This document shows, piece after piece, positions 1-46,809 of a stretch of DNA of 46,809 bases. Under the pieces are notes generated by a model, which worked only from the letters and a program-made list of their open reading frames with translations, searched no databases and was not told where the DNA came from. The translations under genes and the position numbers were made by a program. Origin of the DNA: Pseudomonadota bacterium (GTDB lineage: Bacteria > Desulfobacterota > Desulfobulbia > Desulfobulbales > JAGXFP01); NCBI GenBank assembly GCA_030673265.1, contig DAOVJK010000001.1, forward strand, positions 1-46,809. Reading direction: 5' to 3'. Numbering within the stretch: the stretch's first letter is position 1; the number at the start of each line of letters is the position of its first letter.

Positions 1-914
1 ATGTTGGCCTGAATTTTAAAGGTAAAACCGGAAAAGGCGGTTTCTTCGGGATTAACGATGCGTTCGGCCGCTATCTGGGGGCCGGGAGCAGGGGCCAGTT
101 CGACAAAAGAATCAAGCAGCTCTTTGACCCCGAAGTTGTTAATGGCACTGCCAAAAAAGACCGGGGTCTGGCTGGCCTTGAGGTACTCGCCATGTTCAAA
201 GGGAGTGGCCGCCCCTGCCAATAACTCAATGTCTTCCCGCAGTTGCGCTGCCTGGTCGCCAAGCAGTTCGTCCAGTTGCGGATCGTCCAGTCCTTTGACC
301 ACCACGGTATCCTGGGGGCGAGTGTCCTGACTTGGCGTGAAGAGGTGTAGTTCCTGGCGATGAATATTGTAAACCCCCTTGAAACTTTTGCCCATACCGA
401 TAGGCCAGGAAAGCGGGGTGCATTCGATCTGGAGTTTTTCCTCGATTTCGGCCAGGATGTCTAGGGGTTCCTTGCCTTCTCGATCCAATTTATTGATAAA
501 GGTAATCACCGGAGTATTACGCATCCGGCAGACTTCCATCAACTTCTCGGTTTGCTTCTCGACACCTTTGGCGTTGTCGATCACCATCAGGGCACTGTCA
601 ACGGCAGTTAGAACCCGGTAGGTATCTTCGGAAAAATCCTGATGGCCGGGGGTATCGAGAAGGTTGATCTCGAAATCACGATAGTTAAATTTCATCACCG
701 AGGAGGTCACGGAAATACCGCGCTCCTTTTCGATTGACATCCAGTCACTGACTGCATGATTAGAGTTTTTCCGCGATTTAACTGCACCGGCCATCTGGAT
801 AGCGCCACCGAATAATAATAACTTTTCGGTCAGGGTCGTTTTACCTGCATCGGGATGGCTAATGATGCCGAAGGTTCGGCGTCGCTGGATTTCTTTCTTT
901 AATCTGCTACTCAT
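1..914 (-). CDS. prfC: peptide chain release factor 3 (translational GTPase), first ~304 codons; the 3' end runs off the window start
   Basis: Not in the supplied ORF track because there is no stop inside the window. My translation from the ATG at 914-912 reads [40 protein letters not shown]...[10 protein letters not shown]...[10 protein letters not shown]. GTPase motifs G1 (AGKTT), G3 (DTPGH) and G4 (NKLD) are present, with an RF3-type N-terminus. Confidence 0.85.
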
Positions 915-1223
915 TTGCTGCCTGTTATAATCAAATGTTTTAATAAGCCGGTTAGTTGGCTGGTAAGATAGATCGGAGTAAATGCTAAATCGTGGTTGTT
1001 CCCAGCTTTTCAGTGGTTAAGGGGGATTGTTCTATACACTATTCTTGGCCTGGCAACAAGAAATAAACGCAATTGGTCAAAGATTTACCGTGGAATAGCC
1101 AGTCTGTTTAGAGCCCACTCAGCAACAAATAGCTAAACTAAAATAACAGCTGGAGTTTATGGAGTGCGGTAGGGGAGCACTAAAAAAATATAAAACGTGG
1201 CTTGCTGGTAAAAAAGTGTTTTT

Positions 1224-2306
1224 TTATGCCCCTTGATCAGCACTTTCTTCATTGCGTTCTTTGCCAGCCAATTGGCCGCAGGCTGCAGAGATATCACTGC
1301 CCCGACTGGATCTGATGAAAACGGTATAGTCGGCCTTACGCAGAATCTGTTGAAAAGCTTCGGTTCGCTCCCGCGACGGGCACTGATAATCGGTACCTGG
1401 GCATTCGTTATAGGGCAGGAGGTTGATCTTGCATTTTATATCCCGTAACTTATAGGCCAATTCCCGGGCATCCGCGTCTGAATCGTTTAGCCCCTTGATC
1501 ATTATATATTCGAACATGATCATGCGGCGGCGGGGAATCGGGAAATCCCGGCAGGCCTGGATTAGTTGGTCGACCGGATATTTGCGGTTGATCGGCATCA
1601 ATCTGCTTCTGATCTCATCATTGACACTGTGTAAAGAAACTGCAAGGTTTACGGCAGTTTTTTCTCCTAACTCCTTCATCTTGGGGACTATTCCGCAGGT
1701 TGAGACGGTGATCTTGCGCCCTGAGAAATCAAGGCCCCGCTGGTCCATAAGAATATCTATGGCGGTGAGAAGATTGTCAAAATTGGCCAGCGGTTCCCCC
1801 ATCCCCATGAAGACCAGGTTGTTTATGCAGCCGTTCTTTTTATCACCGTTGCTGCACATCTCTTCCGGTAGTTCATTAATGACAGCGCAGACCTGGTTGA
1901 CAATTTCGGCCGGGGTAAGATTTCTTTTGAGGCCCATGGTGCCGGTCAGGCAAAAATCACAAGCCATGGCACAACCGACCTGGCAGGAGATACAGAGGGT
2001 GTTGCGATCTTCTTCCGGGATCAGAACAGATTCGATAATCTCACCATCATCCAGTCTGAAGGCAAATTTGATGGTGCCGTCTTCGGATTTCTCCTGCCTG
2101 GCCACCGTCAATTGACTGATCTCGGCTTTGTCGGCAAGTTTCGTCCGTAATTCCTTATTGAGGTCGGTCATCTGGCTAAAATCATAGACACCCGGCCGAT
2201 ATAACCAAGAGAATATCTGGCGGCCGCGGAAGAGCGGCAAGCCCAACTCCTTAACATAGGCAATAAGTTGGTCCTGGGTTAAATTCTTTAAATCTACTTT
2301 GCTCAT
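1224..2306 (-). CDS. rlmN: 23S rRNA/tRNA (adenine-C2)-methyltransferase, radical SAM, RlmN family
   Basis: 360-aa ORF with the radical-SAM motif CAMACDFC and an RlmN-type N-terminal region (LPLFRGRQIFSWLY). A conserved Cys lies near the C-terminus (ISAACGQL). The start overlaps the upstream stop (ATGA). Confidence 0.9.
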   Translation of the reverse strand: MSKVDLKNLTQDQLIAYVKELGLPLFRGRQIFSWLYRPGVYDFSQMTDLNKELRTKLADKAEISQLTVARQEKSEDGTIKFAFRLDDGEIIESVLIPEEDRNTLCISCQVGCAMACDFCLTGTMGLKRNLTPAEIVNQVCAVINELPEEMCSNGDKKNGCINNLVFMGMGEPLANFDNLLTAIDILMDQRGLDFSGRKITVSTCGIVPKMKELGEKTAVNLAVSLHSVNDEIRSRLMPINRKYPVDQLIQACRDFPIPRRRMIMFEYIMIKGLNDSDADARELAYKLRDIKCKINLLPYNECPGTDYQCPSRERTEAFQQILRKADYTVFIRSSRGSDISAACGQLAGKERNEESADQGA

Positions 2307-3172
2307 AACGCTCTTAGATGTTCTGGTTTTAAGGTAATCTCGCCATTTAACGCTTTAGCAATGGCGGACAGGACCGGTTGACGGTCTCGTGGCAACCGGC
2401 AATTAATCGGTAAATAATTGGAAGCATGGTTCGACTGAAACTGGAGCCGCTCAAGCTCGATATTTTCGACAATTAAGTAAAGTTCCCGTAAAAAACCGGC
2501 TTGGTCCGGCATGACAAACTCGCCTTTTTCTGCCTGCTCATAGAGAGGGGTGCCAGGTAACAGCATCAGGGTGAGGACCCCGACCTGATTGGGACTCATA
2601 GCGGAAATAACCTGGCCGGTTGCCCGGGCATGGGCCGCGGAGTTCTTACGGCCGGCGACCCCTAGTAAAACTGTCACCGACAGAAACAGTCCCGCCGCTC
2701 TGATCAGTCTGCCGGCCTTGATCATCTGCGCCGAGTCGGCCCCCTTGTTGATTGCCAGCAGGGTAGGGTCGTGGCCGCTTTCCAAGCCCATGTAGACTCT
2801 GGCCAGGCCAAGGTCCTTAAGTTGCCTTAACTCCTGTGCGCTTTTCCGCAGAATGTTTTTGGCGTTGCCATAAAGGGAAATTCGATTGACCCAGGGGAGA
2901 CGATCTCTGATTTCGGTGAAGATCGCGACCAGTTTCTGCTGGGGCAGGCTCAGGACATCGCCGTCCGCCAGAAACACCCTCTTCTGGCGTTGGCAGTAAT
3001 GGGCGGCGAACTCAAGGTCTTTTTCGATAATTCGCTCATCTTTGAGGCGGAAAAGCTCGCCGCGGTAGGTGACGCAGAAGGCGCACTTATTATGGGAGCA
3101 ACCAACGGTTATCTGCAGGATTATGCTGTTGGCCTCACTTGGCGGCCGAATGACGTTTCCTTCATAATTCAT
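2303..3172 (-). CDS. radical SAM protein of unassigned function
   Basis: 289-aa ORF with an N-terminal CxxxCxxC motif (CSHNKCAFC). Its stop overlaps the rlmN start at 2303-2306. Confidence 0.7.
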   Translation of the reverse strand: MNYEGNVIRPPSEANSIILQITVGCSHNKCAFCVTYRGELFRLKDERIIEKDLEFAAHYCQRQKRVFLADGDVLSLPQQKLVAIFTEIRDRLPWVNRISLYGNAKNILRKSAQELRQLKDLGLARVYMGLESGHDPTLLAINKGADSAQMIKAGRLIRAAGLFLSVTVLLGVAGRKNSAAHARATGQVISAMSPNQVGVLTLMLLPGTPLYEQAEKGEFVMPDQAGFLRELYLIVENIELERLQFQSNHASNYLPINCRLPRDRQPVLSAIAKALNGEITLKPEHLRAL

Positions 3173-3273
3173 TTAGGGCAACCAAGAGGCATCTGGCAAT
3201 ATCAAGCTAGCTGAGGAGATAGCGAGACCTTTGAAAATTTCAACAAAGTAGGTGCAGAAAATAAACGCGAGGG

Positions 3274-3297
3274 GACTGGTGGGGATTTCCACCAGTC
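3274..3297 (-). terminator. possible terminator hairpin downstream of serC
   Basis: 9-bp stem gactggtgg / ccaccagtc with a 6-nt loop, about 20 nt beyond the serC stop. The trailing T-rich tract on the minus strand is only moderate. Confidence 0.3.
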
Positions 3298-3317
3298 TTT
3301 ACCTCGTTATGATGTTA

Positions 3318-4397
3318 TCAGTTTTGTTGTTCAAATTTCTGCATGAATGAGATTAATTTATGAACGCCCTCGCGAGGGAAGGCATTATAAATCGAGGCCC
3401 GGCAACCGCCAACAGAACGATGGCCCTTCAATCCGTCAAAACCCTCTGCGGTGGCTTCCTGAACAAATTTGGCTTCCAATTCAGGGGTGGGCAGGTTGAA
3501 GGTAACGTTCATCAAAGGCCTTGATGTTACTTCGGCATGGCCACGATAAAAGTCAGTGGCGTCGATTGCCTTATATAAAAGAGCAGCTTTTTCGCGGTTC
3601 ATTTCTTCCATTACGGGAAGTCCACCCATTTTCTTAAGCCATTTAAGAACAAGCCCGATCACGTGGATTGAGAAGCAGGGTGGGGTGTTGAACATCGACC
3701 CTTTATCGGCATGGGTTTTATAGCGGAACATGGTAGGGATGTTTTCAGGAGTTCTGCCTATGAGGTCGTCACGGATAATAACAACCGCGCAACCCGCCGG
3801 GCCCATATTCTTCTGGGCGCCCGCGAAGATGATCCCGAATTCGCTGAAATCCAGAGATTTTGACATTATGTCTGAGGACATATCGCAGACCAGCATCTTG
3901 TCGGTCTTGGGGAATTGATGGAACTGGGTGCCATATATGGTGTTGTTTGAAACAAGGTAAAGATATTCTGAATCATCGTCAACCTGGTAATCGTCGGGGG
4001 TTGGGACATGGTTGAAGGTACTCTCCTCGCTGCTGTAGGCAACTTGCACATCTCCGAAAAATTTGGCCTCCTTGATGGCTTTTTTCGCCCAGACCCCGGT
4101 ATTCAGATAAGTTGCTTTTTTGCCCGGGCCAAGCAGATTCATCGGTACCATCGCAAACTGGGTGGAGGCACCGCCCTGGAGAAAAAGGACCTTGAAATTA
4201 TCGGGCACCCCAAGAATTTCACGTAAAAGGGCTTCGGCTTCATCTGCCACGGCGACAAACTCCTTGCTACGATGGCTCATTTCGATCAGACCGATACCTT
4301 TGTCATTGAAATTCACCACGTCTTTGGCCGCTTGCTGCAAAACTTCTAAGGGCAGGGTGCCAGGTCCGGCACTGAAATTAAATATTCTGTCTGGCAT
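3318..4397 (-). CDS. serC: phosphoserine aminotransferase
   Basis: SerC-type N-terminus MPDRIFNFSAGPGTLP in a class-V aminotransferase-length ORF. I chose the ATG at 4397 because GGAGG lies 5 nt upstream. The ORF-track start at 4430 adds 11 residues with no RBS. Confidence 0.9.
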   Translation of the reverse strand: MPDRIFNFSAGPGTLPLEVLQQAAKDVVNFNDKGIGLIEMSHRSKEFVAVADEAEALLREILGVPDNFKVLFLQGGASTQFAMVPMNLLGPGKKATYLNTGVWAKKAIKEAKFFGDVQVAYSSEESTFNHVPTPDDYQVDDDSEYLYLVSNNTIYGTQFHQFPKTDKMLVCDMSSDIMSKSLDFSEFGIIFAGAQKNMGPAGCAVVIIRDDLIGRTPENIPTMFRYKTHADKGSMFNTPPCFSIHVIGLVLKWLKKMGGLPVMEEMNREKAALLYKAIDATDFYRGHAEVTSRPLMNVTFNLPTPELEAKFVQEATAEGFDGLKGHRSVGGCRASIYNAFPREGVHKLISFMQKFEQQN

Positions 4398-4631
4398 TTG
4401 TTCCTCCGAAAAAATATATAAAAAGGTCAAATTTTCAATTGTAAATTAGGCTGTATGGATAACCTATTGAGGCGAGTTTTGCAAAAAATATCGTCCTGTG
4501 AGCTACGAAGGTAATGATTTTTAATTGGACATCACAGCCATTATTGTGATTATATCTTAGGAATGGAATTTACTGGTGTTTTTATTTGAATCATTCTGAT
4601 TCAGGATGATTGCAATTTTATAAGGTTTCCC

Positions 4632-5009
4632 GTGAGTAAACAGATATTGATTGTTGATGACAATAAAGAGTTCAATAAAATGCTTTTTGATGCTTTCAGT
4701 CACAAGGGCTACGAGGTGATCTGCGCCTTTAACGCTGAAGAAGCCTTGGTGGCGATTACTCCTGAAATCCAGGTTGTGTTCCTGGATATGAAATTACCCG
4801 GAGGTATGAGCGGCCTTGATCTCTGCCGGCAAATCAGAAAGGATCATCCTGATGCCTGCATTTATGCTATGACCGGGCATTCCTCTCTTTATGAGCTTGC
4901 CGATTGCCGCAAGGCCGGTTTTGACGACTACTTCACTAAACCGATCAAATTGGCAATGTTTTATATGGCGGCAGAGCAGGCCTTTGAGCGAGTTGCCGCA
5001 AAAAAATAA
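4632..5009 (+). CDS. single-domain response regulator (CheY-like receiver)
   Basis: 125-aa ORF with a GTG start. Receiver hallmarks are ILIVDDN, the phospho-acceptor context VFLDMKLPG, and the conserved Lys in FTKPIK. Confidence 0.8.
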   Translation: MSKQILIVDDNKEFNKMLFDAFSHKGYEVICAFNAEEALVAITPEIQVVFLDMKLPGGMSGLDLCRQIRKDHPDACIYAMTGHSSLYELADCRKAGFDDYFTKPIKLAMFYMAAEQAFERVAAKK

Positions 5010-5251
5010 AAGTAATTAAAAATTGGTTGTTTTCGTCTTGCCTGTTCTCCAGTCATTTCCGACTTGACCTCGTTGTCTCCCTCTTGTTATCTTCTGGTTT
5101 TCCGTAGTCTTATTTGTGTAAATTTATAACCATTTCATTAATTGCTACGAGTTTGTCAAGTTCTGTTGAGATAAACAGGCCAAATGTTTTTGTGGGTTAT
5201 CTCTTTCAGCTTTACCAATAGAATTATTCCTTCCCCAGCAGATAATTATTA

Positions 5252-6211
5252 ATGACAAAATCTCGTAAAAAGTCAAAGCAGCGAATAGTAGCGATAGTCG
5301 GGCCCACGGCAGTCGGGAAAACCAAGCTGGTTTTAGAGTTGGCGAATCATCTTGATGGAGAGATTGTCAATGTCGATTCCATGCAGATCTATCGATTTAT
5401 GGATATCGGCACGGCCAAGCCGTCCAGAGAAGAGCAGCGGACAGTCAGGCATCATCTCCTCGATATAGTAAATCCTGATGAGGAGTATAACGTCAGCTGT
5501 TTTGTCAATGATGCCGAGCGGGTCTGTTCTGATATAATATCTCGCGGCAAAAGGCCGATTTTAACCGGTGGCACCGGCCTCTATCTTAAGGGTTTTCAGG
5601 AAGGTGTTTTTGATATTGCTGGAGATGAAGCTGCTTTGCAACTGCGGGCCAAGCTGGAGAATGAGCTGTTAGGGAAGGGCAGGGCGCATCTTTTTGGAAG
5701 ACTGCAAAAGTGTGATAGTGTTTCGGCGGCAAGAATTCATCCCAACGATACATACCGGCTGCTCCGGACCCTGCAGGTTTTCGAACAGACAGGGATCCCC
5801 TGGTCCGTGCATCTTGCTAGGCAACAACAGGCTGTAATCGATAGCAGCCATCGATCTATATTAAAGATAGGTCTTACCTGTGATCGTGAGCAGTTGTATG
5901 AAAGAATAAATAAACGCACCAGGAAAATGTTTGAAATTGGTTTGCTGGATGAGGTCCGCAGTCTTCTTGATATGGGGTACGGACCGGATCTTAAGGCCAT
6001 GCAGTCAATAGGATATCGGCACGCGGTTAAGTTTCTGGCTGGCGAATGGGATAAAGACGAAGCGCTTAGAATAATGGCCAGGGATACTCGCCGTTACGCC
6101 AAGCGCCAGTTTACCTGGTTTAAAAAAGATCAACAAATTAGCTGGTTTAACCCTAAACAGGTTACAGAAATTTCTAGTACAATAAACACATATTTGGACG
6201 AATCCCTATGA
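5252..6211 (+). CDS. miaA: tRNA dimethylallyltransferase
   Basis: 319-aa ORF with the P-loop GPTAVGKT, VNVDSMQIYRFMDIGTAKP and LTGGTGLY motifs typical of MiaA. Confidence 0.9.
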   Translation: MTKSRKKSKQRIVAIVGPTAVGKTKLVLELANHLDGEIVNVDSMQIYRFMDIGTAKPSREEQRTVRHHLLDIVNPDEEYNVSCFVNDAERVCSDIISRGKRPILTGGTGLYLKGFQEGVFDIAGDEAALQLRAKLENELLGKGRAHLFGRLQKCDSVSAARIHPNDTYRLLRTLQVFEQTGIPWSVHLARQQQAVIDSSHRSILKIGLTCDREQLYERINKRTRKMFEIGLLDEVRSLLDMGYGPDLKAMQSIGYRHAVKFLAGEWDKDEALRIMARDTRRYAKRQFTWFKKDQQISWFNPKQVTEISSTINTYLDESL

Positions 6212-6741
6212 ATATCCCTAATAGTATAACCCTTGTTCGGATAATCCTGGTACCGGTCATGCTCTATTTTATGATAGAAGGACAGGACCTGCTGGCCTTA
6301 TTGATTTTTGTGATAGCTGCTATAAGTGATGGCCTGGATGGTTTTTTTGCCAAGATTTTACATCAACAGACCAGGCTTGGCGCTTTTCTTGACCCAATCG
6401 CCGACAAGCTTCTGTTGGGTACCGCCTTTATTGTCCTGGCCATTTCCGGTTTGGCGCCCAGTTGGCTGGCGATCATGGTCGTTAGTCGGGATTTAATGAT
6501 CATGACCGGTATCGGCATCCTGGCTTGGGACAAAGACTTTCCGGCAATCAAGCCAACAATTGATGGCAAGCTGACGACACTCTTGCAGATAATCACCATC
6601 GGTTTTCTGCTTGGTCATCAGTATACAGAACCATACCAATGGCTCCATTTTCCTCTTATGACTACCACCGGGTTCTTTACGGCCATTTCTGGAGCACGTT
6701 ACATGATGACCGGCTTTAGTCTTCTTGGTAGTACTAGATAA
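6208..6741 (+). CDS. pgsA: CDP-alcohol phosphatidyltransferase (phosphatidylglycerophosphate synthase-like)
   Basis: 177-aa polytopic ORF carrying the CDP-OH transferase motif DGLDGFFAK...GAFLDPIADK. It overlaps miaA by 4 nt. Confidence 0.8.
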   Translation: MNIPNSITLVRIILVPVMLYFMIEGQDLLALLIFVIAAISDGLDGFFAKILHQQTRLGAFLDPIADKLLLGTAFIVLAISGLAPSWLAIMVVSRDLMIMTGIGILAWDKDFPAIKPTIDGKLTTLLQIITIGFLLGHQYTEPYQWLHFPLMTTTGFFTAISGARYMMTGFSLLGSTR

Positions 6742-6795
6742 GCACCTGCTTCCTGCTAAATATATCCACTACCTAAAGAATAACATTAAGGTATT

Positions 6796-8538
6796 ATGAG
6801 TCATAGCCTACCTGAAAAACATTGGGACTTTCAGTCTGCTGAACAGGGAGTGGTGTTCGATGGGATACCGTTGTTGATCTCTGCCCTGTTGGCCCAAAAA
6901 GGTTTTAAAAGCTGTAAAGATGTAGAGGGGTTTCTGAATCCATCACTTGATCAGCTCCCTTTGCCGACAGACATGTCGGGGCTTGCCGAGGCAGTGGCTA
7001 TTCTGGAAAAGGGGCTTGTCGATAAAACTACAGTTCTGATTTATGGCGATTACGATGCCGACGGCATTACCTCAATCGCACTATTGTTATCCTTTTTCAA
7101 GGAGATAGGGCTTGCCTGTTGCTACTATATCCCCGACAGATTAACCGAAGGGTATGGTCTCAACGCAGAAGCCTTGCGGAGAGTTCGGGGAGAGCCGGAT
7201 CTGGTTGGTTGTCAGGAGCCAATCTTGATTACCGTTGATTGCGGGATCTCGGCCCACGCTGAAGTTGCCGAGGCGCAACGACTGGGTTTTCAGGTGATAG
7301 TCACCGATCATCACCAGCCGCCGCCGATTTTGCCGGAAGCAGAGGCGGTAGTAAACCCCCATAGGAAAGATTGTCTTTTTCCCTATAAGGAGCTGGCCGG
7401 GGTCGGGGTTGCTTTTTACCTTGTTGCCGCATTGCGGGCGCATTTGATAGAAAAAAAATATTGGCCGCAGGGCAGGCAGCCAAATTTAAAGAGATATCTC
7501 GATCTGGTAGCCATCGGCTCGGTTGCTGACATGGTCTCGTTGACCGGGGCCAACCGGATATTGGTCAAAGCGGGCCTGGAGGTTATGGCAGATAAGCCCA
7601 GGCCGGGTGTTCGGGCTCTTATGAAAAAGGCTGGGATCTCACCGGCTTCCATAAACTCAGGCCACCTTGGTTTTCAGATAGCCCCTAGAATTAATGCGGC
7701 CGGTCGAGTAGGTAATCCTCGTTTGGCGGTGGAGCTTCTGGTAGGGAAGGAGCCCGGCAAGGTGGCTGGCTATGCTGATGAGTTGGAAAATGCCAATAAG
7801 TTCCGGAAAGAGTTGTCTGAAAAAATATTCCAGGAGGCGTGTCTCCAGGCAGAAGTGCAGATTGAGAAGGGCAGGAATACCCTGGTTCTGGCCGATAGTG
7901 ACTGGCACGTCGGTGTTGCCGGACTGGTCGCATCGCGAATAGCTAAAGCCTATTATCGTCCTGCAGTTGTACTGGTCTCGGGCGATAAGGGACTGGCGAG
8001 TGGGTCGGTCCGATCTATCGATGGTATTAATGTTTTCGAGGTCCTCGAAGAATGCTCAGATCTGCTTGAAAAGTTTGGTGGGCACAAGGCAGCAGCCGGG
8101 CTTACTGTGAAAAATGATGTGATAGAAGATTTTTCTGCAAAATTTGAAGCCTCTGTAAATCAAAAAATAGAAGGGATTGATCTACGACCGACGATCCGTG
8201 TAAACCTCAAGGCCTCAATTGATGAGCTGATGGACGATAATTTCCTTGCATGCTATGAAAAACTGGAACCTTTTGGCAATGGCAACCAGGAGCCGGTCTT
8301 TTGTAGTGAAGGTGAGGCGGTTGATCTTTTTGATGCCCGGAAAATCGGCAAGGATTCAATGCGATTTAGTTTTGGTAGGGATGGCGCCGTTGTCAGTGGA
8401 GTTGCTTTTGGAATGGCGCATCTCTTGCCGACCGTAAAAGATGGGGCGGTCAGGATGGCTTTCAGGGTTACAAAAAATGAATTCCGCGGAATAAGCAAAT
8501 GGGAAGTTCGGGCGGAAGACATTAAACCCCTAGTTTAA
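6796..8538 (+). CDS. recJ: single-stranded-DNA-specific exonuclease RecJ
   Basis: 580-aa ORF with the DHH-family motifs GDYDADGITS, VDCG, VTDHH and GGHKAAAG. Confidence 0.9.
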   Translation: MSHSLPEKHWDFQSAEQGVVFDGIPLLISALLAQKGFKSCKDVEGFLNPSLDQLPLPTDMSGLAEAVAILEKGLVDKTTVLIYGDYDADGITSIALLLSFFKEIGLACCYYIPDRLTEGYGLNAEALRRVRGEPDLVGCQEPILITVDCGISAHAEVAEAQRLGFQVIVTDHHQPPPILPEAEAVVNPHRKDCLFPYKELAGVGVAFYLVAALRAHLIEKKYWPQGRQPNLKRYLDLVAIGSVADMVSLTGANRILVKAGLEVMADKPRPGVRALMKKAGISPASINSGHLGFQIAPRINAAGRVGNPRLAVELLVGKEPGKVAGYADELENANKFRKELSEKIFQEACLQAEVQIEKGRNTLVLADSDWHVGVAGLVASRIAKAYYRPAVVLVSGDKGLASGSVRSIDGINVFEVLEECSDLLEKFGGHKAAAGLTVKNDVIEDFSAKFEASVNQKIEGIDLRPTIRVNLKASIDELMDDNFLACYEKLEPFGNGNQEPVFCSEGEAVDLFDARKIGKDSMRFSFGRDGAVVSGVAFGMAHLLPTVKDGAVRMAFRVTKNEFRGISKWEVRAEDIKPLV

Positions 8539-8760
8539 CATACTGTTTTTACGTTATATTTGCTTAACTATACATAATATACATTATGCGACATAGCTGA
8601 TATGGGCTATAAATCGGCTCTTCACAAAACAAATGAATGAAAAGCCCGATATTTTACTGGCGAACACTATTAAAGGACGAACCGTTTACCTTATACGAGC
8701 ATTTCCCGGCTAATTTTGGTAAAGGAATCCAAACATAAAAAACAAGTCCAGGAGCATTAA

Positions 8761-10206
8761 ATGAACCGCGATATCTATCAGGAACCCCTTGTTGGCCGTT
8801 ACACCAGTACAGAGATGCAATCTGTCTTCTCGGAAAGAAACCGCATTGAGAACTGGCGTCGCTGCTGGATAGCCCTCGCTGAGGCCCAGAATGAGCTTGG
8901 CCTTGGCGATATTGTAACCCCGGAAATGGTCGCGGAGCTTAAAGCCCATGCGAAAGACATCGATTTCGAGGTTGCTGCGGCCAAAGAAAAAGAGATCCGC
9001 CATGATGTCATGGCCCATGTTTACGCTTACGGGCAAAAATGCCCTACTGCCGAACCGATTATTCACCTGGGGGCCACCTCGCAGTTCGTGGGCTGCAATG
9101 CCGACCTTATCCTCCATAGACAAGCCTTGCGGCTGGTTAAGAAATCGTTGCTTAATGTTATCTCTAATCTGGCCGTTTTCTGTCGTAAGCACAAAGAGCT
9201 GGCTACGCTTGGCTATACGCATTACCAGCCCGCTCAGCCGACTACGGTCGGCAAGCGCCACACTCTGTATATCCAGGATCTCTTAATGGACCTGGACTAC
9301 ATTGAGGGCCTGGAGTTGCAGATCAAAGCCAGGGGTGCCAAGGGTACTGTCGGCACCCAGGCCACCTTTCTGGAGTTATTCAAGGGTGATCATAAAAAGG
9401 TTAGGGAGCTAGATGAGCTTGTTGCCTTAAAGCTCGGATTTAACGATGTTTTCCACGTTACCGGCCAGACATATACTCGCAAGCTCGATATGAAAATAGG
9501 GGAAACAATGGCCGGCATTGGTTCGTCGGCCCACAAATTTGCCGTCGACCTTCGTCTTCTTTCCAACCTCAAGGTCCAGGAAGAGCCTTTTGCCAAAAAG
9601 CAAGTTGGTAGTTCCGCTATGGCTTACAAGCGCAATCCTATGCGCTCTGAGCGCATGACCGGCCTGGCCCGCAAGCTGATGGGCCTGTCCGCTGATTTTG
9701 CCGCAACCTTTGCTAATCACTGGTTTGAGCGCACCCTTGACGATTCGGCCATCAGACGGATGGACATCCCTCAGGCCTTTTTGCTAACCGATGCGGTGTT
9801 AAAGTTATACCTTAACATTACCAGTGATATGGTTGTTTTTCCTAAACAAATAAGCAAACACCTCCTCCAAGAGCTACCTTTTATGGCCACAGAGAAGATC
9901 CTTATGGCCAGTGTTGAACGCGGCAAGAGTCGCCAGGAAATGCATGAGGTCGTTAAGGTTCATTCGGTTGCCGCAGGCCGTGTCGTAAAAGAGGAAGGTC
10001 TCGACAACGATCTCCTTAAAAGACTGGCTGATGACGAGGCTATCCCCTTTTCCCAGGAGGAATTGGCTGAATTGGTCGGTGATGGCAGTGAATTTACCGG
10101 TCGAGCCAGCGCCCAAACCGATGAATATCTCGATGAGGTCGTTGTCCCCTGCCTGGACAGATACAAAGATCTTTTAGGCGGCATTGACAGCTCACTTTCG
10201 GTCTAA
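8761..10206 (+). CDS. purB: adenylosuccinate lyase
   Basis: 481-aa ORF with the fumarate-lyase signature GSSAMAYKRNPMRSE. An AGGAG RBS sits upstream of the ATG at 8761. Confidence 0.9.
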   Translation: MNRDIYQEPLVGRYTSTEMQSVFSERNRIENWRRCWIALAEAQNELGLGDIVTPEMVAELKAHAKDIDFEVAAAKEKEIRHDVMAHVYAYGQKCPTAEPIIHLGATSQFVGCNADLILHRQALRLVKKSLLNVISNLAVFCRKHKELATLGYTHYQPAQPTTVGKRHTLYIQDLLMDLDYIEGLELQIKARGAKGTVGTQATFLELFKGDHKKVRELDELVALKLGFNDVFHVTGQTYTRKLDMKIGETMAGIGSSAHKFAVDLRLLSNLKVQEEPFAKKQVGSSAMAYKRNPMRSERMTGLARKLMGLSADFAATFANHWFERTLDDSAIRRMDIPQAFLLTDAVLKLYLNITSDMVVFPKQISKHLLQELPFMATEKILMASVERGKSRQEMHEVVKVHSVAAGRVVKEEGLDNDLLKRLADDEAIPFSQEELAELVGDGSEFTGRASAQTDEYLDEVVVPCLDRYKDLLGGIDSSLSV

Positions 10207-10418
10207 TGGCTAACAAACCACCCGTGCTGGCGATATTGTATACCAGGATACCCCTTCGTAAGATCGCGCTATTGAAGTTCCTTTTAGAGGGATATGACGG
10301 GCTTGCAATACTGACAACCGTTAATCGTGAGATTGGCCTGATCTCCATACGGTATTTTCCGTCCTGTCGAGACGAATTAGTTGGCATGCTTGAATCGATC
10401 CAACCAGATCTAGTCTGA
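10206..10418 (+). CDS. small conserved-looking hypothetical protein (70 aa), translationally coupled to purB
   Basis: Its ATG overlaps the purB stop (TAATG). I see no recognisable motif. I vaguely recall a roughly 70-aa DUF family next to purB in deltaproteobacteria but cannot verify that. Confidence 0.45.
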   Translation: MANKPPVLAILYTRIPLRKIALLKFLLEGYDGLAILTTVNREIGLISIRYFPSCRDELVGMLESIQPDLV

Positions 10419-10503
10419 GCTAAACCTAGAAATAGCATTAGGTCTGTGTGTTATGTGGTTGTAGATGCGTTGAAATAACAAAAAAATAGAGAGTTTTACA
10501 GGT

Positions 10504-11841
10504 ATGAGTTTTTCCAAACAAGCATATATTGAAACCTTTGGCTGTCAGATGAACGAGCGTGACACTGAGATCATGGCTCAACTGTTAAGCCAGGCAGACT
10601 ATAATATAACTGGCGACATCGACCAGGCTGATGTCGTGGTGGTAAATACCTGTAGCATCAGAGGTAAAGCTGAGCAAAAGGCCATGAGTCTGCTTGGGCG
10701 CTTGCGATTGATTAAAAAAAAGAACCCTCGCCTGATTGTTGCGGTTACCGGTTGTGTGGCCCAACAGGAGGGATCTAAAATTCAGGCGCGCATGGGCCAC
10801 GTCGATTTGGTGGTGGGTCCCCAGTCAATCTATCGGTTGCCGGAATTAATTAAGAAAGTTGAACAGGATGGGATCAAAGCTACGGCAATCGAGCAGGCCG
10901 CTTCTTTTTCGATCCCTTCCCTCTTACCGGATTTGGCGGGGACCGCCCTACCCCACAAGCGTTTTGTTACCATCATGCAGGGTTGTAATAATTTTTGCAC
11001 CTACTGTGTTGTCCCCCATACCAGGGGCCGCGAAGTAAGCCGTTCACCTGAAGATATTATCGACGAGATTAAACACCTTGTCACCCATGGAGTTCGCGAA
11101 ATCACCCTGCTCGGCCAGAATGTCAATTCTTATGGCCTTGACCGCCAGGATGGTGATTATCCTGATTTCCCTGGTCTCCTGAGGTTGGTTGCTGCCATTC
11201 CCGGGGTGATTAGACTGCGTTTTACCACCTCAAACCCCAAGGATCTCTCCGAAGATCTTATGAAATGCTTTGCTGAGCTTGATAATCTGTGCCCCCACTT
11301 TCATCTGCCGGTCCAGTCCGGTGCCGATGCGGTCTTAAAAAAAATGAACCGAAAATATAGCATTGAGCAGTATCTGGAGAAGGTCGAGGGACTACGCAAA
11401 TACAGCCCTGATATTGCCATAACTACCGATATTATCGTTGGTTTTCCTGGTGAGACCGACGAGGAATTCGCCGCTACCATGCTTCTTCTGGAGAAAGTTC
11501 GTTACCACAGCGCCTATTCATTTAAATATTCTGATCGGCCTAATACGGTTTCGGCTGGTTTCGAGAACAAGGTTGCGGAAGATGTCAAAGCAGCCAGGCT
11601 CAGTCGCCTGCAGACCAGGCAGCAGGAAATTACCAATGAGCACTATCTTGCCTATGTCGGCCAGGTGGTGGATATTATGGTTGAGGGGGAAAGTCGCACC
11701 GGCGATGGTCAGTGGAGCGGCCGCACCGGCACAAACCATATCGTTAATTTTGCCGGTCATGTCGACATTAAGCCCGGCCAGATACTCCGAGTCAAGATAG
11801 ACGAAGCCTGTTTGCACTCTTTGCGCGGCAGCTTAATATGA
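10504..11841 (+). CDS. miaB: tRNA-2-methylthio-N6-dimethylallyladenosine synthase (methylthiotransferase)
   Basis: 445-aa ORF with an N-terminal UPF0004 Cys triad (ETFGCQMN...NTCSIR...TGC), the radical-SAM motif CNNFCTYC and a C-terminal TRAM-like segment. Confidence 0.9.
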   Translation: MSFSKQAYIETFGCQMNERDTEIMAQLLSQADYNITGDIDQADVVVVNTCSIRGKAEQKAMSLLGRLRLIKKKNPRLIVAVTGCVAQQEGSKIQARMGHVDLVVGPQSIYRLPELIKKVEQDGIKATAIEQAASFSIPSLLPDLAGTALPHKRFVTIMQGCNNFCTYCVVPHTRGREVSRSPEDIIDEIKHLVTHGVREITLLGQNVNSYGLDRQDGDYPDFPGLLRLVAAIPGVIRLRFTTSNPKDLSEDLMKCFAELDNLCPHFHLPVQSGADAVLKKMNRKYSIEQYLEKVEGLRKYSPDIAITTDIIVGFPGETDEEFAATMLLLEKVRYHSAYSFKYSDRPNTVSAGFENKVAEDVKAARLSRLQTRQQEITNEHYLAYVGQVVDIMVEGESRTGDGQWSGRTGTNHIVNFAGHVDIKPGQILRVKIDEACLHSLRGSLI

Positions 11842-11892
11842 GGTAATCTGTTCTAAAAGGATTATCTTAAAACTGTTTAAAAGGAAATCAGC

Positions 11893-12540
11893 ATGATTGA
11901 TCTACACACCCATACCTTTTTCAGTGATGGTGAGCTGGTCCCGGCCGAGCATCTACGCCGGGTTGAAGTCATGGGCTATGAAGCCGTGGCAATTACGGAC
12001 CACGCCGATTCTTCAAATATGGATTGGATCATTCCCCGAATAGTTCAAGCCGCCAGTGACCTCAACCTTTATTCAAAGACCTTGCTAATCCCCGGCATTG
12101 AATTGACCCATGTGCCGCCTGAAATGTTTGCCGATCTTACCGCCAAGGCCCGCCAGCTTGGCGCTATAATTGTCGTTGCCCATGGTGAGACACCGGTTGA
12201 GCCAGTGCGGTCCGGAACCAACCGAGCGGCCATCGAGGCCGGCGTCGATATCCTTTCCCACCCCGGTTTAATAACAAAAGAGGATGCAGAATCGGCTGCC
12301 AGCAAAGGAGTTTTCCTGGAACTTTCCGGTCGCAAAGGTCATTCCCTGACCAACGGTCATGTGGCAAAAATGGCCCAGGAGACTAGCGCCTTACTGGCCG
12401 TTAATGCCGACGCCCACGGTCCCGGTGATTTTCTGACCGCTAAAATGGCCGAGACAGTTGCTTTTGGTGCGGGAATTAGCGCTGAGAGGTACGCGCAAAT
12501 AAGAAAAGACATGGCTGAGTTGGTTGGTAGGGCGGGCTGA
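11893..12540 (+). CDS. PHP-domain metal-dependent phosphoesterase
   Basis: 215-aa ORF with the N-terminal IDLHTHTFFSDG His motif of the PHP superfamily. A GGA-rich RBS lies upstream. Confidence 0.75.
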   Translation: MIDLHTHTFFSDGELVPAEHLRRVEVMGYEAVAITDHADSSNMDWIIPRIVQAASDLNLYSKTLLIPGIELTHVPPEMFADLTAKARQLGAIIVVAHGETPVEPVRSGTNRAAIEAGVDILSHPGLITKEDAESAASKGVFLELSGRKGHSLTNGHVAKMAQETSALLAVNADAHGPGDFLTAKMAETVAFGAGISAERYAQIRKDMAELVGRAG

Positions 12541-12622
12541 GACAACCCGGGGCTTGCCGAAACCGGCAGCCAGAGTAGTTAATATTACAGGAAATTTTCA
12601 GAAGGAGAGACAGTTTGTGTTT

Positions 12623-13000
12623 TTAAGAGCAGACGCAAGAATATGGGGTTAGAAAAAACATGCAAATTCCCAGGACCAACAGAGCAGAAGAAAACAGACA
12701 TAACGTAAGAAGCTTGGTCGAACCTTTATGCCCTATACCCTCTTTGCAGGGGTTATCTACATGTATCTCTATCCCCGAGACCAAACCTATAAGGGCCAGG
12801 GAAAAACTAAACATAACCATATCTTGATTGTTTGAGAGCAAGAGTTCCCCGCTTTCCAGATAACCCCAAACAATCGGCAAGAGCAACAACCAGCTGCCAA
12901 ATGAACCGACCAATGTCATTCGCTTCGCCCATATACGGTTGTGTTCTAATTTCACCATGGCTAATGGCTCCGTTTTTTTGTAATTTAACTCCAACAACAT
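12623..13000 (-). CDS. hypothetical small membrane protein
   Basis: 125-aa ORF with 3-4 hydrophobic segments. It has no motif and no obvious RBS. Confidence 0.3.
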   Translation of the reverse strand: MLLELNYKKTEPLAMVKLEHNRIWAKRMTLVGSFGSWLLLLPIVWGYLESGELLLSNNQDMVMFSFSLALIGLVSGIEIHVDNPCKEGIGHKGSTKLLTLCLFSSALLVLGICMFFLTPYSCVCS

Positions 13001-13289
13001 ACTAATGGTTTTATGTCGTCGTCGTCAATGCGGGTATTCATGTATTATTAAGTAGGTTTCTCCCTCTACCCTGAGATGAAAGATGTTTGTGTTTGCGAAT
13101 GGAAATCTTGGAAAAAACAGAGTTTAGGACAAGTTAGGCGGGAATTGGCCTAGTGCGGAACTGCTTTGAACTTTTAGAGTACTCCAGATATTTCACAAAC
13201 CAGCATGGGCCAATGTCGTCTGGTTAAAAGGAGTCAAATGATTTTCCCCTGGAAATTCTGTTAACCACCTGGTTAACATCGGCCAGGCA

Positions 13290-13448
13290 TCAGCGACATT
13301 TTGGATTTGTTGCGGCGCACTGGCAGTTACCAGCCTTTTTCTCAGGCGCTATCCTCTCCCTGATCAGGGATTGACCGTTTTTTTGATAATCATTGCGAAT
13401 ATCATCTTCGCTATAACCGAAGCAATAACAGATAAGAGTGGCACTCAT
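13290..13448 (-). CDS. small Cys-rich metal-binding domain protein (CxC...CxC; resembles the CopZ N-terminal/BFD-like fold)
   Basis: MSATLICYCFGYSEDDIRNDY...GNCQCAATNPKCR. I place the start at the ATG at 13448, 4 nt after the stop of the upstream mini-ORF. The ORF-track start at 13526 overlaps that mini-ORF in another frame. Confidence 0.5.
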   Translation of the reverse strand: MSATLICYCFGYSEDDIRNDYQKNGQSLIRERIAPEKKAGNCQCAATNPKCR

Positions 13449-13452
13449 GGCT

Positions 13453-13644
13453 TTATTTGCTCTTCTTAGTCCTGGAGAGATCAGTTTTGTTTTTTGATTC
13501 TTCGGTGCGGACTTCGCCCAGGACATAGCCCCGTCCGGAGCATTCGGGACACTCCTAGCAGGAGATCAGAAATCGGCTCACCCCTTTGAAAAAACTTGTC
13601 TGGCCAGACCCGCCGCATCCTTTACAGGTTATATGGTATTTCAT
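13453..13644 (-). pseudogene. 63-codon DnaJ-type double CxxCxGxG zinc-finger mini-ORF interrupted by an in-frame TAG (codon 30)
   Basis: My translation: MKYHITCKGCGGSGQTSFFKGVSRFLISC-TAG-ECPECSGRGYVLGEVRTEESKNKTDLSRTKKSK-TAA. The second CxxCxGxG motif continues in the same frame after the TAG at 13557-13555. Confidence 0.4.
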
Positions 13645-13689
13645 CTATTTGCCACTCTGCAAAATTTATCAGCAATGATTTTTATCATT

Positions 13690-16167
13690 TCAGATCAACC
13701 CTTCCCGGCCCAGGGGTTTACATAACACCAGCAGCTTCGGCAATAGGGTAAGGTCGCCAAGAAGGGCGACCAGCATCGCGAACCCGGTAAACAGGCCGAA
13801 ATAGATGGTCGGGATAAAGTTTGACATAACCAGGATTGAGAAGCCGATAGTAATCGTTATCGTAGTATAAAATATGGCTCGGCCGATACTACGATGGCAG
13901 CGGTTCATTGTCGCAAGATAGTTGCGATCCAAGGGGAACTCCTTCTGAAAGCGATGGATATAGTGGATGGTATCATCCACCGAAATGCCGATGGTAATTG
14001 AAGCGATGGTGATCGTCATCATGTCGAGGGAAATATCCAGCCAGCCCATGAGTCCCAGCACCATCGCCACCGGCAGAATGTTTTTTGCAATGGCAATCAG
14101 GGCCAGATAGACGGAGCGAAATAGGATCAAGAACATTACCGCAATTCCCAGGAAAACCATCCCGATGGTCATGATTTGCGATTTGAACAGACTATCCAGC
14201 ATATTATTGTAGAGGATATACATGTTGGTGAAATGAATCTGTTCTTCGGCCAGGCCCATCTCCCCAACCAGAAAATTCTTGATATTGGCTAATAATTTTT
14301 TCTGGCCAAGCTGCTGGCCTGACTCGATTATCCGCATCGTGAAACGGGCCTGGGTGATATCTTCCGCAACATAGGGATTGACCAGCATTTCTCTGATATC
14401 TGCCGGGATTTTTTTATGGAGAATGGCCAGTTCATAATTTTCGAGTGGGATATTGTCGTTAAGCCGGCTGGTGATCTTCCCCAGAGTGGCCAGGGAGATA
14501 ACCTCGCCGGTCTCGGGCAATGCATCAAGATAGTCGTGGATTGCCTCAATCTCTTCCATGGTATAGACGTCGGCAAACCATTTTGCCTCAACATCCTCAC
14601 CATTATCATCCTCAAAAAACTCTTCTTCCTCGAAGTTGTTTGTTTCCCCAAACTTGAAATCGATCACCAGATCAAGTGGAGTGGTACCCCCTAATTTGCG
14701 GTCAATAAGACTCATACCTTGAAAAATCTCGGTTTTTTCGCGGAAATAATCGATAAATCGATTGTCAACCTTGAGCCTGGCGATACCAATCCCGCTGATT
14801 ATGGTCAGAATCAGACCCATAATTATGATCTTGTCGCCATGGTGCTCCGTTATCCTGGCGAAGACCATGGTGAACGGATTGCTAAAATCTTCACCGGCCC
14901 CGGACGTATCCTTGTTGAGCAGACAAACCGAAGCCGGGAATAAAAGGAAGGCCAGGGTGAAGGAGACAATCAGGCCAATACTCATCATTACGCCGAAATC
15001 GATAACCGGTCTGATGCCGCTGACTACCAGGGAAATGAAGGCGACCGCCGTGGTCAGGGCGGTATAGAAACAGGGCCTGGCAATGGTCTGAACCGTTAAC
15101 AGGACCAGATATCGTTGATTTACTTCGGGGTTACGGGCATGAATTTCCAGATAGCGCTCGATCAGGTGAATAGTCAGGGCCATGGTCAGAATCAGCATTA
15201 AGGAGATAAAGTTGGAAGAGATGACAGTGACCCGCCAATCCATCATCCCGAGTAAACCGATCATGGTCACAACTGCTGCGCCACAGCAGAGCAGAGACAA
15301 GGCCACCCAGCGGGGTTTGCGAAAGATAACACTCAGGGTAATAACCAAAAAGATAAACACTCCAACTCCGAAAACCAGCAAATCATTCTCTATAAAGGCG
15401 ATCATGTCGGTAGTGATCATCGGAACCCCGCCCAGATAGAGATCAGCGTGCTCCCGGTGATTGCCGATAATCTGTCGTACATCTTCAACCAGCCTGTTTT
15501 CTTCATTTTGGAGTCTGGTCAGGTTGAGCCGGTAGGCCGCTGAGACTTCATCGAACTCAACGGTCTCTTGTCCGGATAGTTGTCCTAGAGACTTTTTCTC
15601 TCGTAATTTATAGCGCCTGGCCAGCAGGTTTCGGTAGACCTGATTGATAGGGAGGTTGACCAAGAGTGCAGTGGTTCGACCATCCTCACTGAGCAGACGG
15701 CCTTTATAAAGAGGGTTTTCAGTAAGCTCGTTGATGACCGTTTGTTTATCTAACCCTGATTTCTCCAAGGTCTGCAATTTGTCTTTATTGGCTATATCCG
15801 AAAGAGAGATACCGGTACTGACTATCAGGGGCACATCAAGAATGGTCGTGACCGAGTCAACTCCATCTAGTTGCTTTAACTCGTTCCTGAGTTCCTTAAG
15901 ATCGGCAAGGGTCTCGGTCGCAAAAAGATCGGTGTGGGCCGTATATGTAATAACCAAGATCTCAGCGGTTTCGTATCGTTCTGAGATAAGTCGATGATAA
16001 TAGAGGTCGGCATCGTTTTCGAGAACCAGCGAGTCGCCCGAGGCATCCAGCTTGAAATCCGGGATATGCCAGGCAAAGAAACCAACCACAGCCAGGGTAA
16101 CGATGATGGTTACGATCGGCCTCTTCAAGACCAGGGAGTCGTATATGGTTGAAATATTTTTTTTCAC
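13690..16167 (-). CDS. MMPL/RND-superfamily transporter (HpnN-like, two 6-TM bundles)
   Basis: Large ORF with two hydrophobic 6-helix blocks, each preceded by a large soluble loop. The likely start is the GTG at 16167 (VKKNISTIYDSLVLKRPIVTIIV...). The ATG at 16329 would add 54 residues that do not look like protein, so the start is uncertain. Confidence 0.8.
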   Translation of the reverse strand: MKKNISTIYDSLVLKRPIVTIIVTLAVVGFFAWHIPDFKLDASGDSLVLENDADLYYHRLISERYETAEILVITYTAHTDLFATETLADLKELRNELKQLDGVDSVTTILDVPLIVSTGISLSDIANKDKLQTLEKSGLDKQTVINELTENPLYKGRLLSEDGRTTALLVNLPINQVYRNLLARRYKLREKKSLGQLSGQETVEFDEVSAAYRLNLTRLQNEENRLVEDVRQIIGNHREHADLYLGGVPMITTDMIAFIENDLLVFGVGVFIFLVITLSVIFRKPRWVALSLLCCGAAVVTMIGLLGMMDWRVTVISSNFISLMLILTMALTIHLIERYLEIHARNPEVNQRYLVLLTVQTIARPCFYTALTTAVAFISLVVSGIRPVIDFGVMMSIGLIVSFTLAFLLFPASVCLLNKDTSGAGEDFSNPFTMVFARITEHHGDKIIIMGLILTIISGIGIARLKVDNRFIDYFREKTEIFQGMSLIDRKLGGTTPLDLVIDFKFGETNNFEEEEFFEDDNGEDVEAKWFADVYTMEEIEAIHDYLDALPETGEVISLATLGKITSRLNDNIPLENYELAILHKKIPADIREMLVNPYVAEDITQARFTMRIIESGQQLGQKKLLANIKNFLVGEMGLAEEQIHFTNMYILYNNMLDSLFKSQIMTIGMVFLGIAVMFLILFRSVYLALIAIAKNILPVAMVLGLMGWLDISLDMMTITIASITIGISVDDTIHYIHRFQKEFPLDRNYLATMNRCHRSIGRAIFYTTITITIGFSILVMSNFIPTIYFGLFTGFAMLVALLGDLTLLPKLLVLCKPLGREGLI

Positions 16168-16365
16168 GTGTGTCTTGCCGCCCGGATAAATTAGCAGGTT
16201 AATGCAATTATTGTATAACAGATCAGTTGGAAATAAAAGTCGCACCCCCCCTGCCCTTCTTACCTCCTGAATGGAGTTGTAAACTTGGTCAAGGATTTGC
16301 TGTAAGCATTGTTGTCGAATTAAACCCAACAGACTTTACAGAGATTTTCTGCATGTAAAAAAAAG

Positions 16366-16402
16366 GAAAGGCCGATATCCCAAAGATGGATATCGGCCTT
16401 TT
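16366..16402 (-). terminator. rho-independent terminator of the HD-GYP regulator gene
   Basis: Perfect 11-bp stem ggccgatatcc / ggatatcggcc with a 7-nt loop. On the minus strand it is followed by a T-run (the complement of aaaaaaaagg at 16357-16366). Confidence 0.7.
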
Positions 16403-16575
16403 CAGAAGAAAAACTTCTCTGTCACTATTCCAGAATCAGGGGTTGTTTTGGAGGACAGTAAAAACAATGTATCATAGGATTGTAGCCTGGTAAATGTGGC
16501 AAGTTGTCGCACTTATCGGATGGAAACCAGGGGGGGGCGCAAGATATTTATTTGGGACGATAATTATCAGAGTGG

Positions 16576-17706
16576 CTAATCAACATCAACAGAGCGAGGA
16601 TCTGCAAAGTCTTGCCGTATTTTCCTGATATTTGGTAGTAAATCACGAAAACAATCATACATTTCCGGGTCAAAGTGGCTGCCACGTTTCCCATCCATAA
16701 TGGCCAGCACCTCTGCTTCATTATACGGTTTGGCACGGTACACTCTGTCGTGACATAAAGCGTCGTAAACATCAACAATAGCGACAATCCTGGCCGCCTC
16801 AGGAATGTCTTTACCGCTCAAGCCACAAGGATAGCCGGTGCCGTCCCATTTTTCATGATGACATAAAGCAATATCAACCGCCATCTGGAGGAGTGGTATA
16901 TCTGAACCACCCAAAAGAGTTGCACCTATTCGGGGGTGCTCCCTTATCACTTCAAACTCTTCAGGCGACAAGCTACACGGTTTTTGCAGGACATCATCCG
17001 GAATGCCGATCTTGCCGACATCATGCATGGGAGCACCCATCTTTATGCAGTCAATTTCTTCCTGGTCCCAGCCCAGAGCTGTAGCTATGGCAACGCTGTA
17101 TAGTCCCATCCTCTTTATATGCTCGCCGGTTTCACCATCCCGACAACCTGTCGCCGAGATCAATCGCAGGGCGATTTCTTCTTCCCTCCTGCGAACTTCG
17201 GCAGTGCGATCCCGCACCTTTTCTTCAAGGATTTTTTCATATTTATAGCTTTCCATGGCAAGACGTTTCTTTTCAAGGATATTGGCAATATTGATCAGAA
17301 ATTCATTCATGTGGAAAGGTTTGATTACATAGCCATCGGCGCCAAGAGCAAGGGCCTTTTTGGCTGTATCTCGATCATCAACCGCTGTTGCCATTACTAC
17401 CGCAAGATCTGGATATGATTGCTTTACCTGGACAAGAAGTTCGATGCCAGATCCTCCCGGCATTGTTATGTCTGAGATCAGTAACTGATAATTTTTACGT
17501 TGAAACATCTCCTGTGCGGCTGATACTCCTGTGGCAAAATCACAATCATAGCCATCTAATTTAAGCCATTCTCTAATAACTTCTCCCACCAATACCTCAT
17601 CGTCAACAACAAGGATACTCGCTTTCTTTGCAACTGCTGCACTTAACTTGGGCAGAGTTACCTCTTTGTTTGGTGAAGCATCGTTTGTTTCTATATTTTT
17701 GATCAT
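16576..17706 (-). CDS. response regulator with an HD-GYP domain (c-di-GMP phosphodiesterase, RpfG-like)
   Basis: 376-aa ORF. The receiver domain shows ILVVDDE and DITMPGG. The HD-GYP domain shows HDVGKIGIPD and HHEKWDGTGYP. Confidence 0.85.
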   Translation of the reverse strand: MIKNIETNDASPNKEVTLPKLSAAVAKKASILVVDDEVLVGEVIREWLKLDGYDCDFATGVSAAQEMFQRKNYQLLISDITMPGGSGIELLVQVKQSYPDLAVVMATAVDDRDTAKKALALGADGYVIKPFHMNEFLINIANILEKKRLAMESYKYEKILEEKVRDRTAEVRRREEEIALRLISATGCRDGETGEHIKRMGLYSVAIATALGWDQEEIDCIKMGAPMHDVGKIGIPDDVLQKPCSLSPEEFEVIREHPRIGATLLGGSDIPLLQMAVDIALCHHEKWDGTGYPCGLSGKDIPEAARIVAIVDVYDALCHDRVYRAKPYNEAEVLAIMDGKRGSHFDPEMYDCFRDLLPNIRKIRQDFADPRSVDVD

Positions 17707-18070
17707 ACGGGGTTCTCAGTGGTATAGAATTCAAGAAATTAATAGAGATATTCCTGATAATTAAACAAGGCATGGTTTGTGCCGATATGTACTTCAATAA
17801 TTGTGCCAAGGGTTGGTTTACCCCCCCGAGATACAATTAAATCAGTTTGTCAGGTAGTTGTATCATAATTGAGCCTGAGAATAGCAACTTTAATTATGTA
17901 TTAGAAACAAGCTAAGTGGCCAACTTTAAACCAACTGGTCAAGATATGACCGCTACCTCCCGTGGTTTTTGGTGGATATCTCCGATAGCTGCTTGATAAA
18001 TGCAAATGCTGCTGACTAAAATCGTTTAATCTCGCAAAATGGTTTTACGGTTTATGCTTCGGAAAATGCA

Positions 18071-18106
18071 AAAAAAGGGGATCAGCCACTCGGCCAATCC
18101 CCTTTT
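18071..18106 (-). terminator. rho-independent terminator of the 18129-18941 gene
   Basis: Stem aaggggat / atcccctt around a 14-nt loop. On the minus strand a run of seven T follows. Confidence 0.6.
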
Positions 18107-18128
18107 CCTGAAACTATTTAGTGTTATA

Positions 18129-18941
18129 TTACGATTTCTTAGGCATCGGTGGTACTGGCACATTATCGCCATGACAATCGCTGCAGTTGAACTGGCCGGT
18201 GATACCAAATTCCTTGGCACAGGAAGTATCATGGCTGGATTCATACGTGCCGTCCTTCCAGTCGTTAAGTAATTCTACCAGCCGGTAGGCGGTACTGGCC
18301 GCAACCCTGGCACACCGATCCTTACGTTCGGCGCTCTTGAGTGGATGGCCGGAGCTTTTCATCCATTTGCCGACGGACAGGTGACATAGGGGCGAATCAC
18401 TGGTGGTCGTGATGATCTTGTCCTTGACCTTCGGGTTCGTGGGCATATAGACCGGCAGCGCGGTCTCGGAGTACCATTGCATAATATCGGCAGCAATCTG
18501 ATGGGCTTCAGGGGCCCCGGCAATTCGAGGGCCGATGATACAATTGGCGACAATGTTAGCGCCGGCAGGGGAACCACAGATCGTACCCCATCCTACTTGG
18601 CCGCCCTCAAGAAAAACGAAGGCATCGGCAGGAAAAGACTTGTAAGGTTCGCCAACTTTCTCACGTAACTGGCTGAAGACGCTATTGATAACTGCCGCAC
18701 CGCAGAATACGCGATACCACTCGTTATAGCAGATTTCCGCAGTCTTGGCGGGATCGAGTTTTTTATAAGGCCATGGCCATTTCTCGGTCGAGCCGCCGGT
18801 GGCTTCGGCCGATCTAATCAGACCGCCAAACTGGGCCAAAGCAGCACCAGCCGCCAGGGTCCCTGCTCCCACCAACATTTTTCTACGCGCCGATCCTTTG
18901 GCATCCAAATCTTCTTCTATACTTACCAACTTTTCATCCAT
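18129..18941 (-). CDS. Tat-signal periplasmic Cys-rich redox protein with one C-terminal CxxCH haem-c motif (C_GCAxxG-like / split-Soret-cytochrome-like; family assignment tentative)
   Basis: 270-aa ORF with a twin-arginine motif SARRKMLVGAG followed by a hydrophobic region and AEA. Conserved-looking Cys are in FCGAAV, TICGSPAGA and SPLCHLS. The C-terminus reads FNCSDCHGDN. Confidence 0.6.
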   Translation of the reverse strand: MDEKLVSIEEDLDAKGSARRKMLVGAGTLAAGAALAQFGGLIRSAEATGGSTEKWPWPYKKLDPAKTAEICYNEWYRVFCGAAVINSVFSQLREKVGEPYKSFPADAFVFLEGGQVGWGTICGSPAGANIVANCIIGPRIAGAPEAHQIAADIMQWYSETALPVYMPTNPKVKDKIITTTSDSPLCHLSVGKWMKSSGHPLKSAERKDRCARVAASTAYRLVELLNDWKDGTYESSHDTSCAKEFGITGQFNCSDCHGDNVPVPPMPKKS

Positions 18942-19024
18942 GATTTTCCTCTTGTTTTTGCCGCATTTAGCGATTTGTTCACAATTAGATTTTACCTGAA
19001 TTGTGAAAAGGATTAATGGAACAA

Positions 19025-19035
19025 TGTGGTATATT
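19025..19035 (+). promoter_or_regulatory. candidate extended -10 promoter element TGTGgTATATT
   Basis: Matches the TRTGnTATAAT extended -10 pattern. It is intergenic and one of several TGTGGTAT copies in intergenic DNA. It lies about 360 nt upstream of the 19392 ORF. Confidence 0.25.
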
Positions 19036-19391
19036 TAACACAAGAGATGGGACTTATTAATGTGGCATGTTATCGCACCATTTTACCAGTGCCTTAGCAA
19101 AAAATTAAAAAGTCCGGTTTTTTGGACAAAGTACCGACTTGAATAATGCTTTTTCCGTGAAAACCTTTGGTTAGCTGGGCCAGAAGAAGCCACACCATTC
19201 TGATTAGATGCCAGGTGAAAACATTCTTTCGTAAAATTTGAAAGACTTATTTCTGTTTTATATTTGAAAGTTATTGGGGATTACAGCCTTGAAAAACTAT
19301 ATTATAGTGTAGAATTCTGATCTTTTAAATTAGCATGCTTCAGCGAATGTAACTGGTATCGGTTGTAGTTGGCGGCTCTTGGAGAAACTTA

Positions 19392-21608
19392 ATGGATAAT
19401 ATCTTTCAACTTGATGAATCGGCCCGGCAGCTTTTTAGCGAGTTTGACGGTATAGACAGCTCTGATCGAGCCAGTGAAGACATCTCGACCGGGATATTAA
19501 AGTCTCTTGATCAAGAAGAAAAGGCCCTTGATTATTATCGTCTGTTGCTGGCCCAGGCAACTTGTCTTTTTGCCGAAGTACTCGTCAACAGCAGTTTTGT
19601 CGCTCTCAAGGAAGAGAATGACGAAAAGATCAGACTGTTTGTTAGTTTCCTGAAGAGAATCTCTAAAGCTCCTAAATTTGACGGCAAGATATTCTGTCGC
19701 CTTCGCGGACAGCAGTGTCCATCTAATAAAGGTGGTTCGGAGACATATGATTATGAGCTGTCATTTGGAAATTTTCTTTTAGATTTTCAAGTTGCGCAGG
19801 TAATTGAGGAAAGGGAAGGCAAAAAAGGTAAGGCCATTTACGTAAAGCTGATGGAGGCATTTAAGGCCATGAGCGTTATGGACATCTTCAATTTCTCCAT
19901 AGATTTGGGAGCTGGTACGGAAGAAGAGTACTTAAAGGTAGAAAACACCTTCCGACATCTGGCTCATTTTTATGCAATGAAGGATGGTGATGACCGTGTC
20001 GTAGTCCAAGACGAATATGACCAGCCTAGCATTAACTTAACGCTCCTTTCAACCACCAATAATGTAAATACCACTGCACTCCAGAATCTGGTTAAGAAAA
20101 TCAAGCCCATGATCCTGGATCCAAATGCTGGTAATAAATTAAACCGTTTTGCTACAGTTTACGACGTAATCCTGGCTTCTAAAAATTATCGCGAACAGCT
20201 CAAAAAAATGCCGATCGAGGTTAATAATGTTCAGTGGCTAACCCAAAAACTGCAAACTAATCCTGAACAGGCTGCAAAAGCTGTCCAGGTATCTCGTTTA
20301 GTTTTGGCCAAATATGGCAGCAATCCCAAAATGGCATCTGAGGTGATGTCAAGTATTAATAGTGAAGGATACAGCGATATTCGCACTGATGTTATGGGCA
20401 AACGCCTGTCTCTGGCAACAAATTTCATCAACCTTACCGAGGAAAGTACCGATAAAGTAGTCCTGCAGAATGATGCCCTTGAAAACATAGAGCACGGTCT
20501 GGAGCAATTGTCAGACGAAATATTTGACAATATTTCCATTGAGAACGACGAAGTCAGCAGTGTTGATGAAGAGGGCCAAAAAACCAAATGGTCTATTCAT
20601 GAAAAGATCCTTGGCTTGCTAAGTTTTTTCAAGCAAAGGTCCACTACCAAGAAAAAGATCAAGGACATCACAAACAAAGATGTCAAATTTGATGCTGAAG
20701 ATTATTCTGTTATTGCCAAAAATTTCAAAATCACAGAACTGGAAGCCTCTCATCTCATAGATTTATTGCGAGCATGCTTTGATGATAATGGTCGTTTCCG
20801 GCGGATCTTTTTTGAAAAAAACATCTCAGAATTTGTTCAATATGAGAGCAAAGTTTTTGAATTTCTATGGCATTATCTAAAAGAGCTGGCAACGAGACAG
20901 GATCGGGTCTCATTTCTTAACGCCTTGCAACTCCTTGTTGCCAAACTAAAAAGACCACAGGATGCGCTTAAGATCCTTACCACTGACATCTTTAATCGTT
21001 CGTCGGCTATAAACTTTTCCGATAGAAATGGTCTTATCCTGGCCACAATTCTTCTCCGTTATAAAAACAAGGAGGAACGCAGTAACGTTGAGCAGACTCC
21101 AGAGGAAGTTCTCCTCGTTCGTAAAGGGCTTAATGAGGAGATGGTTAAGGTAGTTGTGGATTTCTTAGAGAAAAACCAGGAATATGTTATTCAAAAAGTC
21201 AGGAATATCACGAGGCTTCTGTTTGCATCATCCACCCAAGAAACTGATAAAGATGGGGAGATGCAACCACGTTTTCTGTTATATTTGCTGCGTGAATTGA
21301 CTGTTTTTCTCGCCTTGATCGGCAGTGATTCAAGTCGAGCGATCATCTATGGTCTGGTTAAGGAATTTGGCAACCCAGATTCATCGTACTATCAGAATAT
21401 GAAAGACAAAGAAAATCTGCGCTACTCATTACTGCTTTTACAAGTCGCAACCCGGGCCATAAAGAGATTTAATGACCCGCAATCTGATGCCATATTGGAT
21501 GAAATCGCTCAAAATGCTGGCTCGTTTGTTAACTTATTTGACGACCCAACCCATCTTCAGAACGTAGAAAGAGTGATGTCGAGAATTAACAATAAATATG
21601 GGGCTTAG
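19392..21608 (+). CDS. large hypothetical protein (738 aa), no recognisable domain
   Basis: Long uninterrupted ORF that is hydrophilic and Lys/Glu/Leu-rich. I could find no signal peptide, P-loop or catalytic motif. It looks more AT-rich than its flanks by eye (not computed). Confidence 0.7.
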   Translation: MDNIFQLDESARQLFSEFDGIDSSDRASEDISTGILKSLDQEEKALDYYRLLLAQATCLFAEVLVNSSFVALKEENDEKIRLFVSFLKRISKAPKFDGKIFCRLRGQQCPSNKGGSETYDYELSFGNFLLDFQVAQVIEEREGKKGKAIYVKLMEAFKAMSVMDIFNFSIDLGAGTEEEYLKVENTFRHLAHFYAMKDGDDRVVVQDEYDQPSINLTLLSTTNNVNTTALQNLVKKIKPMILDPNAGNKLNRFATVYDVILASKNYREQLKKMPIEVNNVQWLTQKLQTNPEQAAKAVQVSRLVLAKYGSNPKMASEVMSSINSEGYSDIRTDVMGKRLSLATNFINLTEESTDKVVLQNDALENIEHGLEQLSDEIFDNISIENDEVSSVDEEGQKTKWSIHEKILGLLSFFKQRSTTKKKIKDITNKDVKFDAEDYSVIAKNFKITELEASHLIDLLRACFDDNGRFRRIFFEKNISEFVQYESKVFEFLWHYLKELATRQDRVSFLNALQLLVAKLKRPQDALKILTTDIFNRSSAINFSDRNGLILATILLRYKNKEERSNVEQTPEEVLLVRKGLNEEMVKVVVDFLEKNQEYVIQKVRNITRLLFASSTQETDKDGEMQPRFLLYLLRELTVFLALIGSDSSRAIIYGLVKEFGNPDSSYYQNMKDKENLRYSLLLLQVATRAIKRFNDPQSDAILDEIAQNAGSFVNLFDDPTHLQNVERVMSRINNKYGA

Positions 21609-21696
21609 GGAGCAAAAAGCATAAAAACGTGCAACACCTAATCCCATTTAAAAGTAGTTAGCAAAAGTGTAGTTAAATTTCAGAGAAATTCTTTGT

Positions 21697-22219
21697 TTTT
21701 TTGCCACGGATTTTACTGCCGCTGACACTGCCCAGTTGATCTCAACAAATTACTCAAGCGCATTGTTCAGAAATGTGGAAACCAAGCTCTCTTTAAAGGC
21801 GGGGAGTAGAACTTGATGAATCCTACTTGGGCACACGGCAAAAGAGGTTGCTGCTGAAATCGTCCCTAATGGATCAAAAGCCCCTCTGGTCAAAGTGATC
21901 AGAGATCATGTCTCTGCCGAAAGTGTTATTTACACTGACGGTTGGCCTGACTACAACGGCTTAGTTGATGGCGGTTATTCGACACACCTTAGGGGGGGGG
22001 CATCATGATAGCAATGAATTTTCTACTGGCAACCGACATATTAATGGCATAGAACCATTTTGAAGCTATGCCATTAATATGTCGGTTCTCGAAATTTAAT
22101 GGAGTCTCGAGAAGAATTTTTTTCTGCACTAAAAAGCGACCGAATTTCGTTTCAATCACCGCTCAAAAAAATTTCATAAAATCTTGTTAACAATGCTTAG
22201 AAAACAATCACTTCCTTAA
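21697..22219 (+). mobile_element. decayed IS1595-family (ISXO2-like) transposase remnant (pseudogene)
   Basis: Fragments in three frames match the conserved ISXO2-like order: CFFATDFTAADTAQL; VELDESYLG; AAEIVPNGSKAPLVKVIRDHVSAESVIYTDGWPDYNGLVDGGYSTHLR; HHDSNEFSTGNRHINGIEPF(TGA)SYA; FSKFNGV; EFRFNHR...LRKQSLP-stop. There are frameshifts (one in a G9 tract near 21992-22000), an internal deletion and a TGG-to-TGA change. The N-terminal zinc-ribbon part is missing. Confidence 0.75.
22031..22087. repeat. perfect 22-bp inverted repeat with a 13-nt spacer inside the IS remnant
   Basis: aaccgacatattaatggcatag (22031-22052) and ctatgccattaatatgtcggtt (22066-22087) are exact reverse complements. Confidence 0.9.
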
Positions 22220-22275
22220 TTTTGCTTCCTAAGCCGCAAATGTATACTCAATTAGAAATTTAGCCCGCTATTGCT

Positions 22276-23118
22276 CTAAAAATGAATATGCTTAACCATA
22301 CTAATTATAATTGAAACTACCAACATTGAGCCGGTAACAACTACAAAGATGCCAAATACCGTTGACAACCTTTTCAGCCAGGCTTCAGGAGCGCGGCATT
22401 GCGTCAACTTGTCGAGATCGCCTGAGGCCATCAGTTGATCATACTCTCTAGGCCGTTCATGCTTCAGCTCATCAACGGTAATCGATCCAACAAAAATCAC
22501 CGGGTCTAAAGGAAATTTGTCTGGACGCAAATGGGTGTTATAGAAATGAATAGTGAAAATAAAGCCTGACGCAAGCAACGCTTCATCACTGTGAATAATC
22601 GTGGCAATGTTTAACCCCCATCCCGGTAGGAACTTCGAAAAAATCTCGGGAAACCATAGGGCCAGACCAGAGGAACCGATTACTGCAATACCCCAGAATA
22701 CCGCCATGAAATCGAACTTCTCCCAGTAGGTCCAATGCCCGTAATATGGGCGTGGTCCGCCAAAAAACCATTTAAACGTGGCAATCATCTCCTTTAAATC
22801 ATTTAAATTCGGCACGAGCCCTTCAGCATCGAAGATAAAGCCGAGTAATGATTTTCCCGATTCCTTCCATTTTGTATACAGTAATATCATGGTCAGGAAA
22901 AAATAGAAGAATGTAACAATGGCAAAGAAACGGTGTAAAGCCCCAAGGACCGTGAAACCGCCGGTCATGAAAGCAATCCATTGCGCCCAGTCTTCCATGG
23001 CAAATTTGAGAGCCATTCCGGTTACCGCCAAGGTAAGAAAACTAACGATAACTAAAAGATGGGTCAAGCGTTGAAAAACTGAAAATCTTTCTATATAGAG
23101 TGGTTCGCATTTATGCAT
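22276..23118 (-). CDS. membrane b-type cytochrome (FdnI/HydC-like, Ni_hydr_CYTB-type)
   Basis: Polytopic ORF with the typical start of this family (RFSVFQRLTHLLVIVSF) and conserved His in separate helices (LHRFFAIV, IIHSDEAL, HFYNTH). I prefer the ATG at 23118 (MHKCEP) because AAGGAAGGA lies 9 nt upstream. Confidence 0.75.
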   Translation of the reverse strand: MHKCEPLYIERFSVFQRLTHLLVIVSFLTLAVTGMALKFAMEDWAQWIAFMTGGFTVLGALHRFFAIVTFFYFFLTMILLYTKWKESGKSLLGFIFDAEGLVPNLNDLKEMIATFKWFFGGPRPYYGHWTYWEKFDFMAVFWGIAVIGSSGLALWFPEIFSKFLPGWGLNIATIIHSDEALLASGFIFTIHFYNTHLRPDKFPLDPVIFVGSITVDELKHERPREYDQLMASGDLDKLTQCRAPEAWLKRLSTVFGIFVVVTGSMLVVSIIISMVKHIHF

Positions 23119-23181
23119 TTTGGTCGATCCTTCCTTATGGGTTCTTAATCTGATCAATCCGAAATTTAATTAGTCCTTGTC

Positions 23182-24423
23182 TTATTTCTTGGCCGTAATT
23201 TCTTTAAATTTTTCAATTAGTGCTCGAGGTACCCATAGAATGGTGTGCAAGCCAAAGAAAGCAAAGGTGCCGACCAGCAGTCCGGTCATAGCCCAGAAAG
23301 TATAGAAAAGATATGGATATTTTTCGCGGTCGTTATGGGTCGCATGGGTAAGATAAGTGGTAAAGCTTTGATTGGCATTTGGGTGACACTTGGCACAGGT
23401 CTCAACAATATTTACTGCATTAATCATAGATTTTTCACTTTTTATCGGCATGATATTATGTGAGCCGTGGCAGTCAGAACATTTGGCCGTTTTCTCTCCG
23501 CCCCAGAGCATGGAAGCCCGGCCATGATAAGTCTCTAAATAGGTCTCCGACTCATGTGCATGGCAGTTACCGCATTGATCGGCAATGATCAGGCGGAAAT
23601 CCTTGCGGTCCACCTGGGCTATGGTATGTGAATTATGGCAATCTATACAGATGGGCCGCTTCTTGTCGGTAGTGGAATCGGGATTACCGTGCACCGATAG
23701 TTTGAACTGATCCACAATCCCGACATGACACTGGTTGCATGTATCAACAATATTATCCCGGTTTACTGTCGAGTCCGGGTTACTGGCCTTCTGGACGTTA
23801 TGGGCCGTATGGCAGCTGGTACAAACGGCAGTGACAATCAAGCCATCTACAAAAAGTCCCTTCCCGTGGATGGACATTGAATAATTTTCAATAATATTAT
23901 GCTGGTTCAGATCATGGCTCTTTGTCATTTCCGTGCCTTCACGATGACAGCGACCACAGGTGAAGGGGATGTTCAAAGGGTAGGTCGAGGCCTCTTTATT
24001 GGTCGGCGGCAGGATGTTATGCTTGGTGTGGCAGTCTTTACACCTTGGGGCCATTTTGTCATTATGATCTGAAATAGAAAGTCCGTGCGCACTGTTTTGG
24101 TATATTTCACCAATTTCGTCATGACAATTTTCACAGTTGACGGGGGACATGGGGAAAGGATGTTCATCGCCTGCCACATCGGCCTCTTCATGACAAGAGA
24201 CGCAACCATTGTCCGCATGGATGGTCCCTTTAAAAATTTCAATGTCCATAAAAAGGCTGACTGTTTCACCATTCTTTTCGGTGGTCAAATCTTCATCGCT
24301 GTGGCACTCAATACATTCATCGTTGGTCAGAGCCAATGAATTGCCTGGCAGAAGAAAAGAGACTGCGAATAATGCAAAAAAGAACAGTACGATTCTTGAA
24401 AGATATTTCGTGATATTGTCCAT
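23182..24423 (-). CDS. membrane-anchored multihaem c-type cytochrome (11 CxxCH motifs)
   Basis: CxxCH motifs counted by eye: CIECH, CVSCH, CENCH, CKDCH, CGRCH, CTSCH, CNQCH, CIDCH, CGNCH, CSDCH, CAKCH. There is an N-terminal signal/anchor and a C-terminal hydrophobic helix (FWAMTGLLVGTFAFFGL). I prefer the ATG at 24423 (MDNITKY) with an AAGAGGGG RBS. Confidence 0.9.
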   Translation of the reverse strand: MDNITKYLSRIVLFFFALFAVSFLLPGNSLALTNDECIECHSDEDLTTEKNGETVSLFMDIEIFKGTIHADNGCVSCHEEADVAGDEHPFPMSPVNCENCHDEIGEIYQNSAHGLSISDHNDKMAPRCKDCHTKHNILPPTNKEASTYPLNIPFTCGRCHREGTEMTKSHDLNQHNIIENYSMSIHGKGLFVDGLIVTAVCTSCHTAHNVQKASNPDSTVNRDNIVDTCNQCHVGIVDQFKLSVHGNPDSTTDKKRPICIDCHNSHTIAQVDRKDFRLIIADQCGNCHAHESETYLETYHGRASMLWGGEKTAKCSDCHGSHNIMPIKSEKSMINAVNIVETCAKCHPNANQSFTTYLTHATHNDREKYPYLFYTFWAMTGLLVGTFAFFGLHTILWVPRALIEKFKEITAKK

Positions 24424-24560
24424 AAACCCCTCTTGTTTTCGATAAAACATGAATTCTGGATAACGGTTCGGAAAAGTCTTATATCTCTTGATATAATAAA
24501 TGAATGCCCATTCAGTGAAGTACTTTTGCTAAATAATCAATAAATTGTCAATTAAAAAAA

Positions 24561-24591
24561 GCGGGTAGTTAAATTATCTACCCACTTTTTT
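24561..24591 (-). terminator. probable terminator of the 7-gene minus-strand operon
   Basis: 8-bp stem with one mismatch (gcgggtag / ctacccac). On the minus strand a run of seven T follows (the complement of aaaaaaa at 24554-24560). It lies about 60 nt beyond the stop at 24651. Confidence 0.45.
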
Positions 24592-24650
24592 AAAAACCTA
24601 AGCATAAAATGTATGATTAAAAAACAAGGGTCATAAAAATCAAAAAAGGC

Positions 24651-25688
24651 TCAGTTTTCGCCGCCAGTGATCATATAGAGGAGATAATGATACGAGGAAA
24701 GGACGGCAAGGATGGTCAACAGGATTAGAGACATATCGACCGCTATCTTACGGTAGTGTCTGACCGGAGTAACCAGATCAGAACGGCGGCCCAAAACTTC
24801 AGTCAGCGCCGTTGAAATCCCGAAAAAAGTCCCGCAGATCAAAGTACAATAGATCGCCAGCCCGATGTAACTGTATTCCGGCTTAATAATACAGAAAGGG
24901 CAGCGATGAAAAGGCATGGCATAGATATATGATGAGATAACCGAGGTGATCACCGCCAGGGCCAAGCCAAAAAACCATAACCAGCCCGTCGCATAAAGAA
25001 AAGAGAGGCTGCTCTGCACCCTTTTCCCCGACAATTTCAATCTCGGTATCCGGTTATTCATCAGCAGGGCAAGACCGAGCAGAACCGCGATGGTTCCGTA
25101 ATAGAGCCAAAGCATGATGGTTTGGGGCAGGCTGCCCAACAGATTGCCCCCCTCCCCCGCCGCATCACTGAACACCACAGCACAGCAAGAGGTTATTATG
25201 TCAGGATCAAGATTGGCGATATAAAGGGTCTGGAAAATAATATCAGCCAGGATGAAGGGGATCAGGAGCAACAGGTAGAGATATTTAATTCTGACCAGAG
25301 GGTAGACCTCGGAGCGGATATCTATTTGATGTAGGAGTATCCAGAAACCGTAGAGGAAAAAACCAGCCAGTTTGAGATAGAGGGTCGGCAAACCGAATTC
25401 ATTGGCCAACAGGGAACCGGTAGCGCACATCGCCCCGGCTATCACCTGACTGTAGCTGTCTGCCGCCAGGATAAAAAGCAGGAGGCTTAATCCTTGGACT
25501 GCCAAGGCAAATTCGATCAGGGTCGAAGCCAGCCAGGTCTCGTTTTCGAGACTGATCTGGAGATTGCTGTCGCTGGCCTGGTTCCAGTAGCGAAGAACCC
25601 GCACCCCGGTCCGGGCCGCGTTGGCTATCAGAAAGAGGACGACAATACTGCACAGAACCAGGCTGAGACTCCAGGCGCTAAGAAACAT
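24651..25688 (-). CDS. polytopic membrane protein with conserved-looking Cys pairs, function unknown
   Basis: 345-aa ORF with roughly 8-10 hydrophobic helices and the motifs ITSCCAVVF and FHRCPFCIIKPEY. It overlaps the upstream ABC ATPase gene by 11 nt. Confidence 0.65.
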   Translation of the reverse strand: MFLSAWSLSLVLCSIVVLFLIANAARTGVRVLRYWNQASDSNLQISLENETWLASTLIEFALAVQGLSLLLFILAADSYSQVIAGAMCATGSLLANEFGLPTLYLKLAGFFLYGFWILLHQIDIRSEVYPLVRIKYLYLLLLIPFILADIIFQTLYIANLDPDIITSCCAVVFSDAAGEGGNLLGSLPQTIMLWLYYGTIAVLLGLALLMNNRIPRLKLSGKRVQSSLSFLYATGWLWFFGLALAVITSVISSYIYAMPFHRCPFCIIKPEYSYIGLAIYCTLICGTFFGISTALTEVLGRRSDLVTPVRHYRKIAVDMSLILLTILAVLSSYHYLLYMITGGEN

Positions 25689-26355
25689 CTACCCTGCCAT
25701 CCGTGACGTCTATTATTCGGTCTATTTCGGGCTTTTCGGTGACCAGCGGATCGTGGGAGGCAATAATAATGGTCTTGCCGGTTTTTTTCAGATCGACCAT
25801 TATCTGCAAAAACTCCTTACTGAGCTTTGTGTCTAGATGGGCGGTGGGTTCATCTGCGAGGATGATGGGCTGATCGTTGATCAGGGCGCGGGCAATCGCC
25901 ACCCTCTGCAATTCGCCGCCTGAGATCTGCCCGGCTGGGAAGTTTTGCCGATGACTGATACCGAGCCGCTCGATTAAAACCTTGGCCCGCATGCGTCTTT
26001 CTTCGGGTGAAACCCCGAGAGGTAAAAGCGGTAAAGAGATATTCTCCTGCACGGTCAGGTCGGGCAGGATATTGAATTGCTGGAAGATAAAGCCGATGGT
26101 CTGGCGGCGATGGATAGTCATGAACCGGTCCGGTAGGCGGGACAGCTGTTTGCCGGCCACGGTGGCCCGGCCACTGGTCGGCGGCAATATGCAACCAATT
26201 ATCGATAACAGGGTTGACTTACCGGAACCACTGGCCCCGCGCAGACAGACCATACTGTTCGCCTCTATAACCAGATCGACATCATAAAGGGCCTGAACCT
26301 CGTTGGGCTGGCCTTGATTATATATTTTATTGACGGACTCCAGTTCGATCATCAT
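25678..26355 (-). CDS. ABC transporter ATP-binding protein (MacB/LolD-like)
   Basis: Walker A GASGSGKST, signature ISGGELQRVAIARA and Walker B IILADEPT. The start is probably at MMIELESVNKIY (26355) rather than the ORF-track 26388. Confidence 0.85.
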   Translation of the reverse strand: MMIELESVNKIYNQGQPNEVQALYDVDLVIEANSMVCLRGASGSGKSTLLSIIGCILPPTSGRATVAGKQLSRLPDRFMTIHRRQTIGFIFQQFNILPDLTVQENISLPLLPLGVSPEERRMRAKVLIERLGISHRQNFPAGQISGGELQRVAIARALINDQPIILADEPTAHLDTKLSKEFLQIMVDLKKTGKTIIIASHDPLVTEKPEIDRIIDVTDGRVDVS

Positions 26356-26436
26356 AGCTTGTCTTATGGTCTCGTAAAAAGTACCCAAAGGGCTTTGTAG
26401 TATAGAGATGGCTTAGTAGCTATCTGCGAAGCCATC

Positions 26437-27621
26437 TTATTTTACCGCCGCATCTGGAGATATCGTTGAGCACCGCCAGGCCGGTATTACCGTCGCTGCC
26501 AAGTACGGCAGCACCGACAAGGTGAAAATTAACAGTACATCCCCCGCTGCGAAGACCGGCAGGATTTTTAACGATGGATGGATCACCGACCAGCCCAACA
26601 ACACCGGTCTAAACAATGACCCCTCCAGAAATAAAACATGAAAATATGCGGCCGTGCAGCCGATTAGAAAAGCCAGCCCGGCCACCGTCAAGCTTTCCCA
26701 GTAACGCAGGGTCAGAATATCGGTGGTCTGCCAGCCCAGCACCTTAAGGATCCCGATCTCCCTTTTTTCTTCAACGGATAGGCCGGATGCCTTATCCCAG
26801 GCGAGAATAGCAAAGGCGGCCAAAGCGGCCAGCAGACAGATTGAGGCAAAACCACTGCGCCAACCGAAAACGACCTTGTACGTTTTGAGGATTTGCGGCC
26901 GGGTCAGCACCCTGGTGTCCGGCAGTCTGGCGGCGATCTTTTTGGCAATGGTGCTAATTTCGTTGGGGTTGGTTACATAAACAAGGAGATCAGTTGCAAG
27001 ATTGTCTGGAATGGCGAATAAGTCACGGGCATCATCAAGACTGGTAACCAATAGATCGCCAGTCAACAGGTTGGTGCTCTCGGCAAAAATACCGGTTATC
27101 CGGAGGGTCTTCAGGGACAGATCCGGCCTAAACAACGAGAAGGTGCGGCGTCCGGCCAGGTTCATATTGGCTGCCACTTCCCGACCCAGAGCAGCCCCAC
27201 CCGGTTCTGCATCCGGGTAACTGCCATCAATAACCATCTCCAGTCGTTGGCCTTCGGGCATGGCATTTCGCTCGACACCCATGACCGTGTAATTGGCCCC
27301 GGAGGTTTCATCAAAATAATAACCCCATATCCTGGGCACGGCAGCTCTGATCCCGAAGACACCGTCTAAACGGTTGAGATAAGAAAGGGGGATAGATTCC
27401 TGGCGACCAGCGGACATTTTTTGAACGACAATCTCGGGAGTTTTTGCCAGCATGGTCTCGGCGATACTGGTAAGGCTGCTGGTCAGGATCTGAAAAGAGG
27501 CGACCAGAAAGATAACACCGGCGAACACCGTTATGATCCCCAGATTCTTCATTTTGCGCCGCCACAGGCTAGACAGAGCATAATCAAGAAGATTCAGATG
27601 TTTTTCGAAGGCTGGGCTCAT
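26437..27621 (-). CDS. ABC transporter permease, FtsX/MacB type
   Basis: The topology is one N-terminal TM, a roughly 200-aa periplasmic segment and three C-terminal TMs. I place the start at MSPAFEK (27621), 5 nt after the upstream stop. Confidence 0.8.
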   Translation of the reverse strand: MSPAFEKHLNLLDYALSSLWRRKMKNLGIITVFAGVIFLVASFQILTSSLTSIAETMLAKTPEIVVQKMSAGRQESIPLSYLNRLDGVFGIRAAVPRIWGYYFDETSGANYTVMGVERNAMPEGQRLEMVIDGSYPDAEPGGAALGREVAANMNLAGRRTFSLFRPDLSLKTLRITGIFAESTNLLTGDLLVTSLDDARDLFAIPDNLATDLLVYVTNPNEISTIAKKIAARLPDTRVLTRPQILKTYKVVFGWRSGFASICLLAALAAFAILAWDKASGLSVEEKREIGILKVLGWQTTDILTLRYWESLTVAGLAFLIGCTAAYFHVLFLEGSLFRPVLLGWSVIHPSLKILPVFAAGDVLLIFTLSVLPYLAATVIPAWRCSTISPDAAVK

Positions 27622-27626
27622 AAATA

Positions 27627-27911
27627 TTAATCCTGCGGGGGGGCCCAAAAAGAACCGGTTGGGAAATGCTCCATGGCCCCAAGATGGTCCATGAACGGGG
27701 CGATGGGATCGGAAACAGCAGGATGCCTGGTATAACGAGCCTCGGTCGCCAGACAGAGATCGGTCAAACCCAGCCCAGCGGTGACTATGTCATTTAGGTG
27801 AGCGGCTGGGCGCTGCACGGTTTCCTGTTGAAAACGGACATGGGCATATAGCGCTGTATCAAGGATAAGCAGGAAGAGTATTATTAAAACTAAGCTGTGG
27901 GTAGGACGCAT
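27627..27911 (-). CDS. small N-terminally anchored/secreted hypothetical protein (94 aa)
   Basis: N-terminal hydrophobic helix LVLIILFLLILDTALYA. It is packed 7 nt after nosL and 5 nt before the permease gene, which supports it being real. Confidence 0.5.
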   Translation of the reverse strand: MRPTHSLVLIILFLLILDTALYAHVRFQQETVQRPAAHLNDIVTAGLGLTDLCLATEARYTRHPAVSDPIAPFMDHLGAMEHFPTGSFWAPPQD

Positions 27912-27918
27912 TAGACCC

Positions 27919-28437
27919 CTATTTTTCCATGCTCTTCATACGGTTGCCAACTCGGAGCCGCTCAATAATTTCAACGGTTATCTCGTCAAAGACCAAAATC
28001 TGCTGGCCGTGGTGATCAGTCAAGAACGATTCGGCGGCGGTTTTACTTGAGAAAGGAATCAGCTCATGGCCCATAGGCCCGTGAACATCGCTGCCAACAA
28101 CAAAGAATGCCTGTCGAGCATCCAGCCATTTAAGGGAATAATAATCTTTGGCCCAGATCTCGCTTATCTTAGCCTGAGCTTGGCCGTTGTATGCGGCAGG
28201 ATTATGATAATAGGCCATCATATCTTTGACCCCATCAAAGCTGAAAACAATAGAATCGTCATAACGTATCTGGGTTATCCAGACATCGTATTTAGCCACA
28301 AACATCCCGCAGACCGGGCAGCGGGTGTCGGGCTTGACTTTGTCAAGAGGGGCGGCTGCCGCCGTTGATATTAAAAGAAATGGTGTGAAGACAAGGAGAA
28401 AGAGTGCGAAGCTCTTGTTTATCAATAAAGATTTCAC
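27919..28437 (-). CDS. nosL: NosL-family protein (copper-chaperone-like accessory protein)
   Basis: 172-aa ORF with a signal peptide, then the characteristic RCPVCGMFVAKYDVW...FDGVKDMMAYY...GSDVHGPMGHELIPF pattern of the NosL family (PF05573-type). Confidence 0.8.
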   Translation of the reverse strand: MKSLLINKSFALFLLVFTPFLLISTAAAAPLDKVKPDTRCPVCGMFVAKYDVWITQIRYDDSIVFSFDGVKDMMAYYHNPAAYNGQAQAKISEIWAKDYYSLKWLDARQAFFVVGSDVHGPMGHELIPFSSKTAAESFLTDHHGQQILVFDEITVEIIERLRVGNRMKSMEK

Positions 28438-28498
28438 TTATTATACTCCGTTATATTGATTTTATGTGCGATTCAGCACGAATAATCTTAGTCAGATA

Positions 28499-28999
28499 TC
28501 ACTTGTTCAGCCATTCGCCACCCAGGATCTCATCAAGCTCTGGCTCGGTTACTCCTCCCAGAATGGCACCTTTAATCATATGGCTGGAATTGAGGATTAT
28601 CGTCTGGGGTTCTACCTTTACATTAAACAATTTAGATATTTTAAGACCATAATCTATAGCAACCGGGAAAGGAATATTAAGATCAGCAGCGAACTTTTTT
28701 ACCTGGGCTTGATCTGTTGTGGTCGTAATATAGAGAATCATAAGCCCCTGATCTTTATGATTATTGTAATAATCATTAAAAATCGAAGTGTCGGCCTTGC
28801 AGAATTTACAATCGGTAATAAAAAAGCGGATCACAACCGGTTGGTTTTGCAGCGCTGACAGCTGGACTTTGTTGCCGGTCAGGTCTTCGAGCAGAAAATC
28901 GGGGGCCGGGTCACCTATCTTCAACTTGGTTGGGGCTCCCGAAGAGCAACCACTCAAAGCAAAAAGGATAATCAGAACTGTTACCGTGATTTTTTTCAT
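28499..28999 (-). CDS. TlpA/ResA-like thiol:disulfide oxidoreductase lipoprotein (thioredoxin fold)
   Basis: Lipobox LSGC at the N-terminus, a redoxin pattern GDPAPDFLLEDLTGNKV and the active-site CKFC. It overlaps the upstream ATPase gene by 4 nt. Confidence 0.8.
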   Translation of the reverse strand: MKKITVTVLIILFALSGCSSGAPTKLKIGDPAPDFLLEDLTGNKVQLSALQNQPVVIRFFITDCKFCKADTSIFNDYYNNHKDQGLMILYITTTTDQAQVKKFAADLNIPFPVAIDYGLKISKLFNVKVEPQTIILNSSHMIKGAILGGVTEPELDEILGGEWLNK

Positions 29000-29709
29000 G
29001 CCGACTCGTTTTTAGCGGTTGTCTCGGAAAGTTGCCCGCTTTTCATCAAAAATGTTCTGGGGTTATGTTGGGTCGAAACAAGGCTGCTGTTATGGGTAAC
29101 AACAAGGAAAGTCGTTTTTTGCTCGGTATTGTAATGCCGAAAAATATCAAGAATCTCCCTTTCGGTTTCTTCATCAAGATCCCCAGTTGGTTCATCAGCA
29201 AGAATAATGCTGGGGCGATTTATAAAGGCTCGAGCAATGGCTACCCGTCGCTGCTGACCGCCGGAAAGATGGGCTGGAAAAGCGTTCTCCTTATCTGCCA
29301 AACCAACCTGGTCCAGGAGTTCTCTGGCCAACGGGATGTTTTCTGCGGGGTTGGTGCCGGCATCAGCAAAAGATAATGGCAAGAGGACATTTTCAATGGC
29401 GGTCAGAGTCGGAATCAAGCTGCCGAACTGAAAAATAAAACCTATCGTCTGGTTGCGCATGATCGCAAGTTGCGCCTCGCTCTGCTGCCAACAATCGACA
29501 TCATTTATAATGATGCTTCCCGCATCAGGACGGGCCAAGCCGCCAATTAAACTGAGAAGTGTCGTCTTCCCAGAACCAGAGTGTCCGAGAATAGCGACAA
29601 AAGCTCCGGCCTCTACAGAAAAGGAAGCATTATCAACGGCCCGCAGGTCTTGGCCTTCCTGGTGGTAAGTCTTAACGAGATTATTACATTTAATTATCAT
29701 TATAGCCAC
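28996..29709 (-). CDS. ABC transporter ATP-binding protein (MacB/LolD-like), first gene of the minus-strand operon
   Basis: Walker A GHSGSGKTT, signature LSGGQQRRVAIARA and Walker B IILADEPTGDLD. Confidence 0.85.
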   Translation of the reverse strand: MAIMIIKCNNLVKTYHQEGQDLRAVDNASFSVEAGAFVAILGHSGSGKTTLLSLIGGLARPDAGSIIINDVDCWQQSEAQLAIMRNQTIGFIFQFGSLIPTLTAIENVLLPLSFADAGTNPAENIPLARELLDQVGLADKENAFPAHLSGGQQRRVAIARAFINRPSIILADEPTGDLDEETEREILDIFRHYNTEQKTTFLVVTHNSSLVSTQHNPRTFLMKSGQLSETTAKNESA

Positions 29710-30091
29710 TTAACAATATAGATTTAATCAGCAAAAAGGACCGCTGGTTTTTAGAATTTTTTAGATTTTAAGTCTAAGAATAGTTTCAGAAATTCACCAT
29801 GAACAAATCATTAACAATTACTAGCTGATAGAATCGATTTGTGCAAGCTGCTTTTCTGTGACAAAACAGGATGTGGTTTAGCAACATCAAACAAGAATCT
29901 ATTCCCTAACAGTTGCATTTTTTTAGTGACACGATGTGGTATTTACTCTAAAATATCATTTATTGTTTTTCATTAAACTTTCTTTTCAAGATTAAGATCT
30001 TGAAATAGCTTCTTTTTCTACATCCAGCAAATTATCAATTATTTCCTTTTTTCACGGAATGCATAAAAAAAACAATTTTACCTTTTTTTTC

Positions 30092-30108
30092 ATACCACAG
30101 TGTGGTAT
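30092..30108. promoter_or_regulatory. perfect palindrome ATACCACA-g-TGTGGTAT, a candidate operator overlapping an extended -10-like element upstream of the 30250 gene
   Basis: The 8+1+8 palindrome is read directly from the sequence. Its right half is TGTGgTATAT. It sits about 140 nt upstream of the start codon in a 520-bp AT-rich divergent intergenic region. A further half-site TGTGGTAT lies at 29935-29942. Confidence 0.4.
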
Positions 30109-30249
30109 ATCACTTCACAAGCTTTATGAATCAGGGGTTGTTTCTTAAAGCAAGATTACTGTTTTAAGTCCGCAGTGGGTCGGCAACAGGGGAACGAAGA
30201 CTATTCGTTATCCTGTTACTGAACAATTTAATTGAAGAAAGGAGGAAGC

Positions 30250-31422
30250 ATGAAGATTTCAAAAAGGTTATTGGTTGGCTCTATGCTGACAGGCGGTATC
30301 GCCTTAGGTGTGTTTTGTCTCAACATGCCGGTAGATGTATCCGCCATGGGTAACAAACCTGCCGCAGAAAAAGCTCCGGCAGCCGCCGGCGCCACCTACG
30401 ACGCTACTTTATATGTAGCCGGCATGGGCGGCCACTTCGCCAAAGCCGTCGCCACCATCGATCCCTCCGCTGACCAGCCGATCAAGATCAGCAGCCTGAC
30501 CAAGGTCGATATCGGTACCCGTCCGACCCATCCGACTCATGATGCTCGGATCGACAACAACGACCGCAACACCATGTTCTGGTCGACCTACAAGATCGAC
30601 AAGGAAGCCGGCGGCGTTCATGTTGGTAAAACCGACCTGAGAACCGGTGAGATCATCCAGGATGTGGTCGTTGATGTACCGGCCAAAGCAACCAACACCA
30701 AATCAATGTACTGCGCTTCCGGTCAGTCAAAGGATCATTACATTCCGATCACTATGACCAGCAAGGGCTACATCGACGTATTCACCAAGTCAGATCTGAA
30801 GCGTGTTCAGCGGATATTCCTGGAAGGCACCGATGCGGATATCGGCGCTCCTTATAAGTTCCTGCACGGTAATACTAATACAGCAATGACCAAATTGATT
30901 ATTATTGCCAATATCGCCGACAAGGACCACGGTAAGACCACCGGTAAAGTTGAGCTTGTTGAATTGGATCTTAACGAGTTTACCAAGGGTAATGTCAAAG
31001 TTCTGAATCGGAACACTATTGCCGGTACCCCGAAGAGTATTACCTTCCGGGCCTACTACTCGCCTGATGGCTCCATGATTGCCGCTTCCGGTGGTGACGT
31101 CATGTTCCTGATCGACGCCAAAACCCTTAAGGTCATCGACACTGAGCCCGTCAGCAGCATCGATCACAATCACGATGCGATTTTCACCCCGGACGGCAAG
31201 TACATCATCGCCACTTCCCGCTGGAAGCAGGTCACAGGCGAATGTGAAAACCCCAAAGCTCCTAAAGCCGGCGAATTCACCATGGACGGCGTTCTCAAGC
31301 TTTATGATGTAGAGAAAAAACGATTCATTGGCGAACACACCTCTGCCTGCCTTACCTGTCACGATGAGGAAGGTGTAGAAGAGCACGCCATCCTTTGCGG
31401 TCTGGATGCCAACTTCAAGTAG
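30250..31422 (+). CDS. secreted His-rich, beta-rich (propeller-like?) protein with a C-terminal CxxCH haem-c motif; function unknown
   Basis: The ATG at 30250 (MKISKRLL) is preceded by AAAGGAGGA. A Sec-type signal ends in VSA-MG. About 320 residues show short beta-strand-like repeats and 9-10 His (GGHF, THPTHD, VHVG, DHY, LHG, DHG, DHNHD). The C-terminus reads SACLTCHDEEGVEEH, and a strong terminator follows. Confidence 0.8.
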   Translation: MKISKRLLVGSMLTGGIALGVFCLNMPVDVSAMGNKPAAEKAPAAAGATYDATLYVAGMGGHFAKAVATIDPSADQPIKISSLTKVDIGTRPTHPTHDARIDNNDRNTMFWSTYKIDKEAGGVHVGKTDLRTGEIIQDVVVDVPAKATNTKSMYCASGQSKDHYIPITMTSKGYIDVFTKSDLKRVQRIFLEGTDADIGAPYKFLHGNTNTAMTKLIIIANIADKDHGKTTGKVELVELDLNEFTKGNVKVLNRNTIAGTPKSITFRAYYSPDGSMIAASGGDVMFLIDAKTLKVIDTEPVSSIDHNHDAIFTPDGKYIIATSRWKQVTGECENPKAPKAGEFTMDGVLKLYDVEKKRFIGEHTSACLTCHDEEGVEEHAILCGLDANFK

Positions 31423-31462
31423 GAATTTAACACTTAACCTACTCTGAAATATGTGCTAAAAA

Positions 31463-31497
31463 GGGAGGGAGCTGAAATCAGTTCCCTCCCTTTTTTT
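31463..31497 (+). terminator. rho-independent terminator after the 30250-31422 gene
   Basis: Stem gggagggagctg / cagttccctccc with one G-U pair and a 4-nt loop, followed by seven T. Confidence 0.7.
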
Positions 31498-31559
31498 ATA
31501 CTTATTACATGATAAAGCTGAGTTGAGCCGCGCGTTGGCTCAAACGAAACTTATGCCCT

Positions 31560-31571
31560 TGTGGTATAAAT
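31560..31571 (+). promoter_or_regulatory. candidate extended -10 promoter TGTGgTATAAAT for the permease gene
   Basis: A further copy of TGTGGTAT, here giving TGn+TATAAA, about 30 nt upstream of the ATG at 31602. Confidence 0.35.
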
Positions 31572-31601
31572 ACTGATTAACCAGAACCTAATAAGCTAAC
31601 T

Positions 31602-32798
31602 ATGACAAAAGAATCTCTGAAGATATATACCCTTGGCACCATTGCCTGGAAAAGTGTCACCCGAAAAATATTCAGAAATATCATCTTGGTTCTGGCAGTA
31701 GCCATGCTGGTCTCCCTACTGGTCTTCGCTCTCCTCTTCAATCGGGCCATTAAAGAGGATATCAAGGAAGCCACTCAAAAACTCGGGGCCGACATTGTGC
31801 TTGTCCCGGTTGATGCCGTTGAACTGGCCGAGGAATTCATCCTGGAAAGCAATGAAAAGACTTTCTATATGGACGAATTTGTCTATGAATCGATGAAAGA
31901 ACTGCCCATCGTTGAGCAGGCCACTTTTCATATTTACCTCGACACCCTTGAGTCGGAGTGCTGCAGCATCCTCGAAGGCCAGGTTGTGGCCATCGACCAG
32001 GCTACCGATTTTGTGGTCAAGCCCTGGCTGGATACCGACAGGGAATTAAAGGCAGGAGAAGTGTACATTGGCAGTTACGTCCACGAGTTCCTCGGCTTGA
32101 TCAATACCGCCACTCTTTTCGGAAAAGACATCAATGTGGTCGGTCATCTAAGGGAAACCGGCACCGGCCTTGATCTTGGCATATTCATGCGGAAAGAGGA
32201 TCTGGATGCGACTACCACTGAAGCAACCGGCCAGCGCAAAGAGAACGAAATCTCCATTGTTTTCCTCAAACTGAAAGAGGGAGTAGATCTTGACGATGCC
32301 GTCGCCATGATAAGGAACGTAAATCCTTCGGTCGGCCTGATGACCAGGGGCAGTATCGGCATAGATGTTAGATCAACCTTGAACGACATCATGCGGATAT
32401 TCACCCTAACCATCCTGATAGCCTCCATTCTGTCAGTATTACTAGCCTGGTCCACTTTTACGGCCATGACCAATGAGAGAAAAAGAGAGGTGGGTATCCT
32501 GCAGGCCATCGGCGCCCGTCGCAGTCACATTATCAAAATGTTCCTCGGTGAAGCCGCAATCATCAGTCTGCTTGGTGGAATTATTGGGGTGTTTGCCGGG
32601 CACCTGCTGCTTAATTACCTGGCCGCCGACTTCAATCTGCTCAGTCGCTTGGGAGATATATCCATAACCTCTCCCGTCAGTATATTATTAAGTTTCTTGG
32701 CGATAGTCATGGGTGGTGGCGCCTGTCTCCTTGGCGCCGTCCTACCAGTCTATCGTCTAGCCAGACTGGAACCATTGTTGGCACTGAAAGAGGACTAG
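31602..32798 (+). CDS. ABC transporter permease, FtsX/MacB type (second copy)
   Basis: 398-aa ORF with one N-terminal TM, a roughly 230-aa periplasmic segment and three C-terminal TMs. It has the conserved RKREVGILQAIGA pattern of FtsX-family permeases. Confidence 0.8.
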   Translation: MTKESLKIYTLGTIAWKSVTRKIFRNIILVLAVAMLVSLLVFALLFNRAIKEDIKEATQKLGADIVLVPVDAVELAEEFILESNEKTFYMDEFVYESMKELPIVEQATFHIYLDTLESECCSILEGQVVAIDQATDFVVKPWLDTDRELKAGEVYIGSYVHEFLGLINTATLFGKDINVVGHLRETGTGLDLGIFMRKEDLDATTTEATGQRKENEISIVFLKLKEGVDLDDAVAMIRNVNPSVGLMTRGSIGIDVRSTLNDIMRIFTLTILIASILSVLLAWSTFTAMTNERKREVGILQAIGARRSHIIKMFLGEAAIISLLGGIIGVFAGHLLLNYLAADFNLLSRLGDISITSPVSILLSFLAIVMGGGACLLGAVLPVYRLARLEPLLALKED

Positions 32799-32893
32799 AC
32801 TATAATTAATGATTGTGGCCGCAATACCGAGATTGCTATGCGCCTATAGGCGCTTTTTCACTCTCTGCACTTAGCTTACGATGCCCTAAAATC

Positions 32894-34288
32894 TTATTTT
32901 TTGACTTTTATATCGTAAGCTTTGATCTTATTTAAAAGCGACGGGAAACTCAATTCCAGCATTTGCGCCGCGCGGGAGCGATTGCCACCAGTTGCTGTCA
33001 ATGCCCGGCTAATGAGATTCTTTTCCCAGATCCTTTTGGCTTTTTTAAGTGAAAAACCGGTCTGTTCATCAAAACAGATTGAACCATTATCAAGCTGTTC
33101 GGCATGGCCTGTCAGGACTTCAATTCCCAATAGCTCATCGTTGCTTAAAACCATCGCCCTTTCGATAATATTTTCCAGTTCACGGACATTTCCTGGCCAT
33201 TGCTGCCCGATAAGTCCGGCCATCGCCTTGGCAGCAACCCCTTTTACCGATAAATCCAGTTTGTCGTTGAAGCGCTCAATGAAATAATGGCAAAGCGGCG
33301 GAATATCTTCGGGATGGTCCCTGAGTGGGGGCATTTTTATGGGCATAACATTCAGCCGGTAGAACAGATCCTCGCGAAAAAGCCCTTGCTTGATCGCATC
33401 CTCCAGGTTTTTTGAAGTAGCGGCGACAACTCTGACATCTACCTTGCGAGTCACAGTTGAGCCAACCGGTCGGATTTCATTTTCCTGGAGAACCCGCAGG
33501 AGTTTAACTTGGAGTGACAAAGGCAGTTCTCCAATCTCATCAAGAAAGATGGTGCCGCCATCCGCTTCTTCAAAAAGCCCCTTATGGATCCGGTCGGCGC
33601 CGGTAAAAGCCCCTTTGACATGACCGAATAATTCACTCTCGAGAAGTGCTTCTGGAATACTGCCGCAATTTACCGGGATCAGGGGCTGGTCTCGGCGGGG
33701 GCTGGCAAAATGAATGCCCCTGGCAACCAGTTCCTTGCCGGTTCCTGACTCCCCGGTGATCAAGACCGTCGTGTTATAACGAGCAACCTTGGTTGCCAGT
33801 TCAAAAACTTGCTTAAGAGCCTGACTTTTGCCGACCATCCCGGCAAAATTACTCTCACCTTCCAAATAGCGTAACTGGTCACGCAACCGTCTGTTTTCCC
33901 GACGCAGACTTTCTCGCTCTTCGGCCTTTCTTAAAGCCATGACAACTTCATCCACCTTGAACGGCTTGGAGATGAAATCATAGGCCCCGCAGTTCATGGC
34001 CTCCAGGGCCAAATCGATAGTCCCGTAGGCCGACATCATGATCACCGTCGCGTCACCCCGACAGTCAACAGAGGCTCGGAGAAAATCCATGCCATTCATG
34101 TTGGGCATCTTGACATCACAAAGAATAAAATCGAATTCATTTTCTCCCAATAACTCAATGGCTTTCAAACCATCTGCGGCCGTAACAACCGTATAACCGG
34201 TGCCTTCGGTCATAATTTGCAACATATGGCGCATATTCTGTTCGTCGTCAATAATCAGTAACTTGCGAATCGTTTGTTTTTTTGACAT
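32894..34288 (-). CDS. sigma-54-dependent response regulator (NtrC family)
   Basis: Receiver domain (LLIIDDE; [10 protein letters not shown]). The AAA+ sigma-54 interaction domain shows [14 protein letters not shown] and FLDEIG. A C-terminal HTH is present. The likely start is the ATG at 34288 (MSKKQ). Confidence 0.9.
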
Positions 34289-34303
34289 TTTCCCAACCAA
34301 CAA

Positions 34304-35866
34304 TCATCTCTTGGTATTTTCAGGCATGGCTGAAAGCGGTAAAGTAATGGTAATGGTAGTGCCTTCACTGTCGCTTGACGCCTTGACCCTGCCTGCCATA
34401 TTATCAACAATAGTAAAACAGATCGATAACCCCAGACCCGTACCCTCACCCGGCTCTTTGGTTGTGTAGAAAGGATCAAAGATATTCTCAAGGTTGCCGG
34501 ACGCAATGCCTGGGCCATTATCAATAAATTGAATTTGAATAAACTCCGCCCTATCCTTTTTAAGATTAACGGTTCTGATCGTAATTATACCTTCTTCCTG
34601 GCAATCATCACTGGCGCTTTTAATGGCATCAGCGGCGTTCATCAATAGATTAAGAAAAACCTGATTGAGTTGACTGCTTGTCCCGACTACAAAATTATCT
34701 TTGGCCGCATATTCGCTGGCAATCGTAATCCCCGCCATCATCGGTTGAACGGTGCAAATTTCCACCACTTCTTTAATCGCTTCATGGACAGAAACTGCAC
34801 ATTGCTGTTCATCCGGCGGCTGCCGGGCAAAATCAAGCAGTTGTCTGATAATAGTGTTGATACGATGCACCTCTATTTCAGCCCGAACGATGAAGTCTTT
34901 CTTTTGTTCATCAGAGACAGAGGCTTTCTGTAAGAGATCGAGGTAGCCGATAATGATCCCGATAGGATTACCAATTTCATGGGCAATACCGGCCGAAAGA
35001 CGTCCGACTGATGCCAGTTTTTCGGACCTAATCATTTCCTGTTGGGTTTTTCGCAACTTGAGGTTGGCTTCTTTAAGATCGGCTATGGTTTCCTGTAATC
35101 GACTTCTATCCCGATTTATCCGAGCCAGCATTTTATTAAGGGTAAGTGAGAGTCGGTTGAATTCACCATCTTTTGTTTCCGGCAGAAAAGTAAATTCATC
35201 GTCATCGCGGAACTCTTCGGCAGTATTTACCAGACGATTGATAGGTTTAAGCAGCCTTCGGTAAAGCTGATAAAACCCCAACATTACCAAGGCTAGCAGG
35301 TTAAATATAAAGTATACAAAAAACATGCGCTGGCTGTTGCGAAGTGATTGATAAATGTTATCTAAATCAAGGGCAACGGCGATGGCCCCGACAACTTTTC
35401 CCGCAGCAATAATTGGCCGCGAGACCAACATGTTTTTTCGGTCTGGCCATAAAATGCCCCTGGTTGTACCCGCAAATGAGGACGATGATTTACCTGATTC
35501 AATGGACTGGCGCGCATCCCTGGCAAGGATTTCGATAGAATCACAATCCGGACCCGCGCTAAAGACATTGTCTCCCCCGCTGTTTATAACCACGAGGCAG
35601 TTGGCCGAACTCTCATCCATGGTCATCGTTAATTGCGCAGGAGACAATCCGGAATCAGATAAGCCTGCAATAAGGACCGGGCCGGAGACAGCAAGCAGTG
35701 AATTCCCGGTTTCAAGGCGAACTTTAAGCAATTGCTGGCGCGCCGCACCGACCATAACCAGATCAACCAATAGCATTGCCGCTGCCAGAATAAGCAGCAA
35801 ATTCAGGATAATGCTTATTTTAAGTCCCTTTGGATACATAAACCGAACCGGAATAATGAGCGACAA
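34304..35866 (-). CDS. sensor histidine kinase (2 TM, HAMP, HisKA, HATPase_c)
   Basis: H-box AGIAHEIGNPIG, N-box LLMNAADA and G-boxes DNGPGI and GTGLGLS. It sits directly upstream of the NtrC-type regulator gene. Confidence 0.85.
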   Translation of the reverse strand: MSLIIPVRFMYPKGLKISIILNLLLILAAAMLLVDLVMVGAARQQLLKVRLETGNSLLAVSGPVLIAGLSDSGLSPAQLTMTMDESSANCLVVINSGGDNVFSAGPDCDSIEILARDARQSIESGKSSSSFAGTTRGILWPDRKNMLVSRPIIAAGKVVGAIAVALDLDNIYQSLRNSQRMFFVYFIFNLLALVMLGFYQLYRRLLKPINRLVNTAEEFRDDDEFTFLPETKDGEFNRLSLTLNKMLARINRDRSRLQETIADLKEANLKLRKTQQEMIRSEKLASVGRLSAGIAHEIGNPIGIIIGYLDLLQKASVSDEQKKDFIVRAEIEVHRINTIIRQLLDFARQPPDEQQCAVSVHEAIKEVVEICTVQPMMAGITIASEYAAKDNFVVGTSSQLNQVFLNLLMNAADAIKSASDDCQEEGIITIRTVNLKKDRAEFIQIQFIDNGPGIASGNLENIFDPFYTTKEPGEGTGLGLSICFTIVDNMAGRVKASSDSEGTTITITLPLSAMPENTKR

Positions 35867-36016
35867 ACTGCGAATAACAAACAGACATAGTTAATAAGCC
35901 GAAAGTATGACTGATAACATCAATGAAATTATTATGCCACTTCATCATGACTTGTAAATGGTGAAGCGCCAAAATCTACTAAACTTTTTCAGAACGATTG
36001 TTTTGACGGTGAGTTT

Positions 36017-36034
36017 TGGGCATAGCGATAGCTT
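36017..36034 (+). promoter_or_regulatory. candidate sigma-54 promoter upstream of the fmdE-like gene
   Basis: tgGGCATAgcgaTAGCtt has GG (36019-20) and GC (36031-32) at the canonical spacing, against the consensus TGGCACG-N4-TTGCW. This is a moderate match. It lies about 65 nt upstream of the start codon and overlaps a GGCATAG-N11-CTATGCC inverted repeat. Confidence 0.35.
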
Positions 36035-36100
36035 GACTATGCCGGTTCACGAAGTAAAATGATTCACTCGTAACTTTGATCATGATAACGGAGAATAGTG

Positions 36101-36682
36101 ATGGAATCTTTTGACGAATTATTGGAAAAATCAACCGCGATTCATGGCCATGTCTGTGCCGGACAGGTCATTGGGGTCAGGATGGCCATGCTGGGTCTGA
36201 ATGAAATCGGTATTTCGGAGCCACGTGGGCTTGATCGCAAGAAATTTTATGTCCTGGTCGAGATTGATCGCTGTGCAACCGATGCTATTCAGACTGTCAC
36301 CGGTTGTAGTCTTGGCAAGCGCTCCCTTAAATGGCTTGATTTCGGGGTCATGGCCGCCACTTTCGTAAATCTCGAGGATGACCGGGCTGTCAGGATTACC
36401 GCCAGAGAGGAATCCCGTGAAATCTCGAAAAAGTATTGCCCGGAAATCGAAGATAAATACAAGCGCCAATTGGAAGCCTATCGCATAATGGCCGAGGATG
36501 AACTCTTTACCATCCAAAAGGTCCGGGTAAATATTCCGGCAGAAGATATGCCGGGACGCCCCATGAAAAGAGTTCAGTGTGAAAAATGCGGTGATTGGGT
36601 CCAGGACTGCCGTGAAATAGAGAAAGACGGACTAACCATCTGCCGTTCCTGTGCGCAGGGCCGCTACTTTGAATTGATCTAA
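36101..36682 (+). CDS. FmdE-family protein with a C-terminal zinc ribbon
   Basis: HGHVCAGQVIGVRM and DRCATDAIQTVTGCSLGKR match the FmdE-domain pattern. The C-terminus reads CEKCGDW...CRSC. A GGAGA RBS precedes the ATG at 36101. Confidence 0.75.
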   Translation: MESFDELLEKSTAIHGHVCAGQVIGVRMAMLGLNEIGISEPRGLDRKKFYVLVEIDRCATDAIQTVTGCSLGKRSLKWLDFGVMAATFVNLEDDRAVRITAREESREISKKYCPEIEDKYKRQLEAYRIMAEDELFTIQKVRVNIPAEDMPGRPMKRVQCEKCGDWVQDCREIEKDGLTICRSCAQGRYFELI

Positions 36683-36717
36683 GATACCAGCAAAGATCTG
36701 CTCAGGAGAACAATAAA

Positions 36718-37746
36718 TTGCATAAAACGATTCCGATTGATGAGGCAGTGGGCATGGTCTTGCCCCATGATATTACAGAAATCAACAAGGTTGATGGTTT
36801 CAAGGGCCGGGCTTTCAGGAAGGGCCATATCATCCAGGCTGAAGATATCCCCCGCCTGAAGAATCTGGGCAAAGAGAATATCTATGTCCTGGAACTCAGT
36901 CCGGGCGATATTCATGAGAACGAAGCGGCTGATTTGCTGGCCGCTGCTCTGGCCGGTCCCGGCACCTCGATCAGCGGTGAACCCGTTGAGGGCAAGCTGA
37001 ATATAGTCGCGGCGACAACGGGCTTACTTAAGGTAGACACTGACGCTCTGTATCAATTCAACCTGCTGGGCGAGGTGATGTGCGCCACCCTCCACAACAA
37101 CACCATGGTCGAAAAGGGCTTACAGGTCGGCGCTACCAGGCTTATTCCTTTGGTCGGCAAGAGAACGATGGTCAATAAAGCCTGTAAAATTGCCAGCTCC
37201 ACCGATGGGGTTATCTCGGTCCGTAAGTTGCCCAGCCTCAAAGCCGGCCTGGTCATTACCGGCAACGAGGTTTTTCATGGCCGGATCAAGGACGCCTTCG
37301 AACCGGTCCTCCGTGAGAAATTAACCGCCCTTGGTTCAGAGGTAATTGAGGTTCGTTTTGCCCCTGACGATATCCCGACAATTGCTGATCAGATTAAAGG
37401 TTGTCTGGATTCTGGTGCTGAAATCATCATTACCAGCGGCGGCATGTCGGTCGATCCCGATGATGTCACCCGCCAGGGCATAAAAAAGGCCGGCGCCACC
37501 GACATTGTCTACGGAACTCCGGTGTTACCAGGGGCCATGTTCCTGGTCGGCAAGATCGGCAAGATCCCGGTATTGGGCCTTCCGGCCTGCGGAATGTTTC
37601 ATCGGACCACCGTCTTCGACCTGATTCTGCCCAGGGTAATGCTTGGCGAAAAAATTGACCGTGAAGAACTGGCCAGGATGGACCACGGCGGGCTGTGCCG
37701 ACAATGTAAAATATGCAAATATCCGATCTGTGATTTCGGACGCTAA
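36718..37746 (+). CDS. molybdopterin-binding protein (MoeA-like N-terminal region plus MoCF-biosynthesis domain)
   Basis: TTG start with AGGAGA 8 nt upstream. The MoCF domain pattern is VITGNEV...IIITSGGMSVDPDDVT. Confidence 0.7.
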   Translation: MHKTIPIDEAVGMVLPHDITEINKVDGFKGRAFRKGHIIQAEDIPRLKNLGKENIYVLELSPGDIHENEAADLLAAALAGPGTSISGEPVEGKLNIVAATTGLLKVDTDALYQFNLLGEVMCATLHNNTMVEKGLQVGATRLIPLVGKRTMVNKACKIASSTDGVISVRKLPSLKAGLVITGNEVFHGRIKDAFEPVLREKLTALGSEVIEVRFAPDDIPTIADQIKGCLDSGAEIIITSGGMSVDPDDVTRQGIKKAGATDIVYGTPVLPGAMFLVGKIGKIPVLGLPACGMFHRTTVFDLILPRVMLGEKIDREELARMDHGGLCRQCKICKYPICDFGR

Positions 37747-37837
37747 ATGACCAGAGATCTTAATGTGACCCCATCTTCGCGATAAAGTTCAACCGGATGG
37801 ATTTCTAAAGATGGCTGGCCAAGGATCAGCCACCGGT

Positions 37838-39733
37838 CTACACCTCATCTTTGTCTTTACCGGTCGGTAAGATAATCGTGAAAGTTGTGCCATCACCGGC
37901 TTTGCTGGTAACTGTTATGGTTCCGCCGTGACGCCGGATGATTCCGTAGCTGACCGACAACCCCAAACCGGTTCCCATCGCCACCGGCTTGGTGGTGAAG
38001 AACGGGTCAAAGACCCGTGGCAGGTCATTCTGCTTAATGCCCTGGCCGTTGTCGCCAAAGCTTAAGACAACACTATCTTCTCCTGCCTTGGTCTTGATGG
38101 AGATTACCCCTCCCTTCTTGCAGGCATCGATGCTGTTGTTGATCAGGTTCATGAAGACTTGTTTGATTTGATCAGAGACGACCATAACCGGCGGCAGCAT
38201 GGGATCGTATTCTCTTTCAACTTCTATATTATTACGCGCCAGGTTTTGGCGGGTGAATATGACGATGTCGTCGATGACCAAGTGCAGATTGGTGAGGGTC
38301 TTTTCGCCAGAGGATGGGCGGTTGAAATCCTTCAGGTTCTGCATCAGGTCATTCATCCGGGCGCATTCGTCGAGGGCCATGCTGACCATTCGAGCGTTGC
38401 CGGCCGGGAGAGCCTCCTGCTGAGCAACAGAGGTCAGGACCGCCTTGATCCCGCAGAGCGGATTGCCGAATTCGTGGGCGATGGAAGCTGCCATGCTGCC
38501 GGAGGTGGCAAGCTTTTCGGCATGGAGCAGTTGGGCATGGGTCTTTTCAAGGGCCAGGGTTCGTTCTCTTATCCGCTCTTCCAACTGGTCCTGGATTTCA
38601 CGCAACTCTTCCTCGGTCTCTTTTCTCGCTCTGATCTCGGCCTCAAGGCCGTCACTATAGGCAGAGAGCTCGGTGGTAAAGATGGAAAAGGAATCTTGCA
38701 GCAGCTTGATCTCGTTGGCTGATTGCTCTTCGGCTTGTGCCGTCCCGTCTTTTTCGCGGCTATACCGTCTGCCCAGTTCGATGATTTGGGCGGTTATCCC
38801 GGCCAGCGGTGAAATGGTGATTCTGATCAGGATAAAACTGGCCAGGATGAACAGAATGATTCCGAGCATTGCGACCCGCAGATTATAGGTTTTGAGCTGA
38901 TCTGCAAGAAAATAGATCTTTTGGTGGGGTTGAAAATAAACAAGAGTCATACCCAGACCGTTATAGCTGAACTTTCGATAGAGGAAGGTGTCGCGGTCGC
39001 TTTCCATTTCCAGCCAGCCATTAACCATGGTGCTTTTTTTGATTCTTTCGATGATTTTTTTCACAGATCCGGAAAAATCCTGTCTGGTATCGTCGGCCTG
39101 GAGGATTACTTCGCCGCTTTCCGAATTGATCAGCATGATCTTGCCCATGGCCGGGAGAGAATCCTCCAGGATATCCTGGACCGGCTGGGAATAAATCCTG
39201 AGCCAGAGAACCCCGGCAACCCCGCCGGTTTGCCGGTTTTTGAGCGGCACCGACAGATCCAGGAATGGCAAGGCAAAGTCGGGATCATTCTTCGAGTAGG
39301 CAAAGTATGGCTCCATCTGCAGCAGCGGCTTCTGATAGAGAGGCTCGTAAAATAGACTTTGGCGGGGAGGATTCGATTCACGCAGATCCTGGTACTTACT
39401 GGCCCGCAGCCATTCTCTGCCATTGGTGGTAATCGCCGAGATCTCGGTAAAGGCAGCGTCATGGTAGAGAAAATTATTAAGATTTTGCCTGGTCTGCTCC
39501 GGTCTGGTCTGGTCAATAAACTTGCTCCTGGCCATTAGGCGCAGTTCGGTCTCGCTTTCCGTAAGGAAATGCAGGAAATCCTTTTCAGTTTGCCGCAGTT
39601 CCTTGCCGGCCTCCTGGCGGTAAAGTTCGGTCAGGTGATTGGAAAAAAGGCTGGTCGAAAGGTAATGATAGGCAACGGCAATCCCCAAAAAAGGCAGCAG
39701 TGAAGCCATGAAAACTTTAGAGGCCAGCTTCAT
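37838..39733 (-). CDS. sensor histidine kinase with a large periplasmic (Cache-like) domain
   Basis: Two TMs flank a roughly 270-aa extracytoplasmic segment, followed by a coiled coil. H-box ASIAHEFGNPL, N-box LINNSIDA, and G-boxes DNGQGI and GTGLGLS. Its start overlaps the upstream stop (ATGA). Confidence 0.85.
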   Translation of the reverse strand: MKLASKVFMASLLPFLGIAVAYHYLSTSLFSNHLTELYRQEAGKELRQTEKDFLHFLTESETELRLMARSKFIDQTRPEQTRQNLNNFLYHDAAFTEISAITTNGREWLRASKYQDLRESNPPRQSLFYEPLYQKPLLQMEPYFAYSKNDPDFALPFLDLSVPLKNRQTGGVAGVLWLRIYSQPVQDILEDSLPAMGKIMLINSESGEVILQADDTRQDFSGSVKKIIERIKKSTMVNGWLEMESDRDTFLYRKFSYNGLGMTLVYFQPHQKIYFLADQLKTYNLRVAMLGIILFILASFILIRITISPLAGITAQIIELGRRYSREKDGTAQAEEQSANEIKLLQDSFSIFTTELSAYSDGLEAEIRARKETEEELREIQDQLEERIRERTLALEKTHAQLLHAEKLATSGSMAASIAHEFGNPLCGIKAVLTSVAQQEALPAGNARMVSMALDECARMNDLMQNLKDFNRPSSGEKTLTNLHLVIDDIVIFTRQNLARNNIEVEREYDPMLPPVMVVSDQIKQVFMNLINNSIDACKKGGVISIKTKAGEDSVVLSFGDNGQGIKQNDLPRVFDPFFTTKPVAMGTGLGLSVSYGIIRRHGGTITVTSKAGDGTTFTIILPTGKDKDEV

Positions 39734-41598
39734 TGCTGATGCTCCCGGACGATCTCGGCCTGATTGATTATCTGGGCGGGGATTTTAAGATTGAGATCGG
39801 TTGCGGTTTGCAGGTTGATCATATATTTTTCGACATAGAGGAAGACCGGCAATTTCCCCGGAGGCCGGCCCTGCAGGAGCTTGGTGACGTACTCAACCAG
39901 CTTCGGGGTTACAATCTCCTGGTCGATAACCGGGCCGCCCAGCAGACCGGCTTCGATATGCCGGGAAATCTGGCCGATGACCGGTAGCTGCAGCTGCTGC
40001 TGCCAGAAGACGATTTCGCTAATGTCCTCTTTGGTGATCGCCGGGGGGGAGAGCAGGATAAAATCATTACGTTGCTTCATTTCGGTCATAAGCGGGCCGA
40101 TCTCGGCGGTGTTCGAAAACAACTGGAATTCAGCGGTCAACCCCACTTGGGAAGCAAGCCTGGCATTGCGTTTTAAACGTTCTTTCAAGTTGGATTCAGC
40201 CCGGGCGAGGAGACCCAGATGTCTGGCTCCGGGGATCATTTTCTGTGATTTCCTGATTATTGAACCGGCGGAGGATCTGATCACCCCGGTAAAAAGATTG
40301 CTGATCTCCTCGGGTATAATGGCGGCGGACTCTTTGGTGGAAATGAAGCAGACCGGTGTTTTCAGGTGCGGCAAACTGGTCAGCATGGGAAGCACGTTGC
40401 CACTGGCAAAGAAAAGGTTGGCTTCATTGGCGAGTTGGCTGCTGATCTTTTTCTGCCGATCCTCGCTGAGATCACCACTCAGGTCTATCTCGAGGAGGCG
40501 CAGGTTTCGGCCTTTGATATAACCCTTTGCTGCCAAGGCATCGAGCAGAGGTTTCAGAACTGGTTCGGGGGTGCTTTTTGCGACACCTATGACAAAGTCA
40601 CCGGCCACCGGGGACCTGTTATTCCAGACCTTCTTTACGCGGTCGCTGGCGATACCGACAATTTCCGCCTGGTCGACAGTCTCTTGCGGGATGACGCCCC
40701 CCAACCGAGCGACCGTGCCGAGGTTAACGACAAATTTGTCCTGCAGATGCCTGATCGGTAACCGCCCGGCCGGGCGCCCCCGGAGAATTTTGGCCGCGTA
40801 ATCGGCCAGGTCGGGGATCAGGGTCACGTAATCAACGGTCGGTCCCCCCAGAATCCCCTTTTCGATATGGTCTTTCAGAGAACTGATAACCGGCATTTTC
40901 AGGCGGTTCTGGATCGTGATCAGAGCGGCCAGTTCTGCCTCGTTACGAAGTGAGGGGGGTAGGATTAATACTGCACCAGCCCCTTCCGCCTTGAATTCAT
41001 GCATGGCCCGCTCAAGATCATCACGGCTGGTAAAGGTTTTAACGAGCAGTTCGATACCGATCTTCTCGCAGACTTTCCGGTAGATCTGGGCCTTTTTCTG
41101 CAGAGAGGAACCGGCAAAGAAAATCATACCCAGTTTGTGGTGCTGCTTGGGTGGCAGCATTTGGGTCGCCCCGGTGAATATTGAGGAGAGATAACCCCGG
41201 TAAAAGCCGGTGGTGGTTTCTTTCATCTCCGGCGGAATCATCGCGCTCTTGTTGTTGAAGCTGACGAAAAGCAAGGGGGTCCTAATCCTGGCCGCCAGCA
41301 GGGTCGGCAGTTGGGAGCCGGTGGTGAAGAAAAGATCGCAGCGGCTGGCGATCTGCCGGCGGATCATCTCTTGGTTTCCTCTGGTTTTGGAGAGATCGAT
41401 CTGAACTATCTGCAGGTTTTCGCCGGCCACCAGTTCTTTTTTCTTCAGGGCAGCAATAAATTTCTGATAGGTGGGAGAAGTCTCCCCGGCTGGTATTCCC
41501 AGCCGATAGATTTCTGCCCGCAGGGTCGTTGCTGAGCCTGCCAACAGGCCGGTTATTACCAGCAGAAACACAAATAAATTGATCGTTCGCAAAACCAT
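39730..41598 (-). CDS. periplasmic protein with two tandem ABC-type substrate-binding (ABC_sub_bind-like) domains
   Basis: 622-aa ORF with a signal peptide. The two halves are visibly homologous. Compare LFFTTGSQLPTLLAARIRTPLLFVSF...GGPTVDY...ILRGRPAGRLPI with LFFASGNVLPMLTSLPHLKTPVCFIST...GGPVIDQ...LLQGRPPGKLPV. Confidence 0.7.
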   Translation of the reverse strand: MVLRTINLFVFLLVITGLLAGSATTLRAEIYRLGIPAGETSPTYQKFIAALKKKELVAGENLQIVQIDLSKTRGNQEMIRRQIASRCDLFFTTGSQLPTLLAARIRTPLLFVSFNNKSAMIPPEMKETTTGFYRGYLSSIFTGATQMLPPKQHHKLGMIFFAGSSLQKKAQIYRKVCEKIGIELLVKTFTSRDDLERAMHEFKAEGAGAVLILPPSLRNEAELAALITIQNRLKMPVISSLKDHIEKGILGGPTVDYVTLIPDLADYAAKILRGRPAGRLPIRHLQDKFVVNLGTVARLGGVIPQETVDQAEIVGIASDRVKKVWNNRSPVAGDFVIGVAKSTPEPVLKPLLDALAAKGYIKGRNLRLLEIDLSGDLSEDRQKKISSQLANEANLFFASGNVLPMLTSLPHLKTPVCFISTKESAAIIPEEISNLFTGVIRSSAGSIIRKSQKMIPGARHLGLLARAESNLKERLKRNARLASQVGLTAEFQLFSNTAEIGPLMTEMKQRNDFILLSPPAITKEDISEIVFWQQQLQLPVIGQISRHIEAGLLGGPVIDQEIVTPKLVEYVTKLLQGRPPGKLPVFLYVEKYMINLQTATDLNLKIPAQIINQAEIVREHQQ

Positions 41599-41845
41599 AC
41601 TCCCTAAAGTATCTCAGGTTAAGTGGCAAGAGCAGCCTTGAAGAGTTTTACCGCTTATCCGGCACAATAGCAGCATCAGGTCAGGCTGCTGACCGTTGTT
41701 TCTGAATATCTCCAGGAATATCTTGATGAATTTTGTTGTCGAATTAACCGCAGATTCTGGGAGCAGGAGTTGCCTTTAAGGTAAAATACATAATTTATGC
41801 ACGTGCCTTTAAAACAGTAGCTGAGTTTCTCTTAGAGCCATTAAC

Positions 41846-42931
41846 TTAATTATCCTGTCCCCTGACCAATAGCCATGAACGGACAGCAACGCGCCCGCTC
41901 TCTTTTTCCTGGGCTCTGATCATTACCCGGTTGAGTTTTCTCGACAATTTCCTGCCGCCCGGCGCGGTAAGCATGTTGCCTTCAAGTCGGGGAGCCAGCC
42001 AACCAAGTTCACTTACATAGATCTTGAAGCTGGACCTTATATAACGCTCGGGATTGAGGATGCGAGCGCCAAAAAGAGCTTGGGCTTCTTCAACATCTCC
42101 ATATGCTGGTGTAAGATCAGTTATCGGTAGATCAACCCTCTGGAGAATTTCCTTGAAGTGTTTTATTGACGCCCACTCCTGCCCAAGAATAGGCTCCCGG
42201 GATATCATATAAGGTTTGGTTGCCATGCTGATTGAACCGGGGTCCTGGGGCAGAACCGCCTCATAACCAAGCTGCCGGGCCTCATCCATCAGCAACTGAT
42301 TGTATTCCCCGTAGGGAATCGCAAAAAACTTGGGCTTGGTTCCCAGTTTCTTGTGAATTATTGTGGAATTTTTGACAAGATCATCACGGATCCAGCGGCG
42401 GTACTCAATATCGTTAAAGCCTTTAGGCCGGTCGGCCATCCGGCCATGGGCGTAGCTATGGTCCTGGAAATCCACCCCACTTTTTTGCATCTCCCGAACC
42501 TCATCCCAACTCATATAGTTTGAGAAACCGCCATCAATGCTCTTCGCATTAATAAAAACCGTAAAGGGATATCCGAATGATTTAAGAATCGGCCAACCAT
42601 TGCGGTAAACACTTTTGTAACCGTCATCAATGGTGATAACTACAGCTTTGGCCGGCAAAGTCTGGCGCTTATTCAAGGCATCAACAAGCTCAGCCAGGGA
42701 AACGACCTGGTAATTATTGGCCGCCAGATATTCCATCTGTTTGCGGAACTGTTTAATACTGACGTTGGTGGTTGGATATTTACTTACCCCGAAGTGGTGA
42801 TAGATAAGAACTGTTGCCTCAAGGGAGGGAGCGGGTTGGGCATAAGATAGTGGTTGAAACAGCCAGAAACAGGCGATAAGCAAGAACAAAATAATCCGGG
42901 GAACCTCCTGGGCGGCTTTAATGGCAAGCAT
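41846..42931 (-). CDS. polysaccharide deacetylase (NodB homology, PgaB-like N-terminal domain)
   Basis: Signal peptide, NodB motifs ITIDDGY and HSYAHG, plus a C-terminal extension. Confidence 0.8.
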   Translation of the reverse strand: MLAIKAAQEVPRIILFLLIACFWLFQPLSYAQPAPSLEATVLIYHHFGVSKYPTTNVSIKQFRKQMEYLAANNYQVVSLAELVDALNKRQTLPAKAVVITIDDGYKSVYRNGWPILKSFGYPFTVFINAKSIDGGFSNYMSWDEVREMQKSGVDFQDHSYAHGRMADRPKGFNDIEYRRWIRDDLVKNSTIIHKKLGTKPKFFAIPYGEYNQLLMDEARQLGYEAVLPQDPGSISMATKPYMISREPILGQEWASIKHFKEILQRVDLPITDLTPAYGDVEEAQALFGARILNPERYIRSSFKIYVSELGWLAPRLEGNMLTAPGGRKLSRKLNRVMIRAQEKESGRVAVRSWLLVRGQDN

Positions 42932-42935
42932 CGGG

Positions 42936-44066
42936 TTAAACGGCCTTTATTCCTTCTCGCATGGTAAATTTAAGAACTTTTATATCCTTGTACTGGATTG
43001 GTTTATCCACCAGGAAACATTTGTCGTATTGTCTGAGATTGTTGTATTGAATAAAATTTTTGACCTCCCATACATAAATATCGCGGCGCTCTGAATAATT
43101 CAGCAGACCGTCAGCCAGTTTAAGAGGGTTCATGGTGTGCTTCCTGATCTCACGGAAACGGCGGTAGGCCGGCAATCTATTCAGGGTCAAAATATATGCC
43201 CTGATCGAGTCGAGAATAGAATCGTACATTGCCACCTTATGGCCCTTGCCATCATCACGATCCCTGGGCACAAGACCTTTGCCGGACCAGGTCCAGATGC
43301 CAAACAGATTATTACCCTCATTTGCAAACCGGGAAGTTGCCCATGAAGACTCTATTGCACCCTGGGCCATAATCATGCTTAGCGGGACCAGATCAATACG
43401 TTTAACCATTTCAGTGGCCAAATTTGTTCTGTATTTTCGGGTCAGCATCATGACAAACTCGATTTCATCCATGGTCAGGACTCTTCCCCAGGCGCCATAA
43501 TCATCAGAAAAAGTTAACTGCGGATTTCCTTTAGGGAGCTTGGCTAAAATAGCCCGTAACAACCTTCTTTCCTCTCTGATCTCGTTTAGAGCGGTGAGGG
43601 CAACCGGTAATAATCCATGGAAAAAAACTCGTTTCTTGACACTGGTGGCAAAGGCCTCAATGTTAGCGGGATAGGAAGCGAATAAAAGAGGCGACACCGC
43701 GCCCACTTTATCAATTTCCCACAGATCATTCTCTTTGAGAAGGCCAATCATCTCCTCACCAGTGGAAACCATGAGCAGGTCGGAGCTATCTGCGTAAATA
43801 TCGTCGGGAATTCGGGTATTATTCTTAAAGATAAGCAGAGTACTGATCACACCGATTATGACGGTGAGCATCACGGCTGTTAATGCCTGAACCGTGAGAC
43901 GGTCCACCTCAAGGTTGCCGAAAAACATGATTTGAGCGCCTTCAAGACCAGTAATATTGTTTTTGTTTTTGGTCATGGCATAAGTCTGACAACTATTTTT
44001 ATGGTCAGGGGTTTCACTCATATCTGGTGGTTGGAAGCTTGATAAGCAGGAGTTTGAGTGCATCAT
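42936..44066 (-). CDS. Bax-like protein with a glucosaminidase (FlgJ-type muramidase) domain
   Basis: One TM, then MAQGAIESSWATSRFANEGNNLFGIW, which is typical of the mannosyl-glycoprotein endo-beta-N-acetylglucosaminidase domain. The start is uncertain, with alternative ATGs at 44021 and 43976. Confidence 0.7.
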   Translation of the reverse strand: MMHSNSCLSSFQPPDMSETPDHKNSCQTYAMTKNKNNITGLEGAQIMFFGNLEVDRLTVQALTAVMLTVIIGVISTLLIFKNNTRIPDDIYADSSDLLMVSTGEEMIGLLKENDLWEIDKVGAVSPLLFASYPANIEAFATSVKKRVFFHGLLPVALTALNEIREERRLLRAILAKLPKGNPQLTFSDDYGAWGRVLTMDEIEFVMMLTRKYRTNLATEMVKRIDLVPLSMIMAQGAIESSWATSRFANEGNNLFGIWTWSGKGLVPRDRDDGKGHKVAMYDSILDSIRAYILTLNRLPAYRRFREIRKHTMNPLKLADGLLNYSERRDIYVWEVKNFIQYNNLRQYDKCFLVDKPIQYKDIKVLKFTMREGIKAV

Positions 44067-44294
44067 GCGAAGAAGTGAATTTATTTGACCGCCAATACAA
44101 CTAACTGGATAAATTATTGGTTCGCAAATCTATTTAGTTAAACGAAATCAGGTTTCGCTTTGCATGACCTTAAAAAAAAATTGAGTATTTTTACTTAATT
44201 TTCATGTGATAATCAGCTATCATATCATACTTTCATAAAATTATAAACTAATGCATTTTTCAATAATTGCCAGGAATGCCCAAGGAGAATTAAC

Positions 44295-44909
44295 ATGTCA
44301 CTTAAAAACTTTTTTGCGATCCTTTTTGTCCTGCTGCTTTTTCCTTTAACTGCCAGTGCTGAACCAGAGACTGACGCCCCCAGATCTCCCCTGATTATAA
44401 TGGAAACCTCCATGGGCACCATCAAAATTGAATTATTCGACAAAGAGGCCCCTTTGTCCGTTGAAAATTTCCGTAATTACGTCAGACAAGGCTTCTATAA
44501 TGGTCTGATTTTTCATCGCATCATTCCTAAATTCATGATCCAGGGCGGCGGTTTTGAGCCAGGGATGAAACGACGCACTCCTACCCAGCCACCGGTAGCT
44601 AATGAGGCTACCAACGGTTTGAAAAACAAACGCGGCACCCTTTCCATGGCCAGAACCGGCAGGATTCATAGCGCCACCAGCCAGTTCTTCCTCAATGTCG
44701 TCGACAACATCAGTCTCGACAATCGCGGCACCCTGCCCCACCAATTCGGTTACGCGGTGTTTGCCAAGGTTGTGGAAGGCATGGAAGTAGCTGACAGAAT
44801 CGTCGCCAGTCCCGCTACCACGGTTTCTTCCGGAGCAGGGCAATTCAAAAATGTACCCAAGCAAGATGTGGTGATAATCAAAGTGTACGAAGAGGACGTA
44901 AACGAATAA
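44295..44909 (+). CDS. ppiA: periplasmic peptidyl-prolyl cis-trans isomerase, cyclophilin type
   Basis: Signal peptide ending in TASA-EPE and the cyclophilin signature FHRIIPKFMIQGGGF. A GGAGA RBS is present. Confidence 0.9.
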   Translation: MSLKNFFAILFVLLLFPLTASAEPETDAPRSPLIIMETSMGTIKIELFDKEAPLSVENFRNYVRQGFYNGLIFHRIIPKFMIQGGGFEPGMKRRTPTQPPVANEATNGLKNKRGTLSMARTGRIHSATSQFFLNVVDNISLDNRGTLPHQFGYAVFAKVVEGMEVADRIVASPATTVSSGAGQFKNVPKQDVVIIKVYEEDVNE

Positions 44910-45011
44910 TCTTAAGAAGTTACTTACCTTGACATGTTATATCGTTCACTATTTGCAAATATCGCTAAACATCAAGGCAACGACCGAAAAAAGTACTCAA
45001 CATCAAAAAAA

Positions 45012-45041
45012 AGCCCGCCTGAGTATTCAGGCGGGCTTTTT
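45012..45041. terminator. bidirectional rho-independent terminator between ppiA and the topoisomerase gene
   Basis: Perfect 11-bp stem agcccgcctga / tcaggcgggct with a 4-nt loop. It is flanked by an A-run upstream and a T-run downstream. Confidence 0.75.
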
Positions 45042-45077
45042 GAATTTTTTATCCTAGATTATTCTAACAAGATATTT

Positions 45078-46686
45078 TTACTTTTCCCCATCAAATAATC
45101 CTGGCGGGTTATCTTCCACCTTTTCTTTCGGAGTGGTCTCTGCAACACGTCTAACAACTCGCGAAGAAACTCGCTTCCCTTTGGCAGCGGCCCCTTTAAT
45201 CAGGCATTCATCCAGATTTAAGTCCTCAAAATTTCGTTTTGCCCTCTTATTGGGAGCGAAATGGGCTCGGATCCAAACTCCTTCGCCAGTCTTGAGAAAG
45301 AGGATTTTCGAACGCTTGTGGGCGGCAAACAGCCGGTATTCCTTTTCAAGAATAAATTTGGGCATCCTAAATCTCTTGACATAGGAGATATTATCCACGC
45401 CATCACGATAAATAATATTGAAAAGTAATTTACTGTTGATCTTACCGACCCAGACCAGATCATACCCAACAAATATTTTGTCCGAGACATTAATCACCCG
45501 ATAGAGGCCCTCACGACTGATCATCAGGATCTTATCATATTCAGAGCATGAAAAGGACGCCTGCTCATCCGCCTTTACCTGATGACCAAGAAAACCGCTG
45601 TCAGGATCATAACCGACAGTCAGGTTAGACAAGGCAACCTCGCGGACCTCTACTTCACTGAAGGTCTTGATTTCAGTGCGGCGCGGATATTGTTCGCCAT
45701 ATTTAGCAAGCAGTTTATCTATATATTCGATCGCAAAACCAACCATATCCTTAAGGCTGGTCTCAATCTCTTTAATCCTGCGCCTGATATCTTTGATATC
45801 TTTTTTCTTCTTGTTAAGGTCATACCTGGAGATTCGTTTGATCCTGATCTCCAACAGTCGTTCGATATCTTCCCTGGTCACATCCCGGACCAGTTTTTTA
45901 CGGAATGGCAGAAGAGATTGGTCAATGGTTTCAATTACGGCTTCAAAGGACTTGCACTCCTCAATATCTTTATAAAGCCTTTCCTCAATAAATATCTGCT
46001 CAAGCAGATGGGCATGGAGCTTTTCCTTATTGCGCTCAAGATCAATCTGCAGCTCTTTCTCAAGGTCATCTTTTAATTTGACGGGGTTGTAGGCCAGGAC
46101 CTCATTGACCCCGATGATAACCGGTCGTTTGTCCTTGATGATGGTTAAGTTGGGGCTGATCGAAACTTCACAGTCAGTGAAGGCGTAAAGGGCGCGGATG
46201 GTCTCAGCTGCATAGATACCGCGGGCCAACTTGATTTCAACCTCGACATTCTCGGCGGTATAATCGTTGATTGACATGATCTTGATCTTGCCGGCCCGGG
46301 AGGCTTTCTCAACGCTCTCGATCAGAGACTCGGTCGTCGTCGAGTGGGGTATCTCCCGGATGGTGATGGTCTTTTCGTCCTTCTCTTCGATCCGGGCCCG
46401 GCACTTAATCTTGCCATTGCCCTGATTATAACCACTTACATCGACCAGCCCTCCCTTGGGAAAGTCCGGATATATCTCAATATCTTCGTCCAACAGGATC
46501 TGCTTCTGGGCCGCAAGTAATTCCTGGAAATTATGGGGCATGATCTTGGTGGCCATCCCGACGGCAATACCTTCGGCCCCAAGCAGCAACAGCATCGGCA
46601 GCTTAGCTGGCAGGGTAATCGGTTCTAACATCCGGCCATCATATGAATCGGTGAAATCAGTCAGGTCCCGGGCGACCATGTTCAAT
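45078..46686 (-). CDS. parC: type IIA topoisomerase subunit A (ParC-like), 5'-truncated
   Basis: [29 protein letters not shown] matches the conserved GyrA/ParC core, with long coiled and beta-pinwheel-like C-terminal parts. Upstream of about 46686 the ORF-track translation ([12 protein letters not shown]...) is only the reverse-complement copy read out of frame, so the real N-terminus, including the catalytic Tyr region, is missing. Confidence 0.8.
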
Positions 46687-46809
46687 CGGGACCTGACTGA
46701 TTTTACCGATTCATATGATGGCCGGATGTTGGAACCGGTTACCCTGCCGGCGAAGCTGCCGATGCTGTTGATGCTTGGCGCCGAAGGTATTGCCGTCGGC
46801 ATGGCCACC
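46548..46809. repeat. 123-bp imperfect inverted repeat (foldback) at the window edge
   Basis: Arm A (46548-46670) and arm B (46687-46809) are reverse complements with 8 mismatches in 123 positions by manual alignment. The spacer is 16 nt. Confidence 0.9.

Follow-up and report, generated by a model that had tools for sequence, protein, structure and literature searches.

The nine-gene cluster described here, located in a 46.8-kb contig (the window), probably encodes an undescribed periplasmic haem/copper propeller oxidoreductase together with a dedicated maturation kit assisted by type VII ABC systems. The assembly of an undescribed copper/haem enzyme is made probable by the conserved gene order, by an uncharacterised secreted propeller that bears a haem motif and a putative His/Cys metal pocket, and by the copper-chaperone, thiol-reductase and ABC helpers encoded beside it. 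What is reported below on gene content, gene order, homology and conserved residues was observed directly.

A Conserved Nine-Gene Cluster

All nine genes were located by an ORF check, seven on the minus strand and two on the plus strand. The tight packing of the minus-strand genes claimed in the initial annotation was confirmed, the largest gap being 61 nt, with overlaps at three junctions. The terminator-like hairpin said to end this operon was also found, after the last gene memC, at about 24554..24585 on the minus strand (GTGGGTAG / CTACCCGC; 8-bp stem, 9-nt loop, T8). It was read directly; the automated scanner accepts loops of up to 8 nt and passed over this one because its loop is longer. 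The expected profile families (PF05573, redoxin, ABC ATPase, FtsX and MacB_PCD) were all matched. Neither NosZ, NosD, NosY nor NosR was found across the window, in agreement with the description of its NosL as an orphan, and the other genes of the contig are housekeeping ones.

Relatives of the propeller protein are encoded by 172 species-representative genomes. Synteny was assessed in the 51 species-level genomes with sufficient flanking DNA, and 39 of them contain the complete set of nine genes in unchanged order. The order is conserved as well in four metagenome or MAG loci in which the remaining neighbours are different. Reduced loci keep a minimal core of the propeller gene, FtsX_B and ATPase1; FtsX_B, which adjoins the propeller gene in 47/51 loci, is its most constant neighbour. 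The hosts are dozens of sulfur-cycling Desulfobulbales. Judged by this comparison of sequences, the nine-gene cluster is a real conserved functional unit.

The Propeller Protein

The plus-strand gene at 30250..31422 encodes a Sec-type secreted protein of 390 aa (396 aa from the ORF opening at 30232) with the C-terminal haem motif CLTCH (residues 373–377, C373-x-x-C376-H377). Its size, secretion and CxxCH had been described correctly, but the label "His-rich" was overstated: there are 12 His residues (~3%), seven of which are invariant among close relatives (alignment A1). Pfam and NCBIfam searches placed the protein in no curated family, so that no characterised family unrelated to metals claims it, and none of the 120 homologues listed among 1076 has a functional name. 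On synteny, on the family of this protein and on the NosL profile, the three points where the initial annotation was most exposed, the findings agree with it.

The CxxCH motif is kept in all 120 close homologues listed and in nearly all distant members whose sequence spans the region. The set conserved in the wider family comprises H68, H103-D104, H130, C161, H212, H314-D315 and C389, H130 being less strictly conserved than the others. The AF2 model is confident (pLDDT 84.7, pTM 0.82) and suggests an all-beta fold with six blades, the blade count and hub assignment having been derived from the secondary-structure string alone. In such a fold H103/D104, C161, H212, H314/D315 and C389 would sit on first blade strands and line a hub pocket, with H68 and H130 predicted to lie nearby; the CxxCH, on the same face as the hub, most likely carries a c-type haem. 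This haem would exchange electrons, in either direction, with the hub metal; the enzyme probably acts on an inorganic compound of sulfur or nitrogen.

Foldseek and PDB profile searches returned generic propellers only, and weak sequence matches were obtained with hydrazine synthase beta and 6-phosphogluconolactonase. The protein was rejected as a NosZ or L-NosZ, every motif test for these having failed, and neither its sequence nor its profile shows a detectable resemblance to NosZ or thiocyanate dehydrogenase (TcDH) (hhalign probabilities 2.7–3%). It thus appears to be an enzyme outside the described families, NosZ clades I–III and TcDH.

It could be argued that haem is the only cofactor of the propeller, which would then be a cytochrome or haem enzyme, or that the protein belongs to the non-redox Zn/Ca hydrolases among the lactonase-type propellers; NosL would in either case be unrelated to its cofactor, and the TlpA-like protein would be a ResA-like reductase for haem attachment. 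The CxxCH is the sole textbook cofactor motif in the propeller, the weak matches listed above are cofactor-less or hydrolase propellers, and ResA is the top NCBIfam match of the thioredoxin-like protein. The ResA score of 95.6 bits, however, is well under the family cut-off of 170, and the conserved His/Cys set is larger than one haem requires. Moreover, two unrelated copper chaperones, NosL and PCuAC, alternate at one position of the locus, and the ABC pair is common to the copper enzyme TcDH. We regard this as the least probable of the explanations considered.

Copper Chaperones and Thiol Chemistry

The NosL gene (27919..28437, minus strand) passes the NosL profile without difficulty (PF05573, E 3.6e-32, 111.9 bits vs a cut-off of 24). 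The protein is secreted, has no lipobox, and bears C40-P-V-C43-G-M45 and M122, both Met residues being invariant against NosL of nos clusters (alignment A3). M45 and M122 correspond to Met64 and Met145, the Cu ligands of Shewanella NosL, and C43 to Cys62 (PMC8457098). By these alignments it is a genuine NosL-family protein that retains its Cu(I) ligands. In a Nitrospira-labelled MAG (L084), PCuAC (PF04314, E 1.3e-21) substitutes for NosL and is encoded directly upstream of propeller–FtsX–ATPase genes, the propeller having all the conserved residues. PCuAC is a copper chaperone. Cu(I) would accordingly be delivered by NosL, or by PCuAC in one lineage.

That the hub metal is copper we infer from the 112-bit NosL match with its Cu(I) ligands, from PCuAC in L084, and from the homology of the ABC pair to a TcDH-linked pair. 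NosL-family proteins are part of a broader metal-binding class, and another thiophilic metal is therefore possible. The earlier proposal that the locus matures a copper or other thiophilic-metal enzyme outside those described stands as regards the functional unit, NosL, its exchange for PCuAC and the novelty of the enzyme, while its copper part can be put only in these conditional terms.

The thioredoxin-fold TlpA/ResA-like lipoprotein (28499..28999, minus strand; AhpC-TSA/Redoxin, PF00578 and PF08534) has the lipobox LSGC18 and the motif C64-K-F-C67, and C18, C64 and C67 are invariant across 57 orthologues. It may maintain the CxxCH and/or the hub cysteines of the propeller in the reduced state. 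The 94-aa periplasmic protein p94 (27627..27911, minus strand) has an N-terminal anchor and no Pfam or NCBIfam family match; across 49 orthologues its TEARYTRHP, M74 and H82 show conservation of at least 95%, and it lies between NosL and FtsX_A throughout the loci compared.

The polytopic membrane protein memC (24651..25688, minus strand; 345 aa, eight predicted TM helices) belongs to an unnamed family: it has no Pfam or NCBIfam match, none of its 598 homologues has a functional name in any source, and its fold (AF2 pLDDT 81.6) is unmatched in the PDB (best E 0.23). In a 22-sequence alignment (A2) C88, C168-C169 and H261-x-C263-P-F-C266 are invariant, C266 nearly so, and the topology suggested by the positive-inside rule is predicted to place these motifs in loops facing the periplasm. 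Involvement of thiol chemistry is indicated by the Cys motifs of TlpA, FtsX_B and memC, by a single fused gene for the TlpA-like protein and NosL in locus L001, and by the weakly VKOR-like gene that adjoins a paralogous propeller elsewhere.

The same thiolate-rich motifs, which we place in the periplasm, could instead serve envelope homeostasis or detoxification of copper or another thiophilic metal, the propeller sequestering or oxidising periplasmic Cu(I), NosL and p94 acting as shuttles, and MacB-type pumps expelling the metal. MacB-family pumps are exporters (PMC5985334), and some loci have metal-related neighbours (a MerR regulator in L003 and L004, a MerB-like gene in L001, ArsR/ArsP and a second NosL in L005). 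These neighbours, however, vary from locus to locus and are not conserved, and the membrane-fusion or outer-membrane partner needed by MacAB-TolC-type efflux is absent from the cluster loci. Together the invariant CxxCH and the hub-like His/Asp/Cys residues look more like a site of redox catalysis than a sink, and the homologous ABC pair serves TcDH, a substrate-induced enzyme of energy metabolism. Detoxification instead of enzyme assembly is therefore, in our opinion, quite unlikely, if slightly less so than the haem-only or hydrolase alternative.

ABC Pairs and Their Precedent at TcDH Loci

The cluster encodes two type VII ABC permeases. FtsX_A (26437..27648, minus strand) scores over the cut-off for both FtsX (PF02687) and MacB_PCD (PF12704); its true start is likely the ATG at 27621, and its orthologues are 394–398 aa long. 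Its partner ATPase2 (25678..26388, minus strand; PF00005, E 2.4e-31) is of the MacB/FtsE/LolD type, these being its top NCBIfam matches. FtsX_B (31602..32798, plus strand; PF02687, E 1.6e-23) is partnered by the LolD-like ATPase1 (28996..29709, minus strand). The pair C120-C121 of FtsX_B, which probably lies in its periplasmic domain, is invariant in 73 orthologues.

The closest precedent, the homology of the propeller-adjacent ABC pair to that of TcDH loci, had been overlooked. TcDH is a copper propeller enzyme. On a Methylocella plasmid a TcDH homologue (E 1e-157 to PDB 8yu5/5f75) has an ABC pair immediately downstream; residues 1–313 of FtsX_B are homologous to this permease (E 8e-21 over 333 residues), in a match that we read as including the periplasmic domain, and the ATPase encoded next shares 47% identity with ATPase1. 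The TcDH-linked permease, in contrast, does not keep the C120-C121 pair. The published Thioalkalivibrio operons share this layout: behind TcDH come two 4-TM-permease/ATPase pairs, a single-TM hypothetical protein and a sigma-54 two-component system, all induced along with TcDH (PMC5328954; PMC5744179).

Type VII ABC systems are known to work alongside periplasmic enzymes, drawing hydrophobic compounds out of the inner membrane (PMC12646458). On the model of YbbAP and its periplasmic hydrolase TesA, the ABC pair, instead of maturing the propeller, might draw a hydrophobic or membrane-partitioned substrate, elemental sulfur or polysulfide for example, from the membrane and hand it to the propeller, or clear its zero-valent sulfur product. 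Such a role would suit the sulfur-cycling hosts; TcDH, with its homologous ABC pair, makes zero-valent sulfur, and the vicinal Cys-Cys of FtsX_B and memC could bear a persulfide. However, the TcDH-linked permease has no Cys-Cys, the sulfur-carrier genes TusA, DsrE and rhodanese are absent from the cluster, and a copper chaperone (NosL/PCuAC) and a TlpA-type reductase would be left unexplained. We consider substrate handover unlikely, though the least so of the alternatives.

In the maturation scheme that we prefer, ATPase1/FtsX_B with its periplasmic Cys-Cys would load or service the propeller by ATP-driven mechanotransmission, an equal role being proposed for the homologous pair of TcDH loci. 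ATPase2/FtsX_A, the His/Met protein p94 and Cys-rich memC may act at the membrane as suppliers of metal or reducing power. The direction of transfer is likewise conjectural.

As a point against this scheme, in Fusobacterium and Treponema FtsX_B-like permeases are found with unrelated partners, namely DUF4418 and FMN_bind proteins.

Control Region and Flanking Genes

The divergent control region (29710..30249) is AT-rich as claimed, with a GC content of 31.9% vs 47.3% for the contig, and its estimated length of ~520 bp agrees with the distance measured, 522 bp if the propeller gene starts at the TTG and 540 bp if it starts at the ATG at 30250. The latter, preceded by AAGGAGGA, is the more likely start. 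Three related inverted-repeat sites lie at 29866, 29929 and 30094, the last being ATACCACAGTGTGGTAT. The pattern ACCAC-N1-5-GTGGT is present in the divergent spacer of 27/68 related loci vs a chance expectation of ~0.15, and neither a sigma-54 consensus nor a -24/-12 promoter was found in the spacer. Between the propeller gene and FtsX_B, a 17-bp G+C-rich hairpin with a T-run (31458..31495, plus strand) is likely a partial terminator or stabiliser that keeps the enzyme in large excess over the accessory proteins; such a strong hairpin 3' of the propeller gene is in keeping with high expression of this structural gene.

The genes said to bracket the locus are present here but are not part of its core. 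The NtrC-type sigma-54 response regulator and HAMP histidine kinase (32894..35866, minus strand) have orthologues adjoining the cluster in 6/51 loci, other loci having different sensor or regulator genes; regulation of the cluster by this inconstant neighbour is possible. The cytochrome b (PF01292) and 11-haem cytochrome c with 11 CxxCH motifs (22276..24450, minus strand) are lineage-specific, adjoining the cluster in 3/51 loci, and form a separate transcription unit beyond the terminator. The proposal that the locus supplies electrons, which leaned on this pair, was consequently not upheld, and the pair is a candidate redox partner only. Quinol-linked modules do occur near the cluster in some lineages, namely this pair in the window and an NrfD-like protein in Desulfogranum.

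Organisation and conservation of the gene cluster

The window is one whole NCBI contig, and its ORF map agrees with the gene layout described in the initial annotation. A minus-strand operon of seven genes runs from position 29709 down to 24651, with three overlapping junctions and a largest gap of 61 nt. It begins with ATPase1, a LolD-like ABC ATPase according to Pfam and NCBIfam (28996–29709), followed by a TlpA-like lipoprotein with a thioredoxin-fold AhpC-TSA/Redoxin domain and a C64-K-F-C67 motif (28499–28999), NosL (27919–28437), the 94-aa anchored protein p94, the permease FtsX_A (FtsX and MacB_PCD in Pfam), the second ABC ATPase, ATPase2 (Pfam, NCBIfam), and memC, a polytopic Cys-bearing protein of 345 aa; p94 and memC belong to no Pfam or NCBIfam family. 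A hairpin with a T8 run lies 3' of memC (approximately 24554–24585). Divergently, on the plus strand, lie the gene of a secreted protein with the sequence CLTCH at residues 373–377, referred to below as the propeller (30250–31422), and that of a second FtsX permease, FtsX_B (31602–32798). The most likely start of the propeller within an ORF opening at 30232 is the ATG at 30250, which is preceded by AAGGAGGA and gives a protein of 390 aa. The flanks that had been reported from the sequence are also there, namely the cytochrome b (PF01292), the multihaem cytochrome, in which CxxCH occurs exactly 11 times, and the NtrC-type sigma-54 regulator and kinase, and the absence of nosZ, nosD, nosY and nosR holds across the 46.8-kb contig, the remaining genes of which are housekeeping ones.

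At E ≤ 1e-3, 1076 homologues of the propeller were found, and the family comprises more than 1000 protein clusters; none of the 120 homologues listed bears a functional name and most of them come from Desulfobulbales. When one genome was scanned for each species, 172 genomes turned out to encode a relative. The carriers are mostly Desulfobulbales of sediments, groundwater and sulfidic waters, and include the isolates Desulfogranum mediterraneum DSM 13871, Hydrosulfovibrio ferrireducens CB1MN and strains B35 and M19, while the plasmid collection contained no propeller homologue. For the analysis of synteny the window proteins were mapped to the 80 best loci, and the 51 loci with enough flanking sequence were counted. 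The gene order recurs elsewhere: all nine genes were found in the same order and orientation in 39 of these 51 loci, and the propeller adjoins FtsX_B in 47. Reduced loci have the form NosL-TlpA-ATPase1 <> propeller-FtsX_B (four loci), ATPase1 <> propeller-FtsX_B (two, D. mediterraneum among them) or propeller-FtsX_B-ATPase (two). Since these reduced loci form a hierarchy, the core of the system is the propeller together with one type VII ABC pair. The cytochrome b/multihaem pair stands beside the cluster in only three of the 51 loci and an orthologous NtrC system in six, and both are lineage-specific neighbours.

The general kind of system, in which a propeller metalloenzyme has its own gene cluster for copper assembly, is already known; the propeller enzyme family, memC, p94 and the combination of type VII ABC systems with NosL are new. 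Our literature search found no paper that describes the cluster, or that links NosL with Desulfobulbales taxa, or with FtsX and a propeller in such a context, and a recent survey of sulfur disproportionation mentions none of the cluster's genes.

The propeller protein

The propeller has no Pfam or NCBIfam family assignment. An AlphaFold2 model built from an alignment of 31 sequences is confident and all-beta (pLDDT 84.7, pTM 0.82), with 23 strands, a bridging segment at residues 102–108 and one short helix that carries the CxxCH. From this model we infer six blades of four strands each, the ring being closed by the C-terminal strand. A Foldseek search of the PDB returned generic WD40/YVTN propellers only (TM 0.38–0.47), and the sequence and profile searches of the PDB gave weak matches to hydrazine synthase beta and a lactonase and nothing else.

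Conservation was assessed from the propeller alignment (A1) and a profile search of 1.84 billion representatives. The initial description of the protein as His-rich was overstated, as it has 12 His in all; what matters is the conservation of those His. The greater part of the wider family keeps H68, H103-D104, H130 (mostly), C161, H212, H314-D315 and C389. The c-type cytochrome motif C373-x-x-C376-H377 (CLTCH) of this Sec-exported protein is present in all 120 close homologues and conserved in distant members, and C161 and C389 are lost jointly in two divergent members. By our assignment of the blades, the innermost strands would start at H103/D104, C161, H212, R273, H314/D315 and C389, so that they would encircle the hub on one of its faces. 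The helix with the CxxCH comes after the last outer strand and, by the same assignment, would lie on that face too. The predicted layout is that of a hub metal site with an electron-transfer haem nearby.

Several distant propellers (P0121, P0125, P0126, P0129, P0130, P0139, P0185 and P0192) are fusion proteins, with fn3, Ig-like (Big_2) or caspase (Peptidase_C14) domains or with a long N-terminal region that has no assignment, and most of them keep the CxxCH and the hub residues. A second propeller paralogue, without the cluster, occurs in the MAG of locus L012 (locus L067, 8635–11092); the gene divergent from it encodes a protein of 322 aa with a weak match to the VKOR family (E 5.4e-5, below the cut-off).

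NosL, PCuAC and the case for copper

The assignment of NosL, made at first from the sequence alone, was borne out by the profile search (PF05573, 111.9 bits against a cut-off of 24, E 3.6e-32), and the protein is 27–38% identical to the NosL proteins of plasmid nos clusters. The Cu(I) ligands of Shewanella NosL are Cys62, Met64 and Met145 (PMC8457098); they correspond to C43, M45 and M122 of the cluster NosL, and M45 and M122 are invariant in an alignment with three nos-cluster NosL proteins (A3). The cluster NosL has no lipobox Cys: its signal peptide ends in ...STAAAAP, and its only cysteines are C40 and C43. Neither nosZ nor nosD, nosF or nosY accompanies it on the 46.8-kb contig or in the related loci L001–L006. 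In L001 the TlpA-like protein and NosL form one fusion protein of 337 aa.

A locus from a Nitrospira-labelled MAG (L084) carries a gene for PCuAC (E 1.3e-21) directly upstream of propeller-FtsX-ATPase, at the place of NosL, and its propeller keeps every conserved residue. Of the genomic arguments for copper, this alternation of two unrelated copper chaperones at a single locus is the strongest. That the propeller might instead contain haem only, or be hydrolytic, we regard as very improbable.

In Bradyrhizobium the TlpA/ScoI/CoxB system reduces the Cys ligands ahead of copper insertion. With the CuA assembly toolkit (TlpA, ScoI, PCuAC) the cluster shares a membrane-anchored TlpA-type reductase and a periplasmic Cu(I) chaperone, both in roles predicted here, and one member of the toolkit, PCuAC, occurs at the cluster locus in one lineage. 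In contrast to the toolkit, however, the cluster has neither a Sco protein nor a target resembling CoxB: its target would be a propeller with a CxxCH and two separate conserved Cys.

Comparison with other propeller enzymes

The systems of nitrous oxide reductase (NosZ), both the clade I and II enzymes that come with NosDFYL and the lactonase-type clade III enzyme L-NosZ, have in common with ours a propeller with a His-lined hub metal site (predicted here), an adjacent electron-entry cofactor (likewise predicted), NosL as Cu(I) chaperone and a periplasmic assembly step powered by an ABC ATPase (proposed here). Work that cites the original description of L-NosZ (He et al., Nature 2025) gives as criteria a length of 400–900 aa, the CuA motif CX2FCX3HXEM and the CuZ motifs DXHH/GXHH, PHG, GPLH and EPH (bioRxiv 10.64898/2026.07.10.737647). 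Desulfobacterota and Nitrospirota are among the hosts of L-NosZ, at loci without canonical nos accessory genes and with cytochromes and transporters nearby. Our propeller, at 390–396 aa, falls short of that length range and is ruled out as a NosZ or L-NosZ, having neither the CuA nor the CuZ motifs and no profile similarity. The CuA motif was found in none of 270 family members sampled, hmmsearch of the propeller against NosZ gave nothing above the inclusion threshold, hhalign gave a probability of 2.7% with a thin profile of three clade I NosZ sequences, and NosZ is absent both from the PDB profile hits and from the Foldseek top 50. The NosZ profile covers clade I only because a Bacillus record examined for clade II yielded no nosZ near its NosL. 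Unlike NosZ, the propeller has no cupredoxin/CuA domain, and unlike nos clusters, the cluster has ABC systems of type VII (FtsX/MacB) instead of the ABC-2 system NosFY, and no NosD.

In cytochrome cd1 nitrite reductase the catalytic centre occupies the hub of a beta-propeller and receives electrons from a c-type haem, a general design that resembles the one proposed for our protein. The cd1 enzyme, however, has eight blades, haem d1 where our protein would have a metal held by protein ligands, and a complete cytochrome c domain in place of the short CxxCH tail; the PDB sequence and profile searches revealed no sequence similarity between the two.

A closer parallel came from the ABC genes. A tblastn search with FtsX_B against 72,556 plasmids returned five records, one of which is a plasmid of Methylocella tundrae. 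Here an FtsX_B-like permease directly follows the gene of a 614-aa 'hypothetical protein' that is a homologue of thiocyanate dehydrogenase (TcDH), a copper propeller enzyme (E 1e-157 to PDB 8yu5 and 2.4e-151 to 5f75). The permease aligns with FtsX_B over 333 residues (E 8e-21), by our reading across the periplasmic domain, and is barely matched by FtsX_A, and the ATPase encoded by the next gene is 47% identical to ATPase1 and 34% to ATPase2. With its TcDH homologue, FtsX permease, ABC ATPase and a 293-aa family-less protein, this locus (L091, NZ_LR536451.1, 4938–9666) is a TcDH-type locus on a methanotroph plasmid. It served for the sequence comparison with TcDH, while the Thioalkalivibrio operons were compared through their published descriptions. 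In those operons TcDH comes with two 4-TM permease/ATPase pairs, a hypothetical protein with a single TM segment and a two-component system of the sigma-54 type, and the whole set is co-induced on thiocyanate (PMC5328954, PMC5744179); the TcDH loci of halophiles also have a thioredoxin-like gene and a sigma-54 activator. Because of the homology of the ABC pair and these published operon parts, the cluster and the known copper propeller enzyme TcDH can be said to have an accessory core in common. The TcDH-type arrangement, in which an FtsX-type permease/ATPase pair stands directly after the enzyme gene, was found, and the gene of a periplasmic beta-propeller enzyme (a metalloenzyme by our prediction), then an FtsX-type permease and an ABC ATPase, is what the two kinds of locus share.

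The propeller itself is not detectable as a TcDH homologue (hhalign probability 3% against the Methylocella TcDH homologue), and the look-alike motifs of the two proteins (GVHV, H-D at strand starts, xHxxxF[ST]PDG) are not significant. The propeller probably has six blades where TcDH has seven, carries a C-terminal CxxCH that is missing from TcDH, and is exported by Sec rather than Tat; its N-terminus has no twin-arginine motif, whereas TcDH has a Tat signal peptide. The described TcDH loci have CopCD or Cus instead of NosL, no equivalent of memC was found, and the permease linked to TcDH does not keep the Cys-Cys pair of FtsX_B.

ABC systems and thiol chemistry

Both permeases contain PF02687 and the best matches of both ATPases are MacB, FtsE and LolD, which places the two systems in the type VII ABC group. 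The MacB-like periplasmic core domain (PF12704), which in this group lies between TM1 and TM2, was matched by FtsX_A (29.5 bits against a cut-off of 27); FtsX_B of the window was unmatched and its orthologues gave weak matches only. As in FtsEX-EnvC, LolCDE, MacAB-TolC and YbbAP-TesA, an FtsX fold is combined with a cognate LolD/FtsE/MacB-like ATPase and a periplasmic partner, but there is no membrane-fusion protein, TolC, EnvC-like coiled coil or LolA, and the partner is a predicted redox metalloprotein. It may be supposed that the ABC systems handle a substrate or product and not a cofactor, in the manner of YbbAP-TesA, and we find this unlikely. The cluster could also be a device of metal homeostasis, as scattered MerR, MerB and ArsR neighbours would suggest, but an efflux pump of this kind would be missing its membrane-fusion and outer-membrane partners, and we hold this explanation to be distinctly unlikely. 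No gene for either partner, as a tripartite MacAB-TolC efflux pump would need, was found in the window cluster or in L001–L006.

FtsX_B has a C120-C121 pair that is invariant in 73 orthologues and that we place in the periplasmic domain. In the TlpA-like protein (PF00578, PF08534) the lipobox C18 and C64-K-F-C67 are invariant in 57 orthologues; its best NCBIfam match, ResA, scores 95.6 bits against a cut-off of 170, so that the protein is by sequence a relative of ResA and not ResA itself. The sequence TEARYTRHP, M74 and H82 of p94 occur in at least 95% of 49 orthologues. None of the 598 homologues of memC has a functional name from any source, and memC has no Pfam, NCBIfam or PDB fold match; eight TM helices are predicted by AlphaFold2. 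In the alignment of 22 memC sequences (A2) C88, C168-C169 and H261-x-C263-P-F-C266 are conserved (C266 in at least 90%), and the positive-inside rule would put these Cys motifs in periplasmic loops. Our guess, from the Cys motifs and the weak VKOR match beside the paralogous propeller, is that memC acts as a CcdA-, DsbB- or VKOR-like thiol conduit. Given the Cys motifs in FtsX_B, the TlpA-like protein and memC and this VKOR-like neighbour, thiol reactions on the outer side of the membrane seem to be an integral part of the system; supply of reducing power, disulfide formation and Cu(I) binding are candidate roles.

Among the other plasmid-borne relatives of FtsX_B, those of Treponema saccharophilum (L092, 5774–7844) and Fusobacterium vincentii (L093, 6953–9763) are preceded by a small DUF4418 membrane protein, joined in Fusobacterium by an FMN_bind protein, and in Treponema cysteine-synthesis genes lie downstream. 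Small redox or membrane proteins of various kinds seem to be the partners of the FtsX_B subfamily.

Proposed function

On balance we think it probable that the product of the cluster is a Sec-exported haem/copper propeller oxidoreductase. The TlpA-like protein would keep the propeller cysteines reduced, copper would be delivered via NosL or PCuAC, the ATPase1/FtsX_B mechanotransducer would load or service the propeller, and the second ABC pair, p94 and memC would be suppliers on the membrane side. The host range and the link to TcDH point to inorganic sulfur compounds as the substrate. Nitrogen oxides are possible in view of the NosL link and the quinol-linked modules nearby, which are the cytochrome b and 11-haem cytochrome in the window and an NrfD-like protein in D. 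mediterraneum.

More tentatively, and with considerable doubt, the propeller may found a new class of periplasmic haem-copper beta-propeller oxidoreductases that carries out an as yet unassigned step in the anaerobic cycling of sulfur or nitrogen by Desulfobulbales and by some Nitrospirota, its cofactor being installed by a type VII ABC mechanotransducer. If so, this step could be, for example, the oxidation of sulfide or zero-valent sulfur linked to disproportionation, or the reduction of NO or N2O without NosZ, and the mode of metallocentre assembly, common to TcDH, would be one so far unrecognised. Copper propeller enzymes (NosZ, the recent L-NosZ, TcDH) govern key fluxes of N2O and sulfur compounds, and each new one has altered which organisms count as sinks or sources. 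How the Desulfobulbales carriers oxidise sulfide and disproportionate sulfur is still only partly explained at the level of enzymes. The cluster offers a tractable handle on how Sec-exported metalloenzymes obtain copper in a sulfidic periplasm, and the module common to TcDH ties type VII ABC systems to metalloenzyme function. As cultured carriers exist, the prediction is directly testable.

Regulatory signals and neighbouring genes

The divergent spacer has a GC content of 31.9% against 47.3% for the contig, and includes three related inverted repeats (29866–29877, 29929–29940 and 30092–30110), the last of which, ATACCACAGTGTGGTAT, is the best. Of 68 non-identical related spacers, 27 contain the pattern ACCAC-N1-5-GTGGT (about 0.15 expected by chance), including those of L001, L007, L008, L011, L015, L017, L063 and L076–L085, and this pattern is a candidate operator. 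It resembles NtrC-type half-sites (CACCA...TGGTG). No sigma-54 -24/-12 element was found in the divergent spacer, where the best match in the window has four mismatches and no site is consistent across 73 loci; for this reason the NtrC-type regulator is tied to the cluster by adjacency only. A G+C-rich hairpin of 17 bp, followed by a T-run, stands between the propeller gene and FtsX_B; such a signal is typical where a structural gene is strongly expressed and transcription reads through into accessory genes.

In one clade (L005/L020, 1–4313; also L019, L023 and L025) the genes ahead of the cluster encode an ArsR-type regulator and an ArsP permease, together with a second, divergent NosL paralogue (34–38% identical) and a different kinase/regulator pair. 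The reduced cluster of D. mediterraneum (L063, 4121–8727) is preceded by a response-regulator-PAS sigma-54 activator, two family-less proteins (123 and 304 aa) and the NrfD-like membrane protein, which may be an alternative quinol-linked partner. In the window, genes of the FmdE family and of MoCF_biosynth (molybdopterin-binding) lie just past the two-component system (36098–37746); this pair recurs near the cluster in L001 (16797–18420) and L003 (16728–18344), and the other loci are without it. Upstream of the cytochrome genes, a low-GC stretch (approximately 40%) holds a 738-aa ORF without a Pfam match (19392–21608), and a 270-aa member of the C_GCAxxG_C_C 'putative redox-active protein' family is encoded at 18129–18941.

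Follow-up and report, generated by a model that had tools for sequence, protein, structure and literature searches.

A family of secreted, predicted six-bladed beta-propeller proteins with a putative haem c motif and a candidate copper hub, encoded beside copper chaperones and FtsX-type ABC transporters

Introduction

To our knowledge, the copper enzymes built on a beta-propeller are only N2O reductase (NosZ), thiocyanate dehydrogenase (TcDH) and clade III NosZ, the 'lactonase-type' L-NosZ reportedly presented by He et al. in 2025 (Nature 646:152), and each known one altered the understanding of a biogeochemical step. In MccA, Cu(I) is ligated by two cysteines and MccL is a NosL-like chaperone; we know of no FtsX-type ABC partner of MccA. 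TlpA and PCuAC are assembly factors of CuA, and His/Cys ligation of haem is typical of sulfur-cycle cytochromes, e.g. sulfur-oxidising ones. The substrates of type VII ABC transporters are periplasmic, and FtsEX-like systems activate a periplasmic partner through mechanotransmission; no description of a haem-propeller protein as the partner of a type VII ABC transporter is known to us.

Two later papers show clade III NosZ in joint alignments with clades I and II (PMC13274427, PMC13477213). Besides hypothetical proteins, the TcDH operon encodes a sigma-54 two-component system, two permeases and two ATPases (PMC5328954), and the electron acceptor of TcDH is a c-type cytochrome (PMC9456337). MccA of Wolinella succinogenes is named a copper-containing sulfite reductase in PMC9250108. 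The copper ligands of S. denitrificans NosL are found in a C-x2-C-x-M motif (Cys62, Met64) and a later Met145 (PMC8457098).

Here we describe a propeller gene and its neighbours in a stretch of 46,809 nucleotides of Desulfobulbales DNA, referred to as the window. We found no account of this gene cluster in the literature on NosL with FtsX, beta-propellers or Desulfobulbales.

Results

The propeller gene, its leader peptide and its upstream region

30250-31422, forward strand: propeller gene, the subject of this work; open reading frame with ribosome-binding site, encoding a 390-aa secreted protein with a C-terminal CxxCH
30250-30345, forward strand: predicted Sec signal peptide, residues 1-32, with cleavage after VSA as predicted from the sequence
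30092-30108, no strand: perfect palindrome ATACCACAGTGTGGTAT, ~150 bp 5' of the start codon; candidate regulator-binding site

The open reading frame listing gives 30232-31422 on the forward strand when a TTG is taken as the start. An AAGGAGG ribosome-binding site lies 4-10 nt 5' of the ATG at 30250, and the reading frame of the initial annotation (30250-31422, 390 aa) is thus right. The N-terminus, MKISKRLLVGSMLTGGIALGVFCLNMPVDVSA followed by MG after the predicted cleavage point, is a Sec-type leader without twin arginine, with KR instead of RR. In the AF2 model the leader forms a helix (residues 6-24) and pLDDT stays <50 across residues 1-34, in agreement with the Sec signal that had been noticed at first sight. 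The protein contains 12 His (positions 62, 94, 97, 124, 163, 206, 227, 306, 308, 363, 371 and 379). The His motifs listed in the initial annotation were all recovered, while its description of 9-10 scattered His did not hold, several invariant His mapping to inner strands and top-face loops.

Rfam had no match anywhere in the window, the 540-bp intergenic region included, and the region 5' of the propeller gene lacked a sigma-54 promoter consensus both here and in 26 relatives. The palindromic pattern TACCAC-N3-GTGGTA was also present at -140 to -202 in five other loci (L006, L008, L010, L072 and L078).

A widespread family without a name

The search recovered 895 homologues at E<=1e-3. The family is carried by 172 species-level genomes and found among hundreds of metagenome proteins; all sources name its members 'hypothetical', and no Pfam or NCBIfam model covers it. 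The hosts are sulfur-cycling bacteria, mostly Desulfobulbales and some Nitrospirota. The function of the family is directly testable in culture, since Hydrosulfovibrio ferrireducens CB1MN and Desulfogranum mediterraneum DSM 13871 carry the gene. Some distant members bear fn3, caspase or Cu_amine_oxidN1-type domains as fusions.

Fold and search for relatives

The AF2 model (pLDDT 88.4, pTM 0.84) was all-beta, with 23 long strands and one irregular strand. The DSSP string of the model fits six A-B-C-D blades, with the C-terminal strand serving as strand A of blade I. The secreted beta-propeller proposed initially was thus recovered with confidence by the model and by Foldseek; the seven blades proposed with it were not, as a count of 23-24 strands fits six. 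With its ring-closed four-stranded blades (AF2 model, Foldseek), the protein belongs to the YVTN/WD40-like beta-propellers.

The best 50 Foldseek matches listed against the PDB were generic WD40/YncE/S-layer propellers only (TM 0.4-0.6). Neither NosZ nor TcDH was among these best 50 matches listed, and the structural resemblance to both that had been suspected did not appear. Searches of Pfam and NCBIfam gave generic propeller matches only, all sub-threshold, with weak repeat-level similarity to WD40, PD40 and hydrazine synthase beta. Similarly, phmmer and the family profile against PDB sequences returned one-blade matches only (hydrazine synthase beta, WD40 proteins and a putative lactonase), and the profile retrieved neither NosZ nor TcDH at E<=10.

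Kinship with NosZ or TcDH was likewise not supported. The nos_propeller Pfam model had no match to the propeller protein at E<=1, and hhalign of the family alignment against S. meliloti NosZ (sequence taken from pSymA) gave a probability of 1.6%, with only the signal peptide aligned. The protein stops 7 residues past the cysteine of the closing strand and has no cupredoxin CuA domain. Clade III NosZ is alignable with clades I and II, whereas the present family is unalignable with S. meliloti NosZ, has no Lactonase Pfam match and is named 'hypothetical', which speaks indirectly against a place in clade III.

Membership of NosZ (clades I/II) or of TcDH was therefore not supported: against NosZ stand the failed homology, the six blades, the few His with a Cys/Met hub and the lack of a cupredoxin; against TcDH, as far as homology goes, the absence of any TcDH chain at E<=10 or among the best 50 Foldseek matches listed, the six blades and the lack of a Tat signal.

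The C-terminal CxxCH motif

31348-31362, forward strand: CLTCH (C367, C370, H371), residues 367-371; putative covalent haem c attachment site

CLTCH is the single CxxCH of the propeller protein, as originally noted. In the model it lies in a helix (residues 367-374) that runs on the top face, from the outer strand of blade VI to the inner strand that the C-terminus adds to blade I. Its conservation, which had been put forward as a check, was nearly complete: the motif occurred in 120/120 homologues listed, in 165/165 propeller ORFs of the loci examined and in 32/34 distant cluster representatives, the two exceptions being very distant. Shuffling the propeller protein produced a CxxCH in only 0.24% of shuffles, and in some homologues (P0158, P0176) a second CxxCH was inserted in the same loop. 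A CxxxCxxxH pattern was absent from the propeller protein, and with it the CuA-type H...CxxxCxxxH...M motif, as had been stated before.

At the sequence level the protein presents the features of a c-type cytochrome, i.e. a CxxCH, Sec export and conservation in homologues, and one c-type haem would be covalently attached through C367, C370 and H371. That a multihaem cytochrome is encoded in the same window is in keeping with this. H379, a candidate distal haem ligand, was conserved in the main clade only. Two degenerate paralogues (P0122 and P0139) had lost hub residues (described below) and kept the CxxCH. The motif is thus selected independently of the hub, and the hub is not required for haem binding as such.

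Conserved hub residues

30538-31398, forward strand: hub residue span, with conservation followed in 120 close, ~30 distant and 80 genome-encoded homologues
30538-30549, forward strand: H97/D98/R100, invariant hub residues
30712-30720, forward strand: C155/S157, invariant hub residues
30754-30756, forward strand: M169, invariant hub residue
30865-30867, forward strand: H206, invariant hub residue
31048-31050, forward strand: R267, invariant hub residue
31171-31176, forward strand: H308/D309, invariant hub residues
31396-31398, forward strand: C383, hub residue, nearly invariant
within 30538-31398, forward strand: R324 and D346, invariant hub residues

We found that H97, D98, C155, S157, M169, H206, R267, H308 and R324 were invariant down to ~30% identity, and C383 nearly so. 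A wider set adds M59, H62, H94, R100, H124, Q159, D309 and C383; all genome-locus copies checked had it unchanged, whether NosL was nearby or not. Read from the DSSP string of the model, the conserved residues appear to sit on the inner (A) strands and on the top-face/B-C loops, and several His were invariant and mapped there. Six propeller His (62, 94, 97, 124, 206 and 308) were invariant in the main clade; across the family this holds only for H62, H97, H206 and H308, and mostly for H124. A ligand set made of His alone, of the CuZ or trinuclear type, was therefore not supported, as these four or five family-wide His are joined by C155, C383 and M169.

In P0122, H97, C155, M169, H206, R267 and C383 were lost all together with the CxxCH kept, a joint loss that marks these residues as one functional unit. 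The unit contains 2 His, 2 Cys and a Met, the same inventory as CuA (ligands according to PMC8457098). C155 and C383 might also simply form a disulfide.

Gene neighbourhood

22276-23157, reverse strand: cytochrome b (Pfam), just outside the cluster
23182-24450, reverse strand: multihaem cytochrome c (Pfam), just outside the cluster
24651-25688, reverse strand: 345-aa polytopic membrane protein with Cys motifs MCATG, SCC and HRCPFC, conserved in 51 orthologues
25678-26388, reverse strand: second ABC ATPase
26437-27648, reverse strand: second FtsX permease, with MacB-like periplasmic core domain (Pfam FtsX, MacB_PCD); 38/48 loci
27627-27911, reverse strand: 94-aa membrane-anchored protein with invariant TEARYTRHP, conserved in 55 loci
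27919-28437, reverse strand: NosL-family Cu(I) chaperone (Pfam NosL, E 3.6e-32) with CPVCGM and GPMG; 39/48 loci
28499-28999, reverse strand: ResA/TlpA-like thiol-disulfide oxidoreductase lipoprotein (Pfam AhpC-TSA/Redoxin; NCBIfam ResA, E 3e-27); 41/48 loci
28996-29709, reverse strand: LolD/FtsE/MacB-like ABC ATPase, scoring under the LolD cut-off; heads the divergent operon; 45/48 loci
31602-32798, forward strand: FtsX-type (type VII ABC) permease, FtsX_b (Pfam FtsX, E 1.6e-23), directly 3' of the propeller gene
32894-34303, reverse strand: sigma-54-dependent response regulator (Pfam); 23/48 loci
34304-35866, reverse strand: sensor histidine kinase (Pfam); 26/48 loci

Counts out of 48 refer to the genome loci with enough flank; several distant representatives lie on contigs too short for an informative gene context. 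The most constant neighbour was FtsX_b, found in 46/48 loci and in nearly all distant-clade loci. With this co-encoded FtsX-domain permease and an ATPase, the propeller protein classes, by gene neighbourhood, as a candidate partner of a type VII ABC transporter. The FtsX and ATPase scores fall far under the cut-offs of the LolCDE, FtsX and MacB equivalogs. Some loci (L015, L022, L046, L060 and L061) had the propeller, FtsX and ATPase genes only, and a minimal stand-alone operon of chaperone, propeller, FtsX and ATPase genes was present in L083 and likewise in many metagenome loci. The Desulfobulbales clusters add NosL, the redoxin, the second FtsX/ATPase pair and two proteins without family match.

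The link to NosL is real and conserved (39/48 loci); the immediate adjacency first reported is not, as the gene lies 1.8 kb away in the divergent operon. The motifs CPVCGM and GPMG were conserved in 61 orthologues; by motif pattern alone, they correspond to the residues with which NosL of S. denitrificans binds copper. L016, L017, L021 and L023 have one more NosL paralogue, ahead of the kinase gene. In a clade with ~40% identity to the propeller protein of the window, PCuAC (Pfam E 1.3e-21) or H...M...HxM homologues adjoin the propeller gene in place of NosL (27 metagenome loci); NosL and PCuAC are unrelated chaperone families in the same operon position. A recognisable chaperone was present in only 10/22 well-flanked loci of the distant clade. 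As for accessory genes of the nos type, the locus has NosL and lacks NosD and NosY, with an FtsX-type ABC transporter instead, and we saw no Sco protein in the present clusters. The window cluster encodes neither a membrane-fusion nor an outer-membrane component such as efflux pumps have.

The redoxin carries the lipobox LSGC and the active site CKFC. The 345-aa membrane protein had no family match and did not resemble the VKOR-like protein encoded beside a paralogue; it may serve the redoxin as a thiol-redox partner in the membrane, or else act as a metal channel. Pfam and NCBIfam gave no match for the 94-aa membrane-anchored protein. The cytochrome c/cytochrome b pair was found only in the closest relatives (L006, L008 and L009) and is a possible electron route to the quinone pool. 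Small ORFs 3' of the ATPase gene in L115, L127, L129 and L131 had no Pfam match and look spurious. Finally, DsrH/DsrE genes lie 3' of one distant homologue (L088).

Discussion

Proposed function

The invariant haem motif, the conserved hub and the ABC/chaperone neighbours together point to a probable new type of redox enzyme with haem and copper. Our preferred reading, held tentatively and at somewhat less than an even chance, is a periplasmic haem c-copper propeller enzyme with a Cys/His/Met copper hub, assembled with the aid of a chaperone and an ABC transporter. It starts from the observed fold class, conservation and neighbourhood, and proposes from them the haem, the copper, the hub geometry, the ABC role, the function and the substrate.

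After Sec export, the protein would fold in the periplasm into a six-bladed propeller bearing one c-type haem on its top face, attached at C367/C370/H371 inside the connection that closes the propeller. Under the haem, an axial site would be formed by C383 (blade I), H97/D98 (II), C155 (III), H206 (IV), R267 (V) and H308/D309 (VI), to which the top-face loops would add M169, H62 and H124. That these side chains would converge, and how far from the haem they would lie, is predicted solely from propeller topology rules. The hub would bind one or two copper ions via Cys, His and Met, as suggested by NosL or PCuAC in the operon and by the His/Cys/Met inventory. The metal would be delivered by the Cu(I) chaperone, NosL in Desulfobulbales or PCuAC in the distant clade, while the ResA/TlpA-like lipoprotein would hold the two hub cysteines and the CxxCH in the reduced state; the presence of the redoxin in 41/48 loci fits a thiolate-ligated copper site. 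The co-encoded FtsX-type ABC transporter would use ATP for docking and insertion, on the logic of NosDFY-NosL and N2O reductase (PMC8457098), the TcDH operon (PMC5328954) being a second precedent. The product would be a small haem-copper oxidoreductase, whose haem relays electrons between the hub and cytochromes of the periplasm. The presence of three invariant arginines hints that the substrate is small, inorganic and either anionic or polar (an oxide, or an oxyanion of sulfur or nitrogen).

The idea of a new enzyme architecture, raised when the sequence was first read, is thus retained as a thiolate hub with covalent haem and an FtsX-type ABC transporter, and was not supported in its NosZ-like, His-only form. 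That the family is a new class of FtsX-matured haem-copper enzymes with which Desulfobulbales and Nitrospirota convert a small sulfur or nitrogen compound (e.g. sulfite, thiosulfate, polysulfide or N2O), for respiration or detoxification, is possible, though doubtful. Several observations speak against the preferred reading: the tight coupling to FtsX would equally suit a role in transport or trafficking, fusions to fn3, caspase and Cu_amine_oxidN1 are unusual in a respiratory enzyme, the chaperone is recognisable in only 10/22 well-flanked distant-clade loci and absent from loci with the propeller, FtsX and ATPase genes alone, H379 is confined to the main clade, a C155-C383 disulfide is conceivable, and the searches above showed no likeness to known copper propellers.

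Alternative explanations

The propeller could instead serve copper trafficking or homeostasis, as a non-enzymatic periplasmic protein that binds metal and works with the FtsX-type ABC transporter. It would take over Cu(I) from NosL or PCuAC and pass it on to export, sequestration or other cuproproteins, and the haem would act in redox sensing or Cu(I)/Cu(II) conversion. The permease and ATPase, rather than redox partners, are indeed the most constant neighbours, chaperones of two families occur in the operon, and type VII ABC transporters work on periplasmic substrates; in addition, the frequently flanking two-component system, with an extra NosL before the kinase, resembles a metal-responsive regulon. 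However, an invariant haem motif, with extra ones in some homologues, is hard to square with a metal shuttle, R100, R267, R324, D98, D309, D346, S157 and Q159 resemble a substrate pocket and not a soft-metal relay, and the cluster lacks the membrane-fusion and outer-membrane components of efflux pumps. We regard this explanation as unlikely.

Alternatively, the protein may be a haem-only enzyme or sensor without propeller copper, in which the Cys, His and Met of the hub ligate or surround the haem iron and bind the substrate, and the chaperones serve another target. The CxxCH helix, judging from the model, would be on the face shared with all conserved residues; cytochromes of the sulfur cycle typically have His/Cys ligation, and the Desulfobulbales and Nitrospirota that carry the gene are sulfur-cycling, with DsrH/DsrE genes after the distant homologue L088. 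The recurrence of two unrelated Cu(I) chaperones would nevertheless go unexplained, and degenerate paralogues without the hub still have the CxxCH. We consider a haem-only protein quite improbable.

In the version of the initial annotation, the protein would be a seven-bladed relative, in minimal form, of TcDH or of the CuZ domain of NosZ, with a multicopper cluster held by His only and a haem replacing CuA. In its favour are the six propeller His invariant in the main clade, NosL within the cluster, the same inventory in the TcDH operon (PMC5328954) and the C-terminal haem c domain on epsilonproteobacterial NosZ (PMC4794192). Against these stand the hhalign probability of 1.6%, the missing NosZ and TcDH chains (at E<=10 with the profile, and among the best 50 Foldseek matches listed), the six-bladed model, the four or five family-wide His beside two invariant Cys and a Met, the FtsX-type ABC transporter in a cluster without NosD or NosY, and the Sec leader versus Tat in TcDH and clade I NosZ (PMC5328954, PMC8457098). 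Descent of this kind now seems very unlikely.

Last, a non-redox binding or scaffold propeller, with C367, C370, H379 and C383 as a structural Zn site (CCHC) locking the closing strand, would suit the C-x2-C-x8-H-x3-C pattern of the main clade and the fn3, caspase and cell-wall-type fusions of distant members, but is scarcely credible, since H379 is confined to the main clade and H371 after the second Cys is invariant everywhere, C383 co-varies with C155 and not with C367/C370, and an additional CxxCH is inserted in P0158 and P0176.

Significance

The family is widespread, 'hypothetical' by annotation, and has its own conserved maturation/transport cluster. If the preferred reading of a haem c-copper propeller enzyme is true, the copper site would be of a new construction, with ligands from separate blades, thiolates included, and a haem embedded in the closure, and the cluster would hold the first FtsX-type ABC transporter in metalloenzyme assembly. 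Strict anaerobes of copper-scarce habitats would then carry out an unrecognised copper-dependent reaction. If the family is moreover the new class of enzymes that convert a small sulfur or nitrogen compound, a new type of catalytic copper site would come with a new, unannotated step in anaerobic sulfur or nitrogen cycling.

Comparison with known systems

NosZ and its NosDFY-NosL machinery, the Wolinella-type cNosZ with its C-terminal haem c domain included, share with the present family the periplasmic propeller, a catalytic metal site at the hub and a one-electron entry cofactor in the chain (PMC8457098; PMC4794192), and also a NosL chaperone with an ATP-driven ABC machine alongside, the metal site and the haem of the present family being proposals. 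However, NosZ has seven blades and a seven-His hub, whereas the present family has six blades and a hub with two Cys and a Met. The cupredoxin CuA of NosZ contrasts with a 15-residue haem-motif connection in the propeller closure without a cytochrome domain, and NosD/NosY with an FtsX/MacB-type ABC transporter and a ResA/TlpA-like redoxin.

The inventory of the TcDH operon is shared by the window (two FtsX permeases, two ATPases, a histidine kinase and a sigma-54 response regulator), a comparison of composition only. TcDH of Thioalkalivibrio has its copper site in the central propeller tunnel, where the candidate copper hub of the present family would lie, and its host is sulfur-metabolising, as here. 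In contrast, it is seven-bladed, Tat-exported and trinuclear, with the cytochrome as a separate protein, while the present family is six-bladed and Sec-exported with the CxxCH in the chain.

Cytochrome cd1 nitrite reductase and quinohaemoprotein alcohol dehydrogenase share the concept of an axial cofactor in a propeller with a c-type haem relay in the same chain (for the quinohaemoprotein, see PMC9456337). They differ in having eight blades, a full cytochrome c domain and haem d1 or PQQ, with no ABC or chaperone cluster. MccA shares the concept of a c-type haem beside Cys-ligated Cu(I) and a sulfur oxyanion as substrate, but is all-alpha, with eight haems and no propeller.

The assembly of CuA by TlpA, ScoI and PCuAC likewise joins a thiol-disulfide oxidoreductase and PCuAC for a site of 2 Cys, 2 His and 1 Met; its target is a cupredoxin loop (H...CxxxCxxxH..M), whereas the candidate ligands of the present family would come from different blades. 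Finally, MacB, LolCDE and FtsEX have the FtsX domain in common with the permeases of the window, one of which also shares the periplasmic core domain of MacB.

The propeller gene and its family

We placed the start of the propeller gene at the ATG at window position 30250, which has an AAGGAGG ribosome-binding site just 5' of it, and therefore regard the 390-aa product of 30250-31422 (+) as the likely protein; the ORF as listed starts at a TTG and covers 30232..31422 (+, 396 aa). The N-terminus (MKISKRLLVG...VDVSA/MG) reads as a Sec-type leader, with KR in place of RR. The protein contains 6 Cys and 12 His in total (His at 62, 94, 97, 124, 163, 206, 227, 306, 308, 363, 371 and 379) and a single CxxCH, CLTCH at residues 367-371, and a motif scan of the whole sequence found no CuA-type CxxxCxxxH. 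The initial annotation, which had described a 390-aa protein with a Sec signal, a lone C-terminal CxxCH and no CuA motif, was borne out on these points.

Relatives numbered 895 at E<=1e-3 in a large protein database, all named 'hypothetical' and from Desulfobulbales-type MAGs. An exhaustive search of 50%-identity representatives gave 49 clusters at E<1e-30, and a scan of species-representative genomes gave 172 encoding genomes. Carriers were nearly all Desulfurivibrionaceae, Desulfobulbaceae or Desulfocapsaceae, with a few Nitrospirota; cultured ones include Desulfogranum mediterraneum DSM 13871 and Hydrosulfovibrio ferrireducens CB1MN.

A CxxCH arose in 0.24% of shuffles of the protein sequence, a rate that taken alone would be only suggestive. 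The motif is meaningful because it is conserved among homologues, as the initial annotation had proposed to check: it was kept in 120/120 homologues among the matches listed, in 165/165 propeller ORFs of the fetched loci and in 32 of 34 distant representatives. In two homologues (P0158 and P0176), an insertion a few residues past the first motif adds a second CxxCH.

Propeller fold

Pfam and NCBIfam returned sub-threshold single-blade matches only (THOC3 propeller, WD40, PD40, hydrazine synthase beta), and PDB sequence searches likewise gave only weak single-blade matches. An AlphaFold2 model built from 75 homologues had a pLDDT of 88.4 and a pTM of 0.84, with 292 residues at 90 or above, and was all-beta except for a helix in the leader and a short one at 367-374. 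Because its 23 long strands and an irregular one (96-102) assign cleanly to six four-stranded blades in the DSSP string, each with the usual A-B-C-D sequence pattern, the propeller is predicted to have six blades, not seven.

Blade assignment from the DSSP string of the model
Blade I: A 382-389 (C-terminal strand), B 50-58, C 62-70, D 78-87
Blade II: A 96-102, B 108-113, C 122-129, D 135-141
Blade III: A 154-159, B 163-168, C 174-179, D 185-190
Blade IV: A 202-209, B 215-223, C 230-240, D 251-258
Blade V: A 265-270, B 276-281, C 284-289, D 295-300
Blade VI: A 305-312, B 318-328, C 343-353, D 358-365

All Foldseek matches listed for the model were propellers, and the mediocre TM-scores against seven-bladed WD40 proteins (0.4-0.6) would agree with six blades. 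The propeller fold put forward in the initial annotation was thus recovered by both the confident all-beta model and Foldseek, while its seven blades became six. Some homologues are permuted tandem fusions, in which a half (blades IV-VI plus CxxCH) is followed by a full propeller and another half (blades I-III); this arrangement, two propellers split three plus three, is also consistent with six blades.

These fusions (P0126, P0128, P0129, P0135, P0136 and P0156; 720-950 aa) run from C-terminal half through full propeller to N-terminal half, with a CxxCH in both of the first two parts and two six-bladed units per chain, which hints at a dimer as the native unit. Lipobox or fn3 domains occur in some of them.

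The 'top' face of a propeller carries its D-to-A connections. In the model, the CxxCH helix forms such a connection, running from outermost strand D of blade VI to innermost strand A of blade I. The protein is a secreted, predicted six-bladed propeller with an essentially invariant haem-attachment motif in its closing connection.

Conserved hub residues

In the main clade, M59, H62, H94, H97, D98, R100, H124, C155, S157, Q159, M169, H206, R267, H308, D309, R324, D346 and C383 were essentially invariant, and the core conserved down to ~30% identity comprised H62, H97, D98, R100, C155, S157, M169, H206, F266, R267, H308, D309, R324, D346, C367, C370, H371 and C383. H94, H227, H379 and C332 were clade-specific. 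Of the other His residues, H62, H97, H206, H308 and H371 persist to ~30% identity, and H163, H306 and H363 show no conservation among homologues.

By the blade assignment, every blade supplies at least one conserved residue where its inner strand begins: C383 (I), H97/D98 (II), C155 (III), H206 (IV), R267 (V) and H308/D309 (VI). M59/H62, H124, M169, R324 and D346 fall in B-C loops or at strand ends and, like the CxxCH connection, are placed on the top face. Given these places, the conserved residues would cluster around the axis beneath the putative haem rather than being scattered over the surface, and they form an invariant polar, His, Cys and Met hub.

The stand-alone paralogue P0122 (390 aa, 47% identical) has lost H97, C155, M169, H206, R267 and C383 together and retains CxxCH, H62 and H308. 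A caspase (Peptidase_C14) fusion of 785 aa, P0139, lacks H97, C155, R267, D309 and C383 and also retains CxxCH. The hub therefore appears to be one functional unit separable from haem binding. Two His, two Cys and one Met in the co-lost set match the ligand inventory of a CuA centre (PMC8457098), not a His-only CuZ, though C155-C383 may be a plain disulfide.

Gene neighbourhood

The propeller gene lies between a divergent operon and a downstream permease gene, with regulators on the other side of the cluster.

Genes of the window cluster
24651-25688 (-): 345-aa polytopic membrane protein with invariant MCATG, SCC and HRCPFC Cys motifs, divergent operon
25678-26388 (-): second ATPase, divergent operon
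26437-27648 (-): second FtsX permease, with MacB periplasmic domain, divergent operon
27627-27911 (-): 94-aa anchored protein with invariant TEARYTRHP and MEHFP motifs, divergent operon
27919-28437 (-): NosL, third gene of the divergent operon
28499-28999 (-): ResA/TlpA-like redoxin lipoprotein, second gene of the divergent operon
28996-29709 (-): ABC ATPase, first gene of the divergent operon
31602-32798 (+): FtsX permease, directly after the propeller gene
32894-35866 (-): sigma-54 response regulator and histidine kinase

The 94-aa and 345-aa proteins had no family match in Pfam or NCBIfam. We searched the ORFs of 80 genome loci with the cluster proteins; 48 loci had enough flank. Among these, the downstream FtsX permease was found in 46, the divergent ATPase in 45, the redoxin in 41, NosL in 39 and the complete nine-gene arrangement in 35.

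A perfect 17-bp palindrome, ATACCACAGTGTGGTAT, lies at 30092-30108, ~150 bp upstream of the propeller gene; half-sites also occur at 29871-29879 and at 29934-29942. Of the 14 near-matches to ATGTGGTWT in the window, four are in the 540-bp intergenic region, and TACCAC-N3-GTGGTA occurs at -140 to -202 in five relatives (L006, L008, L010, L072, L078). A regulator probably binds the palindrome. The region upstream of the propeller gene showed no sigma-54 consensus in the window or in 26 relatives.

Other associations were more restricted. A second NosL paralogue, which could be a chaperone-like accessory sensor, lies right before the histidine kinase and sigma-54 regulator in L016, L017, L021 and L023 (~1450-3900 of each locus). 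A few kb from the cluster, in the window within 36098-37746 (+), an FmdE-domain protein recurs in 13/48 loci (L003, L006, L009, L010, L024, L069, L072 and others besides the window), partnered in 6 of the 13 by a MoCF_biosynth (MoaB/MogA-like) protein; either simple synteny or another connection to a metal cofactor may lie behind this. Directly beyond the cluster, at 22276-24450 (-), are genes for a multihaem cytochrome c of 422 aa with c7/c3-type motifs and for a Ni_hydr_CYTB/FdnI-like cytochrome b, a pair kept only in the three closest relatives (L006, L008, L009). The 738-aa ORF upstream of them (19392-21608, +) had no Pfam match at E<=1e-3. On the single short contig of one distant homologue (L088; noted at 2168-2672, +), the gene order is FtsX permease, propeller, DsrH-like, DsrE-like, a possible sulfur-relay link.

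Copper chaperones

NosL orthologues retain CPVCGM and GPMG. In motif pattern, these match the copper ligands Cys62, Met64 and Met145 of the Shewanella denitrificans protein, a C-x2-C-x-M followed later by a Met (PMC8457098). The Nitrospirota locus L083 is a stand-alone four-gene operon of PCuAC (Pfam E 1.3e-21), propeller, FtsX and ATPase. Starting from a distant clade with ~40% identity to the window protein, a metagenome scan repeatedly found this chaperone-propeller-FtsX-ATPase operon. PCuAC homologues with a lipobox and H...M...HxM copper motif immediately flanked the genes, on one side or the other, in 27 loci; three further loci had NosL, and a chaperone could be recognised in 10 of the 22 well-flanked loci. 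That two unrelated families of Cu(I) chaperone occupy one operon position argues most strongly for copper handling by the system. The propeller gene is coupled near-constantly to an FtsX-type ABC transporter; Cu(I) chaperone and thiol reductase genes are frequent companions too. Within the papers searched, none links NosL to FtsX transporters, propellers or Desulfobulbales.

Proposed function

We tentatively propose, at a little under even chances, a haem c-copper propeller oxidoreductase with chaperone, redoxin and ABC assembly. Haem binding is very probable and copper binding somewhat favoured; given copper, an enzyme is rather more plausible than a shuttle. CxxCH would bind haem c on the top face, and the hub would hold one or two copper ions through C155, C383, H97, H206, H308 and M169. 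The hub thiols and CxxCH would be kept reduced by the redoxin, which the Cys-rich membrane protein might feed, NosL or PCuAC would donate Cu(I), and the ABC transporter might drive docking or insertion with ATP, as NosDFY does for CuZ. In the mature oxidoreductase, the haem would exchange electrons, in either direction, with periplasmic cytochromes; a multihaem cytochrome and a cytochrome b adjoin the cluster in the window and its three closest relatives. Arg 100, 267 and 324 are invariant and, with several Asp, Ser and Gln residues, point to a substrate that is small and either anionic or polar. In MccA, copper is ligated by cysteine beside haem c, which shows such a catalytic design to work for sulfur oxyanions. 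[quoted passage not shown]

The tight permease coupling and the two-component system at the cluster speak for a role in copper trafficking or homeostasis as a partner to the ABC transporter, and the invariant haem motif and the substrate-like pocket speak against it; we rate this reading as unlikely. Somewhat less likely still is a haem-only enzyme or sensor with His/Cys chemistry, which leaves the chaperones unexplained. A NosZ- or TcDH-like propeller with a His-only multicopper site, the reading closest to the initial annotation, is improbable, and a Zn-stabilised binding scaffold even more so.

Comparison with known copper propellers

NosZ identity was rejected: the protein had no nos_propeller Pfam match, the family profile did not match NosZ in PDB at E<=10, hhalign against S. 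meliloti NosZ (from pSymA) gave a probability of 1.6%, and the model is six-bladed. Unlike NosZ, the protein lacks a cupredoxin domain, and the window cluster lacks NosD and NosY. Clade III 'lactonase-type' NosZ was reportedly described by He et al. in 2025. Later papers treat it jointly with clades I and II, in a shared alignment or HMM (PMC13274427, PMC13477213). We consider our family probably distinct from clade III, as published descriptions present it, because it is not alignable with NosZ, the protein has no Lactonase Pfam match and homologues are never annotated as lactonase; the two overlap in host phyla (Desulfobacterota, Nitrospirota).

Kinship to thiocyanate dehydrogenase (TcDH) was not supported either: PDB sequence searches with the protein did not match TcDH, which has a Tat leader and seven blades, in contrast to the Sec-type leader and six blades here. 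By published gene composition alone, the TcDH operon has strikingly the same inventory as the window cluster, with TcDH, two permeases, two ATPases, two hypothetical proteins and a sigma-54 two-component system (PMC5328954).

The propeller family is real and not ordinary, being large and unannotated with a conserved, dedicated gene cluster. We class it as a putative metallo-propeller oxidoreductase with a dedicated assembly system, its cofactors and substrate likewise putative, and there is a realistic chance that it is more novel than that. The nearest functional analogues are copper-propeller enzymes and the machines that assemble them; blade number, ligand set, electron-entry cofactor and transporter class set the family apart from these.
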